DNA from: an uncultured Hyphomicrobiales bacterium
GTDB taxonomy: Bacteria; Pseudomonadota; Alphaproteobacteria; Reyranellales; JAQSWP01
Assembly: GCA_964388115.1 (NCBI GenBank)
Contig: CAYLYK010000004.1
Span: 150,975 to 214,974, forward strand
DNA: 64,000 nt
Reading direction: 5' to 3'
Shown: positions 1-64,000 of the stretch, piece after piece
How the letters are laid out: each line of letters starts with the position of its first letter
Position numbering within the stretch: the first letter of the stretch is position 1
Made by a program: the position numbers and the translations under genes
Notes under the pieces: generated by a model
The model's database searches: none
What the model was told of the DNA's origin: nothing
Seen by the model: only the letters and a program-made list of their open reading frames with translations

Positions 1-408
1 TTCTGCCGCGCCAATGCCGGCCCTTCGCGCGACACGATCGACCGGATCATCGACATCATGCCGAGCGAAGGGCTGATCCGGCATCAATGGAACAAGCACG
101 GCGCCTGCTCGGGCCTGACATCGTCGCGCTATTTCGAGATCACCGAGCAGGCCTTCGGCGCCATCGTGCTGCCCGAGTTCTACCAGCGCCCGACCGGCAC
201 GCTCTCGCGCAGCGTGGCGCAGGTGAAAGCCGAACTCGCCGCCGCCAACCCGCGGCTGCCGCAAACCGCCATCTCCGTCACCTGCTCCGGCCAGTATTTG
301 CAGGAAGTCCGCATCTGCCTGGAGAAGTCGCTGCAGCCGCGCCCCTGCGCACCGGACGTGGCCCGCTCCAACTGCCGCGGCAACTTCATCGTGCGTCCGG
401 TGCGCTAA
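1..408 (+). CDS. RNase T2 family ribonuclease, 5-prime partial (open to window edge)
   Basis: Frame 1 is open from nt 1. 'HQWNKHGACSG' matches the second catalytic (KHGxC) motif of RNase T2/RNase I. Several Cys typical of the secreted family. Confidence 0.7.
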   Translation, partial: FCRANAGPSRDTIDRIIDIMPSEGLIRHQWNKHGACSGLTSSRYFEITEQAFGAIVLPEFYQRPTGTLSRSVAQVKAELAAANPRLPQTAISVTCSGQYLQEVRICLEKSLQPRPCAPDVARSNCRGNFIVRPVR

Positions 409-1607
409 GCGGCGGGCATCGGTCCCGTGTAGCGCGCCCTCGGGCGGATGAGCTGCGGCGTGGCGCTCTGCTCCAGATGATGCGCCACCCAGCCGGCGGC
501 GCGGCCCAGCAGGAACAACGCCAGCCCGCCATTGGCTGGCAGGCGCAGCACGCGCTCGATGGTGGCCAGCGCGAAATCGATATTGGGTTTGCGGTCGGTC
601 ATGGCTTCGGCGATCTCCGCCGTGCGCAGCGCCAGATCGAGCGCGGGATTGCCGGCGTAGTCGCGCTGCAGAAGCTCGAGCAGAAATTTCGCGCGCGGAT
701 CGCCCTCGGGATAGAGCCAGTGGCCGATGCCGGGCAGCCGTTCGCCACCCTGCAGCCTCGTGCGCAAGGTGCCGCGCAGATCGCCCGATTTTTCCAGCTC
801 GCCGAACAGCGTCACCATGCGCGGCGTCACGCCGCCATGGCGTGGCCCCTGCAGTGCCGCCAGCCCGGCCATGGTCGAGCCGTAGACGGTGGTGCCCGTC
901 GCCGCCACCACGCGCACGGCGAAGGCCGAGGCATTCAGCTCGTGATCGGCGCTCATCACCAGCGCCGCGCGAAGCACGTTCGCGGCTTTGGCATCGAGCT
1001 TCCAGCCTTGCGCCAGCACGCGATGCGCGGCCTGCGCCGAGACCGGCATGCCAGCGACGATGGCCGACAACAGGCGCACCACGCGCACGCCGCATTCCAC
1101 GATGCCGGCCCGGTCGAGATTCCAGGCGCGGTCGTCGAGGATCGCCGCATGCGGCAGCAGCGCCAGGCAGCGATCGAGCGGCGGCATGTCGGCAATGCCG
1201 GCCCAGGCGCGGCGCACGCGCCCGTCGCTGGGCGGCAGATTGTCGGCGGCAAAGGGAAGCTCATCGCAATCCCACAGCAGGCGCGCGACTTCTTCCAGGG
1301 TCGCGTTTGCCGCCAGATCGGCGGCGTTGCGGCCGCGATAGTAAAGTTTGTTGTCGGCGATCAGGGTCAGCGCCGATTCCAGTACCGGCGCTCCGAAATG
1401 CAGCGCGCCCGAGGCCACCGCTTCCGCTTTGCGCCCACGCGCCTTCCTGGCCTGCAGTGCTTTGACATCGGCCGCCGCGTAGAGCCGTGAGCGGCTGCCT
1501 TCGGGCGCTTCCGAGCGGATCAGCCCGCGGCTGACATAGGCGTACAGCGTCGGCAGCGAGACGCCCAAGGCCTTGGCGGCTTCGGAAGCGGACAGGTGAC
1601 GTTTCAT
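405..1607 (-). CDS. Helix-turn-helix domain fused to a citrate synthase-like domain (citrate synthase family protein)
   Basis: N-terminal 'LSASEAAKALGVSLPTLYAYVSRG' resembles an excisionase/MerR-type HTH. The remainder carries citrate synthase fold motifs 'SADHELNAS', 'GIGHWLYPEGDPRA', 'PNIDFAL', 'GRAAGWVAHHLEQ'. Confidence 0.8.
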   Translation of the reverse strand: MKRHLSASEAAKALGVSLPTLYAYVSRGLIRSEAPEGSRSRLYAAADVKALQARKARGRKAEAVASGALHFGAPVLESALTLIADNKLYYRGRNAADLAANATLEEVARLLWDCDELPFAADNLPPSDGRVRRAWAGIADMPPLDRCLALLPHAAILDDRAWNLDRAGIVECGVRVVRLLSAIVAGMPVSAQAAHRVLAQGWKLDAKAANVLRAALVMSADHELNASAFAVRVVAATGTTVYGSTMAGLAALQGPRHGGVTPRMVTLFGELEKSGDLRGTLRTRLQGGERLPGIGHWLYPEGDPRAKFLLELLQRDYAGNPALDLALRTAEIAEAMTDRKPNIDFALATIERVLRLPANGGLALFLLGRAAGWVAHHLEQSATPQLIRPRARYTGPMPAA

Positions 1608-1616
1608 CGACTTATA

Positions 1617-1633
1617 TTGATTAATTTAATCAA
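1617..1633. promoter_or_regulatory. Perfect 17-bp palindrome TTGATTAA-T-TTAATCAA in the AT-rich divergent promoter spacer (operator candidate)
   Basis: Read directly. 8-1-8 perfect inverted repeat, 10 nt from the ATG of the HTH-citrate-synthase-like gene. The spacer 1608-1693 is much more AT-rich than its surroundings. Confidence 0.4.
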
Positions 1634-1693
1634 CATTGACAACATATTTATACAGGACAACCTTACTGCCATGAAATCCGATGGAGGGAAGTC

Positions 1694-2782
1694 ATGAGCA
1701 AAAGCGGATTGGACGGCGTCATCGCCGCCGAAACCCGGCTCAGCCATGTGGATGGCGAAGCCGGCCGGTTGATCGTCGCCGGGCACGAATTGCCTGAGCT
1801 GGTGCGCGATTACGGCTTTGAAGGCACCACGGCGCTGCTGTGGGAAGGGCTGGCGCCGGAAGGTGGCGATCGCACGGCCGTATTGAAGGGGCTCGGCAAG
1901 GCCCGCCAGGAGGCTTTCGCCTACGTTCCTGCCCTGCTCTCGGTGTCGAAGGATCTGACGGTCGTCGAAGCGCTGCGCGTCGGCCTCGGCCTGCTGCCCG
2001 ACAGCGCGAAGACGCCGCATCATCTTCTGGCCACTGCCGCCCTGCCTACGTTCCTCGCCGCGCTGCTGCGCCAGAAATCGGGCAAACCTGCGATTGCTCC
2101 GGACGCCTCGCTGAACACCGCCGCCGACATGCTGCGCATGATGCGTGGCGAGCGCGCGCCGCAAGCGGAGGAGAAAGCGCTCGACGCCTATCTCACCACC
2201 ATCGCCGATCACGGCTTCAACGCCTCGACTTTCGCCGCCCGCGTCGTCGCCTCGACCCAGGCCGGGCTGATCTCCGCCGTGCTGGGCGGCCTGTGCGCGC
2301 TGAAAGGCCCGCTGCATGGCGGCGCGCCGGGGCCGGTGCTGGACATGCTCGACGAGATCGGCAGCAGCGCCAACATCCTGCCCTGGCTCGACCAGGCGGT
2401 GCGCGACGGCGAGCGGCTGATGGGCTTTGGCCATCGCATCTACAAGGTGCGCGATCCGCGCGCCGACGTTTTGAAGTCGGTGGTCGCAACGCTGAGCGGC
2501 CAGAACGGGCGCATGCATTTCGCCGCCGAAGTCGAGGCCGGCGCCATCGCCACGTTGCGCCGGCTGAAGCCGAACCAGCGGCTGGACACCAATGTCGAGT
2601 TCTATACGGCGCTGGTGCTGGAGGCGGTCGGCCTGCCGCGCGAGGCTTTCACGGCCGTTTTCGCCGTCGGCAGAGTGGCCGGCTGGTGCGCCCATATCCT
2701 CGAGCAGGAGCAGACCGGCCGCATTATCCGCCCGCAGTCGCGCTACATCGGACCGATGCCGTCGCATCCGGCAGCCGCCTAG
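1694..2782 (+). CDS. Citrate synthase / 2-methylcitrate synthase family protein
   Basis: 'IADHGFNAST', 'GFGHRIYKVRDPRA', 'GRVAGWCAHILEQ'. GGAGGG RBS just upstream of the ATG. The usual NVDFY motif reads NVEFY here. Confidence 0.85.
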   Translation: MSKSGLDGVIAAETRLSHVDGEAGRLIVAGHELPELVRDYGFEGTTALLWEGLAPEGGDRTAVLKGLGKARQEAFAYVPALLSVSKDLTVVEALRVGLGLLPDSAKTPHHLLATAALPTFLAALLRQKSGKPAIAPDASLNTAADMLRMMRGERAPQAEEKALDAYLTTIADHGFNASTFAARVVASTQAGLISAVLGGLCALKGPLHGGAPGPVLDMLDEIGSSANILPWLDQAVRDGERLMGFGHRIYKVRDPRADVLKSVVATLSGQNGRMHFAAEVEAGAIATLRRLKPNQRLDTNVEFYTALVLEAVGLPREAFTAVFAVGRVAGWCAHILEQEQTGRIIRPQSRYIGPMPSHPAAA

Positions 2783-2802
2783 GAGATTGTTTTATTTGGC
2801 AG

Positions 2803-2829
2803 ACGGGCGTCTTCGGACGCCCGTTTTCC
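2803..2829 (+). terminator. Rho-independent terminator candidate
   Basis: ACGGGCGTC-TTCG-GACGCCCGT followed by TTTCC, 20 nt after the stop codon. Confidence 0.6.
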
Positions 2830-2841
2830 ATTGGTGCGACC

Positions 2842-2866
2842 ATTGCACCATTTGATTTGGTGCAAT
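2842..2866. promoter_or_regulatory. Inverted repeat ATTGCACCA-N7-TGGTGCAAT (operator candidate) upstream of the LLM oxidoreductase gene
   Basis: Perfect 9-bp arms. A third related half-site TTGGTGCGA lies at 2830-2838. Confidence 0.4.
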
Positions 2867-2919
2867 CCTTCGAATTAACATCATCCTCCAAGAATCAATG
2901 ACCGGTCGTGGAGGAACAA

Positions 2920-3999
2920 ATGGAACGGATCGAACTGGGCTGGTTCATCCCGACGCACAACGACACCACGGCCTATGGCGACCCGTCCGCCGAAGTCCCC
3001 GCCTCGCTCGAGATGTTCGACCGCGTCACCCAGGCGGCCGAAGATGCCGGCTTCGAATACCTGCTGATCCCGGTCAACCAACATTGCTGGGAAGCCTGGA
3101 TGACCGGCGCCATCATGGCCGCGCGCACCAGGACCATCAAACCGCTGATCGCCGCCCGGCCGGGCTACATCAACCCGGTGCTGCTGGCCAAGATGATCTC
3201 GACCTTCGATCAGCTCACGGGCGGGCGCATCTGCATCAACCTGATCGCCGGCTTGAGCGACGAGCAGTCGGCGAACGAGGGTTTGAAGTTCTCGAAGGAA
3301 GACCGCTATCTGCTGATGGAAGAGGAAGTCAGCATCCTGAAGGCGCTGTGGACCGCCAAAGGCCCGATCGACTTCAAGGGCAAGTTCTACGATTTGAAGA
3401 ACGTCAGCATCACGCCGAAGATCTTCCAGAAGCCCTATCCCAAATTCTATCTCGGTGGCGGCTCGCGCGAGGCGTGGGAAATCTCCGCCAAGCATTCCAG
3501 CGTGCATTTGTTCTGGGGCGACCATCCCGATCGCATCCGCGATCAGATGGCGCAGATCCGCGAGATCGCCCGCAACTACGGGCGCGAAAAGGAAATCGGC
3601 TTCGGCATGCGCCTGCAGATCGTCTGCCGCGAAACCGAGAAGCAAGCCTGGGACGCAGCCGAGCGACTGGTCAGCAGCGCCACGCCCGAACTGCTGCAGC
3701 GGACCGCCACCCAGTACGGCACCTCGGCCGCCAACAAGCGCATGCAGGAGTTGGCCAAGACCGACAACAGCCTGATCATGCCGCATCTATGGACCGGCAT
3801 CACCAAGGTGCGCGCCGGCGCTGGCGTGGCGATCGTCGGCAATCCCGAGCAATGCGCCGCCACCTTGCAGAAATTCATCGATGTCGGCTGCCACTCCTTC
3901 TGCCTGTCGGGCTACCTGCACGACGAGGAGGCCGAGCGCTTCGGCCGCATGGTCCTGCCGCTGCTGCGGGCGCGCAATCCGGACCGGATCGCCGCCTGA
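2920..3999 (+). CDS. LLM-class (luciferase-like) flavin-dependent oxidoreductase/monooxygenase
   Basis: Overall luciferase-like monooxygenase pattern (SsuD/NtaA-like length and motifs). Start moved from GTG 2908 to ATG 2920, which follows GGAGGA. Confidence 0.8.
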   Translation: MERIELGWFIPTHNDTTAYGDPSAEVPASLEMFDRVTQAAEDAGFEYLLIPVNQHCWEAWMTGAIMAARTRTIKPLIAARPGYINPVLLAKMISTFDQLTGGRICINLIAGLSDEQSANEGLKFSKEDRYLLMEEEVSILKALWTAKGPIDFKGKFYDLKNVSITPKIFQKPYPKFYLGGGSREAWEISAKHSSVHLFWGDHPDRIRDQMAQIREIARNYGREKEIGFGMRLQIVCRETEKQAWDAAERLVSSATPELLQRTATQYGTSAANKRMQELAKTDNSLIMPHLWTGITKVRAGAGVAIVGNPEQCAATLQKFIDVGCHSFCLSGYLHDEEAERFGRMVLPLLRARNPDRIAA

Positions 4000-4118
4000 A
4001 AGCACAGGAAAAGCAAGGTACTAGCCCGATAGCTTGACTTCCGGGCGTTTGCCGCTATGGTGCGCGCCTCTTAGGGATTTACCCCGGTTTTCCGCCGGGT
4101 TTTGCAGGGATTTCCGCC

Positions 4119-4286
4119 ATGGCGAAGCCGACCACGGTGCTCATCAAAATGGTGTCGTCCGCCGACACCGGGTACTTCTACGTCACCAAGAAGAACCCGC
4201 GCACCAAGACCGAAAAGATGGAACTGAAGAAGTACGACCCGCGCGCGCGCAAGCACGTCGTCTTCAAGGAATCCAAGATCAAGTAA
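4119..4286 (+). CDS. rpmG: 50S ribosomal protein L33
   Basis: 55-aa ORF '[55 protein letters not shown]', a typical L33 sequence. Below the ORF-track size cut-off. Confidence 0.9.
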
Positions 4287-4310
4287 AGCGAGCCTCTCCT
4301 CGCCGAAAGA

Positions 4311-4334
4311 GCCGCCTCCGGGCGGCTTTTTTGT
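4311..4334 (+). terminator. Rho-independent terminator of rpmG
   Basis: GCCGCC-TCCG-GGCGGC followed by TTTTTT. Confidence 0.7.
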
Positions 4335-4414
4335 TGGCTGCATCCATAGATGCGAGGCGCTTCCCAACCCATTCGGAACTTGACGGCTTCGGCCATCGGA
4401 TTTTCCATCGAAAG

Positions 4415-4867
4415 ATGGAAAAGGTTCTGTGCGTCTGCGTTGGCAACATAAGCCGCAGCCCGATGATGCAGGCGGTGCTTCAGGAGCACCTTGGACCCGG
4501 CTACCTGGTCGAAAGCGCGGGCTTGAGTCAGGATTTGGCAGGTCGTCCCGCCAATCACCGCTCCGTTGCATGCATGAAGGAGCGCGGTGTCGATTTGAGT
4601 AGCCATACCAGCCGCTGGATCGGGGGCCTGGATCTCGACCAATACCGCTGGATCGTTTGTGTCGGCCTCGATGAGGCAGACAAGGTCCGTTCTGCGTTAC
4701 GTACAGGCTCGGCGAGCGTCCTGATCGCCAACGAGCATCAAGGCGGCATTCCCGATCCTTACGAACTTGGCCTAGAGGGATATCAGGACTGTCTGGCTCT
4801 GCTGGATCAAGCGATGCCGCCCATAGCGCGGCACATTCTCGAAGCCAATTCGCCCAGTTCAAACTGA
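4415..4867 (+). CDS. Low-molecular-weight protein tyrosine phosphatase / arsenate-reductase-fold protein
   Basis: 'CVCVGNISRSP' is the CX5R(S/T) P-loop and 'IPDPY' is the DP general-acid motif. The track ORF from 4034 overlaps rpmG out of frame, so it is trimmed to ATG 4415. Locally lower GC. Confidence 0.75.
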   Translation: MEKVLCVCVGNISRSPMMQAVLQEHLGPGYLVESAGLSQDLAGRPANHRSVACMKERGVDLSSHTSRWIGGLDLDQYRWIVCVGLDEADKVRSALRTGSASVLIANEHQGGIPDPYELGLEGYQDCLALLDQAMPPIARHILEANSPSSN

Positions 4868-4918
4868 GGAATCGGAAGGCTCGCATGTCGGGCCCATTCA
4901 ACAGGCCGGGAACGTCGA

Positions 4919-5719
4919 TCACTTCGTCGCCAGTTCGACCACCGCCGCCTCCACTTGCGGTGCCCTGAAAGCGGCGTTGTGGTTGGCGCCGGCGATGGGC
5001 TCGAAGCGGGCCGTCACGCCCCTCTCCGTCAGCCTCCGCACGTAGTCCTGCGCCAGGCTGGGATAGGTGTTGTCGTCGGCGCTGCCCGTGAGAGCGACGA
5101 CCTTTGTGGTCGGCGGCACCTTGTCGGCCCAACGATGCGGCGATTCGCTGGCCGTCCAGGGCCGCCGGTTGGTGGCGTTGCGCCAATCGTCGATATGGCA
5201 GGGACAGGCGACCAGAACGGCGCCGTCGGCGAGGCCGGGATGGCGACCGATGATGATCGCCGAGGTTGCCGCGCCGCCCGAATGCCCCAGCAGCACGACA
5301 CGTTGGGGCTTGTAGGCCTGCTTCAGTTTGGCGACGACGCCGGCCACTTCGTCGATGTTGCGCGCGGTGTAATGGTCGCTGCGATTGTTATGGCTGCCGC
5401 CGGACGTGTTGCCGGCGCCGTCCTCGTAACCGGGCCGCACCATGGCGACGGCAACGGCGGATGCCAGCTCGGGCCGTTTCACCAGTTGCTCGGCGCTGGC
5501 GAAATGATAGGTCGCCGGACCACCGCTCGAAACGTCGCCATGGATCACGACAACCAAAGTCTTCGGCGCTGTGCCGGCCTGCGCGCCCTTATAGGTGCGC
5601 AACACCAGGCATTCGCTCTTGCCGGTCAGCGCGGTTTCCAGCGCCTCGCTGGCGCAGGGCGCACCTTGCGCGATCGTCGGCAAAACCAGCATCGCCAGGG
5701 CGCAAATCACAGCTCGCAT
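4919..5719 (-). CDS. Secreted alpha/beta hydrolase (esterase/dienelactone-hydrolase-like)
   Basis: Signal peptide 'MRAVICALAMLVLPTIAQG'. Nucleophile elbow 'GHSGGA'. Confidence 0.7.
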   Translation of the reverse strand: MRAVICALAMLVLPTIAQGAPCASEALETALTGKSECLVLRTYKGAQAGTAPKTLVVVIHGDVSSGGPATYHFASAEQLVKRPELASAVAVAMVRPGYEDGAGNTSGGSHNNRSDHYTARNIDEVAGVVAKLKQAYKPQRVVLLGHSGGAATSAIIIGRHPGLADGAVLVACPCHIDDWRNATNRRPWTASESPHRWADKVPPTTKVVALTGSADDNTYPSLAQDYVRRLTERGVTARFEPIAGANHNAAFRAPQVEAAVVELATK

Positions 5720-5861
5720 TAATGCGTTCTCCCCCGGTTTTGTGCGGCCATTCTGCCGTGCAATCCGGCCCCTGTCTGCCGCCTTGCCGGGGCCGGCTTG
5801 AGGTTCTATCGTCCGGCCCTGAATTCCCGTTTACGCATTTGGAACATCTCAGGAGGAACGC

Positions 5862-7361
<1,500 letters not shown>

Positions 7362-7385
7362 CCGTCGGAAGTTCGAATTTGCGGA

Positions 7386-7416
7386 GGGCGCAGCGAGAGC
7401 TGCGCCCTTTTCGTTT
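7386..7416 (+). terminator. Rho-independent terminator candidate
   Basis: GGGCGCAGC-GAGA-GCTGCGCCC followed by TTTTCGTTT. Confidence 0.65.
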
Positions 7417-7613
7417 CGGAGGTGCTACAGTAGCCCTGTTGTGCGTCATTGCAGTACCCGTGCGTTGATCTTGGACAGAGCAGCAATCCAGCAATGCGTG
7501 AGCGCGACAAACTTCCCCAAGGCCATACGGCAACCGCGTGCTAGAGGTTGCGCCGTTATTTTCCCGAAGTTTGGATTCGCTGCACGGCAAAATGCGGCCA
7601 CTGTGGGTTATGA

Positions 7614-9098
7614 ATGATGGGTACGAAAGAGGCCCCGGTACGATCTGCGAAGTTGGCCGCCCCGCATAAGCGCGCGAGCCCGTCGGGCGCCGATTCCCGT
7701 AAGCGTTCCCTCAAACCCACGGGACCGGTGCTGCCGCCATCCATCGGCGAACGCGCGATCGCCCTGACCATGGCGACGCGCCCGCGCGATGCGCTGATTC
7801 GCAACTGGGAACTGGCGCTGGCGCTTGAGATCAAGCCGGCGCTGGACACGAAAAAACTGTCTTCCGCATTTCGCAGCGTCTTGAATCTGCACAAGCGGCT
7901 GCGCAGCGTCTATTTCGTGCGCGACGACGACGTGACGGTCCGCACATTGCCGGTGGAAGCGTTCGATCTGGAAGTGGTCGATGCCACCAGCCTGTCCGCC
8001 GCCGCCCTCACGGAAGAGCTGCACACGCGGGTGGACAAGCCGTGGAACATGTCCGTCGGCCCGCAAATCACGTTGACCGCCTTCCAACGGCCGAAAGACC
8101 GCATGGTCCTGCTGCTGCGCATCAACCATCTGCTGGTGGATGGCTGGTCGATCGAACTGCTGTTGCGCGATTTGCTGATGTTCTATGTCGGCCTGCCGGT
8201 GGAAACCGGCGCGGTCGCCAGCTACGAGCAATACATCGCCTGGGAAACCGCTTTCGTGCAGTCCCCTGCCGGCCGCGCGCAACGCGAATTCTGGCGGCGC
8301 AAGCTGGCGCGGCTCGGACCGCGCCTGAAGCTGCCCTACGACCGGCCGCCGACCTCGCCCTTCGTGCAGAATTCGGCCAATGCGCCTTTCGCCTTCGACC
8401 GCGCCGAGACCACGACCATTCGCGAGTTCTCCGGCAAGAGCGGCGTCAGCGTCTATGCCTTCATGCTGGCGACCTACCAGATCCTGCTGACGCATCTGTC
8501 CGGCGAAACCGACCTGACCGCGCTTGTCACCACCGCCCACCGCACGCATGCCGACTTCGCCGGCACGGTCGGCCTTGTCTCCAACCTAATCGCGTTCAGG
8601 AACCCGGTGGTCGGCTCGGGCACGTTCCGCCAGCAGCTCGCGCGCGCCGGCCGCACCATCGTCGAGGCGCTGTCGAACCAGGATTGCCCGATCCGCATCG
8701 TCGCCGAAGACCTGGCGGCGAACCAGCTCGCCCTTGCCACCACCTTCGGCACGCCCGACTCCGCCTTCGACCAGATCGGCCTCTACATGCTGACGCCGAA
8801 CCAGTCCGGCCTGCCCGACGCCGGCTTGCGCTCGCTGTTCGAGCCCGACCGCAAATTCAAGATGGGCCCGTTCGAACTGCGGACCCTTGAGCTGCCGCGC
8901 AACGACGCAACGCGCGAGTTGACGTTGTTCTTCAACGAGGTCGGCGACCGGCTTCTGGCCTTCTTCGCCTACAACGCCGATATTTTCAACGAGTCGACGG
9001 TCATTGGCTTCATCGACAAGTTCCGCGCCATCGCCCGGCTCGGGCTGGAACGGCCCGATCGCTCGGTCGACGACATAATGGCGGCGTTGAAGGTCTAG
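7614..9098 (+). CDS. Stand-alone NRPS-type condensation (C) domain protein, paralogue 1
   Basis: 'INHLLVDGWS' is a variant of the C3 core motif HHxxxDGWS. About 440 aa collinear with the downstream paralogue. Lys/Arg-rich N-terminal ~45 aa, so the exact start is uncertain. Confidence 0.78.
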   Translation: MMGTKEAPVRSAKLAAPHKRASPSGADSRKRSLKPTGPVLPPSIGERAIALTMATRPRDALIRNWELALALEIKPALDTKKLSSAFRSVLNLHKRLRSVYFVRDDDVTVRTLPVEAFDLEVVDATSLSAAALTEELHTRVDKPWNMSVGPQITLTAFQRPKDRMVLLLRINHLLVDGWSIELLLRDLLMFYVGLPVETGAVASYEQYIAWETAFVQSPAGRAQREFWRRKLARLGPRLKLPYDRPPTSPFVQNSANAPFAFDRAETTTIREFSGKSGVSVYAFMLATYQILLTHLSGETDLTALVTTAHRTHADFAGTVGLVSNLIAFRNPVVGSGTFRQQLARAGRTIVEALSNQDCPIRIVAEDLAANQLALATTFGTPDSAFDQIGLYMLTPNQSGLPDAGLRSLFEPDRKFKMGPFELRTLELPRNDATRELTLFFNEVGDRLLAFFAYNADIFNESTVIGFIDKFRAIARLGLERPDRSVDDIMAALKV

Positions 9099-9342
9099 GC
9101 TCAAGCCGACCGACGCCGCCCCGCGATCTGGCATCGACCCCGACAGGTCGCTGAACCTGAGCAGTCACGGTTTGACGGGACCGCTGGCGTTTTCGTCAAA
9201 CACCGCGCTGCTTCTCCAGGCATCCATAGGCAGAGCGAATTGACAAGACCGGGGCGGAAGCATGCACGCTTCCACCTGATCGTGATCCGCTCTAAGCTGC
9301 GAAAACTTCCATTCAGAGAAGCGCGAGTGACTGTGGTGGTCG

Positions 9343-10764
9343 ATGGCGGCGGGGCGTAGCGGCAAAGCAAAATCGGTCACGTCGGCGAAAGTTGGCCCAA
9401 AGCTGAAGGTTGCGCACAGCGAACGGGGCATGGCCTTGACCATGGCTGCCCGCCCGCGCGACGAATTGATCCGAAGCTGGGACATCGCCCATGCTCTGGA
9501 AATCAAGCCGGCGCTCGATAACGAACGCCTGGCCCGCGCCTTCCAGCACATCATCCATCTCCATCCGCGCCTGCGCGCCGTCTATCGGGTCGCGAACGAC
9601 GACGTAAGCGTCCGGCTCCTGCCGCCGCAGAAATTCACTCTGGGGACGGTGGATGCCTCGGCGCTGCCGGAGCCCGACTTCCTGGTCATGCTCCGAGAAC
9701 TCGCCGCAAAATCCTGGGATATCGAACGCGGCCCCTTGATTGACGTCACCGCCATCGCGCGACCCCGCAATCGCATGGTGCTGTTGCTGCGCGTGCATCA
9801 TCTGGTGGTCGATGGCTGGTCGATCGAGGTCTTGCTGCGCGACATGATGATGTACTACGTGGGCTTCGTGAGCGCAGCGCAGAAGCCGCCGGGATTCGAC
9901 GCCTTCATCGAATGGGAAGAGAAATTCATCGCCTCTCCCGCCGGGCGCGATCAACGCGCCTTCTGGCGCAAGCGCCTGGCAGGACTCGGGCCACGGCTGA
10001 AATTGCCTTATGACCGCCAGCCCTCGTCGGCGACGATCTCCAGTTCGGCCGTGCATAATTTCCTGATCGACAGGACGTTGACGGGCAAGGTCCAAGCCTT
10101 GGCGAAGCGCGGCGGCGTATCGGTTTTTGCCGTGCTCCTCGCCGCCTTTCAGACGCTCCTGTCGGGACTGAGCGGCCGCAACGACATTCCCATCACCACC
10201 ACGATGGCGCGCCGCACGAAGGGCGAATTCACCAACACGGTCGGCCTTATCGCCAATCTCGTCGCCTTGCGCGGCACGGTGGCGGACGACGTGGCGTTTG
10301 GCCGGCAGGTAGCGTTGGCGGGCCGGGTCATCGTCGAAGCGCTGGCCAATCAGGAGCTGCACGTCAAGATAGTCGCCGACGATCTGGCGGCCGGTAGCCT
10401 CGACCAGGCCGGCAACATAGGCGTCGGCGATACCGCCTTCGATCAGGTGGGGCTCTGCATGTTGACGCCCAACGTCAGCGACCTGCCCGATGCCGGCCTG
10501 CGGCTCAAATTCAATCTTGAATCGACCACCAAGGTCGGGCCCTATGAGTTGCGCATGCTGCCCCTGGACCGAAGCGAGTGCACCCGCGACCTTACGCTCT
10601 ATTTCAACGAGCTGGACGGCCAGATTGCCTGCTTTTTCGCCTACTCTGCCGATGTTTTCGACAGAGGCACGATTCAAGGTTTCGCCGACCGATTGCTCGC
10701 CATCTTGCAGCGCGGTTGCGACAAACCTGACCTTGCTTTGCGGGACCTCAAACTTGCTCAATAG
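9343..10764 (+). CDS. Stand-alone NRPS-type condensation (C) domain protein, paralogue 2
   Basis: 'VHHLVVDGWS' core motif. Collinear with paralogue 1. An alternative start at ATG 9430 is possible. Confidence 0.78.
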   Translation: MAAGRSGKAKSVTSAKVGPKLKVAHSERGMALTMAARPRDELIRSWDIAHALEIKPALDNERLARAFQHIIHLHPRLRAVYRVANDDVSVRLLPPQKFTLGTVDASALPEPDFLVMLRELAAKSWDIERGPLIDVTAIARPRNRMVLLLRVHHLVVDGWSIEVLLRDMMMYYVGFVSAAQKPPGFDAFIEWEEKFIASPAGRDQRAFWRKRLAGLGPRLKLPYDRQPSSATISSSAVHNFLIDRTLTGKVQALAKRGGVSVFAVLLAAFQTLLSGLSGRNDIPITTTMARRTKGEFTNTVGLIANLVALRGTVADDVAFGRQVALAGRVIVEALANQELHVKIVADDLAAGSLDQAGNIGVGDTAFDQVGLCMLTPNVSDLPDAGLRLKFNLESTTKVGPYELRMLPLDRSECTRDLTLYFNELDGQIACFFAYSADVFDRGTIQGFADRLLAILQRGCDKPDLALRDLKLAQ

Positions 10765-10791
10765 GCCCGGCCATAGTCTTCAGGAGCAGCC

Positions 10792-11625
10792 ATGCGCGTA
10801 GCGGTCATTACGCCCTATTGCACAGAGTCGAATGACGTTCTTGCGAAATGCCATGACAGTGTGATGTCCCAGAGCCATGCAGTGCGCCATGTCATGGTCG
10901 CCGACGGGCCGCCTAACCCGCGGGTGCAATCCTGGGATGTCGATCATATTTCCCTGCCCCGACTGCATCACGACAACGGCAATCTCGCACGCTGCGTCGG
11001 CGCCTTGCACGCCAAGGCCGAGGGCTATGAAGCGGTTGCCTTCCTCGATGCCGACAACTGGTACCGACCGGAACATATTGCCCTGATGGTCGGGTTGCAG
11101 CGCTCGACCGGAGCGCAGGTCTGCACCGCGGCGCGCTCGCTTTACCGGCTCGATGGCTCGCTGATGCGCGAAGTGGATGCCGAGTCCGATGGTTCGGGTT
11201 TTGCAGATACAAGCTGCATGTTCATCCATGCCTCGGCTTTTGAAACCCTGCCCCTGTGGGCGCAGATGCCGGTCGAGATGTCGCCGGTCTGTGATCGCGT
11301 CGTATGGATGGCGATATTGCTGCGCGGCCTGCGCCGCGCCCATTCGCCCCTGCAAACCGTCGCCTTCCGCACCCGCTATGCCCACGCCTACCGTTCCATG
11401 GGCGAAACGCCGCCCGTGGAGGCCAAGGAAGACAGCACCTTCCTTCCCGCTTTCGGTTACTGGGCGCGCATGACGCCCCGCGCACGGGTGCAATTGATCT
11501 TTGGCGCCGCCCCCGCACAGGAATCGGCTTTGGCGGAATTGGACCGGACGATCCTTAATTCGGGTATCATCGATCGCCCCTCCGAAGGAATCCCCGTGGA
11601 AGCTGCGCTCGCCGTCCATCAATGA
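10792..11625 (+). CDS. GT-A fold / family 2-like glycosyltransferase
   Basis: 'MRVAVITPYC' N-terminus and 'FLDADNWY' DxD motif. AGGAG RBS. Confidence 0.65.
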   Translation: MRVAVITPYCTESNDVLAKCHDSVMSQSHAVRHVMVADGPPNPRVQSWDVDHISLPRLHHDNGNLARCVGALHAKAEGYEAVAFLDADNWYRPEHIALMVGLQRSTGAQVCTAARSLYRLDGSLMREVDAESDGSGFADTSCMFIHASAFETLPLWAQMPVEMSPVCDRVVWMAILLRGLRRAHSPLQTVAFRTRYAHAYRSMGETPPVEAKEDSTFLPAFGYWARMTPRARVQLIFGAAPAQESALAELDRTILNSGIIDRPSEGIPVEAALAVHQ

Positions 11626-12644
11626 CCGTCCGGACCATCAACGTGGCCCTGCAAGGCGGCGGCGCCCATGGCGCCTTCACCTGGGGCGTGCTGGACCGGC
11701 TGCTGGAAGACGAACGCATCGCCATCGAAGGCATCTCCGGCACTTCCGCCGGCGCGGTCAATGCCGTGGTGTTGGCGCAAGGCTTCGCCGATGGCGGCAA
11801 GGACGGCGCGCGCGCAGCACTCGACGATTTCTGGAGCGACCTGGCGAATTTCGCGCCCTTCTCGCCGGCGCAACGCACCTTCTACGATTGGCTGACGGGC
11901 AACTGGAATCTGGACCGCTCGCCCGCCGCGCTGATCTTCGACATGTTCACCCGGCTGGTCTCGCCCTACGAGGGCAATCCCGCCAACCTCAATGGCTTGC
12001 GTACGCTGCTGGCCGACCGGGTCGATCTGGCGAAAGTGCGCGCCTGTCATCCGTTGAAGCTGTTCATTTCCGCCACATCGGTGCGGACCGGCAAGGGCCG
12101 CGTCTTCCAGGGAAAGGACATCACGCTCGACGCCATTCTCGCTTCCGCCTGCCTGCCGACGGTGTTCCAGGCGGTGATGATCGATGGCGAGCCCTATTGG
12201 GATGGCGGCTATATGGGTAATCCGGCCATCTGGCCGTTGATCTACGGCTGCGACAGCCGCGATGTCGCCATCGTGCAGATCAATCCGCTGACGCGCGACA
12301 AGGTCCCGCACAGTTCCGCCGAGATCATGAACCGGCTGAACGAGATCACCTTCAACTCCGCCCTGATCGGCGAAATGCGCGCCATCGCCACCGTGCAACG
12401 GCTGATCGAAAACGGTGAGTTGACCGAGACCGCCACCGGCAGGCTGAAGAAGATGCTGATCCATCTCATCAGCGATCCGGTCGAAATGCAGGAACTGGGC
12501 GTGGCCAGCAAGTTCAACCTCAACCGCGATTTCCTGCAGCATCTGAAATCGGTCGGCCGCAACGCGACGGAGCGCTGGCTCGAGACCAACTATGCCAAGC
12601 TCGGCATGGAATCCAGCATCGACATACGCGCCACTTTCCTGTGA
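11622..12644 (+). CDS. Patatin-like phospholipase family protein
   Basis: 'LQGGGAHGAF' (GGGxxG oxyanion hole), 'GTSAG' (GxSxG), 'WDGGY' (catalytic Asp). The ATGA overlaps the preceding stop codon. Confidence 0.85.
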   Translation: MTVRTINVALQGGGAHGAFTWGVLDRLLEDERIAIEGISGTSAGAVNAVVLAQGFADGGKDGARAALDDFWSDLANFAPFSPAQRTFYDWLTGNWNLDRSPAALIFDMFTRLVSPYEGNPANLNGLRTLLADRVDLAKVRACHPLKLFISATSVRTGKGRVFQGKDITLDAILASACLPTVFQAVMIDGEPYWDGGYMGNPAIWPLIYGCDSRDVAIVQINPLTRDKVPHSSAEIMNRLNEITFNSALIGEMRAIATVQRLIENGELTETATGRLKKMLIHLISDPVEMQELGVASKFNLNRDFLQHLKSVGRNATERWLETNYAKLGMESSIDIRATFL

Positions 12645-12648
12645 CTGC

Positions 12649-13545
12649 ATGCGCATCGGCATCGACCTCGGCGGCACCAAGATCGAAGGCATCGCTCTCG
12701 ACCGCGATGGACGCGAACTCGCGCGCCGTCGCATCGCCACGCCGCAGGGCCCCTATGAAGAAACCATTGCGGCCATCGCCGATATCGTCGCCTGGCTGGA
12801 GCGCAAGACGGGACAGCGCGGCAGCGTCGGCGTCGGCACGCCGGGCGCCATATCGCCGGCAACGGGCCTCATCAAGAACGCCAACTCGACGCGGCTGATC
12901 GGCCACCCTCTGGATCGCGATCTGGAAGCGGCGCTGGGCCGCAAAGTGCGCATCGCCAACGACGCCAATTGTTTTGCCGTATCGGAAGCGGTCGATGGCG
13001 CTGCAGCGGGCGCTGCGGTCGTGTTCGGCGTCATCCTGGGCACCGGCTGCGGCGGCGGTATCGCGATCGAGGGGCGCGTCGTCACCGGCGCCAATGCCAT
13101 CGCCGGCGAGTGGGGACACAATCCCCTGCCGCAGCCGAGGCCGGATGAACAACCCGGACCCGCCTGCTATTGCGGCCGCTCCGGCTGCATCGAAACATTT
13201 CTTTCAGGGCCGGGGCTGGCGCAGGATCACGTTCGCCACGGCGGATCGGCCCTGAGCGCGACGGAAATAGTCGCCCGCGCCGATGCCGGCGATGGCGCCT
13301 GCCAGGCAACGCTTGATCGCTACATCGACCGCCTGGCGCGCGGCCTGGGGTCGGTCATCAACATTATCGATCCCGATTGCATCGTGCTGGGCGGCGGCAT
13401 GTCGAACTGCAAGCAGCTTTACGACAAAGTGCCGGCTCGCTGGGGTCGTTACATTTTCTCCGACGCGGTCAGCACCAGATTGTTGCCGCCCAGACACGGC
13501 GATTCCAGCGGCGTTCGCGGCGCAGCCTGGCTGTGGAACGACTAG
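12649..13545 (+). CDS. ROK family sugar kinase (N-acetylglucosamine kinase/fructokinase-like)
   Basis: 'MRIGIDLGGTK' ATP-binding motif. 'CYCGRSGCIE' ROK zinc motif. Trimmed from 12592 to ATG 12649. Confidence 0.85.
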   Translation: MRIGIDLGGTKIEGIALDRDGRELARRRIATPQGPYEETIAAIADIVAWLERKTGQRGSVGVGTPGAISPATGLIKNANSTRLIGHPLDRDLEAALGRKVRIANDANCFAVSEAVDGAAAGAAVVFGVILGTGCGGGIAIEGRVVTGANAIAGEWGHNPLPQPRPDEQPGPACYCGRSGCIETFLSGPGLAQDHVRHGGSALSATEIVARADAGDGACQATLDRYIDRLARGLGSVINIIDPDCIVLGGGMSNCKQLYDKVPARWGRYIFSDAVSTRLLPPRHGDSSGVRGAAWLWND

Positions 13546-13555
13546 AAGATCGGCG

Positions 13556-14365
13556 CTATTTGCACTTGGGCTTGGGCAGATCCTCGATCGTTGCCAGCTT
13601 GCCGTGCACGGTGAAGTCGCCGTAGTCGAGCGTGATGGCCCGCGCCACGCCATTGGCGAGAAGCTCGACCGTCATTTCGTACTCGGGCTGATCTTCACGC
13701 TTGCTCGCGGGGAAGAAGGCCAGGTGCACCATCCACAATTGCTGGTTCTGCAACAACGCGTGTTTCACATCGGTATCGGTCTTCGGCTGCGTGCCGGTGA
13801 TGACCGCATTGACGTCGAAGGCGCCTTCCAGCCGGCCGCCGTCGAACACCGGGCGCAGCAAGCCGAAATCGCCCGCCTTGGCCCGATCGATCAGCGCGGC
13901 GGTGTGCGCGGTCGGAAACAGCGTGCCCTTGGGCAGGGCGAATTCCTTTTTCTCGGGCTCGTTGAACACCGCGCGTCCGTCGCCGCGGCTGTTCTCGAAT
14001 GTCGCCGTGCCGCGCAGCTGCTCGTCGGGACTGCCGTCCTCGATGTTGCGCACCGTGAAGCGATAGTTCAGCCCGTCCTTGGATTCGAAACTGGCGTAGC
14101 TGGTGTCGGCCTCGACCTGTTCGGCGTCGGAGCGGGAATAGGTCAGCCGCATGCGCTGGTTGACCTCCCAGCCGTCGCAGGATTCGCCGGTCTCGATCAC
14201 CATGGCGCCGCGCACGTCGAGGATCGTGCTGCCGCGCTTGGCGACCCCCAAGCGCATGTCGTAGATGGCGCGGTGCGGCGCCAGATCGGCAGCCAGCGCG
14301 GAAGAGGTAACGAACGCAAAAGCGGCCAAAGCCGCAAAACCGGTGGAAACGCTGCGCAAAACCAT
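13556..14365 (-). CDS. Periplasmic DUF1849 / EipB-like cell-envelope integrity protein
   Basis: Signal peptide ending 'SSALAA'. Overall resemblance to DUF1849 proteins, recalled from memory and not searched. Confidence 0.6.
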   Translation of the reverse strand: MVLRSVSTGFAALAAFAFVTSSALAADLAPHRAIYDMRLGVAKRGSTILDVRGAMVIETGESCDGWEVNQRMRLTYSRSDAEQVEADTSYASFESKDGLNYRFTVRNIEDGSPDEQLRGTATFENSRGDGRAVFNEPEKKEFALPKGTLFPTAHTAALIDRAKAGDFGLLRPVFDGGRLEGAFDVNAVITGTQPKTDTDVKHALLQNQQLWMVHLAFFPASKREDQPEYEMTVELLANGVARAITLDYGDFTVHGKLATIEDLPKPKCK

Positions 14366-14466
14366 CTGGAAAAATCGACACCCGCACCTGCGGCAACGCG
14401 GTTTGCATCGCCATTCCAGCTAACGTAGAGAAGGCCCTGCCAAGCGTCCAGCGCAAGAGGTCCGGT

Positions 14467-15438
14467 ATGGCAAAACGTCCCGTCGTCGTCACCACGCGAC
14501 ACTTCCCCGAAGCCGTCGAAGCCCGCCTGCAGGCGCTTTTCGACGCCAGGCTGAACCCGGAAGACAAAGCCCTGTCGAACGACGAGTTGATCGCCCGCAC
14601 CCAAGGCGCGGACGGGCTGATGGTGGCGGCCACCGGCAAGGTCGATGCCGAGCTGATCGCCCGCCTGCCGCCAAGCATTCGGATAATCGCCACGTTTTCA
14701 GTCGGTTATGAGCATATCGACGTCGCGGCCGCCGAACGGCGCGGCATCGCGGTGACCAACACCCCGGACGTGCTGACCGACGCCACCGCGGAGATCGCCC
14801 TTCTTCTGCTTCTGGGGGCAGCCAGGCGGGCGCATGAAGGCGCCGCCATGCTGCGCCAGAACCAGTGGACCGGCTGGACCCCCACGCAGCTCATGGGTAT
14901 TGGTCTGACCGGCAAGCGGCTGGGCATCGTCGGCATGGGCCGTATCGGCCAGGCCATGGCTCAGCGGGCGCGCGCCAACGGCATGGAAATCCACTACTAC
15001 AACCGCACCCGCCTGCCGACCGATCAGGAACAGGGTGCCACGTACTATTCCACCGTCGAGGCCTTGCTGCCGCAGGCGCAATTCCTCTCCCTGCACTGCC
15101 CGCTGACGCCGCAGACCGCCAAGCTGATGGATGCGCGGCGCATCGCGATGCTGCCCGATGGCGCAGTGCTGGTGAATACCGCGCGCGGCGGCATCGTCGA
15201 TGACAATGCGCTGATCGCGGCCCTGAAATCAGGCAAGCTGGCGGCGGCGGGGCTGGACGTGTTCGACGGCGAGCCCAAGGTCGATCCGCGCTATTTCGCC
15301 ATCGAAAACGTGTTCATCCTGCCGCATATGGGCTCGGCCACCATCGAGACGCGCAACGCCATGGGCTTCCGCGCCATCGAAAATCTCAAGACGCTGCTGA
15401 TCGACGGCAAGGAGCCGCCGCATCGGGTGCGAGCTTAA
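14467..15438 (+). CDS. D-isomer-specific 2-hydroxyacid dehydrogenase (glyoxylate/hydroxypyruvate reductase-like)
   Basis: 'LGIVGMGRIGQAMAQRA' NAD-binding motif. 'NTARGGIVD' and 'PHMGSAT' catalytic-region motifs. Confidence 0.9.
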   Translation: MAKRPVVVTTRHFPEAVEARLQALFDARLNPEDKALSNDELIARTQGADGLMVAATGKVDAELIARLPPSIRIIATFSVGYEHIDVAAAERRGIAVTNTPDVLTDATAEIALLLLLGAARRAHEGAAMLRQNQWTGWTPTQLMGIGLTGKRLGIVGMGRIGQAMAQRARANGMEIHYYNRTRLPTDQEQGATYYSTVEALLPQAQFLSLHCPLTPQTAKLMDARRIAMLPDGAVLVNTARGGIVDDNALIAALKSGKLAAAGLDVFDGEPKVDPRYFAIENVFILPHMGSATIETRNAMGFRAIENLKTLLIDGKEPPHRVRA

Positions 15439-16340
15439 CCGGCGTTGGGATCGATGCAGCGGCCCGCGGCCTTGCCGGCGCAGGCCGCCGCGGTGAAGGC
15501 ATCGGGTGCGCCCTGGCTCTTCAGCCGCTGCTTGACGGCGGCGGCTTCGGCCGCGCTGTACGGGCCGGCGATGACGCGGGTATAGCGCTCGCCGCGCACC
15601 GTCACTGCCTGCATCGCAGGCTTCAGCGACTGATGCTGGCGCGCGACGCGCCTGGCGTTCTCCTCGACCTTGTAGCTGCCGATGACGACATAGGTCTTGC
15701 CCGATTTGGCCGGCGCTTTTGCCGTCGATGCCACGGCCGCAGGCTTGGCGACAGGCGCCGGGGTCGCAACGACGGGAGCGGACGGCGCCGGCGCGGCCTG
15801 GACGGTCGGCGGCGCCAATTGCACCGGCTGGTTGGTGGACGCCGGTGCCGGCGCAACAGCTGGCAGCGGTGCGCTGGTGACATCGCTCATGGTGCGATTG
15901 GCCGGGCCGACAATGTCGCGACCGCTGGTCACCGGCTGGCCCATGCCGGCCTGCGCCATCTGAATGCGATCGGCCTTTTGCTGTTTGGCGATCTGCGCAT
16001 CGCGCATTGCCTGATCACGCTTGCGCATGTCGTCGTTGAGGTTGGCGGTAAAGCCGGCGTCGGTGGAATCGACCGCGACCTGCACCTCGCCCGGATCGCG
16101 CCAGTCGTCGTACGGATCCTTGCCGTCGGCGAACTCCTGGCAGACCGGCTCGTTCTTCACCACCCGCCACACCGCGCAATCGCGCTTCTCGGCCATCGAC
16201 AGGAGATGGTCGGTCGAGGTCTTGCCCGACGTCATCAACAGGACGCCATCGGCGGCGTAGGAAGCGATCACAAGAGCCGGCGGCAGGGCGCAGCCGGACA
16301 GCGGGATAATCACTGCAAGGGGAAGGATGCGTCGCAACAT
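15435..16340 (-). CDS. SPOR domain-containing lipoprotein
   Basis: Lipobox 'PLSGC' after 'MLRRILPLAVII'. Pro/Ala-rich linker. C-terminal SPOR-like 'YVVIGSYKVEENARRVA...RVIAGPY'. AAGGAGA RBS before ATG 16340. Confidence 0.75.
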   Translation of the reverse strand: MLRRILPLAVIIPLSGCALPPALVIASYAADGVLLMTSGKTSTDHLLSMAEKRDCAVWRVVKNEPVCQEFADGKDPYDDWRDPGEVQVAVDSTDAGFTANLNDDMRKRDQAMRDAQIAKQQKADRIQMAQAGMGQPVTSGRDIVGPANRTMSDVTSAPLPAVAPAPASTNQPVQLAPPTVQAAPAPSAPVVATPAPVAKPAAVASTAKAPAKSGKTYVVIGSYKVEENARRVARQHQSLKPAMQAVTVRGERYTRVIAGPYSAAEAAAVKQRLKSQGAPDAFTAAACAGKAAGRCIDPNAG

Positions 16341-16370
16341 CTGGGTCTCCTTCGGAGCCTGATGCGACAC

Positions 16371-16406
16371 ATTATAAACGATTTTCAAGCAATTGAAATT
16401 GCTTGA
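16371..16406 (-). promoter_or_regulatory. Perfect TATAAT (minus strand, 16376-16371) plus 22-bp palindrome TCAAGCAATT-GA-AATTGCTTGA (16385-16406) upstream of the SPOR gene
   Basis: Read directly. The palindrome overlaps the expected -35 position. It could alternatively be the aspS 3-prime hairpin. Confidence 0.35.
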
Positions 16407-16476
16407 TTCAATTAGTAGTAGGGAAATACCGCCTCTGGCCGACAACTACCGCAAGCCCATGAATGGACTGCGAAAA

Positions 16477-18273
16477 TCAGTCCTTCTTGGGCGGCAGAGC
16501 CAAACGGATGTAAAGCTCGCGCAAACGCTCCATCGGCACTTCGGCCGGCGCCTGCATCAGCAGATCCATGGCCTGCTGGTTCATCGGGAAGGCGATGACC
16601 TGACGGATATTGGGCTCGTCGGCCAGCAGCATGACGATGCGGTCGACGCCTGGCGCGGAGCCACCATGCGGCGGGGCGCCGAACTTGAAGGCGTTGAGCA
16701 TGCCGCCGAACCGGCTCTCGACGTCCTCGCGGCTGTAGCCCGCGATCTCGAAAGCGCGATACATGATCTCCGGCTTGTGGTTTCGGATGGCGCCGGACGA
16801 CAGCTCGACGCCATTACAGACGATATCGTACTGGAATGCCTTGATGGTCAGCGGGTCCTGGTTGTTCAGCGCGTCGAGCTCGCCCTGCGGCATCGAGAAC
16901 GGGTTGTGGCTGAACTCGATCTTGCCAGTCTTCTCGTCGAGCTCGTACATCGGGAAGTCGGTGATCCAGCAGAAGCGGAACTCGTCCTTGGCGATCAGCT
17001 CAAGCTCCTCGCCCAGCCGCGTGCGCACCGTGCCGGCGAACTTGGCGGCAGCGCCGGGTTTATCGGCGACAAAGAACACCGCATCGCCGTCCTTGGCTTT
17101 GGTCGCCTGACGGATCAGTTCATGGCGCGCTACTTCGAGGTTCTTGGCGATCGGCCCCTTGCCTTCGCCGCCTTCGAATTGGATGTAACCCAGCCCCGCC
17201 ATGCCCTGCTCGCGCGCCCACTCGTTGAGCTTGTCGAAGAAGCTGCGCGGCCGGCCCGCAGCACCCGGCGCGGGGATGGCGCGCACCACGGCCCCTTGCG
17301 CCACGGCGCGGGCGAAGATGCCGAAGCCTGAGTCGCGGAAAGCCTCGGTGACGTCAGCGATTTCGATCGGGTTGCGCAAATCGGGCTTGTCGGAGCCGTA
17401 TTTCAGCATCGACACGTCGAAGGGAATGCGCGGGAACGGATACGGCGTGACCTTGCGCGGCTGCTCGCGATTGAATGCGGCGAACTCGACGAACACGCCA
17501 TGCAGCACCGGCTCGATGGCGGCGAAGACGTCTTCCTGCGTGACGAAGCTCATCTCGAAATCGAGCTGGTAGAATTCGCCCGGCGAGCGGTCGGCGCGGC
17601 TGTCTTCGTCGCGGAAGCAGGGCGCGATCTGGAAGTAGCGATCGAAGCCCGCCACCATCAGCAGCTGCTTGAACTGCTGCGGCGCCTGGGGCAGCGCGTA
17701 GAACTTGCCCGGATGCAAACGGCTCGGCACCAGGAAGTCGCGCGCGCCTTCGGGCGAGGACGCGGTCAGGATCGGCGTCTGGAATTCGGTGAAGCCCTGG
17801 TCGATCATGCGCCGGCGCAGAGATGCGATCACCTGGCTGCGCAGCACGATGTTGCGATGGATCTCGTCGCGGCGCAGATCGAGGAAGCGATAGCGCAGCC
17901 GCGCGTCTTCGGGGTTCTCGGCATCGCCATAGACCTGGATCGGCAGGATATCGGCGGGCGACTGCAGCACGAAATCCTTGACGTGAATCTCGATCTCGCC
18001 GGTGCCGAGCTTGGCGTTGATCGTATCGGCCGAGCGGCGCACCACTTGGCCGGTGACGGTGATGACGCTTTCCTGGCGCGCGCCTTCGACGGCTTTGAAG
18101 CCGGGGTTCGACGAATCGGTGACGCACTGGGTGACGCCGTAATGGTCGCGCAGGTCGATGAACAGCAGATTGCCGTGATCGCGCTTGCGCTGGATCCAGC
18201 CCGAAAGACGGACCGTCTGGCCGACATGCTCGGCCCGCAACTGGCCGCAGGTATGGGTGCGATAGGCGTGCAT
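16477..18273 (-). CDS. aspS: Aspartate--tRNA ligase
   Basis: '[13 protein letters not shown]', '[11 protein letters not shown]', '[19 protein letters not shown]', '[13 protein letters not shown]'. Trimmed to ATG 18273. Confidence 0.95.
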
Positions 18274-18475
18274 TGGCGAAACCTTCTCGAGGGCGCGGCG
18301 AAAATCGCGCAACCCACTGGAAAACCGGCGCAAAAGGCACGTTTTGCGGGGCTTTGTCAAGCTGACGCCGTGCAAGGAAGCCGCCCGTTTCATGCGCCTT
18401 TGCACCCCTTCCGCCAGCGTGTATGAAGGCTGCCTGAACCAGCCCCTTTCTCCGGCAAAGGCCCCCCGCCCAAGC

Positions 18476-19642
18476 ATGCGTCTGATCACCGAAACGGCCG
18501 AACTGAGCGAATTCTGCGCCAGCCTGGCCAAGGCCAAGTTCGTCACCGTCGATACCGAGTTTATGCGCGAGCGGACCTACTGGCCGATCCTGTGCCTGAT
18601 CCAGCTCGGCGGGCCGGACGATGCGGCCGCGGTCGATGCGCAGGCCGAGGGCATCGACCTGACGCCGGTCTACGAGCTGATGCGCAATCGCGACGTGCTG
18701 AAAGTGTTCCACGCCGCGCGCCAGGATCTGGAAATCTTCCACAAGAACATGGGCGATATGCCCAAGCCCGTGTTCGACACCCAGGTCGCGGCCATGGTGT
18801 GCGGCTTCGGCGACCAGGCCGCCTACGACACGCTGGCCGCCAAGCTCGCCAAGGCGCATATCGACAAATCCAGCCGCTTCACCGACTGGAGCCGCCGACC
18901 GCTTAGCGAACGGCAGCTGCAATACGCCATCGCCGACGTCACGCACCTGCGCGTCGTCTACGAGAAGCTGTCGGCCAAGCTGCAGAAGAACAAGCGCGCC
19001 GACTGGCTCGTCGAGGAAATGGCGCTTCTCACCGATCCGGAAACCTATTCGATGGACCCGCGCGAGGCGTGGCGGCGGCTGAAGCCGCGGGCGCCGAGCC
19101 AGAAGCTGCTGCGCGTGCTGCGCGAGATCGCCGACTGGCGCGAGCGTGAGGCACAGCGGCTCGACATTCCGCGCAACCGCGTGCTGCGCGACGAATCGGT
19201 GCTGGAGATCGCAGCCCACGCGCCGACCAATGCCGAGGAGCTCGCGCGCACGCGCGGGCTGTCGCGCGGCATGGTCGAGGGCAAGCAGGGCGCGGCCATC
19301 CTCGCCGCCGTGCAGCTTGGACTTGAGAGCAAGGACAATCTGGAAAGCGACCGGCCCGGCAACGGCCAGCGCATCGTGGCGCCGCCGGCGGTGTCGGACA
19401 TGCTGAAAGTGCTGCTGAAGCTGAAATGCGATTCCGAAGGCGTGGCGCCCAAGCTGATCGCCTCATCGCGCGAGGTCGAGTTGATCGCCGCCGACGACAA
19501 TGCCGACGTCCCTGCCCTGCATGGCTGGCGGCGCGAGATTTTCGGCGAGGACGCGCTGAAGCTGAAGCACGGCCGGCTGGGGCTGGTGATCCGCGACCAG
19601 CAATTGGCGCTGATCGACATGGACCAAATCGAAAAGAGCTAG
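18476..19642 (+). CDS. rnd: Ribonuclease D
   Basis: '[22 protein letters not shown]' DEDD exonuclease motif I. 'YAIADVTHL'. HRDC-like C-terminal region. Trimmed to ATG 18476. Confidence 0.9.
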
Positions 19643-21156
19643 GTTTTTTTCGGCAGTTCGTCGATCACGATTTCCGGCTTGCAGTCGAAAGCTTCCGCAA
19701 GCGACTCCAGCCGCCGCTCCGTCACGTCGCCCAGCTGGTTGCGCAAGGCCGGCGGCACGATCAGCGTTATGACGCCCTTGCCGCGCCGCAACGCCGTGCG
19801 CGGCAGCAATCCCGGCGCGCCGCCCGAGAGATTGTAGGCCAGCCGCAGCGAGGTGCCGATGCGCTGCGCCACCGCCGCCCATTCGTCCTCGATCAGATTC
19901 AGCGCCATCGCCGCATCGTCGCCGCGCACGCCGCTCTTGTAGCGCCACATCAGGGCCAGCGCGAGCATGGCCCGTTCGCGATGGTCGATGCCCGGCACCG
20001 GCATGCGCAGCACCCGCACCAAGGCCTGGTCGCCGCGATAGTCGGGATGGTCGGCCCAGGCGATGTCGCTCAGCAGCGAGGCGGCGCGGCGCAAGCGCGC
20101 TTCCTGCGTCGTCTCGCCCTCGAACACCGGCGAGATCCAGTCGTGGATTTCGTCCGGCATCAGTTCGAAACGCCGCCAGCGCTCGCCTTCGTCCTCGGCA
20201 TAGGCGATCAGCGGATCGCGCTGCTGCTCTTCCTTCGGCAGATTGCTGTAGAAGAATCCCTCGCGCAGGCCGAAAGCTGAGAAGCGCAAGGTCTTGGGCT
20301 GCAGGATCGCCAGCACCCGCTCCAGCACCTGCAGCGAGATCGGCAGCGTCTCCAGCCGGCGCTTGGAAACGCCGACGATCTTCTCCAGCGATTTCGGGCT
20401 TTGCTGCGACAGCATCGCCGCCATCTCGCGGCCTTCGCGGCCCGAGATGCGATATTCGTGGATCACGTGCAGCGGGTAGTTGACCTGCTCCATGTGCAGC
20501 CGGGCGAAAGCGCGCCAGGCGCCGCCTACCGGATAGAACGTGCGGCCGCGATAGGCTTGCAGCCACTTCACGCCCGCAAGCGCGCCATCGATCACTTCCT
20601 TGGCGGTGCGCTTGCCGTTCATCGCCTGCAGGCGCAAAGGCCCCAGCGGCAAGGTCACCGATTGGCCCAGCTTGCCCTTGTCGAGCGCCATCAATTCCAG
20701 ACTGCCGCCGCCCAGATCGCCCATCACGCCATCGGCGCCGGGCATGCCGCAGATCACGCCAAGAGCCGAAAGCTCGGCCTCGCGATTGCCGCTGATGAGC
20801 TGCACCTTCTCGCCGGTGCGCCGTTGCACTTCGGCGATGAAGGCTTCGCCATCCGTGGCGTCGCGCACGGCGGCGGTCGCCAGCAGATCGAGGCGAGCCA
20901 CCTTCATGTTGCGCGCCAGGGTCACGAAGCGTTGCAGATTGTCGAGCGCGCTGGAAACGCCGTCGGCCGGCAAGCCGCCGGTACGTTCGAGATCGCGCCC
21001 CAGGCCGCACAGGACTTTCTCGTTGAAGACCGGCATCGGCGCGCGCTGCGCCTGTTCGTAGACCACCAGACGGATCGAGTTCGAGCCGATGTCGATGATG
21101 CCGATGCGCCCCGAATCGACTGGCTGGCGATGGGATGCGGCGCGGGTCTCGCTCAT
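19639..21156 (-). CDS. ppx: Exopolyphosphatase (Ppx/GppA family)
   Basis: 'IGIIDIGSNSIRLVV' and 'DLGGGSLE' motifs. Adjacent to ppk. Confidence 0.9.
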   Translation of the reverse strand: MSETRAASHRQPVDSGRIGIIDIGSNSIRLVVYEQAQRAPMPVFNEKVLCGLGRDLERTGGLPADGVSSALDNLQRFVTLARNMKVARLDLLATAAVRDATDGEAFIAEVQRRTGEKVQLISGNREAELSALGVICGMPGADGVMGDLGGGSLELMALDKGKLGQSVTLPLGPLRLQAMNGKRTAKEVIDGALAGVKWLQAYRGRTFYPVGGAWRAFARLHMEQVNYPLHVIHEYRISGREGREMAAMLSQQSPKSLEKIVGVSKRRLETLPISLQVLERVLAILQPKTLRFSAFGLREGFFYSNLPKEEQQRDPLIAYAEDEGERWRRFELMPDEIHDWISPVFEGETTQEARLRRAASLLSDIAWADHPDYRGDQALVRVLRMPVPGIDHRERAMLALALMWRYKSGVRGDDAAMALNLIEDEWAAVAQRIGTSLRLAYNLSGGAPGLLPRTALRRGKGVITLIVPPALRNQLGDVTERRLESLAEAFDCKPEIVIDELPKKT

Positions 21157-21213
21157 GGCGAGGGTTTAGCTTCTGGCGCCATCCCGTGCAATGCGTCAGT
21201 TATGCCCGGCCCT

Positions 21214-23448
21214 TTAGCTCTTGTCGCGGCCGTTGCGCGACTGGGGTTCATGGCGCAGGGCGCTGCCGCGCCCCGACAGGCTGGGGTTGGTCATGAAATA
21301 CACATGCGCGCTGTGGGCTTTCTCGTCTGCCGCCATGCGCACGTATTCGCCATCCGGCATCAGCCGCCAGCTTTGCGCCACGTCCTTCAGGTTGTTGAGC
21401 ATGATCTGGTCGACGATTTGCTGGTGCACGGTGGGATTCTCGATCGGCACCAGGGTCTCGACGCGGCGATCGAGATTGCGCGGCATCCAGTCGGCCGAAG
21501 AGATGAAAACCTTCGCCTTGCGTGACGGCAGCTTGTCGCCATTGCCGAAGCAGACGATGCGGGCGTGTTCCAGATAGCGGCCGACGATGCTCTTGACGCG
21601 GATATTCTCCGACAGGCCCGGCACGCCCGGCCGCAGGCAGCAGATGCCGCGCACCACCAGATCGATCTGCACGCCGGCTTTCGATGCCTCGTAAAGCGCG
21701 TCGATGATGCCGGCATCGACCAGCGAATTCATCTTGGCCCAGATCGCCGCCGGCTTGCCTTGCGCCGCCAGCGCCGCTTCGGCCTCGATATGGCGCAGCA
21801 GGGTCTGGCGCAGATTGACCGGCGAGATGGCGATCTTTTCCAGCTCGGTCGGGCGGGCGTAGCCCGTCATGTAGTTGAACACCCGCGCCGCATCGCGAAC
21901 CAGAATCGGATCGCAGGTGAAGAAGGAAAGATCGGTGTAGATCTTGGCGGTGATCGGATGGTAGTTGCCGGTGCCGAAATGCACGTAGGTGCGCGCGCTG
22001 CCGCCTTCGCGGCGCACCACCATCGACACCTTGGCGTGAGTCTTCAGGTCGATGAAGCCGTAGACGACCTGCACGCCGGCGCGCTCCAGATCGCGCGACC
22101 AGCGGATATTGGCCTCCTCGTCGAAGCGCGCCTTGAGCTCGACCAGCGCGGTGACGGTTTTGCCCGCCTCGGCGGCTTCGATCAGCGCCTTGACGATGGG
22201 CGAATCCTGGCTGGTGCGATAGAGCGTCTGCTTGATGGCGATCACCGCCGGATCGCGCGCCGCCTGGCGGATGAACTGCACCACCACATCGAAGCTCTCG
22301 TACGGATGGTGAACGAGGATGTCCTTGGCGCGGATGGCGGCGAAGCAATCGCCGCCGAAATCGCGAATGCGCTCGGGAAAGCGCGCCGTATAGGGCGGAA
22401 ACTTAAGGTCGGGCCGCTCATCGACGATGACGGCATTGACCGATTCGATGTTGAGCGACAGGTCGAGCGCGAAGACATCGACCTCGTCCCCGGTGATCTC
22501 CAGCTGCTCGAGCAGGAATTCGCGCAGATGCGCCGGCATCTCGGCATTCAAGGTAAGCGAGATCAGATCGCCGCGGCGACGGCCTTTCAGCGCCGCCTCG
22601 AAGGTCGTGACCAGATCTTCGGCTTCTTCGTTGATTTCGACTTCGGAGTCGCGGATCAGGCGGCAGTAACCCTTGTTGACCACCTTGTAGCCCGGAAACA
22701 GCCGGTCGAAATACATCTCGACCACGCGCTTGATCGACAGGAAGCGCAGCTCCTTGCCGGGAAGACGGACGAAACGCTCCAGCTGCTGCGGCAGCGGCAG
22801 CAGACCCATCATGTTGCGGCCGTCCGAGGCGCGGCGCAGTTCCAGCAGGCACGAAGTGGAAAGATTGGCCAGGAAAGGGAACGGATGCGCCGGGTCGATC
22901 GCCAGCGGCGTCAGCACCGGAAACACCTGATCGATGAAATATTGGTCGAGCCAGGTTTTCTCGTCAGTCGACAATTCGTCGGCTTCGATGACGGCAATGC
23001 CTTCGCGGCGCAATTCAGTACGCAGCCTGGCCCACACCGTCTGCTGCTTGTTGATCAAGGACGTGGCCATCTCGCGAATCGCCAGCAATTGCTGCTGCGG
23101 CGTCAGACCGTCATCGGACGGCGTCTGGATGCCCGACCGCACCATGTCGCGCAGGCCGGCGACGCGCACCATGTAGAACTCGTCGAGATTGTTGGCCGAG
23201 ATCGACAGGAAGCGCACCCGCTCCAGCAGCGGATGGTGCGGATTGGTCGCCTCTTCCAACACGCGGGTATTGAAGGCCAGCCAGGACAGCTCGCGATTGA
23301 TGAACCGACGCGGGGATTTGGGATCGAGCAGCGCCACGCCGTCCTCGACGACGGGCAGCGGGGCGATCCTGGCCGCAGGCTTGGCGCCAGACGCCAGCGG
23401 CACAGCCAATTCAGTCGCGGGGCCGGCAAGCTCGGCTTTCGCTGTCAT
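21214..23448 (-). CDS. ppk: Polyphosphate kinase 1
   Basis: '[20 protein letters not shown]', '[12 protein letters not shown]', and the PLD-like C-terminal domains 'HAKVSMV' and 'LEHARI'. Confidence 0.95.
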
Positions 23449-23582
23449 TTCCCTGTCCAGAAGCTCGAAAAGAGACGTTTTTCACCAACTAATTTAGGCA
23501 TTCTACATGACTCTGTCATGACATCCTGTTAAGCATCTGACGAAACACGGTAAATCCGGCTTTTTCAAGGAAACGTCTTGTC

Positions 23583-24104
23583 ATGAAAACGCTTTGTCTG
23601 TTGCGGCACGCCAAATCGGCCTGGCCGTCCGGAATCGGCGATTTCGACCGGCCGCTGAATGGCCGCGGGCGGGATACCGCGGGCGTGATGGGTCGCTACA
23701 TGGCCGGCGCAGGTCTGGCGCCCGATCTGGTGCTGTGTTCGGCCGCGACCCGCACCAAGGAAACGCTCGAACTGGCCGCCCTGTTCTGGAAGAACCGGCC
23801 GACCATCGTGATCGAGCCGGAACTCTATTTGGCCGGCGAGCGAACCTTGCTGGCGCAGGCGCGGCGCATCGAGAACCGTCACAACGTCGCGCTGATCATC
23901 GGCCACAACCCCGGCACCCAGGCGCTGGCGCTGGAACTGGCCGCAGGCGCGCCGAAGATGGAAATGGACCGGCTGGCGACCAAGTATCCGACTGCGGGAT
24001 TGTCGGTGTTCGATTTCGACGTCGAGGACTGGGCGCAGATCGGACCGGAGAACGCGACCTTGCGCATCTTCACAACGCCACGATCCTTGGCGGCGCGCAG
24101 CTAG
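23583..24104 (+). CDS. Histidine phosphatase family protein (SixA-like)
   Basis: 'LCLLRHAKSAW' RHG motif and 'IIGHNPG'. Confidence 0.8.
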   Translation: MKTLCLLRHAKSAWPSGIGDFDRPLNGRGRDTAGVMGRYMAGAGLAPDLVLCSAATRTKETLELAALFWKNRPTIVIEPELYLAGERTLLAQARRIENRHNVALIIGHNPGTQALALELAAGAPKMEMDRLATKYPTAGLSVFDFDVEDWAQIGPENATLRIFTTPRSLAARS

Positions 24105-24115
24105 CCCTCGCTTTT

Positions 24116-24228
24116 CGTCATGGCACGGCTTGACCGGGCCGTCCATGCGGGTGGCAGTTGCCGCTGTTCACTAGCGAAGGCGGAGTGGCAGAACCATGGG
24201 TCGCCCGGTCAAGCCGGGCGATGACAAC
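24116..24228. repeat. Inverted pair of ~32-bp GC-rich hairpin repeats (REP-like, 'VKPG.DD'-type element)
   Basis: The reverse complement of 24116-24146 (ATGGACGGCCCGGTCAAGCCGTGCCATGACGA) resembles 24196-24228 (ATGGGTCGCCCGGTCAAGCCGGGCGATGACAA). The second copy folds as TCGCCCGG-TCAAG-CCGGGCGA. Confidence 0.5.
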
Positions 24229-24243
24229 TATTTGCGGAGGGAG

Positions 24244-24714
24244 CTACTTCACCCGCGTCCAGGTCTGCGACTTGCCCAGCATCGGCATCAGCACGTAGCC
24301 GCGCAACACGAGCCTGTCGGGATTCTCCAGCTTGATGCGCGCGCTGTAGGTGTCGCCGTCTTCGGCATTGTAGATCTTGCCGTTTTCATAGGTGCCGGGC
24401 TCGTCCGCCGCCGCCTGGAAGCCATAGAGGAATTCCAGGCCGAGTATCTTGCGGCTGCGCAATGCCGGATCGGGATTCTTAACGTCGCTCACTTCCTCGA
24501 CGCTGGCCGCCGGCGTGCCGTCGGGATGGGTGGCGTTGCGCAGCCACACCACCTTGCCGCAGACGATGCCGCGCGCGGCATCGGCGCAGCGATAGAGCTC
24601 GACATGGGCGTTGGTCGATTCGGTCTGCCACTTGCCGTAGACGTCGGCGCCGTTTTGCGCCTGGACCGGCAGTGCCATCAAGGCGGCGACTGCCGCAACA
24701 GCAAGAGTGCGCAT
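24244..24714 (-). CDS. DUF2147 domain-containing periplasmic protein
   Basis: Signal peptide 'MRTLAVAAVAALMALPVQA'. 'GKWQTE...GKVVWL' pattern recalled for DUF2147. The start shares one nt with the upstream stop (TGATG). Confidence 0.65.
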   Translation of the reverse strand: MRTLAVAAVAALMALPVQAQNGADVYGKWQTESTNAHVELYRCADAARGIVCGKVVWLRNATHPDGTPAASVEEVSDVKNPDPALRSRKILGLEFLYGFQAAADEPGTYENGKIYNAEDGDTYSARIKLENPDRLVLRGYVLMPMLGKSQTWTRVK

Positions 24715-25493
24715 CAGAAAGTCCCCGGATACTGGCCGCCATCCATCAGGATGTTCTGGCCGGTGACGTAGCCCGCATGCACGCTGCACAGGAAGGCGCA
24801 CATGGCGCCGAATTCCTCCGCCGTGCCGAAGCGCCCCGACGGATTGGATTTGGCGGCAATCTCCGCTTCTTCCTCGACCGAGCGATTGGAGTTGCGCGCG
24901 CGGGTGGCGATGTTGGAGCGCAGCCGGTCGGTGTCGAACGGGCCGGGCAGCAGGTTGTTGATGGTTACGCCATGCTTGCCGGTGGTCCGCGCCAGGCCGG
25001 CGATGAAGCCGGTCAGGCCCGAGCGCGCGCCGTTGGAGAGACCCAGAATGTCGATCGGCGCTTTGACAGCACTTGAGGTGATGTTGACCACCCGCCCATA
25101 GCCCCGCTTCATCATGCCGTCGACCGTGGCCTTGATCAGCTCGATCGGCGTCAGCATGTTGGCGTCGACCGCCTTGATCCAGTCCTCGCGCGTCCAGTTG
25201 CGGAAATTGCCGGGCGGCGGGCCGCCGGCATTGTTGATGAGGATGTCGGGCTCGGGACAGGCTTTCAACGCCGCGGCTCGGCCCGCTTCAGTGGTGATGT
25301 CACCGGCGATGGCGGTCACCGTGACGCCGGTCGCCTTGCGGATTTCGTCGGCCGTCTTTTCCAGATCAGAAGCGGTGCGCGCGGTGATGACGACATGCAC
25401 GCCCTCGCGCGCCAGCGCCATGGCGCACCCCCTGCCCAGCCCCTTGCTGGCGGCGCAGACGATCGCCTTGCGGCCCTTGATACCCAGATCCAT
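24714..25493 (-). CDS. SDR family oxidoreductase
   Basis: 'AIVCAASKGLGRG' cofactor-binding motif and typical SDR length. Trimmed to ATG 25493. Confidence 0.8.
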   Translation of the reverse strand: MDLGIKGRKAIVCAASKGLGRGCAMALAREGVHVVITARTASDLEKTADEIRKATGVTVTAIAGDITTEAGRAAALKACPEPDILINNAGGPPPGNFRNWTREDWIKAVDANMLTPIELIKATVDGMMKRGYGRVVNITSSAVKAPIDILGLSNGARSGLTGFIAGLARTTGKHGVTINNLLPGPFDTDRLRSNIATRARNSNRSVEEEAEIAAKSNPSGRFGTAEEFGAMCAFLCSVHAGYVTGQNILMDGGQYPGTF

Positions 25494-25497
25494 CGCG

Positions 25498-26211
25498 TTA
25501 CTCCCCTTCGCTTTTGTCCTGTTGTAGCGCGGCCAGAACCTTGGCCGCCAGCGGCACGGTGATCGCCCGCTTGCCGGCCAGCGCCTCGGCATCGATGGCG
25601 GCGACCAGCGCTCGTGCCGATTCCAGCGAGCGATCCATGCGCGGCAGCAGATAGGCGATCACTTCGCCGCCCAGGCTGACCTGCCGGTCGGCGAAGAGTT
25701 TCACCAGCACCGCCCCCAGCAATGCCTCGTCGGGCGCACCGACCGAAACCGTATTCAGCGCCGCAAGACGCGAGCGCAGATCGGGCAGCGCCACGGGCCA
25801 TCGCGACGGCGGCTGCCGGCCGATCAGCAGCAGCGAACCGCCTTGCTGTCGAATGAGATTCAAAAGATGGAACAATGAGGTTTCGGCCGTAGCATTGCCG
25901 GCCGTGCGATCGGCGGCATCGAACACAAGCGCGGTCGGCGGCAACGAAGCAAGTTCGGGCAGCGCCGCGCCCAGCGTCTCGGGCGTTATCCAGCGCGCGC
26001 CGGTGCGACTGGCCCAGATATGGGCGAGATGCGTCTTGCCGCTGCCGGGCGGTCCGCTGACGGCCATGGTCGAGCCCGCATCGCCGGCAAATCCATCGAG
26101 CGCCGCCATGGCCGACTGGTTGGCTTCCGCCACCAGGAAATCGGCGCGGCTGAAATGCGGACGGTGCGGCAGATCGAGCGCCAGCTGACGCGAGGCCGAC
26201 GGCAGGCTCAT
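25498..26211 (-). CDS. hdaA: DnaA regulatory inactivator HdaA-like protein
   Basis: 'VSGPPGSGKTHLAHIW' Walker A. ~237 aa. Conserved position next to the AI-2E permease and purMN. ATGA overlap with the upstream gene. The track ORF to 27339 is a spurious extension. Confidence 0.78.
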   Translation of the reverse strand: MSLPSASRQLALDLPHRPHFSRADFLVAEANQSAMAALDGFAGDAGSTMAVSGPPGSGKTHLAHIWASRTGARWITPETLGAALPELASLPPTALVFDAADRTAGNATAETSLFHLLNLIRQQGGSLLLIGRQPPSRWPVALPDLRSRLAALNTVSVGAPDEALLGAVLVKLFADRQVSLGGEVIAYLLPRMDRSLESARALVAAIDAEALAGKRAITVPLAAKVLAALQQDKSEGE

Positions 26212-27374
26212 GATTGCCGTGGCGGCTCGGCTTCGACCACGCCTTCGGTGGTGGCCGCGCTGGGATCGATCATCACCGGCGGCACCTGGAAGGGCGGCAC
26301 GTGGCCATCGTCGTAATAGCGGCTCGCCAGATATTCCTTCATGAAATGCCGGCACAGCACGCCGATGATCGCCGCCACCGGCACCGCCAGAAGCAGCCCG
26401 GTGAAGCCGAACAGCGCGCCGCCGGCCATCAGGGCGAACATGACCCAAACGGCATGCAGGCCGACGCGGTCGCCGACCAGCTTGGGCGACAGGTAATTGC
26501 CTTCGACCGCCTGGCCGAAAACGAAGATCCCGGCGACGATGCCGACGCTGACCCAGTCGGGCGGGAATTGCGCCAGCGCCATGCCGATCGCCAGCACGCC
26601 GCCAACCATGCTGCCGACATAGGGCAGGAAGGTGATCAAGCCGGCGATCAAGCCGATTACCAGGCCGAACTCCAGCCCGACCAGCGCCAGCGACAAGGCA
26701 TAGAACGTGCCCAGGATGAGGCAGACCAGCGCCTGGCCGCGCATGTAGCCAGCGATCGACTGGTCGGCCTCGGTGCTTATCTGGCGAATGGTGCCGGCGT
26801 AGCGGCGCGGCAGCCAGGAATCGATCTTGGCGATCATGACGTCCCAGTCGCGCAGCATGTAGAACGCCACGACCGGCGTCAGCACGACGGTGGCCACGAT
26901 GTCGAACAGCGCCAGCCCGCCGGCCAGCACCGAACCCATGGCGTTGCCGAGCCAGGCGAAAATCTTGGGCCCGCCCTCGCGCACCGCTTCGGCAACTTCG
27001 TTCGACACGGTGCCGGAGATTCCCAAGGTGGGCCGCAGGGCTTCGATCTTGGGCATCAGGCGCATGTTCAGTTCGGACAAGTATCGCGGCAGGTTCTTGC
27101 CGAAAGCGACGGTCTGATCGTAGATCATCGGCGCCATCAGCAGCAGGAAGGCCGACAGCAGGATCAGGAAGGCTATGAGGATGACCGCGGTGCTGAGCGT
27201 TCGCCCCATGCCGCGGCGCTCGAGGTCGTCCACCAGAGGATCGAGGAAATAGGCCAGGATCATGCCAGCCACGAAGGGGAACAGCACGTCGCTCAACAGC
27301 CACAGCAAGACCAGCGTGACGATCGCCACGACGATCCACGCTCTCAGTTGCTTGCGTTCGGTCAAAATGGGCAT
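26208..27374 (-). CDS. AI-2E family transporter (PerM/UPF0118)
   Basis: Multi-pass membrane protein with UPF0118-like layout. The track start 27407 is a TTG, so ATG 27374 behind GGAAGAG is preferred. Confidence 0.82.
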   Translation of the reverse strand: MPILTERKQLRAWIVVAIVTLVLLWLLSDVLFPFVAGMILAYFLDPLVDDLERRGMGRTLSTAVILIAFLILLSAFLLLMAPMIYDQTVAFGKNLPRYLSELNMRLMPKIEALRPTLGISGTVSNEVAEAVREGGPKIFAWLGNAMGSVLAGGLALFDIVATVVLTPVVAFYMLRDWDVMIAKIDSWLPRRYAGTIRQISTEADQSIAGYMRGQALVCLILGTFYALSLALVGLEFGLVIGLIAGLITFLPYVGSMVGGVLAIGMALAQFPPDWVSVGIVAGIFVFGQAVEGNYLSPKLVGDRVGLHAVWVMFALMAGGALFGFTGLLLAVPVAAIIGVLCRHFMKEYLASRYYDDGHVPPFQVPPVMIDPSAATTEGVVEAEPPRQS

Positions 27375-27435
27375 GAGCTCTTCCAAGGACGAATGATCGA
27401 CTGGCAATAACGCACGGCGGGCTCGGCGGTTCTCC

Positions 27436-28551
27436 CTATTGCGGCCGGGCCGCAGGCGCGGCCTTCGAACGCAGAACCCAGCCGCCGCCCTCTTCGGTCA
27501 GGACGAGATCGGCCTGCGCCAATGCAGCCTGAAGCTGCTGCGGCGTGCCGGCATAATCCAGCGTGATTTCCGCCGCCCCCACACCCAGCGAACGCACCGC
27601 CACCGTCTTGATCGCCGGCACGCCCGAGAGTTGCTTGCGAATGGCAATCCATTCGCCGAGCTGCCGTATGGGCACGCTGACATCCAAAATCGCCGCCGGG
27701 CCGCTGCCGACCAGGGCGGCGGCCGATTTCCAGCTCTCTTCCACTTCCTGCGAAATGGCGAGCGCGGTTGCCAGCAGCGCTTCGGGCGGGCGACGGGGCG
27801 AAACGGCAATGCGCTGCGCCTGGCCGCCGCCGATCTGATAGCGGCTGACGATCAGCTGATCGATGGTCTCGTTGGCGCCGGAAGTGGCGAACGCCACAAT
27901 GACGGCGCTGGTGCCATAGCGCTGGGCGATGGCGGCAAGTGCGGCCGGATCGCCCGACGTCGCCTGTTCGGCCGTTATCGCCTGCAGGTCGCCCAGATCG
28001 CCCAGGGGCGTCAGCAGCGGCACCAGCCCCTTGCCGGCCGCAACCTTGAGCCAGGCCTCGCGCCAGGGATTGCGGTCGTCGAACAGTTGCAGATCGTTGC
28101 CGACCCGCCACACCGGCAGCACCAGCACGGGTTGACTCGGCGTCTCCGCAATGGGAATGCCGGCTTCGCGCATCAACGTGCGCACGGCCTCCGGCTTGAA
28201 GCTGACGGTCAGATCGGCCAGATAGCGCACGGTCGAATTGCGCTCATTGGCGACCTGGAAACCCGCCACCATGTTGGTCAGCGCATTGGCGTCGATCTGC
28301 GGCAGGCGCGGATGATCGGCGCGTAGCGCCAGTCGCTCCAGCAACAGTCGTGCCGCCCGGCGCTGGCCTTGCACGATAGCCTGATCGCGCGCCTGCTGGG
28401 CATTGGCCGCCGTGGCGTCGATCGGCACGCCGGTGATCGTATAGACGTCGGCCAGGGTGGCGGCGGAGGCCGGAACGCCAAAAGCCAGCAAAAAGCCGGT
28501 CAAGGTGGCGAACAAGGCGGCAAGAAAGGAAATTCGGCTCGGGCGAGCCAT
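27436..28551 (-). CDS. DUF2066 domain-containing secreted protein
   Basis: Signal peptide '[24 protein letters not shown]'. Divergent from purM, as in other proteobacteria (recalled synteny). Confidence 0.6.
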
Positions 28552-28659
28552 GGGATATCCCCGTTTGTGTGTGCGGTTATGGCGTTGCAAACCGTTTGCG
28601 ATCAAGTATTTTCGCCCCGAATTCGCGTCAAGTCACGTACCCCCCAATCGAGGCCGCCG

Positions 28660-29730
28660 GTGACCGTCAGGAACTCTCTCACCTATCGCGACGCCGGGGT
28701 GGATATCGATGCCGGCGAGGCGCTGGTCGACGCCATCAAGCCTTTGGCCAAAAGCACCACCAGGCCCGGCGTCGTGGGCGGGCTGGGCGGTTTCGGCGCG
28801 CTGTTCGACCTGAAGGCGGCCGGCTTCAAGGACCCGCTGCTGGTATCCGGCACCGACGGCGTCGGCACCAAGCTGAAAGTCGCCATCGAGGCCCGGCGCC
28901 ACGACACGGTGGGCATCGACCTGGTCGCCATGTGCGTCAACGACATCGTCGTGCAAGGCGCGCAGCCGCTGTTTTTCCTCGACTATTACGCCACCGGCAA
29001 GCTCGAGGTCGACGCCGCGCGCGCGGTGATTGCCGGCATCGCCGAAGGCTGCCGCCAGTCCGACTGCGCGCTGATCGGCGGCGAGACGGCGGAAATGCCC
29101 GGCATGTACGCCGACGGCGATTACGATCTGGCGGGTTTTGCCGTTGGCGCCGTCGAGCGCGACCAGCTCCTGCCCAGGCCCGACATCGCAGCCGGTGACG
29201 TGGTGCTGGGTCTGGCCTCGAGCGGCGTTCACTCCAACGGCTTCTCGCTGGTGCGGAAGATCGTCTCCGTCAACAACATGAGCTACGAGCAGCCGGCGCC
29301 GTTCGACAAGGAGCGCGGCCTGGGCGAAGCGCTGCTGACGCCGACCAGACTCTATGTTCGCTCCTGCATGGCGGCGATCAAGTCCGGTGGCGTGAAGGGG
29401 CTGGCGCATATCACCGGCGGCGGTCTGGTCGACAACGTGCCGCGCGTGCTGCCCGAAGGCACGCTTGCCCGGCTCGATGCCACGACGTGGAAATTGCCGC
29501 CGGTGTTCCGCTGGCTGTCGGTGGCGGGCGGCGTGCCGGTGCATGACATGAGCAGAACCTTCAATTGCGGCATCGGCATGGTGCTGGTCTGCGCAGCCAG
29601 TGACGCCGAGCGGCTCGCCGGCGTGCTGCGCCAGCATGGCGAAACCGTCTCGCTGATCGGCCGCATCGAAGCGGGCGACGGCGAAGCTTCCTGCGTCGTC
29701 GATGGCGCGGAGCGGCAATGGCGCGACTGA
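28660..29730 (+). CDS. purM: Phosphoribosylformylglycinamidine cyclo-ligase (AIR synthetase)
   Basis: '[13 protein letters not shown]' and 'SGTDGVGTK'. Start uncertain: GTG 28660 is preferred, ATG 28579 is possible. Confidence 0.9.
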
Positions 29731-30362
29731 AGATCGGCGTGCTGATCTCGGGCCGCGGCAGCAACCTGCAGGCCCTGATCCAATCCTGCTCCCGTCCCGA
29801 CAGCAAAGCCGCCATCGCGCTTGTCGTCAGCAATGTCGCCATCGCGGCCGGCCTGCAATTCGCCCACGTCGCGGGCATCCCGACTGTCGTCATCGATCAC
29901 AAACGATATGCTGATCGCGCCAGCTTCGATGCGGCGATGGATGCGGCCTTGCGGGCGGCGGGCGTGGAGTTCGTTTGCCTTGCCGGTTTCATGCGCCTGC
30001 TGAGCGACGGCTTCGTCGAGGGCTGGCGCGATCGGATGGTGAATATCCATCCCTCGCTGCTGCCGCAGTTCAAGGGCCGCCACCCGCAGCGCCAGGCGCT
30101 GGACGCCGGCGCGCGCGAAACCGGCTGCACCGTGCATTACGTGCGACCGGCAATGGATTCGGGACCGATCATCGCGCGCGCAAGGGTGCCGGTTCTCCGC
30201 AGCGACGATGAAGCCACGCTTTCCGCCCGCATCCTGGAGGCCGAGCATCGGCTCTATCCGCTGGTCATGGAACTGATCGCCGACGGCCAAATCACCGTGC
30301 GCGGCGAAGAGGTCGCGTTCGGCGAGCGCGCCCGGCGCGCCCTGGGCATGGCGGCGACCTAG
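29718..30362 (+). CDS. purN: Phosphoribosylglycinamide formyltransferase
   Basis: '[16 protein letters not shown]' and '[12 protein letters not shown]'. Overlaps the purM 3-prime end. Confidence 0.9.
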
Positions 30363-30446
30363 GTTATCCCCCCTCTTTTCTTGCCGGCCCGGTTTCAGTA
30401 TAACGGCCGCATAGCGACGGTCGGGGCCGTTCAAGGGAGAGAATCA

Positions 30447-30569
30447 ATGGCGGAAGATTTCGATATGCGCTCGCATCGCGAGACATGGGCCAGCTTCATC
30501 AAGCTGACGAACTACGGCGTGGTCGGCGTGGCGCTGCTGCTGATCGCCATGGCGCTGTTCCTGCTCTAG
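30447..30569 (+). CDS. Small single-TM protein resembling aa3-type cytochrome c oxidase subunit IV
   Basis: 40 aa, 'MAEDFDMRSHRETWASFIKLTNYGVVGVALLLIAMALFLL'. AGGGAGAG RBS. Resembles the Paracoccus-type COX IV 'MDIRHQQATFAGFIK...' (memory-based). Confidence 0.55.
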   Translation: MAEDFDMRSHRETWASFIKLTNYGVVGVALLLIAMALFLL

Positions 30570-30588
30570 CCGCCATCTCCTGAAATGC

Positions 30589-30616
30589 AAAAAGCGGCCC
30601 GTCGGGGCCGCTTTTC
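30589..30616. terminator. Bidirectional rho-independent terminator between the small membrane protein gene and ndk
   Basis: AAAAA-AGCGGCCC-GTCG-GGGCCGCT-TTTT, with A and T runs on both sides. Confidence 0.65.
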
Positions 30617-30637
30617 GTTTGTCGGGTCGGGCTTGGC

Positions 30638-31060
30638 TTAGCCGACGATCTCGGTGCCCGCAAAGAAGAAGGCGATTTCGGTCGCCGCGTTCTCGGGCGA
30701 GTCCGAGCCATGCACGGAGTTGGCTTCGATCGATTCGGCGAAATCCTTGCGGATGGTGCCGGCATCGGCGTTGGCCGGGTTGGTGGCGCCCATGATCTCG
30801 CGGTTCCTGGCGACGGCGTTGTCGCCTTCCAGAACCTGCACCACCACCGGGCCCGAGGTCATGAAGGTGCACAGATCGTTGAAGAACGGCCGCGCCTTGT
30901 GCACGCCGTAGAACTGCTCGGCCTGCTGGCGCGACAGCCACAGGCGCTTCTGGGCGACGATGCGCAGGCCCTTTTCCTCGAACCGGGCATTGATCTTGCC
31001 GGTCAGATTGCGGCGGGTCGCGTCCGGCTTGATGATCGAAAGAGTGCGTTCCTTGGCCAT
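30638..31060 (-). CDS. ndk: Nucleoside diphosphate kinase
   Basis: '[11 protein letters not shown]' and 'NSVHGSDS' (active-site His). 140 aa. The track ORF to 32626 is a spurious extension. Confidence 0.95.
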
Positions 31061-31168
31061 GATTTTCCTGCTTTGGGCGAAAAGTCGCGGGCTTATAGAC
31101 GGTTTCCGGACCTGTCGCAACATGGCCGCCTTGGACATTGCCGCCGCCTGTGCTAAGGCCCCCGCCCC

Positions 31169-33127
31169 ATGCTGAGCGTCAACGATCTCACCTACCGCGT
31201 CGGCGGCCGCGCCATCTTCGAGCAGGCCTCGGTTTCGATTCCGGGCGGCAAGCGCGTCGGTCTGGTCGGCCGCAACGGCACCGGCAAGTCGACCCTGCTC
31301 AAGCTGATCGATGGCGAGCTGCAGCCCGACCAGGGGGGGATCTCGATCCAGCCCGGCATGCGGGTGGGCCGCATGGCGCAGGATCCGCCGGACGGGCCGG
31401 AATCGCTGTTGGAGACCGTGCTGGCGGCCGATCTCGAGCGCGCCAGCCTGCTGGCGGCGGCCGAGACCGAAAGCGATCCCCAGCGCATCGCCGAGATCCA
31501 CAATCGGCTGGTCGACATCGAAAGCCATTCCGCCCCGTCGCGCGCCGCGCGCATCCTCAACGGTCTGGGCTTCGATCACGAGGCGCAGCAGCGGCCGTGC
31601 AATTCCTATTCCGGCGGCTGGCGCATGCGCGTGGCGCTGGCCTCGGTGCTGTTCTCGCAGCCCGACCTGCTGCTGCTCGACGAGCCGTCGAACCATCTCG
31701 ACCTCGAAGCGCGGCTGTGGCTGGAAACCTATCTGCGCAACTATCCGCGCACGCTGATCCTGGTCAGCCACGATCGCGACCTGCTGAATGGCGCCATCGA
31801 ACAGATCGTGCATATCGATAACGGCAAGCTGGTCGCCTATAACGGCAACTACGACCGCTTCGAGCGTACGCGTCGCGAGCGCCAGGCCAATCTGGCCTCG
31901 CAGGCCGAGCGCCAGGCGGCGCAGCGCAAGCATCTGCAGGCCTTCGTCGATCGCTTCCGCGCCAAGGCCTCGAAAGCGCGCCAGGCGCAGTCGCGCGTGA
32001 AGATGCTGGAGAAGATGGAGCCGGTCGTGTTGCTGGCGCATGAGAAGGAGATCGGTTTCGATTTTCCAAGCCCCGCCGAGTTGCCGCCGCCGATCATCAC
32101 CATCGAGAAAGGCGAAGCCGGCTACGCGCCCGGCAAGCCGGTTCTGTCGAACGTCAATCTGCGCATCGACATGGACGACCGCATCGCGCTCTTGGGCGCC
32201 AACGGCAACGGCAAGTCGACCCTGGTGCGCGTGCTGTCGGATCGGCTGAAGCTGCAATCGGGCTCCTTGCGCAAATCGGGCAAGCTGAAGGTCGGCTATT
32301 TCGCCCAGCACCAGAGCGAGGAACTCGACCTGCAGGACTCGGCGCTCGATCACGTGCGCCGGCTGATGCCCGACGCCAACGAGCAGAAGCATCGCAACCA
32401 TCTCGGCCGCTTCTACTTCTCCGGCGACAAGGCCAAGCTGCCCGTCGGCAAGCTGTCGGGCGGCGAGCGCACGCGGCTGCTGTTTGCGCTGATGGCCGTC
32501 GATGCGCCGCATATCCTGCTGCTCGACGAGCCCACCAACCATCTCGACATGGATGCGCGCGAGGCGCTGATCGAGGCGCTGAACGACTACCAGGGCGCCG
32601 TCGTGCTGGTCAGCCACGACACGCACCTGCTGCGCCTGGTGGCCGACACGCTGTGGCTGGTGGCCGACGGCAAGGTCAAGACCTATGACGGCGATCTCGA
32701 CGACTACCAGCGCCTGCTGCTGGGCCAGCGCGGCGAGAACGACGACAAGCCGTCCCGCTTCGGCGGCAACAAGTCCGCCAAATCCGCCAAGCCTGAAGAA
32801 AAAGCGGTCGCGAAAGCCGAGCCCGTCGAGCGCGGCAAGGATCGCCGTCGCTCGGAAGTGGAGATCAGAGCGGCTTTGACGCCTTTGCGCAAAGCGGTCG
32901 CCGCCGCCGAAGCGATGGTCACGCGACTGACCAAGCAGAACGAAGCGATCAAAGCCAAGCTCGCCGACCCGGCGCTTTACACTGGCCCCGCCGACGCCGT
33001 GCGCAAATTGCAGATGGAAGCCGGCGCGATCCAGAACGCGCTGGCCAACGCCGAGGCCGAATGGCTCGAAGCCATCGAGCGGCTGGAAACCACCGAGCGC
33101 GACATGCGCGAAGGCGCCGCCGCCTGA
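31169..33127 (+). CDS. ABC-F family ATPase (Uup/YheS-like, no membrane domain)
   Basis: Two cassettes: Walker A 'GRNGTGKST' and 'GANGNGKST', signatures 'YSGGWRMR' and 'LSGGERTR'. Charged coiled C-terminal tail. Confidence 0.9.
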
Positions 33128-33173
33128 TCCTTTACCCGACCGCGCCCGCTCCCTCCTTTCGCTGCCTCACACT

Positions 33174-33302
33174 CCCCTCATCCTGAGGAGCGAGCGTCAG
33201 CGAGCGTCTCGAAGGATACGCTGCACAGGCGATGGTGCGATTGCCGATCCTTCGAGACGCGGCCCTTGCGGGCCGCTCCTCAGGATGAGGGGAATCGTTG
33301 CA
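33174..33302. repeat. Nested palindromic REP/MITE-like intergenic element
   Basis: Outer arms CCCCTCATCCTGAGGAGCG (33174-33192) and CGCTCCTCAGGATGAGGGG (33284-33302). Inner arms CGTCTCGAAGGAT (33205-33217) and ATCCTTCGAGACG (33247-33259). Additional hairpin GCGGCCC-TTGC-GGGCCGC (33260-33277). Confidence 0.65.
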
Positions 33303-33322
33303 GGCAGCTTTACGGCTTGCCC

Positions 33323-33592
33323 TTACTGCTTGGGCGGATCGAAGCCGATGAGCTGGATGGCGCGGCGCAGCTGCGCGGTGCCGGCGGCGACCTCGCCCTT
33401 GCGGCAGCGCTCCAGCCCGATCACGCGATCGACGCCGCCGGCCTGGATCTGTCCTTCGCCGCGCCGATTGTAAGTGTCGTAATAGGCGGCCAGCCGATTG
33501 CAGTAATCGAGCTCCGCCGGCGTCTGCGCCTGCACCGCGCCGGCCAGCATCGCAACGCCGATGACACTTGCTGCAAAAATCCTGCTTTTCAT
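33323..33592 (-). CDS. Small secreted hypothetical protein (two Cys)
   Basis: GGAGG RBS before ATG 33592. Signal peptide 'MKSRIFAASVIGVAMLAGAVQA'. No family recognised. Confidence 0.5.
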   Translation of the reverse strand: MKSRIFAASVIGVAMLAGAVQAQTPAELDYCNRLAAYYDTYNRRGEGQIQAGGVDRVIGLERCRKGEVAAGTAQLRRAIQLIGFDPPKQ

Positions 33593-33753
33593 CTCTCTGG
33601 GCCTCCTGCCCACCCACGATAACCATCTTACCGCAACGGGCCGGACCATGGATCACTTTGCGGCGATGGCGCTGTGAAACCGGTCACACGCGCCCGGTTG
33701 CTCGCCGGCCCGGCGCTCGCCATGATCGCGCAAACGATTGAGGGGGATCGCTT

Positions 33754-34785
33754 ATGGCGCGCTGGAAGCATCGGCCGGAAGGCTCTACCTGGGGCGATTG
33801 GGGCGCCGACGACCAGCTGGGCCGGCTTAACCTGCTTACTGCGGAGAAAGTACGCCAGGGCGTGGCCGAAGTGCGCGAGGGCATCACTTTCTGCCTCAGC
33901 CTGCCGCTCGATTATCCCGGCGGCAATCTTTTGAACCCGCGCCGCACGCCGCCGGTGCTGCACCCGACCGGCGACGCCGATGCGCCACGCTTCAACTACC
34001 CGATGTCGAAGGTCGATCCGCACTACAACGACATCGTCTCCGACGACCGCGTGCTGCTGACCCTGCAATATTCGACGCAGTGGGATTCGCTGGCCCATAT
34101 CGGCAACCATTTCGACGCCGATGGCGATGGCAAGCCCGAGCCGCTCTATTACAACGGCTGGCGCGCGGGCGCTGACGTCGTCGGCCCGCACGACTACGGC
34201 ACCGGCGCCTCGAGCGGCAAGGAATCGTCCGCGCGCAAGCTCGGCATCGAGAACATGGCGGTCAAATGCGTGCAGGGCCGCGGCGTGCTGATCGATCTGG
34301 AACACCATTTCGGCCGCGCCCGCACCCAGATCGGCTACGACGAGATGATGCGCGCCATGCACGCCGACAGGGTCGAGGTCGAGAGCGGCGACATGGTGGT
34401 GCTGCATACCGGCTTCGCCACCATGATCATGGAGATGAAGCGCCAGCCCGACGAATCGCTGCACAACTCCTGCGCCGTGCTGAACGGGCGCGACAAGCGG
34501 CTGCTGAACTGGATCACCGACAGCGGCCTGTCGGTGCTGATCGCCGATAATTACGGCGTCGAAGGCGTGCCGGCGCTGCCCGGCAGCGGCGACTGCCATG
34601 CCGGCTTCCCGCTGCACGAGCATTGCCTGTTCAAGCTCGGCGTGCATCTGGGCGAGCTGTGGTATTTGCACGAGCTGGCGACCTGGCTGCGCGCCAAGGG
34701 CCGCAACCGCTTCCTGCTCACCGCCCCGCCGCTGCGCCTGCCCGGCGCCGTCGGCTCGCCGGCAACGCCGGTGGCGACGGTGTGA
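33754..34785 (+). CDS. Putative cyclase family protein (kynurenine-formamidase-like fold)
   Basis: 'WGADDQLGRLNLLT' N-terminal pattern, with length and composition typical of this family. GAGGGGG RBS. Confidence 0.6.
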   Translation: MARWKHRPEGSTWGDWGADDQLGRLNLLTAEKVRQGVAEVREGITFCLSLPLDYPGGNLLNPRRTPPVLHPTGDADAPRFNYPMSKVDPHYNDIVSDDRVLLTLQYSTQWDSLAHIGNHFDADGDGKPEPLYYNGWRAGADVVGPHDYGTGASSGKESSARKLGIENMAVKCVQGRGVLIDLEHHFGRARTQIGYDEMMRAMHADRVEVESGDMVVLHTGFATMIMEMKRQPDESLHNSCAVLNGRDKRLLNWITDSGLSVLIADNYGVEGVPALPGSGDCHAGFPLHEHCLFKLGVHLGELWYLHELATWLRAKGRNRFLLTAPPLRLPGAVGSPATPVATV

Positions 34786-34788
34786 AAT

Positions 34789-35418
34789 CTAGCCTTTGGG
34801 AAAATGCCGCTGCCAGACGGATTGCAGCTCGGGCAGCGCATCGACCTTGTGCGCGATCGACATCAGCTTGGGACAATTGGTTTCGAACCATGCCCGCTTG
34901 GGCGTCCAGCGCGTCATCACAGCGATATAGATGTCGAGCGCCGTCATCTTCCCGCCGCAGAACCACGGCTCGCCAACCGCGCTTTCGACGATGCGCCACA
35001 GCTTCTCGCGATAGATCTTGATGCGCACCTCGTAGTCGCCCTGCGCCGCCTTGTCGCCCACGAACCGGTTGGGATCGTCGGCATAGGTGAAGGTGGGATA
35101 GACGTTGGCGACGAGGAACACCAGCCAGCGCAGGAATTGCGCCCGCGCCGCATCGCCCGGCGGCGGCACCAGCGATTTCGCGCCCGCGCCGTCGGCCAGC
35201 AGCAGGGTGATGGCGGCGCTCTCGGTCATCACCGAGCCGTCTTGCATCTGCAGGGTCGGCACCTGCGCCAGCGGATTGACCTTGGCGAGCTTGGCCCGCG
35301 ATTCGGCCGAGGTGAAAAGATTGTCGAAATCGACCGGCTCGAAACGGTGCCCGTACCAGACCAGCTGCGCCTCGACCAACGCCGAGCCCCAGCCGGGAAC
35401 GCCGAAAAGCGTGAACAT
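34789..35418 (-). CDS. Glutathione S-transferase family protein
   Basis: ~209 aa with a thioredoxin-like N-terminus followed by a helical C-domain pattern. Assignment by resemblance only. Confidence 0.65.
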   Translation of the reverse strand: MFTLFGVPGWGSALVEAQLVWYGHRFEPVDFDNLFTSAESRAKLAKVNPLAQVPTLQMQDGSVMTESAAITLLLADGAGAKSLVPPPGDAARAQFLRWLVFLVANVYPTFTYADDPNRFVGDKAAQGDYEVRIKIYREKLWRIVESAVGEPWFCGGKMTALDIYIAVMTRWTPKRAWFETNCPKLMSIAHKVDALPELQSVWQRHFPKG

Positions 35419-35467
35419 GAGGCAACTCCAATCGTTGAAGAGGGCGAAAATCTACCTGGGCAACGTC

Positions 35468-35920
35468 TCAGCCGGCCTTCTTCTCCCAGCCGCCCTTGTC
35501 GTTCTGCTGCCAGTACGACACCGCATGTCCGGCATCGCGATAGATCTTCCAGCGCTCGCGCGCGGTGCCGACGGCCGCCTCGTCGCGGCCGTCGAACAGC
35601 TCGAAGCAGCGGGCATAGTCGGCGATCTTCTCCGACCGTGCCCCGTCGGTGAGGAACAGCATGGTGGCGGCGTTGGGATTTTCGTCCTGGTCGGTCAGCC
35701 ACACCGGCTGAAGCGGCGCCTGCCCGTCGCGCGCGCTGCCATGCGGCAGGAAGGAATTGGGATCCCAGGTCCACAGATGCGCGCTCAGCGCCTCGACCCG
35801 CTCGGGCGAGCCCGCCATCACCACGCAGCGCGCTCCGCCCTGCAGCGCCTTTTCCAGCAGGCGCGGCAGGGTCTGTTCCAGCGTCGAACGGGTCAGGTGA
35901 TAGAAGCTGACGTCGGTCAC
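35468..35920 (-). CDS. holC: DNA polymerase III subunit chi
   Basis: 'VSFYHL' N-terminus. ~150 aa. Immediately downstream of pepA (conserved pepA-holC pairing). GTG 35920 is the proposed start. Confidence 0.72.
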   Translation of the reverse strand: MTDVSFYHLTRSTLEQTLPRLLEKALQGGARCVVMAGSPERVEALSAHLWTWDPNSFLPHGSARDGQAPLQPVWLTDQDENPNAATMLFLTDGARSEKIADYARCFELFDGRDEAAVGTARERWKIYRDAGHAVSYWQQNDKGGWEKKAG

Positions 35921-35931
35921 GCCGGCATCCG

Positions 35932-37434
35932 TCAGTCCTTGGCCTCGTAATTGTCCGAGATCAGCCGGTTCAACAGGCGCACGCCATAGGCGGTGGCGCC
36001 CTTGGGCGTGGTCGGCAGATCGCGGTTGGTCCATGCCATCGCCGCGATGTCCAGATGCGCCCAGGGCGTGTTGCCGATGATGAAGCGCTCGAGGAACTGC
36101 GCCGCCGTGATCGAGCCCGCGCCGCGGCCGGAGCCGACGTTCTTCATGTCGGCGATGTCGGAATTGATTTCCTTGTTGTAGTTCTCGCCCAGCGGCAGGC
36201 GCCACACCTTCTCGCCGCTCTTCTCCCCGGCGGCGGTGAGCTTGTTGGCCAGATCGTCGTTGTTGGCGAACATGCCGGCATATTCATGCCCCAGCGCGAT
36301 GACGATGGCGCCGGTGAGGGTCGCCAGATCGACGATGGCCTGCGGGTTGTATTGCTTCTGCGTGTACCAGAGCGCATCGGCCAGCACGAGGCGGCCTTCG
36401 GCGTCGGTGTTGATGACTTCGATGGTCTGGCCCGACATCGAGGTGACCACGTCGCCCGGCCGCTGCGCGTTGCCCGACGGCATGTTCTCGACCAGCCCGA
36501 CCACGCCCACGACATTGACCTTGGCCTTGCGCGCGGCCAGCAGGTGCATGGCGCCGATCACGGCCGCCGCGCCGCCCATGTCCCATTTCATGTCTTCCAT
36601 GCCGCCGGCCGGCTTGATGGAAATGCCGCCGGTGTCGAAGCACACGCCCTTGCCGACGAAGGCGACCGGCTTCTGGCCCTTCGGCCCGCCCATCCAGCTC
36701 ATGACGACGAGCTGCGACTCGCGCACCGAGCCCTGGCCGACGCCCAGCAGCGCGCCCATGCCCAGCTTCTTCATCGCCGCCTCGCCCATCACCTCGACCT
36801 TGCAGCCGAACTTGGAGAGCTCCTTGCACTTGGCGGCCAGCGACTCGGGATAGATCACGTTGGCCGGCTCGGCGACCAGATCGCGGGTGAAGAACACCGC
36901 GTCGGCCGCCTTGCCGATCACCGAATAGCGACGCTGGGCGGCGGACGCGCCTTTGACGGCCACGGTCAGCGACGCCACCGTCGGCTTGGCATCCGGCTTT
37001 TCCTTGGTGCGATACTTGTCGAAACGGTAGGAACGCAGCTTGCCGCCCAGCGCCACGCGCGCGGCGACTTCTTCGGCGCCGAGCTTGGTGCCGTCCGGCA
37101 GATCAAGCATCACCACCAGCGATTTCTGGGCAGCCCCGTTGGCGTCGACCACCAGGCTACCGCCAATGGCTTCGGCCGCCAGCGCATCGAGCTCGCCCGC
37201 CTTGCCGACGCCGACCAGCGTGATGCGGTCGATCTTGGTGCCCGACGGCGCCATGACGGAAAGCGTCTGGCCTTTCTTGCCGGTGAAGCGGCTGGCGCCC
37301 ATGGCGCGCTTCAAGGCGCCTTTGGTCTGCTTGTCCAGCGCGGCGGCGGCGGGGAGCAATTTGCGGTCGGCGGCGACCATCACGGCGACGTTGCCGGTGG
37401 AAAAGCGGGTGGGTTCGACGAAAGCGATTTTCAT
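35932..37434 (-). CDS. pepA: Leucyl aminopeptidase (M17)
   Basis: 'NTDAEGRLVLADAL' M17 signature. Trimmed to ATG 37434. Confidence 0.93.
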   Translation of the reverse strand: MKIAFVEPTRFSTGNVAVMVAADRKLLPAAAALDKQTKGALKRAMGASRFTGKKGQTLSVMAPSGTKIDRITLVGVGKAGELDALAAEAIGGSLVVDANGAAQKSLVVMLDLPDGTKLGAEEVAARVALGGKLRSYRFDKYRTKEKPDAKPTVASLTVAVKGASAAQRRYSVIGKAADAVFFTRDLVAEPANVIYPESLAAKCKELSKFGCKVEVMGEAAMKKLGMGALLGVGQGSVRESQLVVMSWMGGPKGQKPVAFVGKGVCFDTGGISIKPAGGMEDMKWDMGGAAAVIGAMHLLAARKAKVNVVGVVGLVENMPSGNAQRPGDVVTSMSGQTIEVINTDAEGRLVLADALWYTQKQYNPQAIVDLATLTGAIVIALGHEYAGMFANNDDLANKLTAAGEKSGEKVWRLPLGENYNKEINSDIADMKNVGSGRGAGSITAAQFLERFIIGNTPWAHLDIAAMAWTNRDLPTTPKGATAYGVRLLNRLISDNYEAKD

Positions 37435-37589
37435 GGAGTTCCTCTTGGCGGCGCGTCGTTGCGCGGGCGGCCCTTTTTGCGGGCCTGTCGCGGCAAACCG
37501 TGCCATGGCGGAACCCCAAAAAAAAGCGGTTTCCGCAACAGACTTGCCCGTAAAGATGGGAGATTACATAAGTTCGCCGGCCCTACGCT

Positions 37590-39920
37590 TTGGCATCGCT
37601 CGGAATTGTCGCTATGACTTGCGCCGCGACGCCAATTATACTGCCGCCGGCTGACCAAGTGGCGCCCGCGGGCTTTTGGGGGTTGAGGGGATTTAAGGCG
37701 TTGGCACGGCGGAGGGACAAGATCCGGCATGGTCGGCGGGCTGGCGACAGATTTGTCGTGGGCCTGGCGATCGCATTGGCGCTTGGCGCTCTGACGGCAC
37801 CGGCCGCGCTGGCGCAGCCGAAAATCGAGAACCGGCAGGCGCCCAGCAAGGACGTGCCGCTGGTCTTCGCCGCCGACGAAGTCACCTACGACAAGCAGCT
37901 CGAGATCGTCACCCTGCGCGGCCGCGTCGAGATCTTCCAGAACGACCGCATCCTGACCGCCGATACGGTGAGCTACAACCGCAAGGCCGAGATCATGTCG
38001 GCCTCGGGCCATGTCACGATCATGGAGCCGACGGGCGAAGTCGCCTTCGCCGACTACATGGAAGTCACGGGCGACCTGAAGAACGGCGTGGCGCGCGACA
38101 TCCGCATCCTGATGGCCGACAACAGCCGCTTCGCCGCCAATGGCGGCACGCTGCGCAATGGCCAGCGCACCTTGTTGACCCAGGCCGTGTTCTCGCCCTG
38201 CAAGCTGTGCGAAAAGGATCCCGACCGCGCGCCGCTGTGGCAGCTCAAGGCCAACAAGGTGCTGCACGATCGCGACAGCAAGAACGTCTATTACGAAGAC
38301 GTCACCCTGGAGATGTGGGGCATTCCCGTCGCCTATGCGCCCTATTTCTCGCATGCCGATCCCACGGTGAAGCGCCGCACCGGCGTGCTGGCGCCGGAGT
38401 TCGGCGCTTCGAGCCGCTACGGATTCTGGACCACGCTTCCCTACTACTGGGACATCAACGGCCACAGCGACCTGACGCTCTATCCGCGCGTCTACAGCAA
38501 CCACGTCCCGCAGCTCGGCCTCGAATACCGCCAGCGGTTTTCGTTCGGATCTCTGGAGGTGCTGGGCAGCGGCACCTATTCGCAAGTCGACGATGTTTCC
38601 GGCCAGAAGGATTTCCGCGGCCATATCGACGCCAAAGGCAATTTCGAATTGGGCGATGTGTGGCGCGCCGGCTTTGCGGTGCAACGCTCGACCGACGAGA
38701 CCTATATGCGCCGGTTCGGCTACAGCTCGCCCTCGTATCTGACGTCGCAGGCTTTCGTCGAAGGCTTCTCCCGCCGCTCCTATGCCAATTTCCGTTCCTA
38801 CGCCTTCCAGGAACTGCGTCAGGATCTGAGGGACCGCGACCTGCCGATCGTCGCACCGCTGCTGCAACTCGACATGACGGGCGATCCCGACCGCTGGGGC
38901 GGCCACTACATTTTCCAGGCCGAAGCCGCCAACATCTATCGGCCCGACGGCGTCGACAGCAACAAGCTGTCCGCCAGGATCGGCTGGACCAAGCCCTATA
39001 TCGGCGGCTGGGGCGACGTGTGGACCTTCACCGCCACCGTTCATGGCGACATCTACAACGTAGACGAAATCAACCATCCGACGACGCCGGGGCGCAGCTT
39101 CTCCGGCGTGACCGGCCGCGTCGTGCCGCAAGCCACCCTCGACTGGCGCTGGCCGCTGGTGCGCCATGGCGGCGACCAGAACTATCAGGTGATCGAGCCG
39201 ATGGTTAGCGTCTCGGTGGCGCCGACGCTGGGCAATCAATGGCGGATCCCGAACGAGAACGCGCAGGATCTCGTCTTCGACGAGACCAACCTGTTCAACG
39301 CCAACCGTTTCGTCGGCGACGACCGCATCGAAGGCGGCCAGCGCGTGACCTATGGCGTGAAATTCGGCCTGTTCGGCGCCGGCGGCGGCGCCTCGACCCT
39401 GTTTCTGGGCCAGAGCTACCGGCTGAACGACAAGCAATCCTTTATCGACAACCAGACCAGTTCAAACCTGTCGGACGTCATCGCGGCGGTGTCGATCAAT
39501 CCGGGCCAGTTCTGGGACGGCTTCGCGCGTCTGCGTTTCGACAGCGAGAAGCTGAATGTGCGCCAGGCCGACCTTCTGACCAATATCGGCCCGCGCTCGT
39601 TCCGGGTCTCGCTGAATTATCTGTTCATCGACGACACGCTGATCGCGCCCAACGATTTCGGCGACCGTCAGGAATTCAATCTTGGCGTAACGTCGCAGCT
39701 GAATGACAACTGGTCGATCGGCGCGGTATGGTCGCACGATCTTGAGAACAATAAGACCCGGCACTATGGCGGGCGGTTGAAATACGAGGACGAATGCTTC
39801 ATTTTCGCCCTCGACGCGCAACGACGCCTTTACCGCGATCGCGAGATCGATCCCGATTTCCGGGTTTTGGTGCAAGTCGTGTTCAAGCAGTTCACCAGCT
39901 TGAATTCGCGCGTCTTTTGA
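37590..39920 (+). CDS. lptD: LPS-assembly outer membrane protein LptD
   Basis: OstA-like N-terminal region and large C-terminal barrel region. lptD-surA-pdxA-rsmA synteny. Exact start uncertain. Confidence 0.88.
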   Translation: MASLGIVAMTCAATPIILPPADQVAPAGFWGLRGFKALARRRDKIRHGRRAGDRFVVGLAIALALGALTAPAALAQPKIENRQAPSKDVPLVFAADEVTYDKQLEIVTLRGRVEIFQNDRILTADTVSYNRKAEIMSASGHVTIMEPTGEVAFADYMEVTGDLKNGVARDIRILMADNSRFAANGGTLRNGQRTLLTQAVFSPCKLCEKDPDRAPLWQLKANKVLHDRDSKNVYYEDVTLEMWGIPVAYAPYFSHADPTVKRRTGVLAPEFGASSRYGFWTTLPYYWDINGHSDLTLYPRVYSNHVPQLGLEYRQRFSFGSLEVLGSGTYSQVDDVSGQKDFRGHIDAKGNFELGDVWRAGFAVQRSTDETYMRRFGYSSPSYLTSQAFVEGFSRRSYANFRSYAFQELRQDLRDRDLPIVAPLLQLDMTGDPDRWGGHYIFQAEAANIYRPDGVDSNKLSARIGWTKPYIGGWGDVWTFTATVHGDIYNVDEINHPTTPGRSFSGVTGRVVPQATLDWRWPLVRHGGDQNYQVIEPMVSVSVAPTLGNQWRIPNENAQDLVFDETNLFNANRFVGDDRIEGGQRVTYGVKFGLFGAGGGASTLFLGQSYRLNDKQSFIDNQTSSNLSDVIAAVSINPGQFWDGFARLRFDSEKLNVRQADLLTNIGPRSFRVSLNYLFIDDTLIAPNDFGDRQEFNLGVTSQLNDNWSIGAVWSHDLENNKTRHYGGRLKYEDECFIFALDAQRRLYRDREIDPDFRVLVQVVFKQFTSLNSRVF

Positions 39921-40022
39921 CGGGAAGCGACTGGTCGGAAACGGTTTTCCCGCCCTCGCCCCGGCAGATCACATAGGTTATAAAGAGCCCGCAAGCGGGC
40001 GTTTAGGGAGCTAGTAAGCTAG

Positions 40023-41297
40023 ATGGGTCGTTGGACATTCAGGCTCGCCGCCGTCGTCGCCATGGCGATCGCGGTTCTCGTCGCGCGCCAGGCGGCAGCC
40101 CAGCAGGAGCTGACCAAGATCGCCGCGACGGTCAACGAAGACATAATCTCTGTCTACGACCTCATTTCCCGCACCCGTCTCGCCATGGTCGCTTCGCGCC
40201 TCGAAGACACCAACGAAAACCGCCAGCGCGTGGCGCGCCAGCTGCTGCGCATCATGATCGAGGAGAAGCTGCAGACGCAGGAGGCCAAACGCCTCGGGCT
40301 GCAGGTCACCAACAAGGAACTGGAAGAGGCCGTCCAGCGCATCGAACAGAACAACCGCTGGCCGCCGGGGCAATTCAAGGCGTTCCTGCAAAGCGCCCAG
40401 ATACCGCCGGCTGCCGCGCTCGACCAGATTCGCGCCAACCTGCTGTGGCAGAAAGTCGTGCGCCGGCGCCTGCGCCCGCAGGTCGACGTTTCCGACACTG
40501 AAGTCGACGAGGCGCTGGCCAAGCTGAAGGAGAATATCGGCAAGCCGGAGAACCGCGTCGCCGAAATCTACCTGCCGGTCGAACGGCCGGAACAGGAAGC
40601 CGAAGTGCAGCGCTCCGCCGAAACCATCGTGCAGCGCATCAAGGCCGGCACGCCGTTCCCCGTGCTGGCGCAGCAATTCTCGCAGAGCCCCAGCGCCGCT
40701 CAGGGCGGCGACCTCGGCTGGCTGCAGCCGGGCCAGATGGAGCCGCAGCTCGAGCGCGCGGTGCAGAGTTTGCAGCCGCGCGAAGTCAGCGCACCGATCC
40801 GCACGCTGGCCGGCTTCAGCATTCTCTATCTGATCGAGCGGCGTACGTTCAAGGGCGGCGGCGAAGCCGGCGACGCCACGGTCCAGATCGACCAGCTGGT
40901 GCTGCCGCTGCCGGCCAATGCGCGCGCCCCGGAAGTCGCCAGCCAGATGAACCTGGCGCAGCAACTGGCCGAGAACGCCAATAGCTGCGCCGATCTCGCG
41001 GCTCTGGCGCGCGAGGCGAAAGGCGGTCGCGCTTCGACGCTGGGCAACGGCCCGATCAGCGCCTTGCCGGCCGAAGCCAAGCAGGCAGTCGGCGGCCTGA
41101 AGGTCAACCAGCCCAGCGCGCCGCTGCGCACCGCCGAAGGCGTGAAGATCCTGATGATCTGCAAGCAGGAAGGCGGCGACGGCATGCCCAGCCGCGACAC
41201 GGTGATGAATGGGCTGCTGCAGCAGCGCATGGAAATGCAGGCGCGCCGCCTGATCCGCGAGCTGCGGCAGACGGCAACGGTGGATATCCGGATCTGA
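40023..41297 (+). CDS. surA: Periplasmic chaperone / peptidyl-prolyl isomerase SurA-like
   Basis: Signal peptide. SurA N-terminal-like region. Parvulin region 'GGDLGWLQPGQM'. Confidence 0.82.
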   Translation: MGRWTFRLAAVVAMAIAVLVARQAAAQQELTKIAATVNEDIISVYDLISRTRLAMVASRLEDTNENRQRVARQLLRIMIEEKLQTQEAKRLGLQVTNKELEEAVQRIEQNNRWPPGQFKAFLQSAQIPPAAALDQIRANLLWQKVVRRRLRPQVDVSDTEVDEALAKLKENIGKPENRVAEIYLPVERPEQEAEVQRSAETIVQRIKAGTPFPVLAQQFSQSPSAAQGGDLGWLQPGQMEPQLERAVQSLQPREVSAPIRTLAGFSILYLIERRTFKGGGEAGDATVQIDQLVLPLPANARAPEVASQMNLAQQLAENANSCADLAALAREAKGGRASTLGNGPISALPAEAKQAVGGLKVNQPSAPLRTAEGVKILMICKQEGGDGMPSRDTVMNGLLQQRMEMQARRLIRELRQTATVDIRI

Positions 41298-41298
41298 C

Positions 41299-42336
41299 AT
41301 GGCCGAAGCCGGCCGCCCCGTCGGCATGGCCCCGCCTCTTGCCCTCACCATGGGCGAACCGGCCGGGATCGGTGGCGAACTGACATTGATGGCGTGGCTG
41401 CGGCTGCGCGAGCGCGGTCCGGCTTTCGTGGCCCTGGACGATCCGCAACGTCTGGAGGCGCTCGCGCGCAAGCTTGGCCTGACGGTTCCGATTCGAAAAC
41501 TCGACCACATCGCGCAGGCCTCGGAGATTTTTCCGCAAGCCCTGCCCGTGCTGTCGGTGGCGCTGCCCACGGCCGTCATGCCGGGCAAACCCGACGAACG
41601 CGCCGCGAAAGCGGTGATCGAGAGCATCGAGCGGGCGGTGGCGCTCGCGCGCAGCGGCGAAGCGGCCGCGGTCGTCACCAATCCGATTCACAAGGCCGCG
41701 CTCTATGGAGCCGGCTTCAAGTTCCCCGGTCACACCGAATTTCTGCTCGACCTCGCCGGCGGCGCCGCGTCCGGCCATCGCGCCATCATGATGCTGGCCA
41801 GCGACCAGCTGCGCGTGGTGCCGGTGACGGTTCATCTGTCGCTGCGCCGCGCCATCGACACCCTCAACGCCGACATGATCGTCGAGGCCGGCGTGGTGAC
41901 GGCGAAAGCCCTGCAGCGCGATTTCGGCATCGACAAACCGCGCCTCGCCGTCGCCGGGCTCAACCCTCACGCGGGCGAAGAGGGCGCGCTGGGCGACGAG
42001 GAGCGGACCATCGTGCAGCCGGCCATCGAGCGGCTGCGCCAGCACGGCATCGAGGCCTCCGGCCCCTGGGTGCCCGACACGATGTTCCATGCCGGCGCCC
42101 GCGCCCGCTACGACGCCGCGCTCTGCCTCTATCACGACCAGGCGCTGATCCCGCTCAAGACCCTGGATTTTCATGGCGGGGTGAACGTCACGTTGGGCCT
42201 GCCCTTCGTGCGCACCTCGCCCGATCACGGCACCGCCTTCGACATTGCCGGCACCGGCAAAGCCAATCCCGACAGCCTGCTGGCCGCCTTGCGGCTCGCG
42301 TCACGCATGGCCAAGGCAAGGCGTCTGGCTTCGTGA
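41299..42336 (+). CDS. pdxA: 4-hydroxythreonine-4-phosphate dehydrogenase
   Basis: 'GEPAGIG', 'PGHTEFL', 'NPHAGE', 'SPDHGTAFDIAG'. Confidence 0.93.
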   Translation: MAEAGRPVGMAPPLALTMGEPAGIGGELTLMAWLRLRERGPAFVALDDPQRLEALARKLGLTVPIRKLDHIAQASEIFPQALPVLSVALPTAVMPGKPDERAAKAVIESIERAVALARSGEAAAVVTNPIHKAALYGAGFKFPGHTEFLLDLAGGAASGHRAIMMLASDQLRVVPVTVHLSLRRAIDTLNADMIVEAGVVTAKALQRDFGIDKPRLAVAGLNPHAGEEGALGDEERTIVQPAIERLRQHGIEASGPWVPDTMFHAGARARYDAALCLYHDQALIPLKTLDFHGGVNVTLGLPFVRTSPDHGTAFDIAGTGKANPDSLLAALRLASRMAKARRLAS

Positions 42337-43172
42337 CCGACGCGCCCGTCCTGCCGCCGCTGCGCGAGGTGATCGCCAAATACGGTCTGGGCGCGCGCAA
42401 GGCGCTGGGCCAGCATTTCCTGCTCGACCAGAACCTCACCGGCCGCATCGCCCGCGCAGCCGATCCGCTCGACGCGGGCACGGTGTTCGAGATCGGCCCC
42501 GGCCCGGGCGGGCTGACGCGCTCGCTGCTGGCGGCGGGCGCACGCCAGGTCATCGCCATCGAGCGCGACCAGCGCTTCCTGCCGGCATTGCACGATCTGC
42601 AAGCGGCCTATCCCGGCCGGCTCGAAATCGTCGAGGCCGATGCGCTCGAGATCGACCTGACGATCTTGGACGCCGCGCCGCGTCAGATCGTCGCCAACCT
42701 GCCCTACAACGTCTCGACGCCCCTGCTGCTGGGCTGGCTGAAACAGGTCGATGCCTTCTCCGCCATGACGCTGATGTTCCAGAAGGAAGTCGCCGACCGG
42801 CTGCTGGCCAAACCGCGCACCAAGGATTACGGGCGGCTGTCGGTCGCGGTGCAGTTCCACTGCGCGATCAAACCGCTGTTCCAGGTTCCGCCCAGCGCGT
42901 TCACCCCGCCGCCGCAAGTGATGTCGACCGTGGTGCAGTTGCGGCCGCGGCCCGATCGTCCGGCCGATGTCGATGCACGTTTGCTGGAGAAGATCGCCGC
43001 CGCCGCATTCGGCCAGCGGCGCAAGATGCTGCGCGCATCGCTGAAGACCCTGCTGCCCGATCCCGAACCGGTCTTGCTGGACGCCGGCATCGCACCGACG
43101 GCTCGCGCCGAGGAACTCGATATCGATGCCTTTTGTCGGCTGACGCGCGCCGTGGCGAAAAATCCGCGCTGA
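42333..43172 (+). CDS. rsmA: 16S rRNA (adenine1518/1519-N6)-dimethyltransferase
   Basis: 'LGQHFL', 'EIGPGPGGLT', 'NLPYNVSTPLL'. GTGA overlap with the pdxA stop. The track ORF from 41394 is a spurious extension. Confidence 0.93.
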   Translation: MTDAPVLPPLREVIAKYGLGARKALGQHFLLDQNLTGRIARAADPLDAGTVFEIGPGPGGLTRSLLAAGARQVIAIERDQRFLPALHDLQAAYPGRLEIVEADALEIDLTILDAAPRQIVANLPYNVSTPLLLGWLKQVDAFSAMTLMFQKEVADRLLAKPRTKDYGRLSVAVQFHCAIKPLFQVPPSAFTPPPQVMSTVVQLRPRPDRPADVDARLLEKIAAAAFGQRRKMLRASLKTLLPDPEPVLLDAGIAPTARAEELDIDAFCRLTRAVAKNPR

Positions 43173-43286
43173 TTTTTCGGCTCGACGCGAAAACCTCTGC
43201 GATTCTTTTGCCGCCCGCCCTAATAATGCCGAATGGCGATGCGCATTGTCGCCATCAACTGCCGCGCGAAAGACCCGTAAAGCCGC

Positions 43287-45074
43287 ATGGATTTTGCCTT
43301 TTCTCTCATTCTGATCGGCGCGACGCTGGTGCTGGTCAGCATCTTCGCCAGCCTCGTCTTCGCACGGATCGGGGCGCCGTTGCTGTTGCTGTTCCTGGGC
43401 ATCGGCATGCTGGTCGGCGAGGACGGGCCGCTGGGGGTGAAGTTCGACGATTTCCAGCTCGTCTATGTGGTCGGCTCGGTGGCGCTGGCGGTGATCCTGT
43501 TCGACGGCGGCCTGCGGACCTCGCGCCAGTCGCTGCGCCTGGCCGCGGCCCCGGCCCTGACCCTGGCGACGGTGGGCGTCATCCTGACGGCCGGATTTGC
43601 CGGCGTGGTGGCCGCGCCGCTGCTCGGCCTGACCCTGGTCGAAGGGTTCCTGCTTGGCGCCATCGTCGGCTCGACCGATGCCGCCGCGGTGTTCCCGCTG
43701 CTCAACCGGCGCGGCAACGCCATCGAGCGGCGCGTCGGGGCTACGCTGGAAGTCGAATCCGGTTTCAACGATCCGATGGCGGTGTTCCTCACCGTCATGC
43801 TGGTGCAGATCCTGTCGTCGAAGGAATCGTTTTCGACGCTCGAGGCGCTGGGGCTGTTCCTGACCCAGATGGCGGGAGGCGCGGCCATCGGCGTGGTTGG
43901 CGGCGCAGCGTTGCTATGGGCGGTCAATCGCGTGTCGATCGCCACCGGCCTCTATCCCATTCTGGTGGCGACGGGCGCGATTTTCGTCTTCGCCCTGGCC
44001 CATACCCTGCATGCCAGCGGCTTTCTGGCCGTCTATCTCGCCGGCATGGTGTTCGGCCTCGGCCGCCATCGCGCGCGCCAGCACATCGCGCGCTTCCACG
44101 ACGGGCTGGCCTGGCTGAGCCAGATCGTGATGTTCCTGCTGCTGGGCCTGCTGGTGACGCCGTCCAACCTGCTGCCCGATCTGGCGCCCACACTTCTGGT
44201 GGCGCTGGCCCTGATGCTGATAGCCCGGCCTCTGGCGGTGCTGATCTGTCTGCTGCCGTTTCGCTTCACCTGGAGCGAGATAACCTTCATCGCCTGGGTG
44301 GGCCTGCGTGGGGCGGTGCCGATCTTTCTCGCCACCATTCCCGTGGTCGCGGGCTTGCCCAATGCGGCGGTGTACTTCAACGCCGCCTTCGTCGTCGTCA
44401 TCGCCTCGCTGATCGTGCAGGGCTGGACCATCCTGCCGGCGGCGCGCTGGCTGGGCCTGATGGTGCCGCCCAGCCCGCAAACCGGCGACCAGGTCGATCT
44501 TGGCGCGCCGATGACGGGCGATCGAGACATGCTGTCCTATCACGCGGGCATCAACAGCATCGCTGTCCAGCGCGAATTCGCCCGTCTCGGCCTGCCCGAA
44601 CGAACCCGCGTGCTGGCGATCCTGCGCAACAACGTGGTGCTGGCGCGCAATTCCATCGAACGGCTGCAGGCTGGCGACACGCTGCTGATCCTCGCTCCGC
44701 CGGAAGCCACCCTGGCGCTGGACCGCCTCTTCGCCCCGCGCGCGGCGCGCGCCGAGGACGAGGTGATCGGCGATTTCGTCTTCGATGCCGGTGCGGCCGC
44801 GGGCTCGCTTGCCACCTTGTACGGCCTGCCCGTTCCCGATGCCGATATGGGGCTGAGCCTGGGCGAGCTGCTGCGCAAGCGCCTGGGCCGCCGGCCCGTC
44901 GTCGGCGACCGCGTCGATCTCGGCCAGGCGCAGCTGGTCGTGGCCGACATGGAGGGCGACCGGCTTGTAAAGATTGGGCTTTTGCTGCATCGCCGCCGTG
45001 CGCCGGCCCGCGGCACCGTGGTCGCCCTGCGCCGGCGCTGGCGGCAACTGAAGCGGCGGCTGCGCAAGGCTTGA
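43287..45074 (+). CDS. K+/H+ (CPA1, NhaP2/CvrA-like) antiporter with C-terminal TrkA-C-like domain
   Basis: ~12 TM N-terminal domain 'GIGMLVGEDGPLG...LFDGGLRT'. Soluble C-terminal regulatory region. Confidence 0.82.
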   Translation: MDFAFSLILIGATLVLVSIFASLVFARIGAPLLLLFLGIGMLVGEDGPLGVKFDDFQLVYVVGSVALAVILFDGGLRTSRQSLRLAAAPALTLATVGVILTAGFAGVVAAPLLGLTLVEGFLLGAIVGSTDAAAVFPLLNRRGNAIERRVGATLEVESGFNDPMAVFLTVMLVQILSSKESFSTLEALGLFLTQMAGGAAIGVVGGAALLWAVNRVSIATGLYPILVATGAIFVFALAHTLHASGFLAVYLAGMVFGLGRHRARQHIARFHDGLAWLSQIVMFLLLGLLVTPSNLLPDLAPTLLVALALMLIARPLAVLICLLPFRFTWSEITFIAWVGLRGAVPIFLATIPVVAGLPNAAVYFNAAFVVVIASLIVQGWTILPAARWLGLMVPPSPQTGDQVDLGAPMTGDRDMLSYHAGINSIAVQREFARLGLPERTRVLAILRNNVVLARNSIERLQAGDTLLILAPPEATLALDRLFAPRAARAEDEVIGDFVFDAGAAAGSLATLYGLPVPDADMGLSLGELLRKRLGRRPVVGDRVDLGQAQLVVADMEGDRLVKIGLLLHRRRAPARGTVVALRRRWRQLKRRLRKA

Positions 45075-45127
45075 AAAGTGAGCGTACACTCACTATTGTA
45101 GTTTGAACGCTTAAGGAGAAGCTTCAC

Positions 45128-45937
45128 GTGCGCTCAACCGCGTTCAACCTGGTCTTCTACGGCTTCACCGTCGTCTTCGCGCTGTTCCTCATCCCGCTGA
45201 CCGCCATACCGGGCCGCAAGGTCATGGGCTGGGGACTGCGGACATGGGGCCGCGCGGTGATGTGGATGATGCGGGTCATCGGCGGCATGGAGGTCGAGGT
45301 GCGCGGCCGCGAACATATCCCCGAGCGCGGGCCGAGCCTGATCGCCAGCAAGCATCAGAGCGAATCGGACGGCATGGTGATGGCGGCGGTTGTGCCCGAT
45401 ATCGCCTTCGTCGCCATGCGCGAGCTGTGGGCCTATCCGCTGGTCGGCACCATCCTGCGCAAGCTGGAGATGATCAAGGTCGATACCTGCGGCGGCGGCA
45501 AGGAGCGGCAGAACCTGTCGACCTTCGCCCGTCGCGCCTACGACGCGGGCCGCAACATCGCCATCTACCCCGAAGGCCATCTGATGCCGGTGGGCGAGAA
45601 GGAGCGCTATCGCTCGGGCATTTACTATCTCTACCGCGACCTGAACCTGCCGGTGGTGCCGGTGGCGCATTGCCTGGGGCTGGTGTGGCCCGAGCGCGCC
45701 TGGAACAAGAAGCCGGGCCGCGCGATCCTCGAATTCCTGCCGCCGATCGAGACCGGGCTGGAGCGCGAGGCTTTCATGCAGCGCCTGGAAGACACGATCG
45801 AGGATCGCACCGCGCTGCTGGTGTCGGAACTGACCGGCCAGCCGCCCGCGAAGGCGCGCTTCCGCATCAAGTTCCCCGAGCTCTATCCCAATGGCGGCAA
45901 GGCGGAAGAGGCTACTGCCCCTCGCGCAGCGCCTTGA
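45128..45937 (+). CDS. Lysophospholipid (1-acyl-sn-glycerol-3-phosphate) acyltransferase
   Basis: 'KHQSESD' HX4D motif and 'IYPEG' block III. GTG start. Confidence 0.8.
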   Translation: MRSTAFNLVFYGFTVVFALFLIPLTAIPGRKVMGWGLRTWGRAVMWMMRVIGGMEVEVRGREHIPERGPSLIASKHQSESDGMVMAAVVPDIAFVAMRELWAYPLVGTILRKLEMIKVDTCGGGKERQNLSTFARRAYDAGRNIAIYPEGHLMPVGEKERYRSGIYYLYRDLNLPVVPVAHCLGLVWPERAWNKKPGRAILEFLPPIETGLEREAFMQRLEDTIEDRTALLVSELTGQPPAKARFRIKFPELYPNGGKAEEATAPRAAP

Positions 45938-46550
45938 CGAAATCGCCCAGGCCGAGCTGGCGCTCGCGCTTCAGCCGCTCGGCGGCGAGAATCGCCTGCA
46001 GCTGGGCCATGCTGTCCTCGACGTCGTAGTTGATGACGACGTAATCGTATTCGATGTAATGCGTCATCTCGTCGGCGGCCTTGGCCATGCGCTTGGCCAC
46101 CACCTGCGGCGCGTCCTGCGCCCGCTGCGTCAGGCGCCGCTCCAGCTCGCGCGTGGTCGGCGGCAGGATGAAGACCGACACCATGTCCTCGCGCGCCTGC
46201 TCGGCCAGCTGCTGGCGGCCCTGCCAGTCGATGTCGAACATCACGTCGCGGCCCGAGGCCAGCGCCACTTCGACGGCGGCGCGCGGCGTGCCGTAGTAGT
46301 AATCGAACACCTTGGCATGCTCGAGCAGCTCGCCCCGCTGCACCATGCGGTCGAAGATCGCCGGGGTGATGAAATGGTAATCCACGCCATCGCGTTCGGC
46401 CGAGCGCGGCGGACGGGTGGTGACGGAAATCGACAGGGTGATTTCCGAATCGCGCTCCAGCAGCAGGCGCGACAGCGTCGTCTTGCCCGCGCCCGAGGGC
46501 GAGGACAGCACCAGCATGACGCCGCGGCGACCGATTTTAGCTATGGCCAT
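45912..46550 (-). CDS. gmk: Guanylate kinase
   Basis: 'LSSPSGAGKTTL' P-loop and 'SVTTRPPR'. Confidence 0.93.
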   Translation of the reverse strand: MAIAKIGRRGVMLVLSSPSGAGKTTLSRLLLERDSEITLSISVTTRPPRSAERDGVDYHFITPAIFDRMVQRGELLEHAKVFDYYYGTPRAAVEVALASGRDVMFDIDWQGRQQLAEQAREDMVSVFILPPTTRELERRLTQRAQDAPQVVAKRMAKAADEMTHYIEYDYVVINYDVEDSMAQLQAILAAERLKRERQLGLGDFVKALREGQ

Positions 46551-46558
46551 GGGTCACC

Positions 46559-47458
46559 CTACTCGACGTTCTGGACCTGCTCGCGCATCTGCTCGATGGC
46601 GCTTTTCAGATCGATGCCGATGCGCGTCAGGTCGATCTCGGCCGCCTTGGAGCACAGCGTGTTGGCCTCGCGATTGAATTCCTGGCACAGGAAATCGAAC
46701 TTGCGCCCGATCGGCTCGCCGCGCTCGGCCGCTTTCAGCAGACTGCCCGCCTGATCGATATGCGCCCGCAGCCGGTCGATCTCCTCGCGCACATCAGCCT
46801 TCTGCACCAGCATCGCCACTTCCTGCGCGAAACGCTCCTCGTTCAGGCCCGGCACCGCGCCCAAGAGATCGGCAAGCTGGCGCTGCAATTTCTCGCGGAT
46901 GGCCGCCGGCTGCAGCCCGGCCGATGCGGCTGCCGCCTGGCACAGCTCGGCGATGCGGGCCAGATGCTGCTCCAGCACGGAGCGCAGATGCGCGCCCTCG
47001 GCCAGCCGCGCCTCGGAGAGCCGCTTCAGCGCCGCTTCCAGCGTCTTGAGCATGGAAGCCTCGCGCGCCTGTTCGACCTCGGGATCGGGCGACACCTGTT
47101 CCTCGGTTTCCACCACGCCCTTGATGCGCAGCAGCCCGTCCGCCGTCGGCGGCGCAACGCCCCCGTCGCGCTGCAGCTCGGCCATGGATTGCATCAGCAT
47201 CTTCAGCAGGTCCTGGTTGATGCGGAACGGCAGCGCGTTGGTCCCGCGCGCCACAGTCAGGTTGAGGTTGATGTTGCCGCGTTTGAACAGCTTGCCGACC
47301 AGCACGCGCGCCTGGCTCTCGACGCGATCGAGGCCGGCGGGCACGCGGCAGCGGATCTCCAGCGACTTGCCGTTGACCGAGCGCGCTTCCCACGCCCAGC
47401 CGACCTGCGCATCGGCGCCTTCGGCGCGGCCGTATCCGGTCATGCTGGCCAGTGCCAC
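46559..47458 (-). CDS. YicC family stress-induced protein
   Basis: 'MTGYGRA' N-terminus and C-terminal 'EFNREANTLCSKA' (DUF1732-like). Confidence 0.85.
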   Translation of the reverse strand: MALASMTGYGRAEGADAQVGWAWEARSVNGKSLEIRCRVPAGLDRVESQARVLVGKLFKRGNINLNLTVARGTNALPFRINQDLLKMLMQSMAELQRDGGVAPPTADGLLRIKGVVETEEQVSPDPEVEQAREASMLKTLEAALKRLSEARLAEGAHLRSVLEQHLARIAELCQAAAASAGLQPAAIREKLQRQLADLLGAVPGLNEERFAQEVAMLVQKADVREEIDRLRAHIDQAGSLLKAAERGEPIGRKFDFLCQEFNREANTLCSKAAEIDLTRIGIDLKSAIEQMREQVQNVE

Positions 47459-47549
47459 TCGATCGTCTCCGCAAACAGTTCAGTTCCCTTGCCTCAGTCT
47501 ATAGGATAGGAATCCGCCGCTCACAACGCCGCCTTTTCCCACAGACCCC

Positions 47550-48314
47550 ATGCTTGCCCCCAAAAACATTCTCATCACCGGCGCCTCAAGCGGCATCGGC
47601 GAAGCGCTGGCGCTGGAATATGCCGCGCCCGGCATCTTCCTCGCGCTTACCGGCCGCGATGCCGCGCGTCTGGAAAGCGTCGCCGCCGCCGCCCGCGCCA
47701 AGGGCGCCAGCGTCGAAGCCAGGACCATCGACGTCGTCGATCGCGCCGGCATGACAAGCTGGCTGCAGCAACTTGACACGGGCCATCCCCTGGAACTCGT
47801 CATCGCCAATGCCGGCGTCGGGCTGGAAGGCGATCGCAAGCTGCCCGAGGAAGAAGCCATGCGCGGCACTTTCGCCATCAACATCGATGGCGTGCTGAAC
47901 ACGGTGCTGCCGCTGCTGCCGGCCTTCCGCGCCCGCAAGTGCGGCCAGTTCGCCATCGTGGCGTCGCTGGCAAGCTTCATCGGCCTGCCGCAATCGGCCG
48001 CCTATAACGGCAGCAAGGCCGCCGTGCGGGTGTGGGGCGAGAGCCTGCGCCTGATCGAGCGCCGCAACGGCGTGGAAGTGAACGTGATCTGCCCGGGCTT
48101 CGTGGTCAGCCGCATGACCGCGCGCAACAAATTCCCCATGCCGTTCCTGATGTCGGCGGAGAAAGCCGCGCGCATCATCAGGAGCGGGCTCGCGCGCAAC
48201 AAGGCGCGCATCGCCTTCCCGTTCGGCACCAAGGCCGCGGTGTGGCTGGGCATCACCCTGCCCGGCTCGTGGACCGACCGGCTGATGCAAGGCGGCGGAT
48301 CGCGCATCAAGTGA
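47550..48314 (+). CDS. SDR family NAD(P)-dependent oxidoreductase
   Basis: 'ITGASSGIGEAL' (TGxxxGxG) and 'YNGSKAA' (YxxxK). Confidence 0.82.
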   Translation: MLAPKNILITGASSGIGEALALEYAAPGIFLALTGRDAARLESVAAAARAKGASVEARTIDVVDRAGMTSWLQQLDTGHPLELVIANAGVGLEGDRKLPEEEAMRGTFAINIDGVLNTVLPLLPAFRARKCGQFAIVASLASFIGLPQSAAYNGSKAAVRVWGESLRLIERRNGVEVNVICPGFVVSRMTARNKFPMPFLMSAEKAARIIRSGLARNKARIAFPFGTKAAVWLGITLPGSWTDRLMQGGGSRIK

Positions 48315-49489
48315 GCACGCTGTCGCCACGCCAGCAGAGTCTGGCGGTATGGCTGTCTTCCGGCGCGCTGGCGATGGCGCTGACCGGCGACCAGCTGCTT
48401 TACATTGTGCTGCCGCTGTCGACCGACGCATTCGGCGTCTCCATCGTCTGGGTCGGCATCCTGCTGTCGGCCAATCGCTGGATCAGAGTGGCGCTTTACA
48501 GCGAAGTGGCCCGCTTCGGCAATCGCGTCGGCCCGCGCACGCTCACCATGATCGCCGCGCTGGGCGCGGTCGCTTCTACTGCCGCCTACGGCTTCCTCGA
48601 GGGCGGGCCGCTGCTGCTGGTGGCGCGCATCGTCTGGGGCCTGTCCTTTGCCGCGCTCAATCTCACGACGCTGGTCTATGCGCTGGGCGGCGGCGAAGCG
48701 TCCGGCCGCAGGGTCGGCACCAGCCGCGCCATTCGCGAGATCGGTCCTATCGTCGCTGCCGCCAGTGGCGCCTGGCTCGCGACGACATTGGGACCGCGCG
48801 AAGCCTTCTGGGCCATGACGGTCCTGACCTTGTTGGCCGTGCCGATGGCGTTTGCTTTGCCGAAGGCCGCACCCGGCGACGTGTCGCCCGCAACGCCCCG
48901 CCGCTTCCGCCTCACCCGGCCGTCGACCTTCAATCTCTTCTCCTTCGCCGTCGGGCTGGCGGGCGATGGCATCTTCATGGTCACGATCGGCCTGCTGTTC
49001 CTGCAGGAAGTGTCGGCGCAGATGGCGATGCTGTCGGCCGGCGGCGTGATGGCGCTGCGCCATCTGGTGGTGCTGCTCGTCAGCCCCGTCGGCGGTCTGC
49101 TCGCCGACCGCTTCGGCGCGCCGCGCACCCTGCTGGGCTCGGCGCTGGCGATGACGGCGGGCTTCGCGCTGGTGCCGTTCGACCTGGTCTATGTCGCCGC
49201 CGTGTTCATGCTGGTCGGCCGCGGCATCCTGGCCGTGGTCTCGCCGTTGATCGTGGCACGCACCATCAAAGGCGACGTCATGACGGCAGTTTCCGCCAAT
49301 GCCAGCTGGGCCGATCTCGGCGCGGCGACGGGGCCGCTGCTGGCCGGCTTCAGCGTCGGCCTGGTGTCGCTCGACGCGCTCTATGGCGGCGCGGCGGTAT
49401 TGCTATTCGTGCTGCTGATGGGCTGGGCGGCGTTGGAATGGAAGCCCGCTCCGGGCAGGGAAATCGACGAGCGGCGCCAACGTCGATGA
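48311..49489 (+). CDS. MFS transporter
   Basis: ~12 predicted TM segments. GTGA overlap with the SDR stop. The track ORF from 48032 is a spurious extension. Confidence 0.72.
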   Translation: MSTLSPRQQSLAVWLSSGALAMALTGDQLLYIVLPLSTDAFGVSIVWVGILLSANRWIRVALYSEVARFGNRVGPRTLTMIAALGAVASTAAYGFLEGGPLLLVARIVWGLSFAALNLTTLVYALGGGEASGRRVGTSRAIREIGPIVAAASGAWLATTLGPREAFWAMTVLTLLAVPMAFALPKAAPGDVSPATPRRFRLTRPSTFNLFSFAVGLAGDGIFMVTIGLLFLQEVSAQMAMLSAGGVMALRHLVVLLVSPVGGLLADRFGAPRTLLGSALAMTAGFALVPFDLVYVAAVFMLVGRGILAVVSPLIVARTIKGDVMTAVSANASWADLGAATGPLLAGFSVGLVSLDALYGGAAVLLFVLLMGWAALEWKPAPGREIDERRQRR

Positions 49490-49604
49490 CGTCGGCGCCG
49501 GTCTCTTGCGGCAGCATCTTCTTTTCAGTCAGCCGCTACCGTGACATCGCATGCCTCTCGAATGCGAAACCCGATGTCCATCGCCGATGGACGCCAGCTC
49601 CCGA

Positions 49605-49844
49605 CTAATTCGCCGACAGCCTCGCGCTGCCTGCGCAGTAGTTCGCCGCACGAGCAATTGAAGTTTGAATCCACAAACCGGCGCCCAACATGTTGTCGCC
49701 CAAAACATACAGCTCTGCATATTCCTGCACGCAGGCCCGGTATGCGGGAGTGCCGGGTTTCAGCTGCGCGTGGGCCGTGCCGGCCGTTACGGCCATCGCC
49801 ACCACCGGCGCGAAAACGATCGTCAAAAAGCTGCGGATCATCAT
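49605..49844 (-). CDS. Small Sec-secreted two-cysteine protein, paralogue A
   Basis: AGGAGG RBS. Signal peptide ending 'AHA'. Mature part shares 'PAYRAC..EYAE.Y' and 'A.YC.G' with paralogues B and C. Confidence 0.6.
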   Translation of the reverse strand: MMIRSFLTIVFAPVVAMAVTAGTAHAQLKPGTPAYRACVQEYAELYVLGDNMLGAGLWIQTSIARAANYCAGSARLSAN

Positions 49845-50150
49845 TTCCTCCTAATACCGAGAAGTATTACGCCAAAGTATTAGACGGAGTGCGGACTCAG
49901 AACACAACATGGACCGCGGCGACAACGGTGCTATTCCAGCGCCAGTTGCTATCTCGCAACGTCATGAATTCAGAAAGATGTTGGATAAGTCGTCCGCTAT
50001 TCAAATGCCAGATAGCGGTATCGGCGGTACTTGGGATTGGACATCGATCGAACACGGCGGAAGCGGGGCAAAGCATAGCGCCATGGCGATTTCAGATGAC
50101 TGCCTGCCTGTCCATTCACTTTCGACAGAAACGACTATCGCCGCTGCTCG

Positions 50151-50188
50151 CGCTGAATCCGCCGCCAGTTGGCGACGTTGCGGTTGTG
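50151..50188. repeat. 38-bp direct-repeat copy of the mltG 3-prime end (gene-end remnant)
   Basis: CGCTGAATCCGCCGCCAGTTGGCGACGTTGCGGTTGTG matches 51010-51047 at 37 of 38 positions. The minus strand reads '..HNRNVANWRRIQREQRR*' versus the mltG C-terminus 'HNRNVANWRRIQREQKK*'. Confidence 0.75.
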
Positions 50189-50240
50189 CTGCTGATGGCG
50201 TGGTTCGCGTTCGAGCGACGGTAAAGACACGCCTGTCCGC

Positions 50241-50279
50241 AAACGAAATCGGCGCAGACTTGGCGAAGTCTGCGCCGAT
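50241..50279 (-). terminator. Rho-independent terminator after small-protein gene B
   Basis: 14-bp perfect stem ATCGGCGCAGACTT / AAGTCTGCGCCGAT with a 4-nt loop, followed on the minus strand by TTCGTTT. Confidence 0.6.
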
Positions 50280-50304
50280 GATGGAATCGATCGTCAAGCT
50301 CCTT

Positions 50305-50523
50305 CTAATAAGGCGAGAGCCGCATGGTGCCGGAGCAGTAGCTTGCCGCTTGAAGAATTGCGTAACCCAGCGATCCTCCGCCTCCCGGCAAATCCTCGCC
50401 CATCATGTAACGCTCAGCGCTCGCGTGCAGACAAGCGCGATACGCGGGGCCGGCATTCGCGGGCCCGATTGCGGCCAGCGTCGCGACCGCAGCGAAAGAC
50501 AGCAACAAGAGCCTGGATTTCAT
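50305..50523 (-). CDS. Small Sec-secreted two-cysteine protein, paralogue B
   Basis: GGAGAG RBS. Signal peptide ending 'ANA'. 'GPAYRACLH...AASYCSGTMRLSPY'. Confidence 0.6.
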   Translation of the reverse strand: MKSRLLLLSFAAVATLAAIGPANAGPAYRACLHASAERYMMGEDLPGGGGSLGYAILQAASYCSGTMRLSPY

Positions 50524-50626
50524 TCGTCTCTCCGAAAATTCAAATCAACGATGAACCACTGACCGTGAATCGCAGAGCGGCAATCACGTCGGCGGATCGC
50601 AACGTCCGATGCCGACGTCCTGCTGG

Positions 50627-50842
50627 CTATACCGGGGAAAGCCGCATGGTGCCGGAGCAATAGCTGGCCGCCTTCAGAATGGCGACGCCGAGCGATCCGC
50701 CGGCAAACATATTGCCGCCCACCGCATAAATCTCGGCGTATTCGTGCAAACAGGCCCGATAGGCCGGCGTGGCATGCGCTGACGTGTTGAGCGCGATAAA
50801 GGCGGGAAATGCGAGCAGAATGGAGAATAGTCTGACTTTCAT
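50627..50842 (-). CDS. Small Sec-secreted two-cysteine protein, paralogue C
   Basis: 'MKVRLFSILLAFPAFIALNTSAHA' signal peptide. 'TPAYRACLHEYAEIY...AASYCSGTMRLSPV'. Start 50842 preferred over 50854. Confidence 0.6.
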   Translation of the reverse strand: MKVRLFSILLAFPAFIALNTSAHATPAYRACLHEYAEIYAVGGNMFAGGSLGVAILKAASYCSGTMRLSPV

Positions 50843-50993
50843 GAACACCCCCATCTAGAGCTAAAGAATATGAGACGAAGGTAGCAGAACACCTGTCCAG
50901 CGCTGGCAACAAGCTCTAGCTGCTAATGAACCTATTATCCCCATTTATATTCGGATCAACTTCGAGGAGGGAGTATGAGGACGGAGGAATGAA

Positions 50994-51980
50994 TTACTTC
51001 TTTTGCTCCCGCTGAATCCGTCGCCAGTTGGCGACGTTGCGGTTGTGTTGTTCCAGCGTCTCGGCGAAGGCGTGGCCGCCGGTGCCGTCGGCGACGAAGA
51101 AGATTTCCTTGCTCTGGATCGGATTGAGCGTGGCTTCGATGGCGGCGCGGCCGGGGTTGGCGATCGGTCCCGGCGGCAGGCCGGCGATCGAATAGGTGTT
51201 GTAGGCCGAGGGCGACTGCACGTCGTTGCGCGTGAGCGTGCGGTCGAGCGGGCCGCTGCCTTTGGTGATGCCGTAGATGGTAGTGGGATCGGATTCCAGC
51301 CGCATCCCCAGGCGCAGGCGATTGATGAACACCGCCGCCACGCGCGGCCGCTCCGACGCCACGCCGGTTTCCTTCTCGACGATGGAGGCGAGCGTCAGCG
51401 CCTCCTCCTTGCTGACCAGCGGCAGGTCCTGCTGCCGCTTGGCCCAGGCGGCGTCGAGCGCCTCGGTCATCGCCTGGCGCATGCGCTGCACCACCGCATC
51501 GCGGCTGTCGCCCAGGCTGTAGTGATAGGTCTCGGGCAGCAGAGTGCCTTCGGCCGGCCGCAGCGAGATGTTGCCTTCCAGCCCCTCGACCTCGCGCACG
51601 ATCTTCAGTACTTCGGCCACGGTCAGGCCTTCAGGGACGGTGAAGCGGCGGATGACGGTGCGGCCCGAGCGCATCTGCTCGATGGCCGACATCACCGTGG
51701 TGCCGGCCTGGAACTCGTATTCGCCGGCGCGCAGCGGACGACGATCCTTCTCCAGACGCAACGCCACGCGGAACAGCAGGTCATCGGCAATCACGCCCTG
51801 CTTTTCCAGCAGCGCGCCGATCTCGCCGCTGCCGGTGCCCTTGGGGACCACGACGACCTTGGGCGCGGTCAGCGGGCCGGGCGCTTCGAGCTGGTGCTGC
51901 AGATAGAAATAGCCGCCGGCCGCCGCGACGGCGGCGCCGACGATCAATGTCAGGAAAAGGCGGAGGACGAAGCGGCCCAA
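50994..51980 (-). CDS. mltG: Endolytic murein transglycosylase MltG (YceG-like)
   Basis: N-terminal TM segment. 'LASIVEKE' catalytic-Glu motif. 'PGPIANPG'. Confidence 0.9.
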   Translation of the reverse strand: MGRFVLRLFLTLIVGAAVAAAGGYFYLQHQLEAPGPLTAPKVVVVPKGTGSGEIGALLEKQGVIADDLLFRVALRLEKDRRPLRAGEYEFQAGTTVMSAIEQMRSGRTVIRRFTVPEGLTVAEVLKIVREVEGLEGNISLRPAEGTLLPETYHYSLGDSRDAVVQRMRQAMTEALDAAWAKRQQDLPLVSKEEALTLASIVEKETGVASERPRVAAVFINRLRLGMRLESDPTTIYGITKGSGPLDRTLTRNDVQSPSAYNTYSIAGLPPGPIANPGRAAIEATLNPIQSKEIFFVADGTGGHAFAETLEQHNRNVANWRRIQREQKK

Positions 51981-51990
51981 CGGCAGCCGC

Positions 51991-53253
51991 TTACGACACG
52001 GCGCCGAAGATCACCGAGGCGTTGGTGCCGCCGAAGCCAAAGGAATTGGACAGCGCGTAACGCACCTTGCGCTCCTTGGCCTTGAGCGGCACCAGATCGA
52101 TGTCGCAGCCTTCCGACGGATCCTCGAGGTTCAAGGTCGGCGGCACGATCTGCTCCTGGATCGACTTGATGGCGAAGATCGCCTCCACCGCGCCCGCCGC
52201 GCCCAGCAGATGGCCGATCGACGACTTGGTCGAGGACATCGACAGCTTGTAGGCGGCATCGGCGAACAGCCGCTTCACCGCGCCCAGCTCGATCTCGTCG
52301 CCCAGAGGCGTCGAGGTGCCGTGCGCGTTGATGTAGTCGATATTGTCGGTGTTGAGCCTGGCGCGCTTGAGCGCCGCCTGCATGGCGCGATAGCCGCCAT
52401 TGCCGTCGCTCGGCGGCGCGGTGATGTGGTAGGCGTCGCCCGACAGGCCGTAGCCGATCACTTCGGCGTAAATCTTGGCGCCACGCTTCTTGGCGTGCTC
52501 GTATTCTTCCAGCACCAGGCAGCCGGCGCCCTCGCCCATCACGAAACCGTCGCGGCCCTTGTCCCAGGGGCGCGAGGCCTTTTCCGGCGTTTCGTTGTAG
52601 CCGGTTGACAGCGCGCGCGCGGCGGCGAAGCCGGCAAGGCCCAAACGGCAGACCGCCGCTTCGGCGCCGCCGCAGACCATGACGTCGGCGTCGTCGAGCT
52701 GGATCAGGCGCATGGCATCGCCCACGGCGTGCGCGCCGGTCGAGCAGGCGGTGACGACGGAATGGTTGGGGCCCTTGAAACCGTATTTGATCGAGACCTG
52801 GCCGGAGCCGAGATTGATCAGGGCGGCCGGGATGAAGAACGGGCTCATGCGACGGGGCCCCTTCTCCTTCAAGGTGATGGAGCCTTCGTAGATCGTCTCA
52901 AGCCCGCCTATCCCCGAGCCGATCAGCACGCCGGTGCGATGGGCCTTCTCGTCGGTGTCGGCCGTCCAGCCCGAATCCTCGACCGCCTGGCTGGCCGCGC
53001 CCATCGCGTAGACGATGAAGCGGTCGACCTTGCGCTGGTCCTTGGGCGGCATGTAGTCGTCGGCGTTGAAACGGCCGGAGGCGGTGTCGCCCAGCGGCAC
53101 CTGGCCCGCGATCTTGGCCGGCAGATCCGACACGTCGAAGGACTGGATGCCGCTGATGCCGGATTCGCCCGCGATCAGGCGCTTCCACGTCGGCTCGACG
53201 CCCGAACCGAGCGGCGTCACCATGCCCATGCCCGTAACGACCACTCGTCTCAT
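51991..53253 (-). CDS. fabF: Beta-ketoacyl-ACP synthase II
   Basis: 'ACSTGAHA' (active Cys), 'NAHGTSTP', 'NSFGFGGTNASV'. Confidence 0.95.
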   Translation of the reverse strand: MRRVVVTGMGMVTPLGSGVEPTWKRLIAGESGISGIQSFDVSDLPAKIAGQVPLGDTASGRFNADDYMPPKDQRKVDRFIVYAMGAASQAVEDSGWTADTDEKAHRTGVLIGSGIGGLETIYEGSITLKEKGPRRMSPFFIPAALINLGSGQVSIKYGFKGPNHSVVTACSTGAHAVGDAMRLIQLDDADVMVCGGAEAAVCRLGLAGFAAARALSTGYNETPEKASRPWDKGRDGFVMGEGAGCLVLEEYEHAKKRGAKIYAEVIGYGLSGDAYHITAPPSDGNGGYRAMQAALKRARLNTDNIDYINAHGTSTPLGDEIELGAVKRLFADAAYKLSMSSTKSSIGHLLGAAGAVEAIFAIKSIQEQIVPPTLNLEDPSEGCDIDLVPLKAKERKVRYALSNSFGFGGTNASVIFGAVS

Positions 53254-53310
53254 GCCGAAAATCCCATCCAGTTTAAGGAGCGAATGCCCGCTTGAGCGGG
53301 CATCCGGAGC

Positions 53311-53547
53311 TTATTTCTGGTGTTCTTCGATGAACTTGATGGCGTCGCCGACGGTGCCGATCTTCTCGGCTGCGTCGTCGGGGATTTCGATGCCGAATTC
53401 CTCTTCGAACGCCATCACGAGTTCGACCGTGTCGAGCGAGTCGGCGCCCAAATCGTCGATAAAGCTGGAGGTCGGGGAGACCGTATCGGCCTCGACGCCG
53501 AGGTGCTCGACGACGATCTTCTTAACGCGGTCGGCAATGTCGCTCAT
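53311..53547 (-). CDS. acpP: Acyl carrier protein
   Basis: '[21 protein letters not shown]' phosphopantetheine-attachment motif. 78 aa. Confidence 0.96.
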
Positions 53548-53723
53548 CTTCGCTGATCCTTCGCTTGCAGGATGTTTTTGTCATGGCTGCGGCAGCAGCC
53601 CGTTTTGCTTGTGCACGCCGGCAAAAAAGCGGCGTTTCGTAACACGTTTCCCCAACCTTGACCAGCCAAAGAAACGCCGTAATTCCAACCGGTTGCGGGC
53701 AAGACGTTGCCGCGCACCGGCCT

Positions 53724-54461
53724 TCATATCATGGCCATGCCGCCATTGATGTGCAAGGTCTGCCCGGTCACATAAGCCGCTTCCGCACTTGCGAGATAGA
53801 CCACGCCGGCGGCGATGTCGTCGGGCGTGCCCAGCCGCGCGGTGGGAATGGCGCCCAGCAATTTGCTCTTCTGCTCCTCGGTGAGCGCATCGGTCATCGG
53901 CGTGGCGATGAAGCCCGGCGCCACGCAATTGACGGTAATGCCGCGCGAGGCGACTTCGGCCGCCAGCGACTTGGACATGCCGATCATGCCGGCCTTGGAA
54001 GCGGCGTAGTTGGCCTGGCCGGGATTGCCGGTGACGCCCACGATCGAGGTGATGTTGATCATCCGCCCGAAGCGGCGCTTCATCATCCCGCGCATGGCGG
54101 CGCGACAGAGGCGGAACGTGGCGGTCAGGTTGACGTCGATCACCGCCTGCCAGTCCTCGTCTTTCAAGCGCAGCGCCAGCATGTCGCGCGTCAGCCCTGC
54201 GTTGTTGACGAGAATATCCAGCGATCCCATGCGCGCCTCGGCATCCTTGATCAGCGCATCGGCAGCCCCCGCATCGGAAAGATTGGCGGTGGCGACATGC
54301 ACGCGATCCTTCAATTCGCCGGCCAGCGCTTCCAGCGCCGCAGCGCGCGTGCCGCTCAAGGTCACCTGCGCGCCTTGCGCATGCAGCGCGCGGGCAATGG
54401 CGCCGCCGATGCCGCCCGACGCGCCGGTGACCAGCGCGGACTTGCCTGAAAGATCGAACAT
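53724..54461 (-). CDS. fabG: 3-oxoacyl-ACP reductase
   Basis: 'VTGASGGIGGAIA' and 'YAASKAG'. fab cluster context. Confidence 0.93.
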   Translation of the reverse strand: MFDLSGKSALVTGASGGIGGAIARALHAQGAQVTLSGTRAAALEALAGELKDRVHVATANLSDAGAADALIKDAEARMGSLDILVNNAGLTRDMLALRLKDEDWQAVIDVNLTATFRLCRAAMRGMMKRRFGRMINITSIVGVTGNPGQANYAASKAGMIGMSKSLAAEVASRGITVNCVAPGFIATPMTDALTEEQKSKLLGAIPTARLGTPDDIAAGVVYLASAEAAYVTGQTLHINGGMAMI

Positions 54462-54477
54462 CGCTTCCTCCTGCCCT

Positions 54478-55422
54478 TCAGGCCACGGTCTTCAGAAAAT
54501 TCTCGATATCGGCCGGGCCGTTGATGGCGATGCCCTGCATTTCCTTGTCGATGCGCTTGACCAGCCCGCTCAGCACCTTGCCGGAGCCGACCTCGACCAG
54601 CGTGCCGACATCCTTGCTCTTCATGAAGAGTACCGATTCGCGCCAGCGCACCAGGCCGGTGACCTGCTGCACCAGCAGCTTGCGGATCGTGTCGGGATCG
54701 GAGGTGTCCGACGCCTTGACGTTGGCGATCAGCGGCACGCCGGGCGGCACGAGGGTGACGCTCTGCAGCGCCTGCGCCATCTCGTCGGCGGCCGGCTGCA
54801 TCAGCGGGCAATGGAAGGGCGCGCTGACGGGCAGCAGCATGCCGCGCTTGCAGCCTTTGGCCTTGGCCGCCTCGATGGCGCGATCGACCGCTTCCTTGTG
54901 GCCCGAGATCACCACCTGCCCGCCGCCATTGTCGTTGGCCACCGCGACGATCTGGTTCTGGGCCGCTTCCTTGCAGGCTTCCTGCGCCGGCTCCAGCTCG
55001 ATGCCCAGCAGCGCCGCCATGGCGCCGACGCCCACCGGCACCGCCCGCTGCATCGCCTGGCCGCGCCGCTTCAAAAGCCGCGCCGCATCGGCGATGGTGA
55101 AGGCGCCCGCCGCGCACAGCGCCGAATACTCGCCCAGCGAATGGCCCGCGACATAGGAGGCCATGGCGGAAAGCTTCTTGCCGCTCTCGCTCTCCAGCAC
55201 CCGCACCACGGCGAGACTGACCGCCATCAGGGCGGGCTGCGCGTTCTCGGTCAGCGTCAGGTCCGATTCCGGCCCCTCCTTCATCAGGTGCGAGAGCTTC
55301 TGTTTCAGGGCCTCGTCCACTTCCTCGAAAACCTGGCGGGCGACGGGGAAAGCGGCGGCCAGATCCTGCCCCATACCGACGGCCTGCGAGCCCTGGCCCG
55401 GAAAGACGAATGCGCGTGTCAT
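54478..55422 (-). CDS. fabD: Malonyl CoA-ACP transacylase
   Basis: 'FVFPGQGSQ' and 'GHSLGEYSAL'. Confidence 0.93.
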   Translation of the reverse strand: MTRAFVFPGQGSQAVGMGQDLAAAFPVARQVFEEVDEALKQKLSHLMKEGPESDLTLTENAQPALMAVSLAVVRVLESESGKKLSAMASYVAGHSLGEYSALCAAGAFTIADAARLLKRRGQAMQRAVPVGVGAMAALLGIELEPAQEACKEAAQNQIVAVANDNGGGQVVISGHKEAVDRAIEAAKAKGCKRGMLLPVSAPFHCPLMQPAADEMAQALQSVTLVPPGVPLIANVKASDTSDPDTIRKLLVQQVTGLVRWRESVLFMKSKDVGTLVEVGSGKVLSGLVKRIDKEMQGIAINGPADIENFLKTVA

Positions 55423-55592
55423 CGGATTTTCCTCGGATTCCCGGCCTGACGACCCGGCAGGCTTTCGCTAGATCGTGTGGCCATTGTTCGATTTATGGGG
55501 CAGGAATAGCGGCTTAAATTGGGCCGGGCAAGCCGTCCGGCGTCCATTTACCCCCAGGCCCGGCCTGGGCCCCATCCCGTCCCCCGCCGGGG

Positions 55593-55620
55593 TTGCGCGG
55601 GGGTCTTAAATCTATATAGT
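55593..55620 (+). promoter_or_regulatory. Sigma-70-like promoter candidate for rpsF-rpsR-rplI
   Basis: TTGCGC (55593-55598), 16-nt spacer, TATAGT (55615-55620). About 105 nt upstream of the rpsF ATG. Confidence 0.35.
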
Positions 55621-55724
55621 CCGCGCCCGCTCCTTGCCGGCATTGCCGGCTAGGGCCGATACGCCGTTTGGCGCCGTGGTGGCGCCATCGTCGCCGGCCC
55701 ATATAACAGCCATAAGGAGTTGTT

Positions 55725-56207
55725 ATGCCGTTCTACGAGAACGTGTTTATCGCACGTCAAGACATTGCCGGCCCCCAAGCGGATGCGCTGGCAGACACTT
55801 TCGCAGCCATCATTGAGCAAGGTGGCGGCAAGGTGACCAAGAAGGAAAACTGGGGCCTGCGGTCCCTGGCGTTCCGGATGAAGAAGAACCGGAAGGGCCA
55901 CTACCTTCTCCTCAACATCGACGCCCCGTCGGCGGCCGTGATCGAGATGGAACGCAACATGCGCCTCAACGAGGACGTGCTGCGCTACCTGACCGTGCGG
56001 GTCGACGCCCTCGAAGAGGGCCAGTCGGTCATGCTGCAGAAGCGCGACCGCGACGACCGTGGCGATCGCGGCGACCGCGGCGACCGTGGCGATCGCGGCG
56101 ACCGGCCGCGTCGTGATCGTGGCGACCGTGGCGATCGCGGCGACCGTGGCGGCGAGCGTCCGCGCTTTGCCGATCGCGCCGAAGGCGACAGCGAAGGAGC
56201 CGTCTGA
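55725..56207 (+). CDS. rpsF: 30S ribosomal protein S6 with Arg-Gly-Asp repeat C-terminal tail
   Basis: '[13 protein letters not shown]...[18 protein letters not shown]'. AAGGAG RBS. The tail is '(DRG)n'. Confidence 0.93.
56044..56152 (+). repeat. In-frame 9-bp-period tandem repeat (GGCGAYCGN)n inside rpsF
   Basis: Encodes '[36 protein letters not shown]'. A larger unit GACCGTGGCGATCGCGGCGACCG recurs three times. Confidence 0.8.
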
Positions 56208-56455
56208 TGAGCATGAGCACTGGCGGGGGCCAGCGTCGCCCCTTCATCCGTCGGCGCAAGACCTGTCCGTTCACCGGCGCCAACGCGCCGAAGATCGACT
56301 ACAAGGACGTGCGCCTGCTGGGCCGCTTCATTTCCGAGCGCGGCAAGATCGTGCCCAGCCGCATCACCGCAGTATCGACCAAGAAGCAGCGCGAGCTGGC
56401 CCAGGCCATCAAGCGCGCCCGCTTCCTGGGCCTGCTGCCCTACCTCATCAAGTAA
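56207..56455 (+). CDS. rpsR: 30S ribosomal protein S18
   Basis: '[35 protein letters not shown]'. The ATG shares one nt with the rpsF TGA. Confidence 0.93.
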
Positions 56456-56470
56456 GGCGGGAGAACAGCC

Positions 56471-57151
56471 ATGCATATGGAAGTAGTCCTGCTCGAGCGC
56501 GTGCCGAAACTCGGCCAGATGGGCGACGTGGTCCGCGTCAAGCCCGGCTTCGCGCGCAACTACCTGCTGCCGCGCAAGAAGGCCTTGCGCGCCACCAAGG
56601 AAAACATGGCGTATTTCGAGACGCAGCGTAAGCGTCTGGAGACGACCAATCTGGAGCGCAAGGCCGAAGCGGAGAAGGTTGCCGAGAAGATGAAAGACTT
56701 CTCCGTCACCCTGCTGCGCCAGGCTTCCGAAGCGCTGCAGCTTTACGGCTCGGTCGGCGCCCGCGACATCGCCCAGGCGGCGAGCGAAGCCGGCGTGCAG
56801 ATCAGCCGGCCGCAGGTCAACCTCGACAAGGCCCTCAAGACTCTGGGCCTGCACGAGGTCGAGATCATGCTGCACCCGGAAGTGTCGGTGATGATCAAGG
56901 TCAACGTCGCCCGCTCGGCGGCGGAAGCCGAGTTCCAGGCCCAGGGCGGCGTGCTGGTGGCCGATGCCGTCCGCGCCCAGCAGGAAGCCGAAGAACAGCA
57001 GCGCCTGGCCGAACAGCAGGCCGCCGCTCTGCTCGTCGAGAAGCCCAAGGCCGAGGCGAGCGAGGAAGCAGCCGCTGAGGAGGCTCCGGCCGCCGAGGCT
57101 GCGGCTGAAGAGAAGCCGGCCAAGAAGGCCAAGAAGAAGAAAGAAGCCTGA
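56471..57151 (+). CDS. rplI: 50S ribosomal protein L9 with Ala/Glu/Lys-rich C-terminal extension
   Basis: 'MEVVLLERVPKLGQMGDVVRVKPGFARNYLLPRKKALRAT'. The start could be 56471 or 56477. Confidence 0.9.
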   Translation: MHMEVVLLERVPKLGQMGDVVRVKPGFARNYLLPRKKALRATKENMAYFETQRKRLETTNLERKAEAEKVAEKMKDFSVTLLRQASEALQLYGSVGARDIAQAASEAGVQISRPQVNLDKALKTLGLHEVEIMLHPEVSVMIKVNVARSAAEAEFQAQGGVLVADAVRAQQEAEEQQRLAEQQAAALLVEKPKAEASEEAAAEEAPAAEAAAEEKPAKKAKKKKEA

Positions 57152-57175
57152 TCGGTTTCTTCCGGCAATGATCTG

Positions 57176-57207
57176 CAAAAAGCCCGGCCTCGCGCCGGGC
57201 TTTTTCG
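57176..57207 (+). terminator. Rho-independent terminator of the rpsF operon
   Basis: GCCCGGC-CTCGC-GCCGGGC followed by TTTTT, preceded by an A-run. Confidence 0.7.
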
Positions 57208-57293
57208 TTGGGCCTTTGCGAACCCGCCATCCCGCGCTAGATTCCTGAAAAGCAACGACAAGAGGCGTTTGCCGCGCCCCGGAGTCACGAGCA

Positions 57294-58520
57294 ATGCTGC
57301 TGGCGAAAGTGCTGGGCAAGATACTGCAGGTGGGGACGATCGACATGATCGACCCGCACGGCGTCGCCCATCGCATCGAGGGCCGCAAGCCCGGCCCGCA
57401 TGTCGTGGTCCGCATCCACGACCAGCGCACCGCCCGCCGCCTGCTGACCAACGCCAAGCTGGCTTTGGGCGAAAGCTACATGGATGGCACGCTGACGGTC
57501 GAAAAGGGCGACATCTACGATTTCCTCGACCTGATGGGCCATTCCATCGAGGCTTTCGAGCGCCACCCGGTCAATACGGTGTTCTCGCGCCTGGGCTATT
57601 TGCTGCGCGGCTTGCGCCAGTACAACCCGGTCGGCAAGGCGCAACAGAACGTCGCCCACCACTACGACCTCTCGGGTGCGCTGTACGATCTGTTCCTCGA
57701 CCAGGACCGGCAATATTCCTGCGCCTATTTCCGCAGCCCCGAGGACACGCTCGAGCAGGCGCAGGACCAGAAGAAGAAACACATCGCCGCCAAGCTGATG
57801 ATCAAGCCCGGCCACAAGGTGCTGGATATCGGCTGCGGCTGGGGCGGCATGGGCCTGTACCTCGCCCGCGCTACCGGCGCCGACGTCACCGGCGTCACGC
57901 TTTCGGTCGAGCAGCAGAAAGTGGCGCAGCAACGCGCCGAGCAGGAAGGCTTGGCGGGCCGCGTGCGCTTTGCGCTGCGCGACTATCGCGAGGAGCCGGG
58001 CAAGTACGACCGCATCGTATCGGTCGGCATGTTCGAGCATGTCGGCGCGGGCCATTACGGCGAGTTCTTCAACAAGGTGCGCGATCTTCTGACCGACGAC
58101 GGGGTGATGCTGCTGCATGCCATCGGCCGCATGGAGCCGCCGGGCGGCACCAATCCGTGGCTGCGCAAGTACATCTTCCCCGGCGGCTACACGCCGGCCC
58201 TGTCCGAAGTGCTGACCGCCATCGAGCGCAGCGGGCTGTGGGTGACCGATTGCGAGATATTGCGCCTGCACTACGCCTTCACCTTGCGCGAATGGCGCAA
58301 GCGTTTCCTGGCCAATCGCGACCGCATCAAGGCGCTCTACGACGAGCGCTTCTGCCGCATGTGGGAGTTCTACCTCGCCGCCTGCGAGATGAGCTTCCGC
58401 CACATGCGCCAGATGGTGTTCCAGCTGCAGATCACCCGGCACGAGCAGGCGGTGCCGCTGACCCGCGACTACATGTACGAGGCGGAGCGGGAATATCTTG
58501 CCGTGCGCGCGGCGGAATGA
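57294..58520 (+). CDS. cfa: Cyclopropane-fatty-acyl-phospholipid synthase family methyltransferase
   Basis: 'ESYMDG', 'HYDLSGALYDLFLD', 'VLDIGCGWGG' SAM motif, 'WEFYLAACE'. Confidence 0.88.
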   Translation: MLLAKVLGKILQVGTIDMIDPHGVAHRIEGRKPGPHVVVRIHDQRTARRLLTNAKLALGESYMDGTLTVEKGDIYDFLDLMGHSIEAFERHPVNTVFSRLGYLLRGLRQYNPVGKAQQNVAHHYDLSGALYDLFLDQDRQYSCAYFRSPEDTLEQAQDQKKKHIAAKLMIKPGHKVLDIGCGWGGMGLYLARATGADVTGVTLSVEQQKVAQQRAEQEGLAGRVRFALRDYREEPGKYDRIVSVGMFEHVGAGHYGEFFNKVRDLLTDDGVMLLHAIGRMEPPGGTNPWLRKYIFPGGYTPALSEVLTAIERSGLWVTDCEILRLHYAFTLREWRKRFLANRDRIKALYDERFCRMWEFYLAACEMSFRHMRQMVFQLQITRHEQAVPLTRDYMYEAEREYLAVRAAE

Positions 58521-58580
58521 TCCTATCCCGCCGCAGACACCGACATCGTCCCTGACACTTCTCTCCGATCGGCCAAGCGC

Positions 58581-59519
58581 ATGATCCTCGTCGAGAACCT
58601 GGTTTTCGACTACCCGACCAAACGCGCCCTGCATGGCGTGTCGCTGGTGGTGCGCGAAGGCAGCATCACCGCCCTGGTCGGCCCCAACGGCGCGGGCAAG
58701 ACAACCCTGATGCGCTGCATCGCGGCACTCGATCCGCCCTACTCGGGCCGCATCACCGTCGCCGGCATCGACGTGTTCGAAGAGCCGCGCAAGGCGCACG
58801 AGGTGATGGGCTATCTCTCCGACTTCTTCGGCCTCTACGACGATCTCACCGTGCGCCGCTGCCTGATCCATGCCGCCGATTCGCACGGGCTCTCGCGCGC
58901 CCGCCGCGACGAGCGCGTGCAGCAGACCGCCATCGCGCTGGGGCTGGAGGATCGGCTGGGGCAGAAGGCCAGCACCCTGTCGCGGGGCTTGCGCCAGCGC
59001 CTGGCCATCGCCCAGGCCATCGTGCACGAGCCGCGCGTGCTGCTGCTGGACGAACCTGCCGCCGGGCTCGATCCCGAAGCGCGGCAGGACCTGTCGGTGC
59101 TGCTGCGTAGCCTGGCATCGCGCGGCATGACCCTGCTGGTCTCCTCCCACATCCTGGCCGAGCTCGAGGACTATTCCACCGACATGGTGATCGTCGATGG
59201 CGGGCGCATCGTGGAGAACCGCGCGCTGGGCGGCGGCGCCACACAAGCCGGCATCGCCAAGGTCACCATGGTGCTGGAGCTGGCGAGCGATGCGCCAAAT
59301 CTCGAAGCCACGCTTTCCGGCATGGCGGGGATCGGCGATCTGGTCGTCACCGGCAACGAAGCGCGCTTCACCCTGGCCGACGACGCCTCCCGCCGCGCCG
59401 CCCTGCTGCGGCATCTGATCGAGGCTCGCATCCCGGTGGCCGGGCTGACGCGCGAGCGCACCAGCCTGCAGGATTCCTACATCAGGCGCGTCAACGAAGC
59501 GCGCCAGGAAAGGCCATAG
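58581..59519 (+). CDS. ABC transporter ATP-binding protein (ABC-2/CcmA-like)
   Basis: Walker A 'GPNGAGKTT', signature 'LSRGLRQR', Walker B 'LLLDEP'. Extra ~90-aa C-terminal domain. Confidence 0.88.
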   Translation: MILVENLVFDYPTKRALHGVSLVVREGSITALVGPNGAGKTTLMRCIAALDPPYSGRITVAGIDVFEEPRKAHEVMGYLSDFFGLYDDLTVRRCLIHAADSHGLSRARRDERVQQTAIALGLEDRLGQKASTLSRGLRQRLAIAQAIVHEPRVLLLDEPAAGLDPEARQDLSVLLRSLASRGMTLLVSSHILAELEDYSTDMVIVDGGRIVENRALGGGATQAGIAKVTMVLELASDAPNLEATLSGMAGIGDLVVTGNEARFTLADDASRRAALLRHLIEARIPVAGLTRERTSLQDSYIRRVNEARQERP

Positions 59520-59528
59520 GGTGAAGCC

Positions 59529-60893
59529 ATGAGCCTGATGAACCCCGAATTCCGCCGCAACCTGTGGCTCGAGCTGACGCCGGGCAGGCTCGCCATTTCC
59601 ATCCTGGCCGTGGTCTCGCTGCTGGCGCTGGCCGGCGTGCGCGACAAGGGCGTCACGGCGCTGTCCGGCACCGCTGAATTCCTGTTCGCCGTGGTCGTCT
59701 TCTTCTGGGGCGGCAGGCTGGCGTCCGACGCGGTGCTGCAGGAAATTTCCGACCGCACCTGGGACAACCAGCGCATGTCGGCGCTGGGCCCGTGGGCGAT
59801 GAGCTGGGGCAAGCTGTTCGGCGCGCCGATCTGCGCCTGGGCCGCCGCCGTGCCGGCGCTCGCGGTGATGGCGTGGATCGACGGCGTGCAGCGGGCCGCC
59901 ACCTATATCCTGCTGGGCGTGCTGTGCCATGCCATCTCGCTCGCCCTGTCGCTGCAATCGATCCGCAAGGGCCGCCAGCATGGGCGCATCAAGACGCTGT
60001 TCTTCCAATTCGTGGCGCTCATGGTGGTGCTGCCGTTCGCCTATGCGCTGATCTGGTTCGACCAGTGGATCGCGCGCGAGGCGATCTACTGGTTCTCCTG
60101 GCGGACCGGCATCCAGACCTTCGCGCTCATCTCCGCCCTGCTGTTCTCCGCCTGGGCGGTGCTGGCGGTGTATCGCCAGATGCGGCTGGAATTGCAGAAG
60201 CCCACCGCGCCCACCGCCTGGCTGGCCTTCCTGCTGTTCCTGCTGCTCTACCAGACCGGCCTGGTCTATGGCGGCAGCCATTCGGTCGATGCGCTGGTGC
60301 GCGACTATTCCGACTTCAAGCTGCGCGATTCCACGCCCTTCACCATCTCGCTGGTGCTGGCCGCGCTCAGCCTCAACGCGCTGACGTATCTCGCGATCTT
60401 CACCGAGCCCAAGAGCATGATCGGCCTGCGCCAGATGGCCGATGCGCTGCGCCAGAGCGACTGGCGCCGGCTGTGGCTGCACACGCCGCGCTGGCTGGTG
60501 ACCTTGAAGCTCGCGGCGCTGGCCACCGTGCTGGTGGTGTTGTTCGTCGATCTGCCGGCCACCGCCAAGGCCGCCGACACCGATATCGCGCGCCTGGCGA
60601 TCGCCGTCTTCCTCTTCCTGCTGCGCAATGTCGGCATCGTGCTGCTGTGCAATTTCATCGCCCGCTCGGGGCGCGGCGATTTCGCGGCGGTGGTGATCCT
60701 GCTGGTGCTGACCGTGGTGCTGCCGCTGATGCTGGGCGGCGCGATACCGGCCGTGGCGGCGCTGTTCCAGCCGCCGATCGAGGGCGGCTGGGGCACGACG
60801 CTCGTTCCCATCCTGGCGCAACTGGTTTTAATCGGCGGATTGCTGGTGCGCGTCTTTATGCAAGCGGAAAAGCAGCGCATTCGGGCGGTTTGA
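59529..60893 (+). CDS. Polytopic membrane protein of unrecognised family (presumed partner of the ABC ATPase)
   Basis: Starts 9 nt after the ATPase stop. Many hydrophobic segments. GC3-rich codon usage. No motif recognised. Confidence 0.6.
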   Translation: MSLMNPEFRRNLWLELTPGRLAISILAVVSLLALAGVRDKGVTALSGTAEFLFAVVVFFWGGRLASDAVLQEISDRTWDNQRMSALGPWAMSWGKLFGAPICAWAAAVPALAVMAWIDGVQRAATYILLGVLCHAISLALSLQSIRKGRQHGRIKTLFFQFVALMVVLPFAYALIWFDQWIAREAIYWFSWRTGIQTFALISALLFSAWAVLAVYRQMRLELQKPTAPTAWLAFLLFLLLYQTGLVYGGSHSVDALVRDYSDFKLRDSTPFTISLVLAALSLNALTYLAIFTEPKSMIGLRQMADALRQSDWRRLWLHTPRWLVTLKLAALATVLVVLFVDLPATAKAADTDIARLAIAVFLFLLRNVGIVLLCNFIARSGRGDFAAVVILLVLTVVLPLMLGGAIPAVAALFQPPIEGGWGTTLVPILAQLVLIGGLLVRVFMQAEKQRIRAV

Positions 60894-60975
60894 TCTTTTT
60901 TCCATTAACGCTATACACAGTCTTCCACAGACCGCATCCATAACGCCTGCACGCCGGGCCTGATAGGTTGCCGCG

Positions 60976-62493
60976 ATGGAAGCCAAGCCAGATACCGCAA
61001 AGATCGCGCGCCTGCGCGACGACGACCGCCCGCTGTTCCGCACGCCGCCGCACAATCTGGAGGCGGAGCAGGCGCTGTTGGGCGCCATCCTGATGAACAA
61101 CCTCGCCTACAACCGCGTGTCCGATTTCCTGCGGCCCGAGCATTTCGCCGACGCCATGCACGGGCGCATCTACGACACGCTGGCGCGGCTGATCGAACGC
61201 AACCAGATCGCAACGCCCGTTACCTTGCGCCCCTATTTCGAGCAGGACGAGAGCCTGACCGCCGTGGGCGGCGTCGGCTATCTCGCCCGGCTGGCCTCGG
61301 CCGCCGTCGGCGTCATCAATGCCTTCGATTACGGCCGCCTGGTGCACGATCTCTATCTGCGCCGCCAGCTCATCGACGTCGGCGACCAGCTGGTCAACGG
61401 CTCCTACCAGCCCGAAATCGACCGAAGCGCCATCGACCAGATCGAGATCACCGAAAAGCGCCTCTATGATCTGGCGCAAACCGGCCAGGTCGAGGGCGGG
61501 TTCGTGCCGTTCCAGCGCGCCATCACCGAAGCCATCGTCATGGCCGAGGCCGCCTACAAGCGCGAGGGCCGGCTGACCGGCGTCTCCACCGGCCTCTACC
61601 CGGTCGACCGCCTGCTGGGCGGGTTGCACAAATCGGACCTGCTGATCCTCGCCGGCCGCCCCGGCATGGGCAAGACGGCGCTGGCCACCAACATCGCCTT
61701 CCACATCGCCAATACCTACAGAGAAGGCCTCGACGAGCACGGCAAGCAGATCGTGGTCGATGGCGGCAATATCGGCTTCTTCTCGCTGGAAATGTCGTCC
61801 GAGCAGCTCGCCACCCGTATCCTGTCCGAACAGGCGGAAGTCTCCTCCGAGCGCATCCGCCGCGGCGAGCTGAACGCCGAGGAATTCCACCGCGTGGTCG
61901 AGACCAGCGCCCGGCTGGAGCGCATCCCGATGTTCATCGACGATTCGCCCGGCCTGTCGATCGCCGCGCTGCGCACCCGCGCCCGTCGCCTCAAGCGCCA
62001 GCACGGCTTGCAGCTCATCGTGGTCGACTACCTGCAGCTCCTCTCCCCCTCCGGCGGCTCGCGCCAGGAGAACCGCGTGCAGGAGATTTCCGAGATCACG
62101 CGCGGGCTTAAGACGCTGGCCAAGGAGCTCGACGTGCCGGTGCTGGCGCTGTCGCAGCTTTCCCGCGCCGTCGAGCAGCGCGAGGACAAGCGGCCGCAGC
62201 TTTCGGACCTGCGCGAATCGGGATCGATCGAGCAGGACGCCGACGTGGTGATGTTCGTCTATCGCGAGGAGTACTACCACAAGCAGCGCCCGCCGCAGCA
62301 GCGCGACGACGAGCCGGCCGAGAAGTTCCACGACCGCATGGACAAGTGGCAGCAGCACGGCGAGGAGATCTACGGCAAGGCCGAAGTCATCATCGCCAAG
62401 CAACGCCACGGTCCTACGGGCACGGTGAACCTCAGGTTCGACGGCCCGACGACGCGCTTCTCGAACCTCGAAGAGGATGGCGGACCGGGCTGA
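60976..62493 (+). CDS. dnaB: Replicative DNA helicase
   Basis: '[15 protein letters not shown]', Walker A 'GRPGMGKTA', '[11 protein letters not shown]', '[11 protein letters not shown]'. Confidence 0.95.
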
Positions 62494-62525
62494 GCCTCGA
62501 ATCCCCTCCCCCCTCTTTTCATATC

Positions 62526-62625
62526 CCCTCCCCCCTTGCGGGGGAGGGCTAGGGCGGGGGGTGACCAGTAGAGATGTCACCTGTGTTGCACCCCCCTCCC
62601 CACCCTCCCCCGCAAGGGGGGAGGG
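62526..62625. repeat. REP-like palindromic element built from two mutually inverted 23-nt G/C hairpins
   Basis: CCCTCCCCCCTTGCGGGGGAGGG (62526-62548) is the exact reverse complement of CCCTCCCCCGCAAGGGGGGAGGG (62603-62625). A central hairpin GGTGAC-N10-GTCACC lies between them. Confidence 0.7.
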
Positions 62626-62644
62626 AGTTTGAGGAGAGAATGCG

Positions 62645-63151
62645 CTACAACCCTTCCCGCAACACCGACATCGGCAGGAACAGCGTGCGCGAGCCTGCGG
62701 GGAATTCCTTGAAACCGTATTGCAGGTAGAACGCGGCAGCCTCGTCGTCGATCGCATGCACCAGCACCGCAGCCGCCCCAACCACTCCGGAAACCTCCAG
62801 GCAGCGCAAGAGCGCGTCGCGCAACAGGGATTGGCCGACGCCCTTGCGCTGATGCGCCAAATCCAGCGCCAGACGCGCCAGCACCAGGACCGGCACGGGA
62901 TCGGGCATGTTCTGCCGCATCTTGGCGTTCAAGCCATCGTGGCCGACGCTGCCGGTCGAGAGCGAGTAGTAGCCGATCACCGTGTTTGCCTGCGCGATGA
63001 CGTAAGTTCGCGCCGAGCGGCCTTCCGCCTTGAGCGCGCGCTGCTTCAGCCAGTCGCTCAGCGCCGGCTTGCCGCAATCGAAAGTCGAAACGTCGTGCGT
63101 CGCGGCAAGAGCGGTCGGAGCGGCAATGGCGCCCGACGCTATTTCTCCCAC
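62645..63151 (-). CDS. GNAT-family acetyltransferase toxin (TacT/AtaT/KacT-like)
   Basis: 'FDCGKPALSDWLKQRA' N-terminal pattern and 'RKGVGQSLL' acetyl-CoA-binding motif. The GTG start overlaps the antitoxin 3-prime end by 13 nt. Confidence 0.78.
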   Translation of the reverse strand: MGEIASGAIAAPTALAATHDVSTFDCGKPALSDWLKQRALKAEGRSARTYVIAQANTVIGYYSLSTGSVGHDGLNAKMRQNMPDPVPVLVLARLALDLAHQRKGVGQSLLRDALLRCLEVSGVVGAAAVLVHAIDDEAAAFYLQYGFKEFPAGSRTLFLPMSVLREGL

Positions 63152-63450
63152 GGCGCTTTCTTTTTCAGCAGCCGGCGCAGCTTTTCGTTGGGCCGCGGCG
63201 GCGCATCCAGCGCCGCCTGGAAAGCCGCGAACTGCTTGCGGTCAAGCCGGAACAGCCGCTGATCGAGCAGCACGTCGGTCGCCTGCTGGGTGGCGCTATC
63301 GACCACGAACTCGGTCCTGGTCTTGCCCAGCACCTCGGCCGCCGAATCGATGAGGTCGCGTTTCTGCTGGGCGATCCGCAGATTTATGATCGCATCGCTG
63401 CGGCTTCGCTCGGCCGTGCGCTTCGGGGTCGTGGTTGCACGCGAGGCCAT
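63139..63450 (-). CDS. DUF1778 (TacA-like, RHH) antitoxin
   Basis: 'INLRIAQQKRDLIDSAAEVLGKTRTEFVVDSA' ribbon-helix-helix pattern. AAGGAG RBS before ATG 63450. The track ORF to 63618 is a spurious extension. Confidence 0.78.
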   Translation of the reverse strand: MASRATTTPKRTAERSRSDAIINLRIAQQKRDLIDSAAEVLGKTRTEFVVDSATQQATDVLLDQRLFRLDRKQFAAFQAALDAPPRPNEKLRRLLKKKAPWEK

Positions 63451-63503
63451 GGTTTCGGCTCCTTGTCGATACAGGGGGTTGCTACGGTGCATCTTCCGAT
63501 GAT

Positions 63504-63524
63504 GTGTATACATTGTCAATACAC
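63504..63524. promoter_or_regulatory. Inverted repeat GTGTAT-N9-ATACAC overlapping a minus-strand TTGACA hexamer (operator/promoter candidate for the TA pair)
   Basis: Read directly. Located ~55-75 nt upstream of the antitoxin ATG in a lower-GC spacer. An adjacent direct repeat ACATTG.CA is present. Confidence 0.4.
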
Positions 63525-63626
63525 ACATTGACGCCACTGCCCTGAACAACAACTCACAGAGCCAGCAAAACGCCTGCATTATCAGCACTGGCACCGTGCG
63601 CGCGCGGTGGCTAATCATACGCCTGC

Positions 63627-63905
63627 ATGCACAGCGAACCGCACCTCCACCTCACCTTCCGCCACGAAGTCAGAGTCCGCGTGCCCGAAGGGCGGCGCCT
63701 GCTGGCGTTGTCGCTGATGGCCAGGGAAATCGCCGGCGACAAACACGCGTGGTGGAACACCAACGGCTACACCATCTTCGCTTTCCCGACGCAGGAGTTG
63801 CGCGATCGCTTCGAGGCGGAAGCGGTCGAGATCGTCAACGGCTCGGAAATGTCGTGGGACCAGATCCTGATCGCCTGCGAGCGCGTGCGGGCGCGCGGGC
63901 GCTAG
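63627..63905 (+). CDS. Hypothetical protein
   Basis: 92-aa ORF with strongly GC3-biased codons typical of this genome. No clear RBS and no family recognised. Confidence 0.4.
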   Translation: MHSEPHLHLTFRHEVRVRVPEGRRLLALSLMAREIAGDKHAWWNTNGYTIFAFPTQELRDRFEAEAVEIVNGSEMSWDQILIACERVRARGR

Positions 63906-64000
63906 GGCGGATCAACAGGCGCCATGTATCCGTCGGAGAAATGGAAACTTTTCTTCACCGTCGGCGATCTCGAGCGGCGCAACGTGGCGCTGCGCATCGT

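Follow-up and report, generated by a model that had tools for sequence, protein, structure and literature searches.

The five same-strand genes at positions 7614 to 13545 of the 64,000-nt stretch of DNA analyzed here (the window) most probably form a composite block (probability about 0.7), in which a conserved backbone of patatin-like phospholipase and ROK-family kinase genes is combined with a variable islet of condensation-domain (C) and glycosyltransferase (GT2) genes, the two C proteins, C1 and C2, being independent transferases. The original prediction had treated all five genes as parts of one pathway. This part of it was not borne out, as the gene content upstream of patatin varies on the same backbone in related genomes and GT2 homologues elsewhere lack these neighbors. 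Because a variable islet is inserted upstream of the conserved patatin-ROK pair, the five genes do not represent one conserved pathway.

Results

Organization and borders of the locus

A check of the open reading frame list placed all five genes on the plus strand where they had been predicted: C1 (7614-9098, 494 aa), C2 (9343-10764, 473 aa), GT2 (10792-11625, 277 aa), the patatin-like phospholipase gene (11622-12644, 340 aa), and the gene for a fructokinase/Mak-like ROK-family sugar kinase (12649-13545, 298 aa). The ROK start was set at 12649 in line with orthologues called at 298-299 aa, the mechanical open reading frame beginning at 12592. Pfam searches confirmed the proposed domains, with Condensation in both C proteins (PF00668; 7e-51 for C1 and 3.5e-59 for C2), Glycos_transf_2 (PF00535; 5e-7), Patatin (PF01734; 1e-21), and ROK (PF00480; 1e-78). 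The tight, operon-like packing was also as described, with a 27-nt gap between C2 and GT2, an ATGA overlap between GT2 and patatin, and a 4-nt gap between patatin and ROK, and the spacers upstream of the two C genes were indeed of lower GC content (0.567 and 0.607).

The block is bounded on the left by a conserved aldehyde dehydrogenase gene (Aldedh; 5862-7361, plus strand; Pfam Aldedh, 1.9e-177), which is syntenic and 90-98% identical in the related loci L001, L004, L095, L097, and L098. The proposed terminator at 7386-7416 (plus strand) is the intrinsic terminator of this gene, a GC-rich stem of 11-12 bp followed by a T-run that folds at -26.2 kcal/mol (z = -3.2), and the hairpin is also kept in L004 and L097. 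On the right, the convergent gene reported at 13556 proved to be the end of an EipB-like gene (13556-14365, minus strand; PF08904, 1.2e-70) that is syntenic in every locus of the clade.

A variable slot between Aldedh and patatin

Related genomes of a narrow Reyranellaceae-like lineage share a conserved chromosomal backbone of Aldedh and then patatin, ROK, EipB, 2-hydroxyacid dehydrogenase, SPOR, and AspRS genes, and differ in what lies between Aldedh and patatin; this comparison rests on about 8 independent loci, mostly metagenome-assembled genomes or short contigs. C1, C2, and GT2 together fill the slot in the window, L004, L006-8, and L101. L001 has a C2-like gene with GT2 and no other C gene, L097 has a C1-like gene alone, 65 nt before patatin, and L094 has C2-like and C1-like genes followed by a deletion remnant of GT2 (its last 32 codons). 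The slot is empty in L095/L096, where 89 nt separate Aldedh from patatin, and holds other, unrelated genes in L098. The original prediction had named homologues of the C pair without GT2, patatin, or ROK neighbors, together with patatin-ROK conserved on its own, as the pattern that would speak against it. Patatin-ROK without the cassette was seen in L095/L096, C genes without GT2 in L097 and L094 (GT2 remnant), and C genes in other contexts in L103 and the sister clade described below. The five genes are not a conserved biosynthetic cluster.

Patatin is a backbone gene outside the variable cassette, found at the same site whether or not C and GT2 genes are present. The protein scored 78.3 bits to PF01734, has more than 8000 homologues, and contains GGGAHG, GTSAG, and DGG in its translation, which fit the GGGxxG oxyanion loop, the GxSxG serine, and the DG(G/A) aspartate. 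ROK is likewise a backbone gene. Every member of the clade has it after patatin, with a nucleoside phosphorylase gene between the two in L098; in L099, a patatin homologue at 61% identity has no ROK neighbor. At 265 bits to PF00480 the protein belongs to the ROK family, but its score against the NCBIfam fructokinase model PRK09557 (421.2 bits) lies below the equivalog cutoff of 443, and it cannot be called a fructokinase equivalog.

The C1-C2 spacer (9099-9342) contains, at 9127-9153 on the plus strand, a faint and partly eroded duplicate of the 3' end of Aldedh, 24 nt of which are 87.5% identical to Aldedh positions 7284-7307 (E = 0.014, in a small database). A clear Aldedh 3' remnant of 85 nt and 92% identity lies at the corresponding position in the C1-C2 spacer of L101. 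These traces are the footprint of a C1 insertion. C1 entered between Aldedh and a pre-existing C2-GT2 pair, with duplication of the Aldedh 3' end, to give the C1-C2-GT2 order of the window.

C1 and C2 are old paralogues under purifying selection

C1 and C2 scored 173.7 and 201.1 bits, respectively, to PF00668 (cutoff 30.6), covering profile positions 25-447 of 456, and PF00668 was the only Pfam match in either protein (E <= 0.01). They are 50% identical over 456 aa without gaps, in agreement with the by-eye estimate of about half, and the core motifs lie where they had been placed (INHLLVDGWS at 8121-8150 in C1 and VHHLVVDGWS at 9793-9822 in C2). The label HHxxxDG holds for C2 (HHLVVDG) but not for C1, which has N-H-x-x-x-D-G (NHLLVDG). 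Across the family the first motif position may be H, N, C, or S (22 sequences), and the catalytic second His and the Asp were invariant in 22/22 family sequences from both clades.

The C1 clade is distinct from the C2 clade. The two proteins are old paralogues, and the clade of stand-alone condensation enzymes to which they belong is very rare and lineage-restricted. About 19 clusters of this family were found among 5.8 billion proteins, the family collapses to a single 50% representative, and 241 million metagenome records yielded 1 further locus. A deep-branching member, L103, is solitary in an unrelated context, and a sister clade at 30-33% identity occurs instead in a trio of ATP-grasp, C, and unknown genes. 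C1 and C2 are each under purifying selection (dN/dS of 0.16-0.19 for C1, 0.12-0.21 for C2, and 0.05-0.24 overall), and at least 8 independent loci carry full-length C open reading frames.

C1 and C2 are closest to elongation-type C domains

The AlphaFold model of C2 (pLDDT 85.1) shows the complete two-lobed, V-shaped CAT-like pseudodimer fold of the elongation type, and Foldseek matched it to the C domains of Txo2, TycC, DhbF, and LgrA at TM scores of 0.78-0.80 (E of about 1e-35 to 1e-30). A profile of the C family was searched against the PDB, and 60 of the 63 matches at E <= 10 were listed. Elongation-type C domains matched at about 1e-45 to 1e-30 (TycC6 at 6e-45) and the teicoplanin X-domain at 2.7e-29; starter C domains were weaker (CDA-C1 at 3e-6, RzmA at 6e-5 to 1e-4). 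PapA5, PapA2, and VibH were absent from the 60 matches listed, PapA5 and PapA2 were also absent among the best 50 Foldseek matches to the C2 model, and neither C protein had a Pfam match to WS/DGAT at E <= 0.01. By fold and profile, C1 and C2 are, among the matches listed, nearest to elongation-type C domains of nonribosomal peptide synthetases (NRPSs), not to PapA, VibH, or starter enzymes. The original analogy to PapA and WS/DGAT acyltransferases is left without sequence support, since the profile prefers elongation-type domains and PapA5 and PapA2 were not among the matches listed; the general idea of free-standing transferases was supported.

C1 and C2 have no assembly-line partners nearby

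Both C genes are stand-alone orphans, as predicted. With 34 NRPS/PKS multidomain queries, tblastn found no adenylation (A), carrier, or thioesterase (TE) domain elsewhere in the 64 kb, in which a housekeeping acpP gene lies at 53317-53547 on the minus strand, and the PKS KR-ACP and A-domain queries had no homologue in the window. No carrier-like open reading frame was found in the C-gene spacers and no NRPS remnant in the sequences flanking the C genes. The flanks of L001, L004, L006, L097, and L103 contained no dedicated carrier protein or activating enzyme, and annotated flanks no PKS, FadD, or MmpL gene. Within the 64 kb, C1 and C2 thus lack the A and PCP domains that a modular NRPS assembly line has in its proteins or gene cluster.

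GT2 is a polysaccharide-type enzyme

GT2 scored 30.1 bits to PF00535 (cutoff 23.3), and its D86-A-D88 residues (LDADNW motif) were invariant in 18 homologues. The best Foldseek matches to its model (pLDDT 91.9) were TarP, TarS, RmlT, WrtF, and SpsA. By Pfam match, DxD motif, and fold it is a GT-A glycosyltransferase, and of the polysaccharide type: family members elsewhere recurrently have polysaccharide genes as neighbors, in polysaccharide clusters, and a C, patatin, or ROK gene lay within 10 kb at 0/79 loci outside the clade.

Discussion

Our preferred reading is that the slot is a small variable islet that holds, depending on the genome, 0-2 C genes and 0-1 GT2 gene. C1 and C2 are each predicted to act in trans. 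Their donor would be a phosphopantetheine thioester, on a carrier protein or CoA presumably encoded elsewhere in the genome, and the group transferred to an amine or hydroxyl acceptor would be acyl, aminoacyl, or peptidyl. Where GT2 is present, it and the C enzymes may have a substrate in common, but the C enzymes would not require GT2. Each of C1 and C2 was found without the other and without GT2. Because the C open reading frames of L094 and L097 are full length with no functional GT2, and C1 of L097 has a dN/dS of 0.16, C function appears to be independent of GT2. Since all C genes of the clade immediately precede patatin in the same orientation, with short gaps, they may be cotranscribed with patatin-ROK and functionally coupled to it to some extent.

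We consider it improbable that all five genes encode one pathway for making or remodeling an acylated sugar or glycolipid, in which ROK would phosphorylate the sugar, GT2 transfer it, C1 and C2 acylate, and patatin deacylate or transacylate. The close same-strand packing, the terminator and convergent gene on either side, purifying selection on all five genes, and the retention of the arrangement in L004, L006-8, and L101 are what such an operon would display. However, L095/L096 have only patatin-ROK at this site, C genes persist without GT2 in L097 and L094, and L098 has its nucleoside phosphorylase gene between patatin and ROK, with unrelated genes upstream. None of the 79 outside GT2 loci adjoins the other families, patatin comes from a huge housekeeping-like family, ROK comes close to the equivalog level for ordinary fructokinase, and the deep C homologue and the sister clade occur in other contexts. 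Close spacing on one strand can by itself give the impression of a pathway; here, comparative genomics shows a conserved backbone with an inserted variable cassette.

C1, C2, and GT2 might instead be an accessory module for one lineage-specific product, such as an acylated or aminoacylated glycan or glycoconjugate, with patatin-ROK as unrelated neighbors and the partial cassettes of other genomes as stages of decay. C and GT2 genes are adjacent, with gaps of 21-27 nt, in the window, L004, L101, and L001, L094 once had GT2 beside both C genes, GT2 was never found without a C gene within the clade, and its family decorates polymers elsewhere. C and GT2 occur together in 3/5 C-bearing lineages (window type, L001, and, as a remnant, L094), which could reflect a shared function later lost piecemeal. 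We nevertheless regard the module as doubtful: C genes are maintained in L094 and L097 as described above, either C1 or C2 can be present by itself, no glycosyltransferase accompanies L103 or the sister clade, and there are too few loci for a statistical test of co-occurrence. More speculative, and rather unlikely as a whole, is a scenario in which C1 and C2, as elongation-type C domains entirely freed from NRPSs, use acyl-CoA, fatty acid synthase acyl-ACP, or an aminoacyl thioester directly and, in genomes with GT2, make a lineage-specific acylated or aminoacylated envelope glycoconjugate, the product varying as alternative C1 and C2 cassettes are shuffled by recombination at an Aldedh-patatin hot spot. 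Finally, the C genes could be decaying or noncatalytic relics of a lost NRPS cluster, or scaffolds like the glycopeptide X-domain. The missing A, PCP, and TE domains in the 64 kb, the loss of the first motif His in many members, which have N, C, or S instead, and the teicoplanin X-domain match would fit, but invariant catalytic residues, C-gene dN/dS of 0.12-0.21, full-length reading frames across independent loci, flanks without NRPS remnants, and the complete fold of the C2 model make this very unlikely.

If active, C1 and C2 would join the few condensation enzymes that work outside assembly lines, among which the lack of a carrier or activating partner nearby would be unusual. They would then bear on donor recognition by C domains and on how genome mining handles orphan C genes, which usually are passed over or mistaken for NRPS fragments.

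Among known systems, the elongation (LCL/DCL-type) C domains of TycC6, Txo1/Txo2, DhbF, LgrA, and PvdL are closest by sequence and structure among the matches listed, but they are parts of multidomain megasynthetases that also contain A and PCP domains, whereas C1 and C2 each consist of a single domain without NRPS context and belong to a separate clade, about 25% identical to those domains. The donor of starter (lipoinitiation) C domains such as CDA-C1 and RzmA is an acyl thioester, one possible donor class for C1 and C2, but these domains are only weakly related to the two proteins (3e-6 to about 1e-4, versus 6e-45 for TycC6). PapA1/2/3/5 and WS/DGAT enzymes are also stand-alone HHxxxDG-type transferases, and their resemblance to C1 and C2 is an analogy only. 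PapA1 and PapA2 are two paralogues in one pathway, which would resemble the C1/C2 pair. PapA2 has been described with palmitoyl-CoA and trehalose-2-sulfate as substrates (PMC6996325).

The free-standing type II C enzymes (SgcC5 of C-1027, VibH of vibriobactin, Bamb_5915 of enacyloxin, and OaaC) are likewise single-domain proteins, about 450-490 aa long, and have the catalytic His/Asp and the complete C-domain fold in common with C1 and C2. SgcC5 (4znm) and Bamb_5915 (6cgo) matched the C family profile at 5e-32 and 1e-18, unlike VibH, which was absent among the PDB matches listed (60 of 63), and identity to any of these enzymes is only about 20-24%. SgcC5, VibH, and Bamb_5915 are each encoded beside their own carrier protein and activating enzyme, whereas C1 and C2 have neither in the 64 kb. 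OaaC, in the synthesis of gut fatty-acid amides, works with OaaA and OaaACP (PMC13310621). In type II C enzymes, the acyl or aminoacyl group passes from a carrier protein to a free small molecule that acts as the nucleophile, and by analogy C1 and C2 may use the same mechanism.

The gene block and its surroundings in the window

Pfam searches confirmed the domain assignments of the five plus-strand ORFs in the original prediction, all of which are present at the coordinates described. C1 (7614-9098, 494 aa) and C2 (9343-10764, 473 aa), paralogous stand-alone genes of the NRPS condensation (C) type, matched Condensation at 7e-51 and 3.5e-59, respectively. The family 2 glycosyltransferase gene GT2 (10792-11625, 277 aa) gave a weak match to Glycos_transf_2 (5e-7) that is yet above the cutoff, and the patatin-like phospholipase gene (patatin; 11622-12644, 340 aa) and the sugar kinase gene ROK (12649-13545, 298 aa) matched Patatin at 1e-21 and ROK at 1e-78. 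Against the NCBIfam fructokinase equivalog, the ROK protein scored 421 bits, just below the cutoff of 443. The prediction was accurate on intergenic spacing, on the ATGA overlap, and on motif positions. The terminator of the bordering aldehyde dehydrogenase gene (Aldedh) was confirmed at 7386-7416 (-26.2 kcal/mol, z = -3.2), and its hairpin is kept in orthologous loci. The C-domain core motif was found in both C1 and C2, but C1 reads NHxxxDG rather than HHxxxDG. The two proteins are 50% identical in a gap-free alignment of 456 residues. In a composition check for horizontal transfer, the GC3 values of GT2 (0.72) and C2 (0.79) were somewhat below that of Aldedh (0.89), a difference too small to be decisive.

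A tblastn search with 34 NRPS/PKS multidomain queries yielded no homologue elsewhere in the 64 kb, in agreement with the claim that the C genes have no A, PCP, or TE partners there. The sole carrier protein in the window is encoded by acpP (53317-53547, minus strand; 63.6% identity to E. coli AcpP), 40 kb off. Its flanks (51991-55422) hold ORFs of fabF, fabG, and fabD size and resemble a housekeeping fatty-acid synthesis cluster, of which only acpP was identified. The ~250-nt spacers contained no plausible ORF for a hidden carrier protein, and no carrier motif is present in a 74-aa ORF that is called ahead of C1 in an orthologous locus (L004). Rfam gave no match at the gathering score in the entire window; its sole match in the spacers was to BjrC68, subthreshold (18.9 bits versus a gathering score of 39) and overlapping the terminator. 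A sigma-70 promoter scan gave no matches. A tandem duplication trace in the two upstream spacers was rejected, as these share no homology. An anti-phage defense islet was also rejected; C1, C2, and GT2 had no PADLOC model match, and patatin had weak generic phospholipase matches.

Elsewhere in the window, three tandem paralogous small ORFs lie on the minus strand at 49605-50854 (49605-49844, 50305-50523, and 50627-50854, encoding 79, 72, and 75 aa), overlapping the lowest-GC segment (50001-51000, GC 0.568). Each has a signal-peptide-like N terminus and a common two-cysteine mature motif, PAYRAC...YAE.Y..G...A.(S/N)YC.G..RLS, and together they are a predicted family of small secreted proteins. 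A tandem repeat with a 9-nt period (GCGACCGCG, ~12 copies, 73% matches) at 56044-56151, within a minus-strand ORF (55985-57457), presumably encodes a short repetitive peptide tract.

Variable gene content between Aldedh and patatin

In the closest relatives, long-range synteny extends on the left through citrate synthases, luciferase-like, L33, and Aldedh, and on the right through patatin, ROK, EipB (convergent, minus strand), 2-hydroxyacid dehydrogenase, SPOR, AspRS, RNase D, and Ppx. The slot between Aldedh and patatin was compared in a sample of ~8 independent loci, most of which come from MAGs or short contigs. It contains C1, C2, and GT2 in the window and in L006-8, L004/5, and L101 (GCA_054405655.1, JGI and others); a C2-like gene (73%) and GT2 (83%) in a Reyranellaceae MAG (GCA_050181585.1; L001/L014); only a C1-like gene (81%), 65 nt ahead of patatin, in GCA_040255215.1 (L097); C2-like (66%) and C1-like (65%) genes, in that order, with GT2 reduced to its last 32 codons, fused before patatin, in Logan SRR30854912 (L094); and AraC, tRNA_SAD, and MscS genes in GCA_964458605.1 (L098). 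In GCA_037189325.1 (L095/L096) the slot is empty, with 89 nt from Aldedh to patatin. Relatedness to the window is about the same for genomes with differing cassettes (84-89% identity for patatin, 94-96% for Aldedh). L098 comes from a more distant relative and has a nucleoside phosphorylase gene (PNP_UDP_1; 11048-11977) inserted between patatin and ROK, so even the adjacency of these two genes is not invariant. Near a Stellaceae patatin of 61% identity, both ROK and C are absent; the patatin family has >8000 matches. These comparisons show that C1 and C2 can each occur alone, and either without GT2. The islet is best filed as small and recombination-prone.

In the C1-C2 spacer of L101 (476-577), an 85-nt duplicate of the Aldedh 3' end (34 codons; 92% identical as DNA) precedes a terminator-like hairpin. 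At the corresponding position in the window, the start of the spacer (~9127-9153), a faint, decayed Aldedh trace was detected (24 nt with 87.5% identity; E = 0.014, against a small database). These remnants indicate that C2 was formerly directly downstream of Aldedh, where a C2-like gene still lies in L001 and L094. C1 was inserted between Aldedh and C2, and the Aldedh 3' end was duplicated in the process, plausibly through a recombination of an Aldedh-C1-patatin arrangement (L097 type) with an Aldedh-C2-GT2-patatin arrangement (L001 type). L094 reflects a separate rearrangement that deleted most of GT2; a 57-aa ORF (3207-3380) comprises the surviving C-terminal 32 codons and still overlaps the patatin start. 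The sequence just upstream of patatin, spared in this deletion, may carry patatin translation or transcription signals. L095 and L097 have no GT2 trace, which is compatible with gain or with clean loss.

C1 and C2 belong to a very rare family with an elongation-type fold

Among 5.8 billion protein clusters searched, ~19 were close relatives of the C proteins, falling by identity to C2 into C2-like (66-100%) and C1-like (48-53%) groups and two sequences at 31-34%, with generic NRPS C domains ranking beneath them at ~25%. The family is very rare: in 241 million metagenome records, a scan with family motifs turned up one more locus, L101, along with an ordinary NRPS (L102), and in a C2 search of a 50%-identity representative library, dominated by giant NRPSs with summed scores, P0016 was the only family member among the matches listed. 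In a neighbor-joining tree, C1 and C2 fall into clades of their own, and the several lineages within each clade point to an old duplication. P0016 is the deepest C1-clade member, encoded by a solitary C gene adjoining GNAT and epoxide hydrolase genes (L103). All 22 family sequences retain both catalytic residues of the motif, its second His and its Asp, and have H, N, C, or S at its first position. In a sister clade (30-33% identity), a conserved trio of an ATP-grasp ligase, C, and a 380-402 aa protein without a Pfam match occurs on two unrelated contigs (L009, 1682-5397; L012, 1-3339) at 48-60% identity, a possible module for NRPS-independent amide formation. In the literature, we found no paper connecting Reyranella with condensation domains.

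The AlphaFold model of C2 (pLDDT 85) has a complete two-lobed C fold, with TM-scores of 0.78-0.80 against the C domains of Txo2, TycC, DhbF, and LgrA. A C-family profile gave 63 matches to PDB sequences at E <= 10. Among the 60 listed, elongation-type C domains ranked first (TycC6, 6e-45; Txo2, 5e-43; DhbF, 5.5e-39), the free-standing SgcC5 and Bamb_5915 gave 5e-32 and 1e-18, starter C domains were far weaker (CDA-C1, 3e-6; RzmA, ~1e-4), and PapA5, PapA2, and VibH were absent. This ranking leaves the proposed PapA/WS-DGAT analogy without sequence support. A PapA-like or WS/DGAT identity was rejected, as PapA5 and PapA2 were also not among the listed Foldseek matches and there was no WS/DGAT Pfam match.

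Proposed function of C1 and C2

C1 and C2 are single-domain enzymes of the elongation type, both intact and under selection, and have no local NRPS partners. We propose that each would be an independent transferase acting in trans, with a phosphopantetheine thioester as donor, on a carrier protein or CoA encoded elsewhere, and an amine or hydroxyl group as acceptor. The resemblance of C1 and C2 to elongation domains, and not to starter or PapA domains, slightly, if weakly, favors an aminoacyl or acyl donor bound to a carrier over acyl-CoA.

In GT2-bearing genomes, GT2 might act on a substrate common with the C enzymes, making a three-gene module, which we consider unlikely. A motif scan of 185,579 species-representative genomes found 318 GT2-family loci; among the best 80, 79 come from outside the clade (41-54% identity; Reyranella sp. 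CPCC 100927 is one of them), and within 10 kb of these 79 loci, C, patatin, and ROK are all absent. Polysaccharide genes recur there as neighbors (WecG/TagA, Bac_transf, DegT, GFO/IDH/MocA, hexapeptide acetyltransferase, other GT2s, and GT41-TPR), and the GT2 model (pLDDT 91.9) is similar to the polymer-decorating GT-A enzymes TarP, TarS, RmlT, WrtF, and SpsA. The complete pathway from C1 through ROK, which according to the original prediction may make or remodel an acylated sugar, glycolipid, or lipo-amine, is quite improbable: it dissolves under genome comparison, the decisive test, with C homologues found without GT2, patatin, or ROK and patatin-ROK conserved alone, a pattern that the original prediction had itself named as refuting it. 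That the C genes are a noncatalytic relic is the most doubtful reading, with very little chance of being right, since dN/dS against three orthologous loci is 0.05-0.24 for all five genes; such purifying selection argues that the C genes are functional.

Comparison with known systems

C1 and C2, as independent transferases, are best filed as putative new, lineage-restricted stand-alone condensation enzymes, whose orphan status and extreme rarity are mildly interesting to a specialist; nothing points to a new mechanism. Neither is a PapA, WS/DGAT, or starter-C protein; for PapA2, the described substrates are palmitoyl-CoA and trehalose-2-sulfate (PMC6996325). OaaC forms an amide between a small amine and an ACP-tethered fatty acid (PMC13310621). 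The likest in mode of working are the free-standing type II C enzymes, from which C1 and C2 differ in being without the adjacent carrier protein and activating enzyme usual there. The mode of action that we infer for C1 and C2 would be the same as that of the characterized free-standing C enzymes.

Follow-up and report, generated by a model that had tools for sequence, protein, structure and literature searches.

A rare, lineage-restricted family of small, putatively exported two-cysteine proteins arrayed between mltG and an MFS transporter gene in Reyranellales

The mltG-MFS gap and its three small genes

In the window, that is, the whole stretch of 64,000 nucleotides that was analysed, mltG and an MFS transporter gene converge, and the gap that separates their 3' ends is occupied by three small genes, here called A, B and C; fabF, SDR and yicC genes are the other neighbours of the locus. 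The main features, in the order of their coordinates, are the following:

48311..49489, plus strand: MFS transporter gene, convergent with the small genes (Pfam MFS_1, E 3.3e-22; 392 aa in the public assembly)
49605..49844, minus strand: gene A, precursor of 78/79 aa with a predicted mature part of 53 aa (public-assembly protein P0003, 78 aa)
49871-49883: block CTAATACTTTGGC, 5' of A, related to CTGCTACCTTCGT
50248..50279, minus strand: hairpin resembling an intrinsic terminator, 3' of B (14-bp stem, 4-nt loop, T-rich tail)
50305..50523, minus strand: gene B, precursor of 72 aa with a predicted mature part of 48 aa, signal peptide ending in ANA (P0002)
50627..50842, minus strand: gene C, precursor of 71 aa with a predicted mature part of 47 aa (identical protein P0001 in public assemblies)
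50875..50887, minus strand: upstream block CTGCTACCTTCGT, about 35-45 nt 5' of the ATG of C
50994..51980, minus strand: mltG (YceG family), the upstream flank (Pfam YceG, E 1.8e-83; TIGR00247, E 1.2e-70)

The three minus-strand ORFs described in the first-pass annotation are all present at these coordinates, and the ribosome-binding strings that it had listed for them (AGGAGG, GGAGAG and GGGGGTG) were found upstream of each. At gene A, only 2 nt separate the AGGAGG string from the first ATG (49844), against 5 nt for the second one (49841), a spacing that makes the latter, which yields the 78-aa form deposited as P0003, the likelier start. The genes had also been placed in a pocket of lower GC, in agreement with a GC content of 0.51-0.61 over 49400-51050 versus 0.65-0.72 in the flanks; GC3 is 0.70-0.74 in the small genes versus 0.87-0.90 in mltG, the MFS gene and fabF.

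B follows C after 103 nt, an interval without any terminator-like site, and the strong terminator that had been claimed after B is indeed there, as a 14-bp stem running from 50279 to 50248 and followed by the T-rich tail; this layout suggests that C and B are probably co-transcribed. An Rfam scan of 49300-51200 returned nothing besides a weak, sub-threshold match to CRISPR-DR20, which was rejected as a chance match on the terminator hairpin, and no promoter was found in a scan for sigma-70 promoters. The two upstream blocks were obtained from alignments of the A-type and C-type upstream regions of several genomes. As a pattern across the window the block is not significant, and it occurs exactly in only one other locus; it may correspond to a promoter -10 region or to an operator.

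Predicted export, mature peptides and fold

Signal peptides of the Sec type, ending in AHA (A), ANA (B) and AHA (C) as first described, are seen in the three sequences. Judged by a basic n-region, an h-region of about 12-15 hydrophobic residues and small residues at -3/-1, the precursors look like substrates of Sec and signal peptidase I, since they start with M(K/I)(x)R, contain hydrophobic cores and carry A-x-A at -3/-1, and neither a lipobox Cys nor a twin-arginine motif is present. The A-x-A column is retained in nearly all of the approximately 17 members of the family, while the remainder of the signal peptide is free to vary. Read from sequence in this way, the proteins appear to be exported by Sec and cleaved after A-x-A, a route that does not tell retention in the periplasm from release.

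The signal peptide of C is MKVRLFSILLAFPAFIALNTSAHA and its mature part reads TPAYRAC...SYCSGTMRLSPV, with cysteines at positions 7 and 38, while in A the signal peptide end AHA is followed by the mature peptide QLKPGTPAYRAC...NYCAGSARLSAN. The mature peptides are Gly/Ala-rich and moderately hydrophobic (the GRAVY value of C is 0.44), with pI values of 4.6-8.0. Two cysteines had been described as conserved in each mature protein, about 32-34 residues apart; the pair was confirmed, with a spacing of 32 residues in A, 32 in B and 31 in C. This pair is invariant in all relatives, with a spacing of 31-33 residues in the family as a whole.

The AF2 model of the mature C peptide (pLDDT 67) has helices at residues 2-17 and 27-43 in a helix-loop-helix arrangement, with Cys7 and Cys38 equidistant from the centre of the loop, and the models are only of moderate confidence (pLDDT 62-67). 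At this modest confidence, AlphaFold predicts a two-helix hairpin in which the two cysteines face each other. Two Foldseek searches of the PDB with these models gave best E-values of 2.8 and 5.4, neither of them significant, and a profile search of PDB sequences gave no significant match (best E 0.86).

A rare family confined to one locus

Around 17 distinct sequences of the family were recovered among the approximately 15 billion proteins searched. A set of 5.8e9 gave first 7 and then 14 proteins; in a set of 1.84e9, the true cluster representatives number about 10. P0013 and P0014, which came out of the exhaustive search, were discarded as repeat-protein false positives. Scans of GTDB genomes and of metagenomes with A/B/C-type patterns gave no relative, and a metagenome scan with D-type patterns returned only the already known L092 contig. 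For A, B, C and distant relatives, the best Pfam matches have E-values of 0.06-0.2, far under the gathering scores, and scans of the same proteins against NCBIfam, PADLOC and PHROGs gave nothing meaningful; literature on small periplasmic disulfide-containing helical hairpins yielded nothing relevant. The initial statement that these proteins belong to no named family therefore holds for Pfam, NCBIfam, PADLOC, PHROG, PDB sequences and PDB folds, and A, B and C represent a new, unnamed and extremely rare orphan family of lineage-restricted putative envelope proteins of about 5 kDa. It comprises several old subtypes, namely A, B/C and an 'LPxNTPI(Y/F)RAC' type found in other genomes.

Wherever a homologue could be placed, it belongs to the mltG-MFS gap of a single Reyranellales subclade, and every one with informative flanks is found either between mltG and the MFS gene or beside remnants of them. 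Copy number ranges from none in L012 and one in L014 to three in the window and at least three in L005, and truncated and lost copies occur among the relatives. The first-pass annotation had spoken of an expanding family and had proposed to look for recurrence beside mltG and for variable copy number in related genomes; both were seen, and the locus, with its junction fossils, turns out to contract as well as expand. The Cys pair and the A-x-A motif are kept across lineages in which MltG is only 61% identical. In other genomes the mltG-MFS gap contains a second, unrelated small secreted protein with four cysteines.

Purifying selection and the age of the paralogues

For the mature parts, dN/dS is 0.05 between C and its orthologue P0004 and 0.15-0.18 between A and its orthologues P0005 and P0006, and the mature dN of 0.05-0.09 compares with 0.08 for mltG and 0.11 for the MFS gene in the same genome pairs. 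The mature parts are thus under purifying selection, with a constraint like that on the neighbouring mltG and MFS genes, whereas the signal peptides drift (dN 0.27-0.7) with A-x-A retained. These ratios rule out non-coding or spurious ORFs, and they bear out the description of A, B and C as genuine paralogous coding genes, against which a lack of purifying selection would have counted.

The near identity of the 3' DNA of B and C that had been reported is real: it covers 69 nt (81% identity; 30/32 in the core) that encode an identical peptide (AASYCSGTMRLSP), and the patch still contains synonymous differences. Two origins had been offered for it, recent duplication and gene conversion. Since dS between paralogues exceeds 1 (about 1.2 overall for B and C) and the A type and the C type each have orthologues in other genomes, the paralogues are old and a recent duplication of B and C is ruled out, although a short conversion tract could still account for the shared patch.

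A duplication junction between A and B

A junction fossil that had escaped the earlier annotation lies between A and B, at 50135-50224, and consists of two parts:

50135..50191, minus strand: mltG 3' remnant (HNRNVANWRRIQREQRR-stop), left half of the junction; 47 nt are 94% identical to 51004-51050 (E 2e-15)
50186..50224, plus strand: MFS 3' remnant (VLLMAWFAFERR-stop), right half of the junction; 29 nt are 79% identical to 49409-49437 (E 0.09)

The remnants overlap in a short GTG(C/T)TG microhomology and abut, each pointing away from the junction, so that the distal end of one unit meets the proximal end of another, as in a tandem duplication. The MFS remnant encodes a peptide whose end agrees with the C-termini of the MFS proteins in L012 and L014 and with the remnant in L005, and longer equivalents of this remnant are present in L005, L092 and L097, with E-values from 1e-7 to 1e-26. 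Analogous fossils were found in L005, L011, L092 and L097 and, because their breakpoints differ, such events must have recurred. The units in L092 have homologous flanks and different cargo.

The array arose by illegitimate tandem duplication or unequal recombination of a unit whose two ends lay within the 3' parts of the MFS gene and of mltG, and the junction of the mltG and MFS remnants between A and B is what this process left behind. The permissive gap where the two genes converge is the home of A, B and C, and similar duplications or recombinations, together with losses, were repeated in related genomes. A simple single duplication in situ is insufficient, because the remnants, about 70-94% identical to their parent genes, are far less diverged than the paralogues (dS >1); gene conversion of the remnants or stacking of diverged alleles is needed in addition. 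The locus is an unusually clean record of gene multiplication, with breakpoints readable as fragments of the flanking genes and with the empty site, the single copy and larger arrays all seen in related genomes, and it offers a small, tidy model of how secreted proteins specific to one lineage are born, stacked and lost.

Proposed function and competing explanations

In the reading that we favour, with a probability of roughly 0.55, A, B and C are disulfide-stapled hairpin binding modules, periplasmic or possibly released, that act on envelope targets of their own and were multiplied by duplication and recombination. The Sec pathway would export the precursor, signal peptidase I would cleave it behind A-x-A, and the invariant cysteines, one close to where helix 1 begins and the other close to where helix 2 ends, would form one intramolecular disulfide in the oxidising periplasm, stapling an antiparallel two-helix hairpin with a Gly-rich loop. 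Several old subtypes are under purifying selection, and for this reason we infer, in generic terms, binding modules with separate targets: each subtype would be a small stable module with its own envelope target, neither an enzyme nor a partner of MltG. If this is true, an undescribed family is added to the poorly charted very small envelope proteins of bacteria.

A tie to MltG had been suggested at first, with the small proteins as periplasmic inhibitors or modulators of MltG or other muramidases in the manner of Ivy and MliC. C is encoded on the mltG strand and begins 152 nt beyond the end of mltG, no terminator-like site having been detected in the interval, and the family is always beside mltG or a remnant of it; however, it is equally always beside the MFS gene, and duplication within this gap accounts for the adjacency. 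Moreover, in L012 (MltG 83% identical) and L013 (81%), mltG and the MFS gene are arranged in the same way and no small gene is present, and 76 further Reyranella-type mltG loci also lack one; the C-like gene of L097 is convergent with mltG on the opposite strand; a terminator and the junction separate A from mltG; and Pfam reveals no similarity to Ivy, MliC or PliC, the predicted fold being all-alpha. A functional link to MltG is not supported and inhibition of this enzyme is most unlikely. The favoured reading removes the more exciting suggestion of a new MltG inhibitor, and it opens no long-standing question. It is similarly hard to credit that A, B and C are young ORFs without a function, or duplicates undergoing decay, in an intergenic region prone to instability. 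Their extremely narrow distribution, lower GC3, truncated and lost copies in relatives and the pseudogene fragments of flanking genes all around them would fit, but the selection analysis largely refutes this explanation, with mature dN/dS values of 0.05-0.18 and a dN as low as in mltG and the MFS gene, and the (near) invariance of the Cys pair and A-x-A in about 17 sequences, from lineages with MltG only 61% identical, also speaks against it.

The other early suggestion, that of secreted effector or immunity-like peptides, is conceivable. Two further roles are improbable, to a similar degree, without being negligible. Sec-dependent, bacteriocin-like competition peptides, leaving the cell by leakage, vesicles or type II secretion and acting on the envelopes of competing relatives, would make the variable stacked cassettes a mirror of strain-level competition. 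The patchy, strain-variable presence and copy number, the GC3 below that of the neighbours, the Gly/Ala-rich and moderately hydrophobic mature peptides, the different cargo of the L092 units and the unrelated small secreted Cys protein in the same gap elsewhere are all consistent with this role. On the other hand, genes for immunity, for a PCAT/ABC exporter or for any other secretion function are missing from the locus, and no outer-membrane route is evident; the leader is of the Sec type and not double-glycine, the peptides are near neutral (pI 4.6-8.0), and each subtype is under strong purifying rather than diversifying selection. Alternatively, the proteins could be small periplasmic regulators of a membrane sensor (a histidine kinase or an anti-sigma factor), comparable to MgrB or other connector peptides, with paralogues for different sensors or conditions. 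This agrees with their small size, predicted envelope location and essential-looking Cys pair, with the individual conservation of each paralogue type and with the apparent upstream blocks that A and C each possess, suggesting separate regulation; but two-component and sigma/anti-sigma genes are absent next to the locus, and the conserved A-x-A predicts a cleaved soluble peptide and not a membrane anchor like that of MgrB. Slightly more doubtful still is the idea that the mltG-MFS gap of this subclade is a dedicated stacking site for cassettes of small secreted proteins and that the hairpins are a new class of polymorphic envelope effectors, exported by Sec and stapled by a disulfide, with roles such as kin discrimination or competition among close relatives. 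Versions of the gap that had already diverged, and that bring along different hairpin subtypes or the unrelated 4-Cys protein, would be joined in tandem by recombination, illegitimate or of the Campbell type, within the conserved 3' ends of the flanking genes, giving a strain-specific repertoire.

Comparison with known small envelope proteins

Ivy, MliC and PliC are small Sec-exported, disulfide-containing periplasmic inhibitors of lysozyme or lytic transglycosylases, beta-rich and of about 100-130 aa. A, B and C resemble them in being small and predicted to be exported by Sec, in a putative disulfide and periplasmic location and, in principle, in a place near cell-wall genes, but their mature parts measure 47-53 aa and are predicted to be all-helical, a Pfam scan at E <= 1 shows no similarity (no homology to PF08816 or PF09864), and their occurrence does not follow that of mltG. 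Class II microcins and Sec-dependent class II bacteriocins are unmodified peptides, made on ribosomes, in the range of about 5-9 kDa; many are rich in Gly/Ala and contain one disulfide, and their loci vary between strains. The microcins have a double-glycine leader, a PCAT exporter and an adjacent immunity gene. The hairpin proteins share with these peptides the small ribosomal product, the Gly/Ala richness, a putative single disulfide and the variable locus, and differ from the microcins in leaders that end in A-x-A and have no GG/GA motif, in the missing exporter and immunity genes and in purifying selection.

MgrB is an envelope peptide of about 47 aa, restricted to a lineage and linked to PhoQ, whose function needs a periplasmic Cys pair and which keeps an uncleaved transmembrane anchor. 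Size, Cys pair and narrow lineage are alike in A, B and C, which nevertheless have a predicted cleavable signal peptide, no nearby sensor gene and no sequence similarity to MgrB. Plant alpha-hairpinins and CHCH (twin CX9C) domains, which are eukaryotic and contain two disulfides (CX3C or CX9C pairs), also consist of two antiparallel helices held by disulfides, as tentatively predicted for A, B and C, whereas the latter are bacterial, predicted to be exported by Sec and provided with a single Cys pair at 31-33 residues.

A partial likeness was found to repeat proteins of the P0015 type, whose 'C..KGLKPGTDAFRAC' repeat is matched by the N-terminal 'LKPGTPAYRAC' of the mature peptides (hhalign probability 81% over 29 columns; hmmsearch E 4e-4). 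As a lead to the family it was abandoned, having led only to another tiny unnamed family: the P0015 proteins, of about 200 aa, contain four repeats with cysteines about 15 residues apart, and they form a tiny family that carries no annotation. The match is limited to a single helix and may be of convergent origin.

Small-protein genes of the mltG-MFS gap

The interval 49490-50993 is exactly the space between two convergent genes, mltG and a gene coding for an MFS transporter. It contains three small minus-strand genes (A, B and C) and, between A and B, fragments of the 3' ends of mltG and of the MFS gene (the remnants):

49489 (+), stop of the MFS transporter gene, left border of the gap
49605-49844 (-), gene A, 79 aa from the first ATG; 78-aa form in public assemblies (P0003)
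50135-50191 (-), mltG remnant, reading HNRNVANWRRIQREQRR including its continuation to the stop
50186-50224 (+), MFS remnant, reading VLLMAWFAFERR up to a stop and directly adjoining the mltG remnant
50305-50523 (-), gene B, 72 aa
50627-50842 (-), gene C, 71 aa
50994 (-), stop of mltG (Pfam YceG, E 1.8e-83; TIGR00247, 1.2e-70)

The three ORFs, described in the first-pass annotation as coding for two-cysteine proteins with signal-peptide-like N-termini, were confirmed at these positions, and the RBS-like strings quoted for them are all present. In gene A the 78-aa start is likelier, because AGGAGG stands just 2 nt before the first ATG, as against 5 nt for the second. The lower GC content reported for the gap was also found (0.51-0.61 versus 0.65-0.72 outside), and GC3 is 0.70-0.74 in A, B and C and 0.87-0.90 in mltG, MFS and fabF. 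The terminator noticed after B corresponds to a terminator-like hairpin with a 14-bp stem at 50279-50248; the scan detected no terminator-like site between C and B, so the simplest model would be that C and B are transcribed together and A apart. Directly past the stop codon of A there is a 7-bp hairpin, GTCCATC-GGC-GATGGAC (49576-49592, minus strand), followed by a weak T-containing tail, which was not called by the terminator scan and is possibly a weak terminator of A. A block resembling CTAATACTTTCGT is located about 35-45 nt upstream of A-type and C-type start codons in several genomes (49871-49883 and 50875-50887 of the window, minus strand, and 808-818 of the related locus L010); by itself it has no statistical significance, and it may be a common promoter or operator.

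The N-termini consist of a basic n-region and a hydrophobic core, ending in AHA, ANA and AHA in A, B and C, respectively. The mature parts (53, 48 and 47 aa; 4.9-5.6 kDa; pI 6.7-8.0) have in common the motif PAYRAC...Y..G...I..A..YC.G..RLS and contain exactly two cysteines each, as first noted, with spacings of 32, 32 and 31 residues. Across the family alignment (~17 sequences), only A6, C7, A34 and C38 are invariant in the mature peptide, with T-P and R almost invariant. For mature C, AlphaFold2 predicts two helices, 2-17 and 27-43, with a Gly-rich loop (17-sequence alignment, pLDDT 67.3); for full-length C the signal-peptide helix is followed by helices 26-41 and 51-64 (14-sequence alignment, pLDDT 61.6). 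Cys7 and Cys38 of mature C are at the same distance from the loop centre, the arrangement that an inter-helix disulfide staple would need. A Foldseek search of the PDB with the predicted models gave no significant match.

Selection and age of the genes

Orthologues were found for A (P0005, P0006 and P0007) and for C (P0004), and dN/dS was calculated by the Nei-Gojobori method separately for the signal peptide and the mature part. The homologues are conserved as coding sequence: mature-part dN/dS is 0.05 for C versus P0004 (19 synonymous and 5 non-synonymous differences), 0.18 for A versus P0005 and 0.15 for A versus P0006. Signal peptides of the same pairs diverge far faster (dN 0.27-0.7), although their A-x-A site and hydrophobic character are kept. 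The neighbouring genes served as calibration, mltG giving dS 0.47 and dN 0.08 against the P0004 contig, and MFS dN 0.11 against the P0005 and P0007 contigs; since mature-peptide dN is 0.05-0.09 and that of the neighbours 0.08-0.11, the constraint is at least equal to that on these housekeeping genes. A, B and C are real genes. They are also old, with saturated pairwise dS (1.15-2.1) and 40-59% amino-acid identity. The near-identity of the 3' DNA of B and C described in the first-pass annotation stands (81% across 69 nt, and 30/32 within the core), but its reading as a recent duplication does not, because this stretch encodes the same 13-residue peptide with synonymous differences and the paralogues have the dS just given. 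A short conversion tract at these 3' ends is possible.

Rarity and taxonomic range

Searched with a profile of A, B and C, a set of 5.8 billion proteins yielded seven, including the three of the window, and a broader profile recovered 14 from the same set. Among 1.84 billion cluster representatives, searched exhaustively with HMMER, there were 12 matches at E <= 1e-3, about nine of them genuine; P0013 and P0014 were rejected as repeat-protein artefacts and P0015 because it has the motif alone in common with the family. All searches together yielded ~17 distinct family sequences. MltG relatives place the window in the Reyranellales (Alphaproteobacteria), the best matches being uncultured MAGs (81-85% identity), with Reyranella and Enhydrobacter at ~50-56%. 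When every stop-to-stop ORF from 80 GTDB mltG loci was searched by HMM, the family was detected in one locus only (L014), and pattern scans of GTDB genomes and JGI metagenome contigs recovered one already-known locus and no new one. As the initial reading had it, the proteins belong to no named family: every membership test against curated families was negative. They represent a real new orphan family, of a general kind already known, that of small Sec-exported disulfide-bonded envelope proteins.

Gap content in related genomes

Every homologue with informative flanks is in the mltG-MFS gap or beside fragments of those genes, and copy number varies from none to at least three, so the recurrence beside mltG and the variability in number raised in the first-pass annotation were both found.

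Small-protein genes in the mltG-MFS gap (MltG identity to the window in brackets)
L012 (83%): no small gene; mltG-MFS distance 73 nt
L013 (81%): no small gene; 234-nt gap without family match
L014 (85%): one gene, P0012
Window: three genes
L005 (MltG not on contig): three family genes and an unrelated 94-aa secreted Cys protein
L007 (MltG not on contig): truncated copy
L092 (61%): one family gene and, on the other strand, a 100-aa secreted 4-Cys protein

The truncated copy (L007:952-1095) corresponds to a gene intact at L005:1049-1270 and shows that decay or loss of array members is still going on. The additional proteins of L092 (2193-2495, minus strand) and L005 (25-309, minus strand) form a second, unrelated small secreted family (94-100 aa, signal peptide, four Cys, Gly/Asn-rich linker) that is absent from the window; in general, genes for small secreted proteins seem to accumulate in this gap. 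The A-type genes L006:661-900 and L005:2014-2253 form a mosaic, with an almost identical signal-peptide half (dS 0.18, dN 0) and a strongly diverged mature half (dS 1.08, dN 0.26), which suggests a recombination breakpoint within the gene.

Duplication history of the gap

The history of the gap is unusually legible. The mltG remnant retains 47 nt at 94% identity (50145-50191 versus 51004-51050, E 2e-15); the MFS remnant has weak DNA-level similarity (E 0.09), and at the peptide level its end matches the C-termini of MFS in L012 and L014. Longer MFS pieces of 90-99 aa are present in L005, L007 and L097 (E 1e-23 to 1e-26), and the L092 junction has a 95-aa MFS piece and a 51-aa mltG piece. The window's remnants point outward in opposite directions and share a short overlap, a GTG(C/T)TG microhomology. 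Judged from its sequence, the pair is the junction expected of a tandem repeat whose unit extends from within the MFS 3' end to within the mltG 3' end, unit 1 (about 49409-50188) bearing A and unit 2 (about 50186-51047) bearing B and C, which represent a further internal duplication with a spacing of 322 nt. Breakpoints differ among the window, L005/L097, L011 and L092, so duplication has occurred repeatedly. The remnants are ~70-94% identical to their parent genes, whereas between the cargo genes of adjacent units synonymous divergence is saturated or, in L092, there is no relationship at all; possibly the neighbouring functional genes keep the remnants similar through gene conversion, or already diverged gap alleles were joined by recombination in the conserved flanks.

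At the L092 junction (1722-2117 versus 1208-1310 and 2667-3031) both remnants are 82-90% identical to their parents, and self-BLAST of the two units that it splits found no similarity; this looks like the stacking of different alleles rather than a plain in-situ duplication. In the window, the functional MFS gene (49409-49489 versus the remnant at 50186-50224) has an extended tail ending in EWKPAPGREIDERRQRR, whereas the remnant ends earlier, in AFERR, as MFS does in L012 and L014, so the 3' end of the active gene seems to have been altered after the duplication. A near-perfect 18-nt palindrome (minus strand CGTCGCCAACTGGCGACG) is situated within the 3' coding end of mltG (NVANW), at 51018-51035, and is retained in the remnant at 50159-50176; it may simply follow from the conserved peptide.

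Proposed role

The family is thus conserved, very rare and lineage-restricted; its N-termini resemble signal peptides, its Cys pair is invariant, and its genes lie in a recombinationally active gap. We consider it somewhat probable (about 0.55) that its members are hairpin-shaped binding modules that reside in the periplasm, or are possibly released, and act on targets in the envelope. From what is established for Sec and SPase I signals, the precursor would be exported via Sec and cleaved after A-x-A; the Cys pair would then be oxidized in the periplasm, as is known for disulfide formation there, to a single disulfide, stabilizing a two-helix hairpin otherwise too small for a stable fold. The subtypes are old and each is individually conserved, which suggests one specific molecular partner per subtype. 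The proteins would be like disulfide-stapled helical hairpins in working principle, without being members of that group.

A connector peptide regulating a sensor, working in the manner of MgrB, is a distinctly less probable role; the family could resemble small envelope regulators in working principle, though it is not one of them. The same low weight is given to a Sec-dependent, bacteriocin-like competition peptide, again a possible likeness without membership: the locus is patchy, stacked and variable in cargo, as such a function would have it, but it carries neither an immunity nor an export gene, and the near-neutral charge and purifying selection also speak against it. That the ORFs are functionless is very improbable given their dN/dS. 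Equally improbable is the inhibition of MltG or another muramidase, a functional link that the first-pass annotation had proposed from gene position. Close relatives retain mltG without the small genes, orientation varies (P0008, a C-like gene at L097:911-1129 on the plus strand, converges with the mltG 3' end at 1307-1408, minus strand, whereas in the window the small genes run in the same direction as mltG), the terminator and the junction insulate A from mltG, the Pfam scan gave no match to Ivy, MliC or PliC, and linkage to the MFS gene is equally tight. That units multiply in this gap accounts fully for the adjacency; nothing favours an interaction with MltG, which is not supported, although its absence is not proven.

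The sole sequence-level echo of the family is in P0015-type proteins, a tiny, unnamed and unannotated family, one member of which has PF28484. Their repeat GLKPGTDAFRAC matches the family motif LKPGTPAYRAC (hhalign, 81% over 29 columns), and P0015 itself, a metagenomic protein of 213 aa, contains four repeats of C..KGL(K/T)P(G/D)TDAFR.C that resemble the motif at the N-terminus of the mature hairpins.
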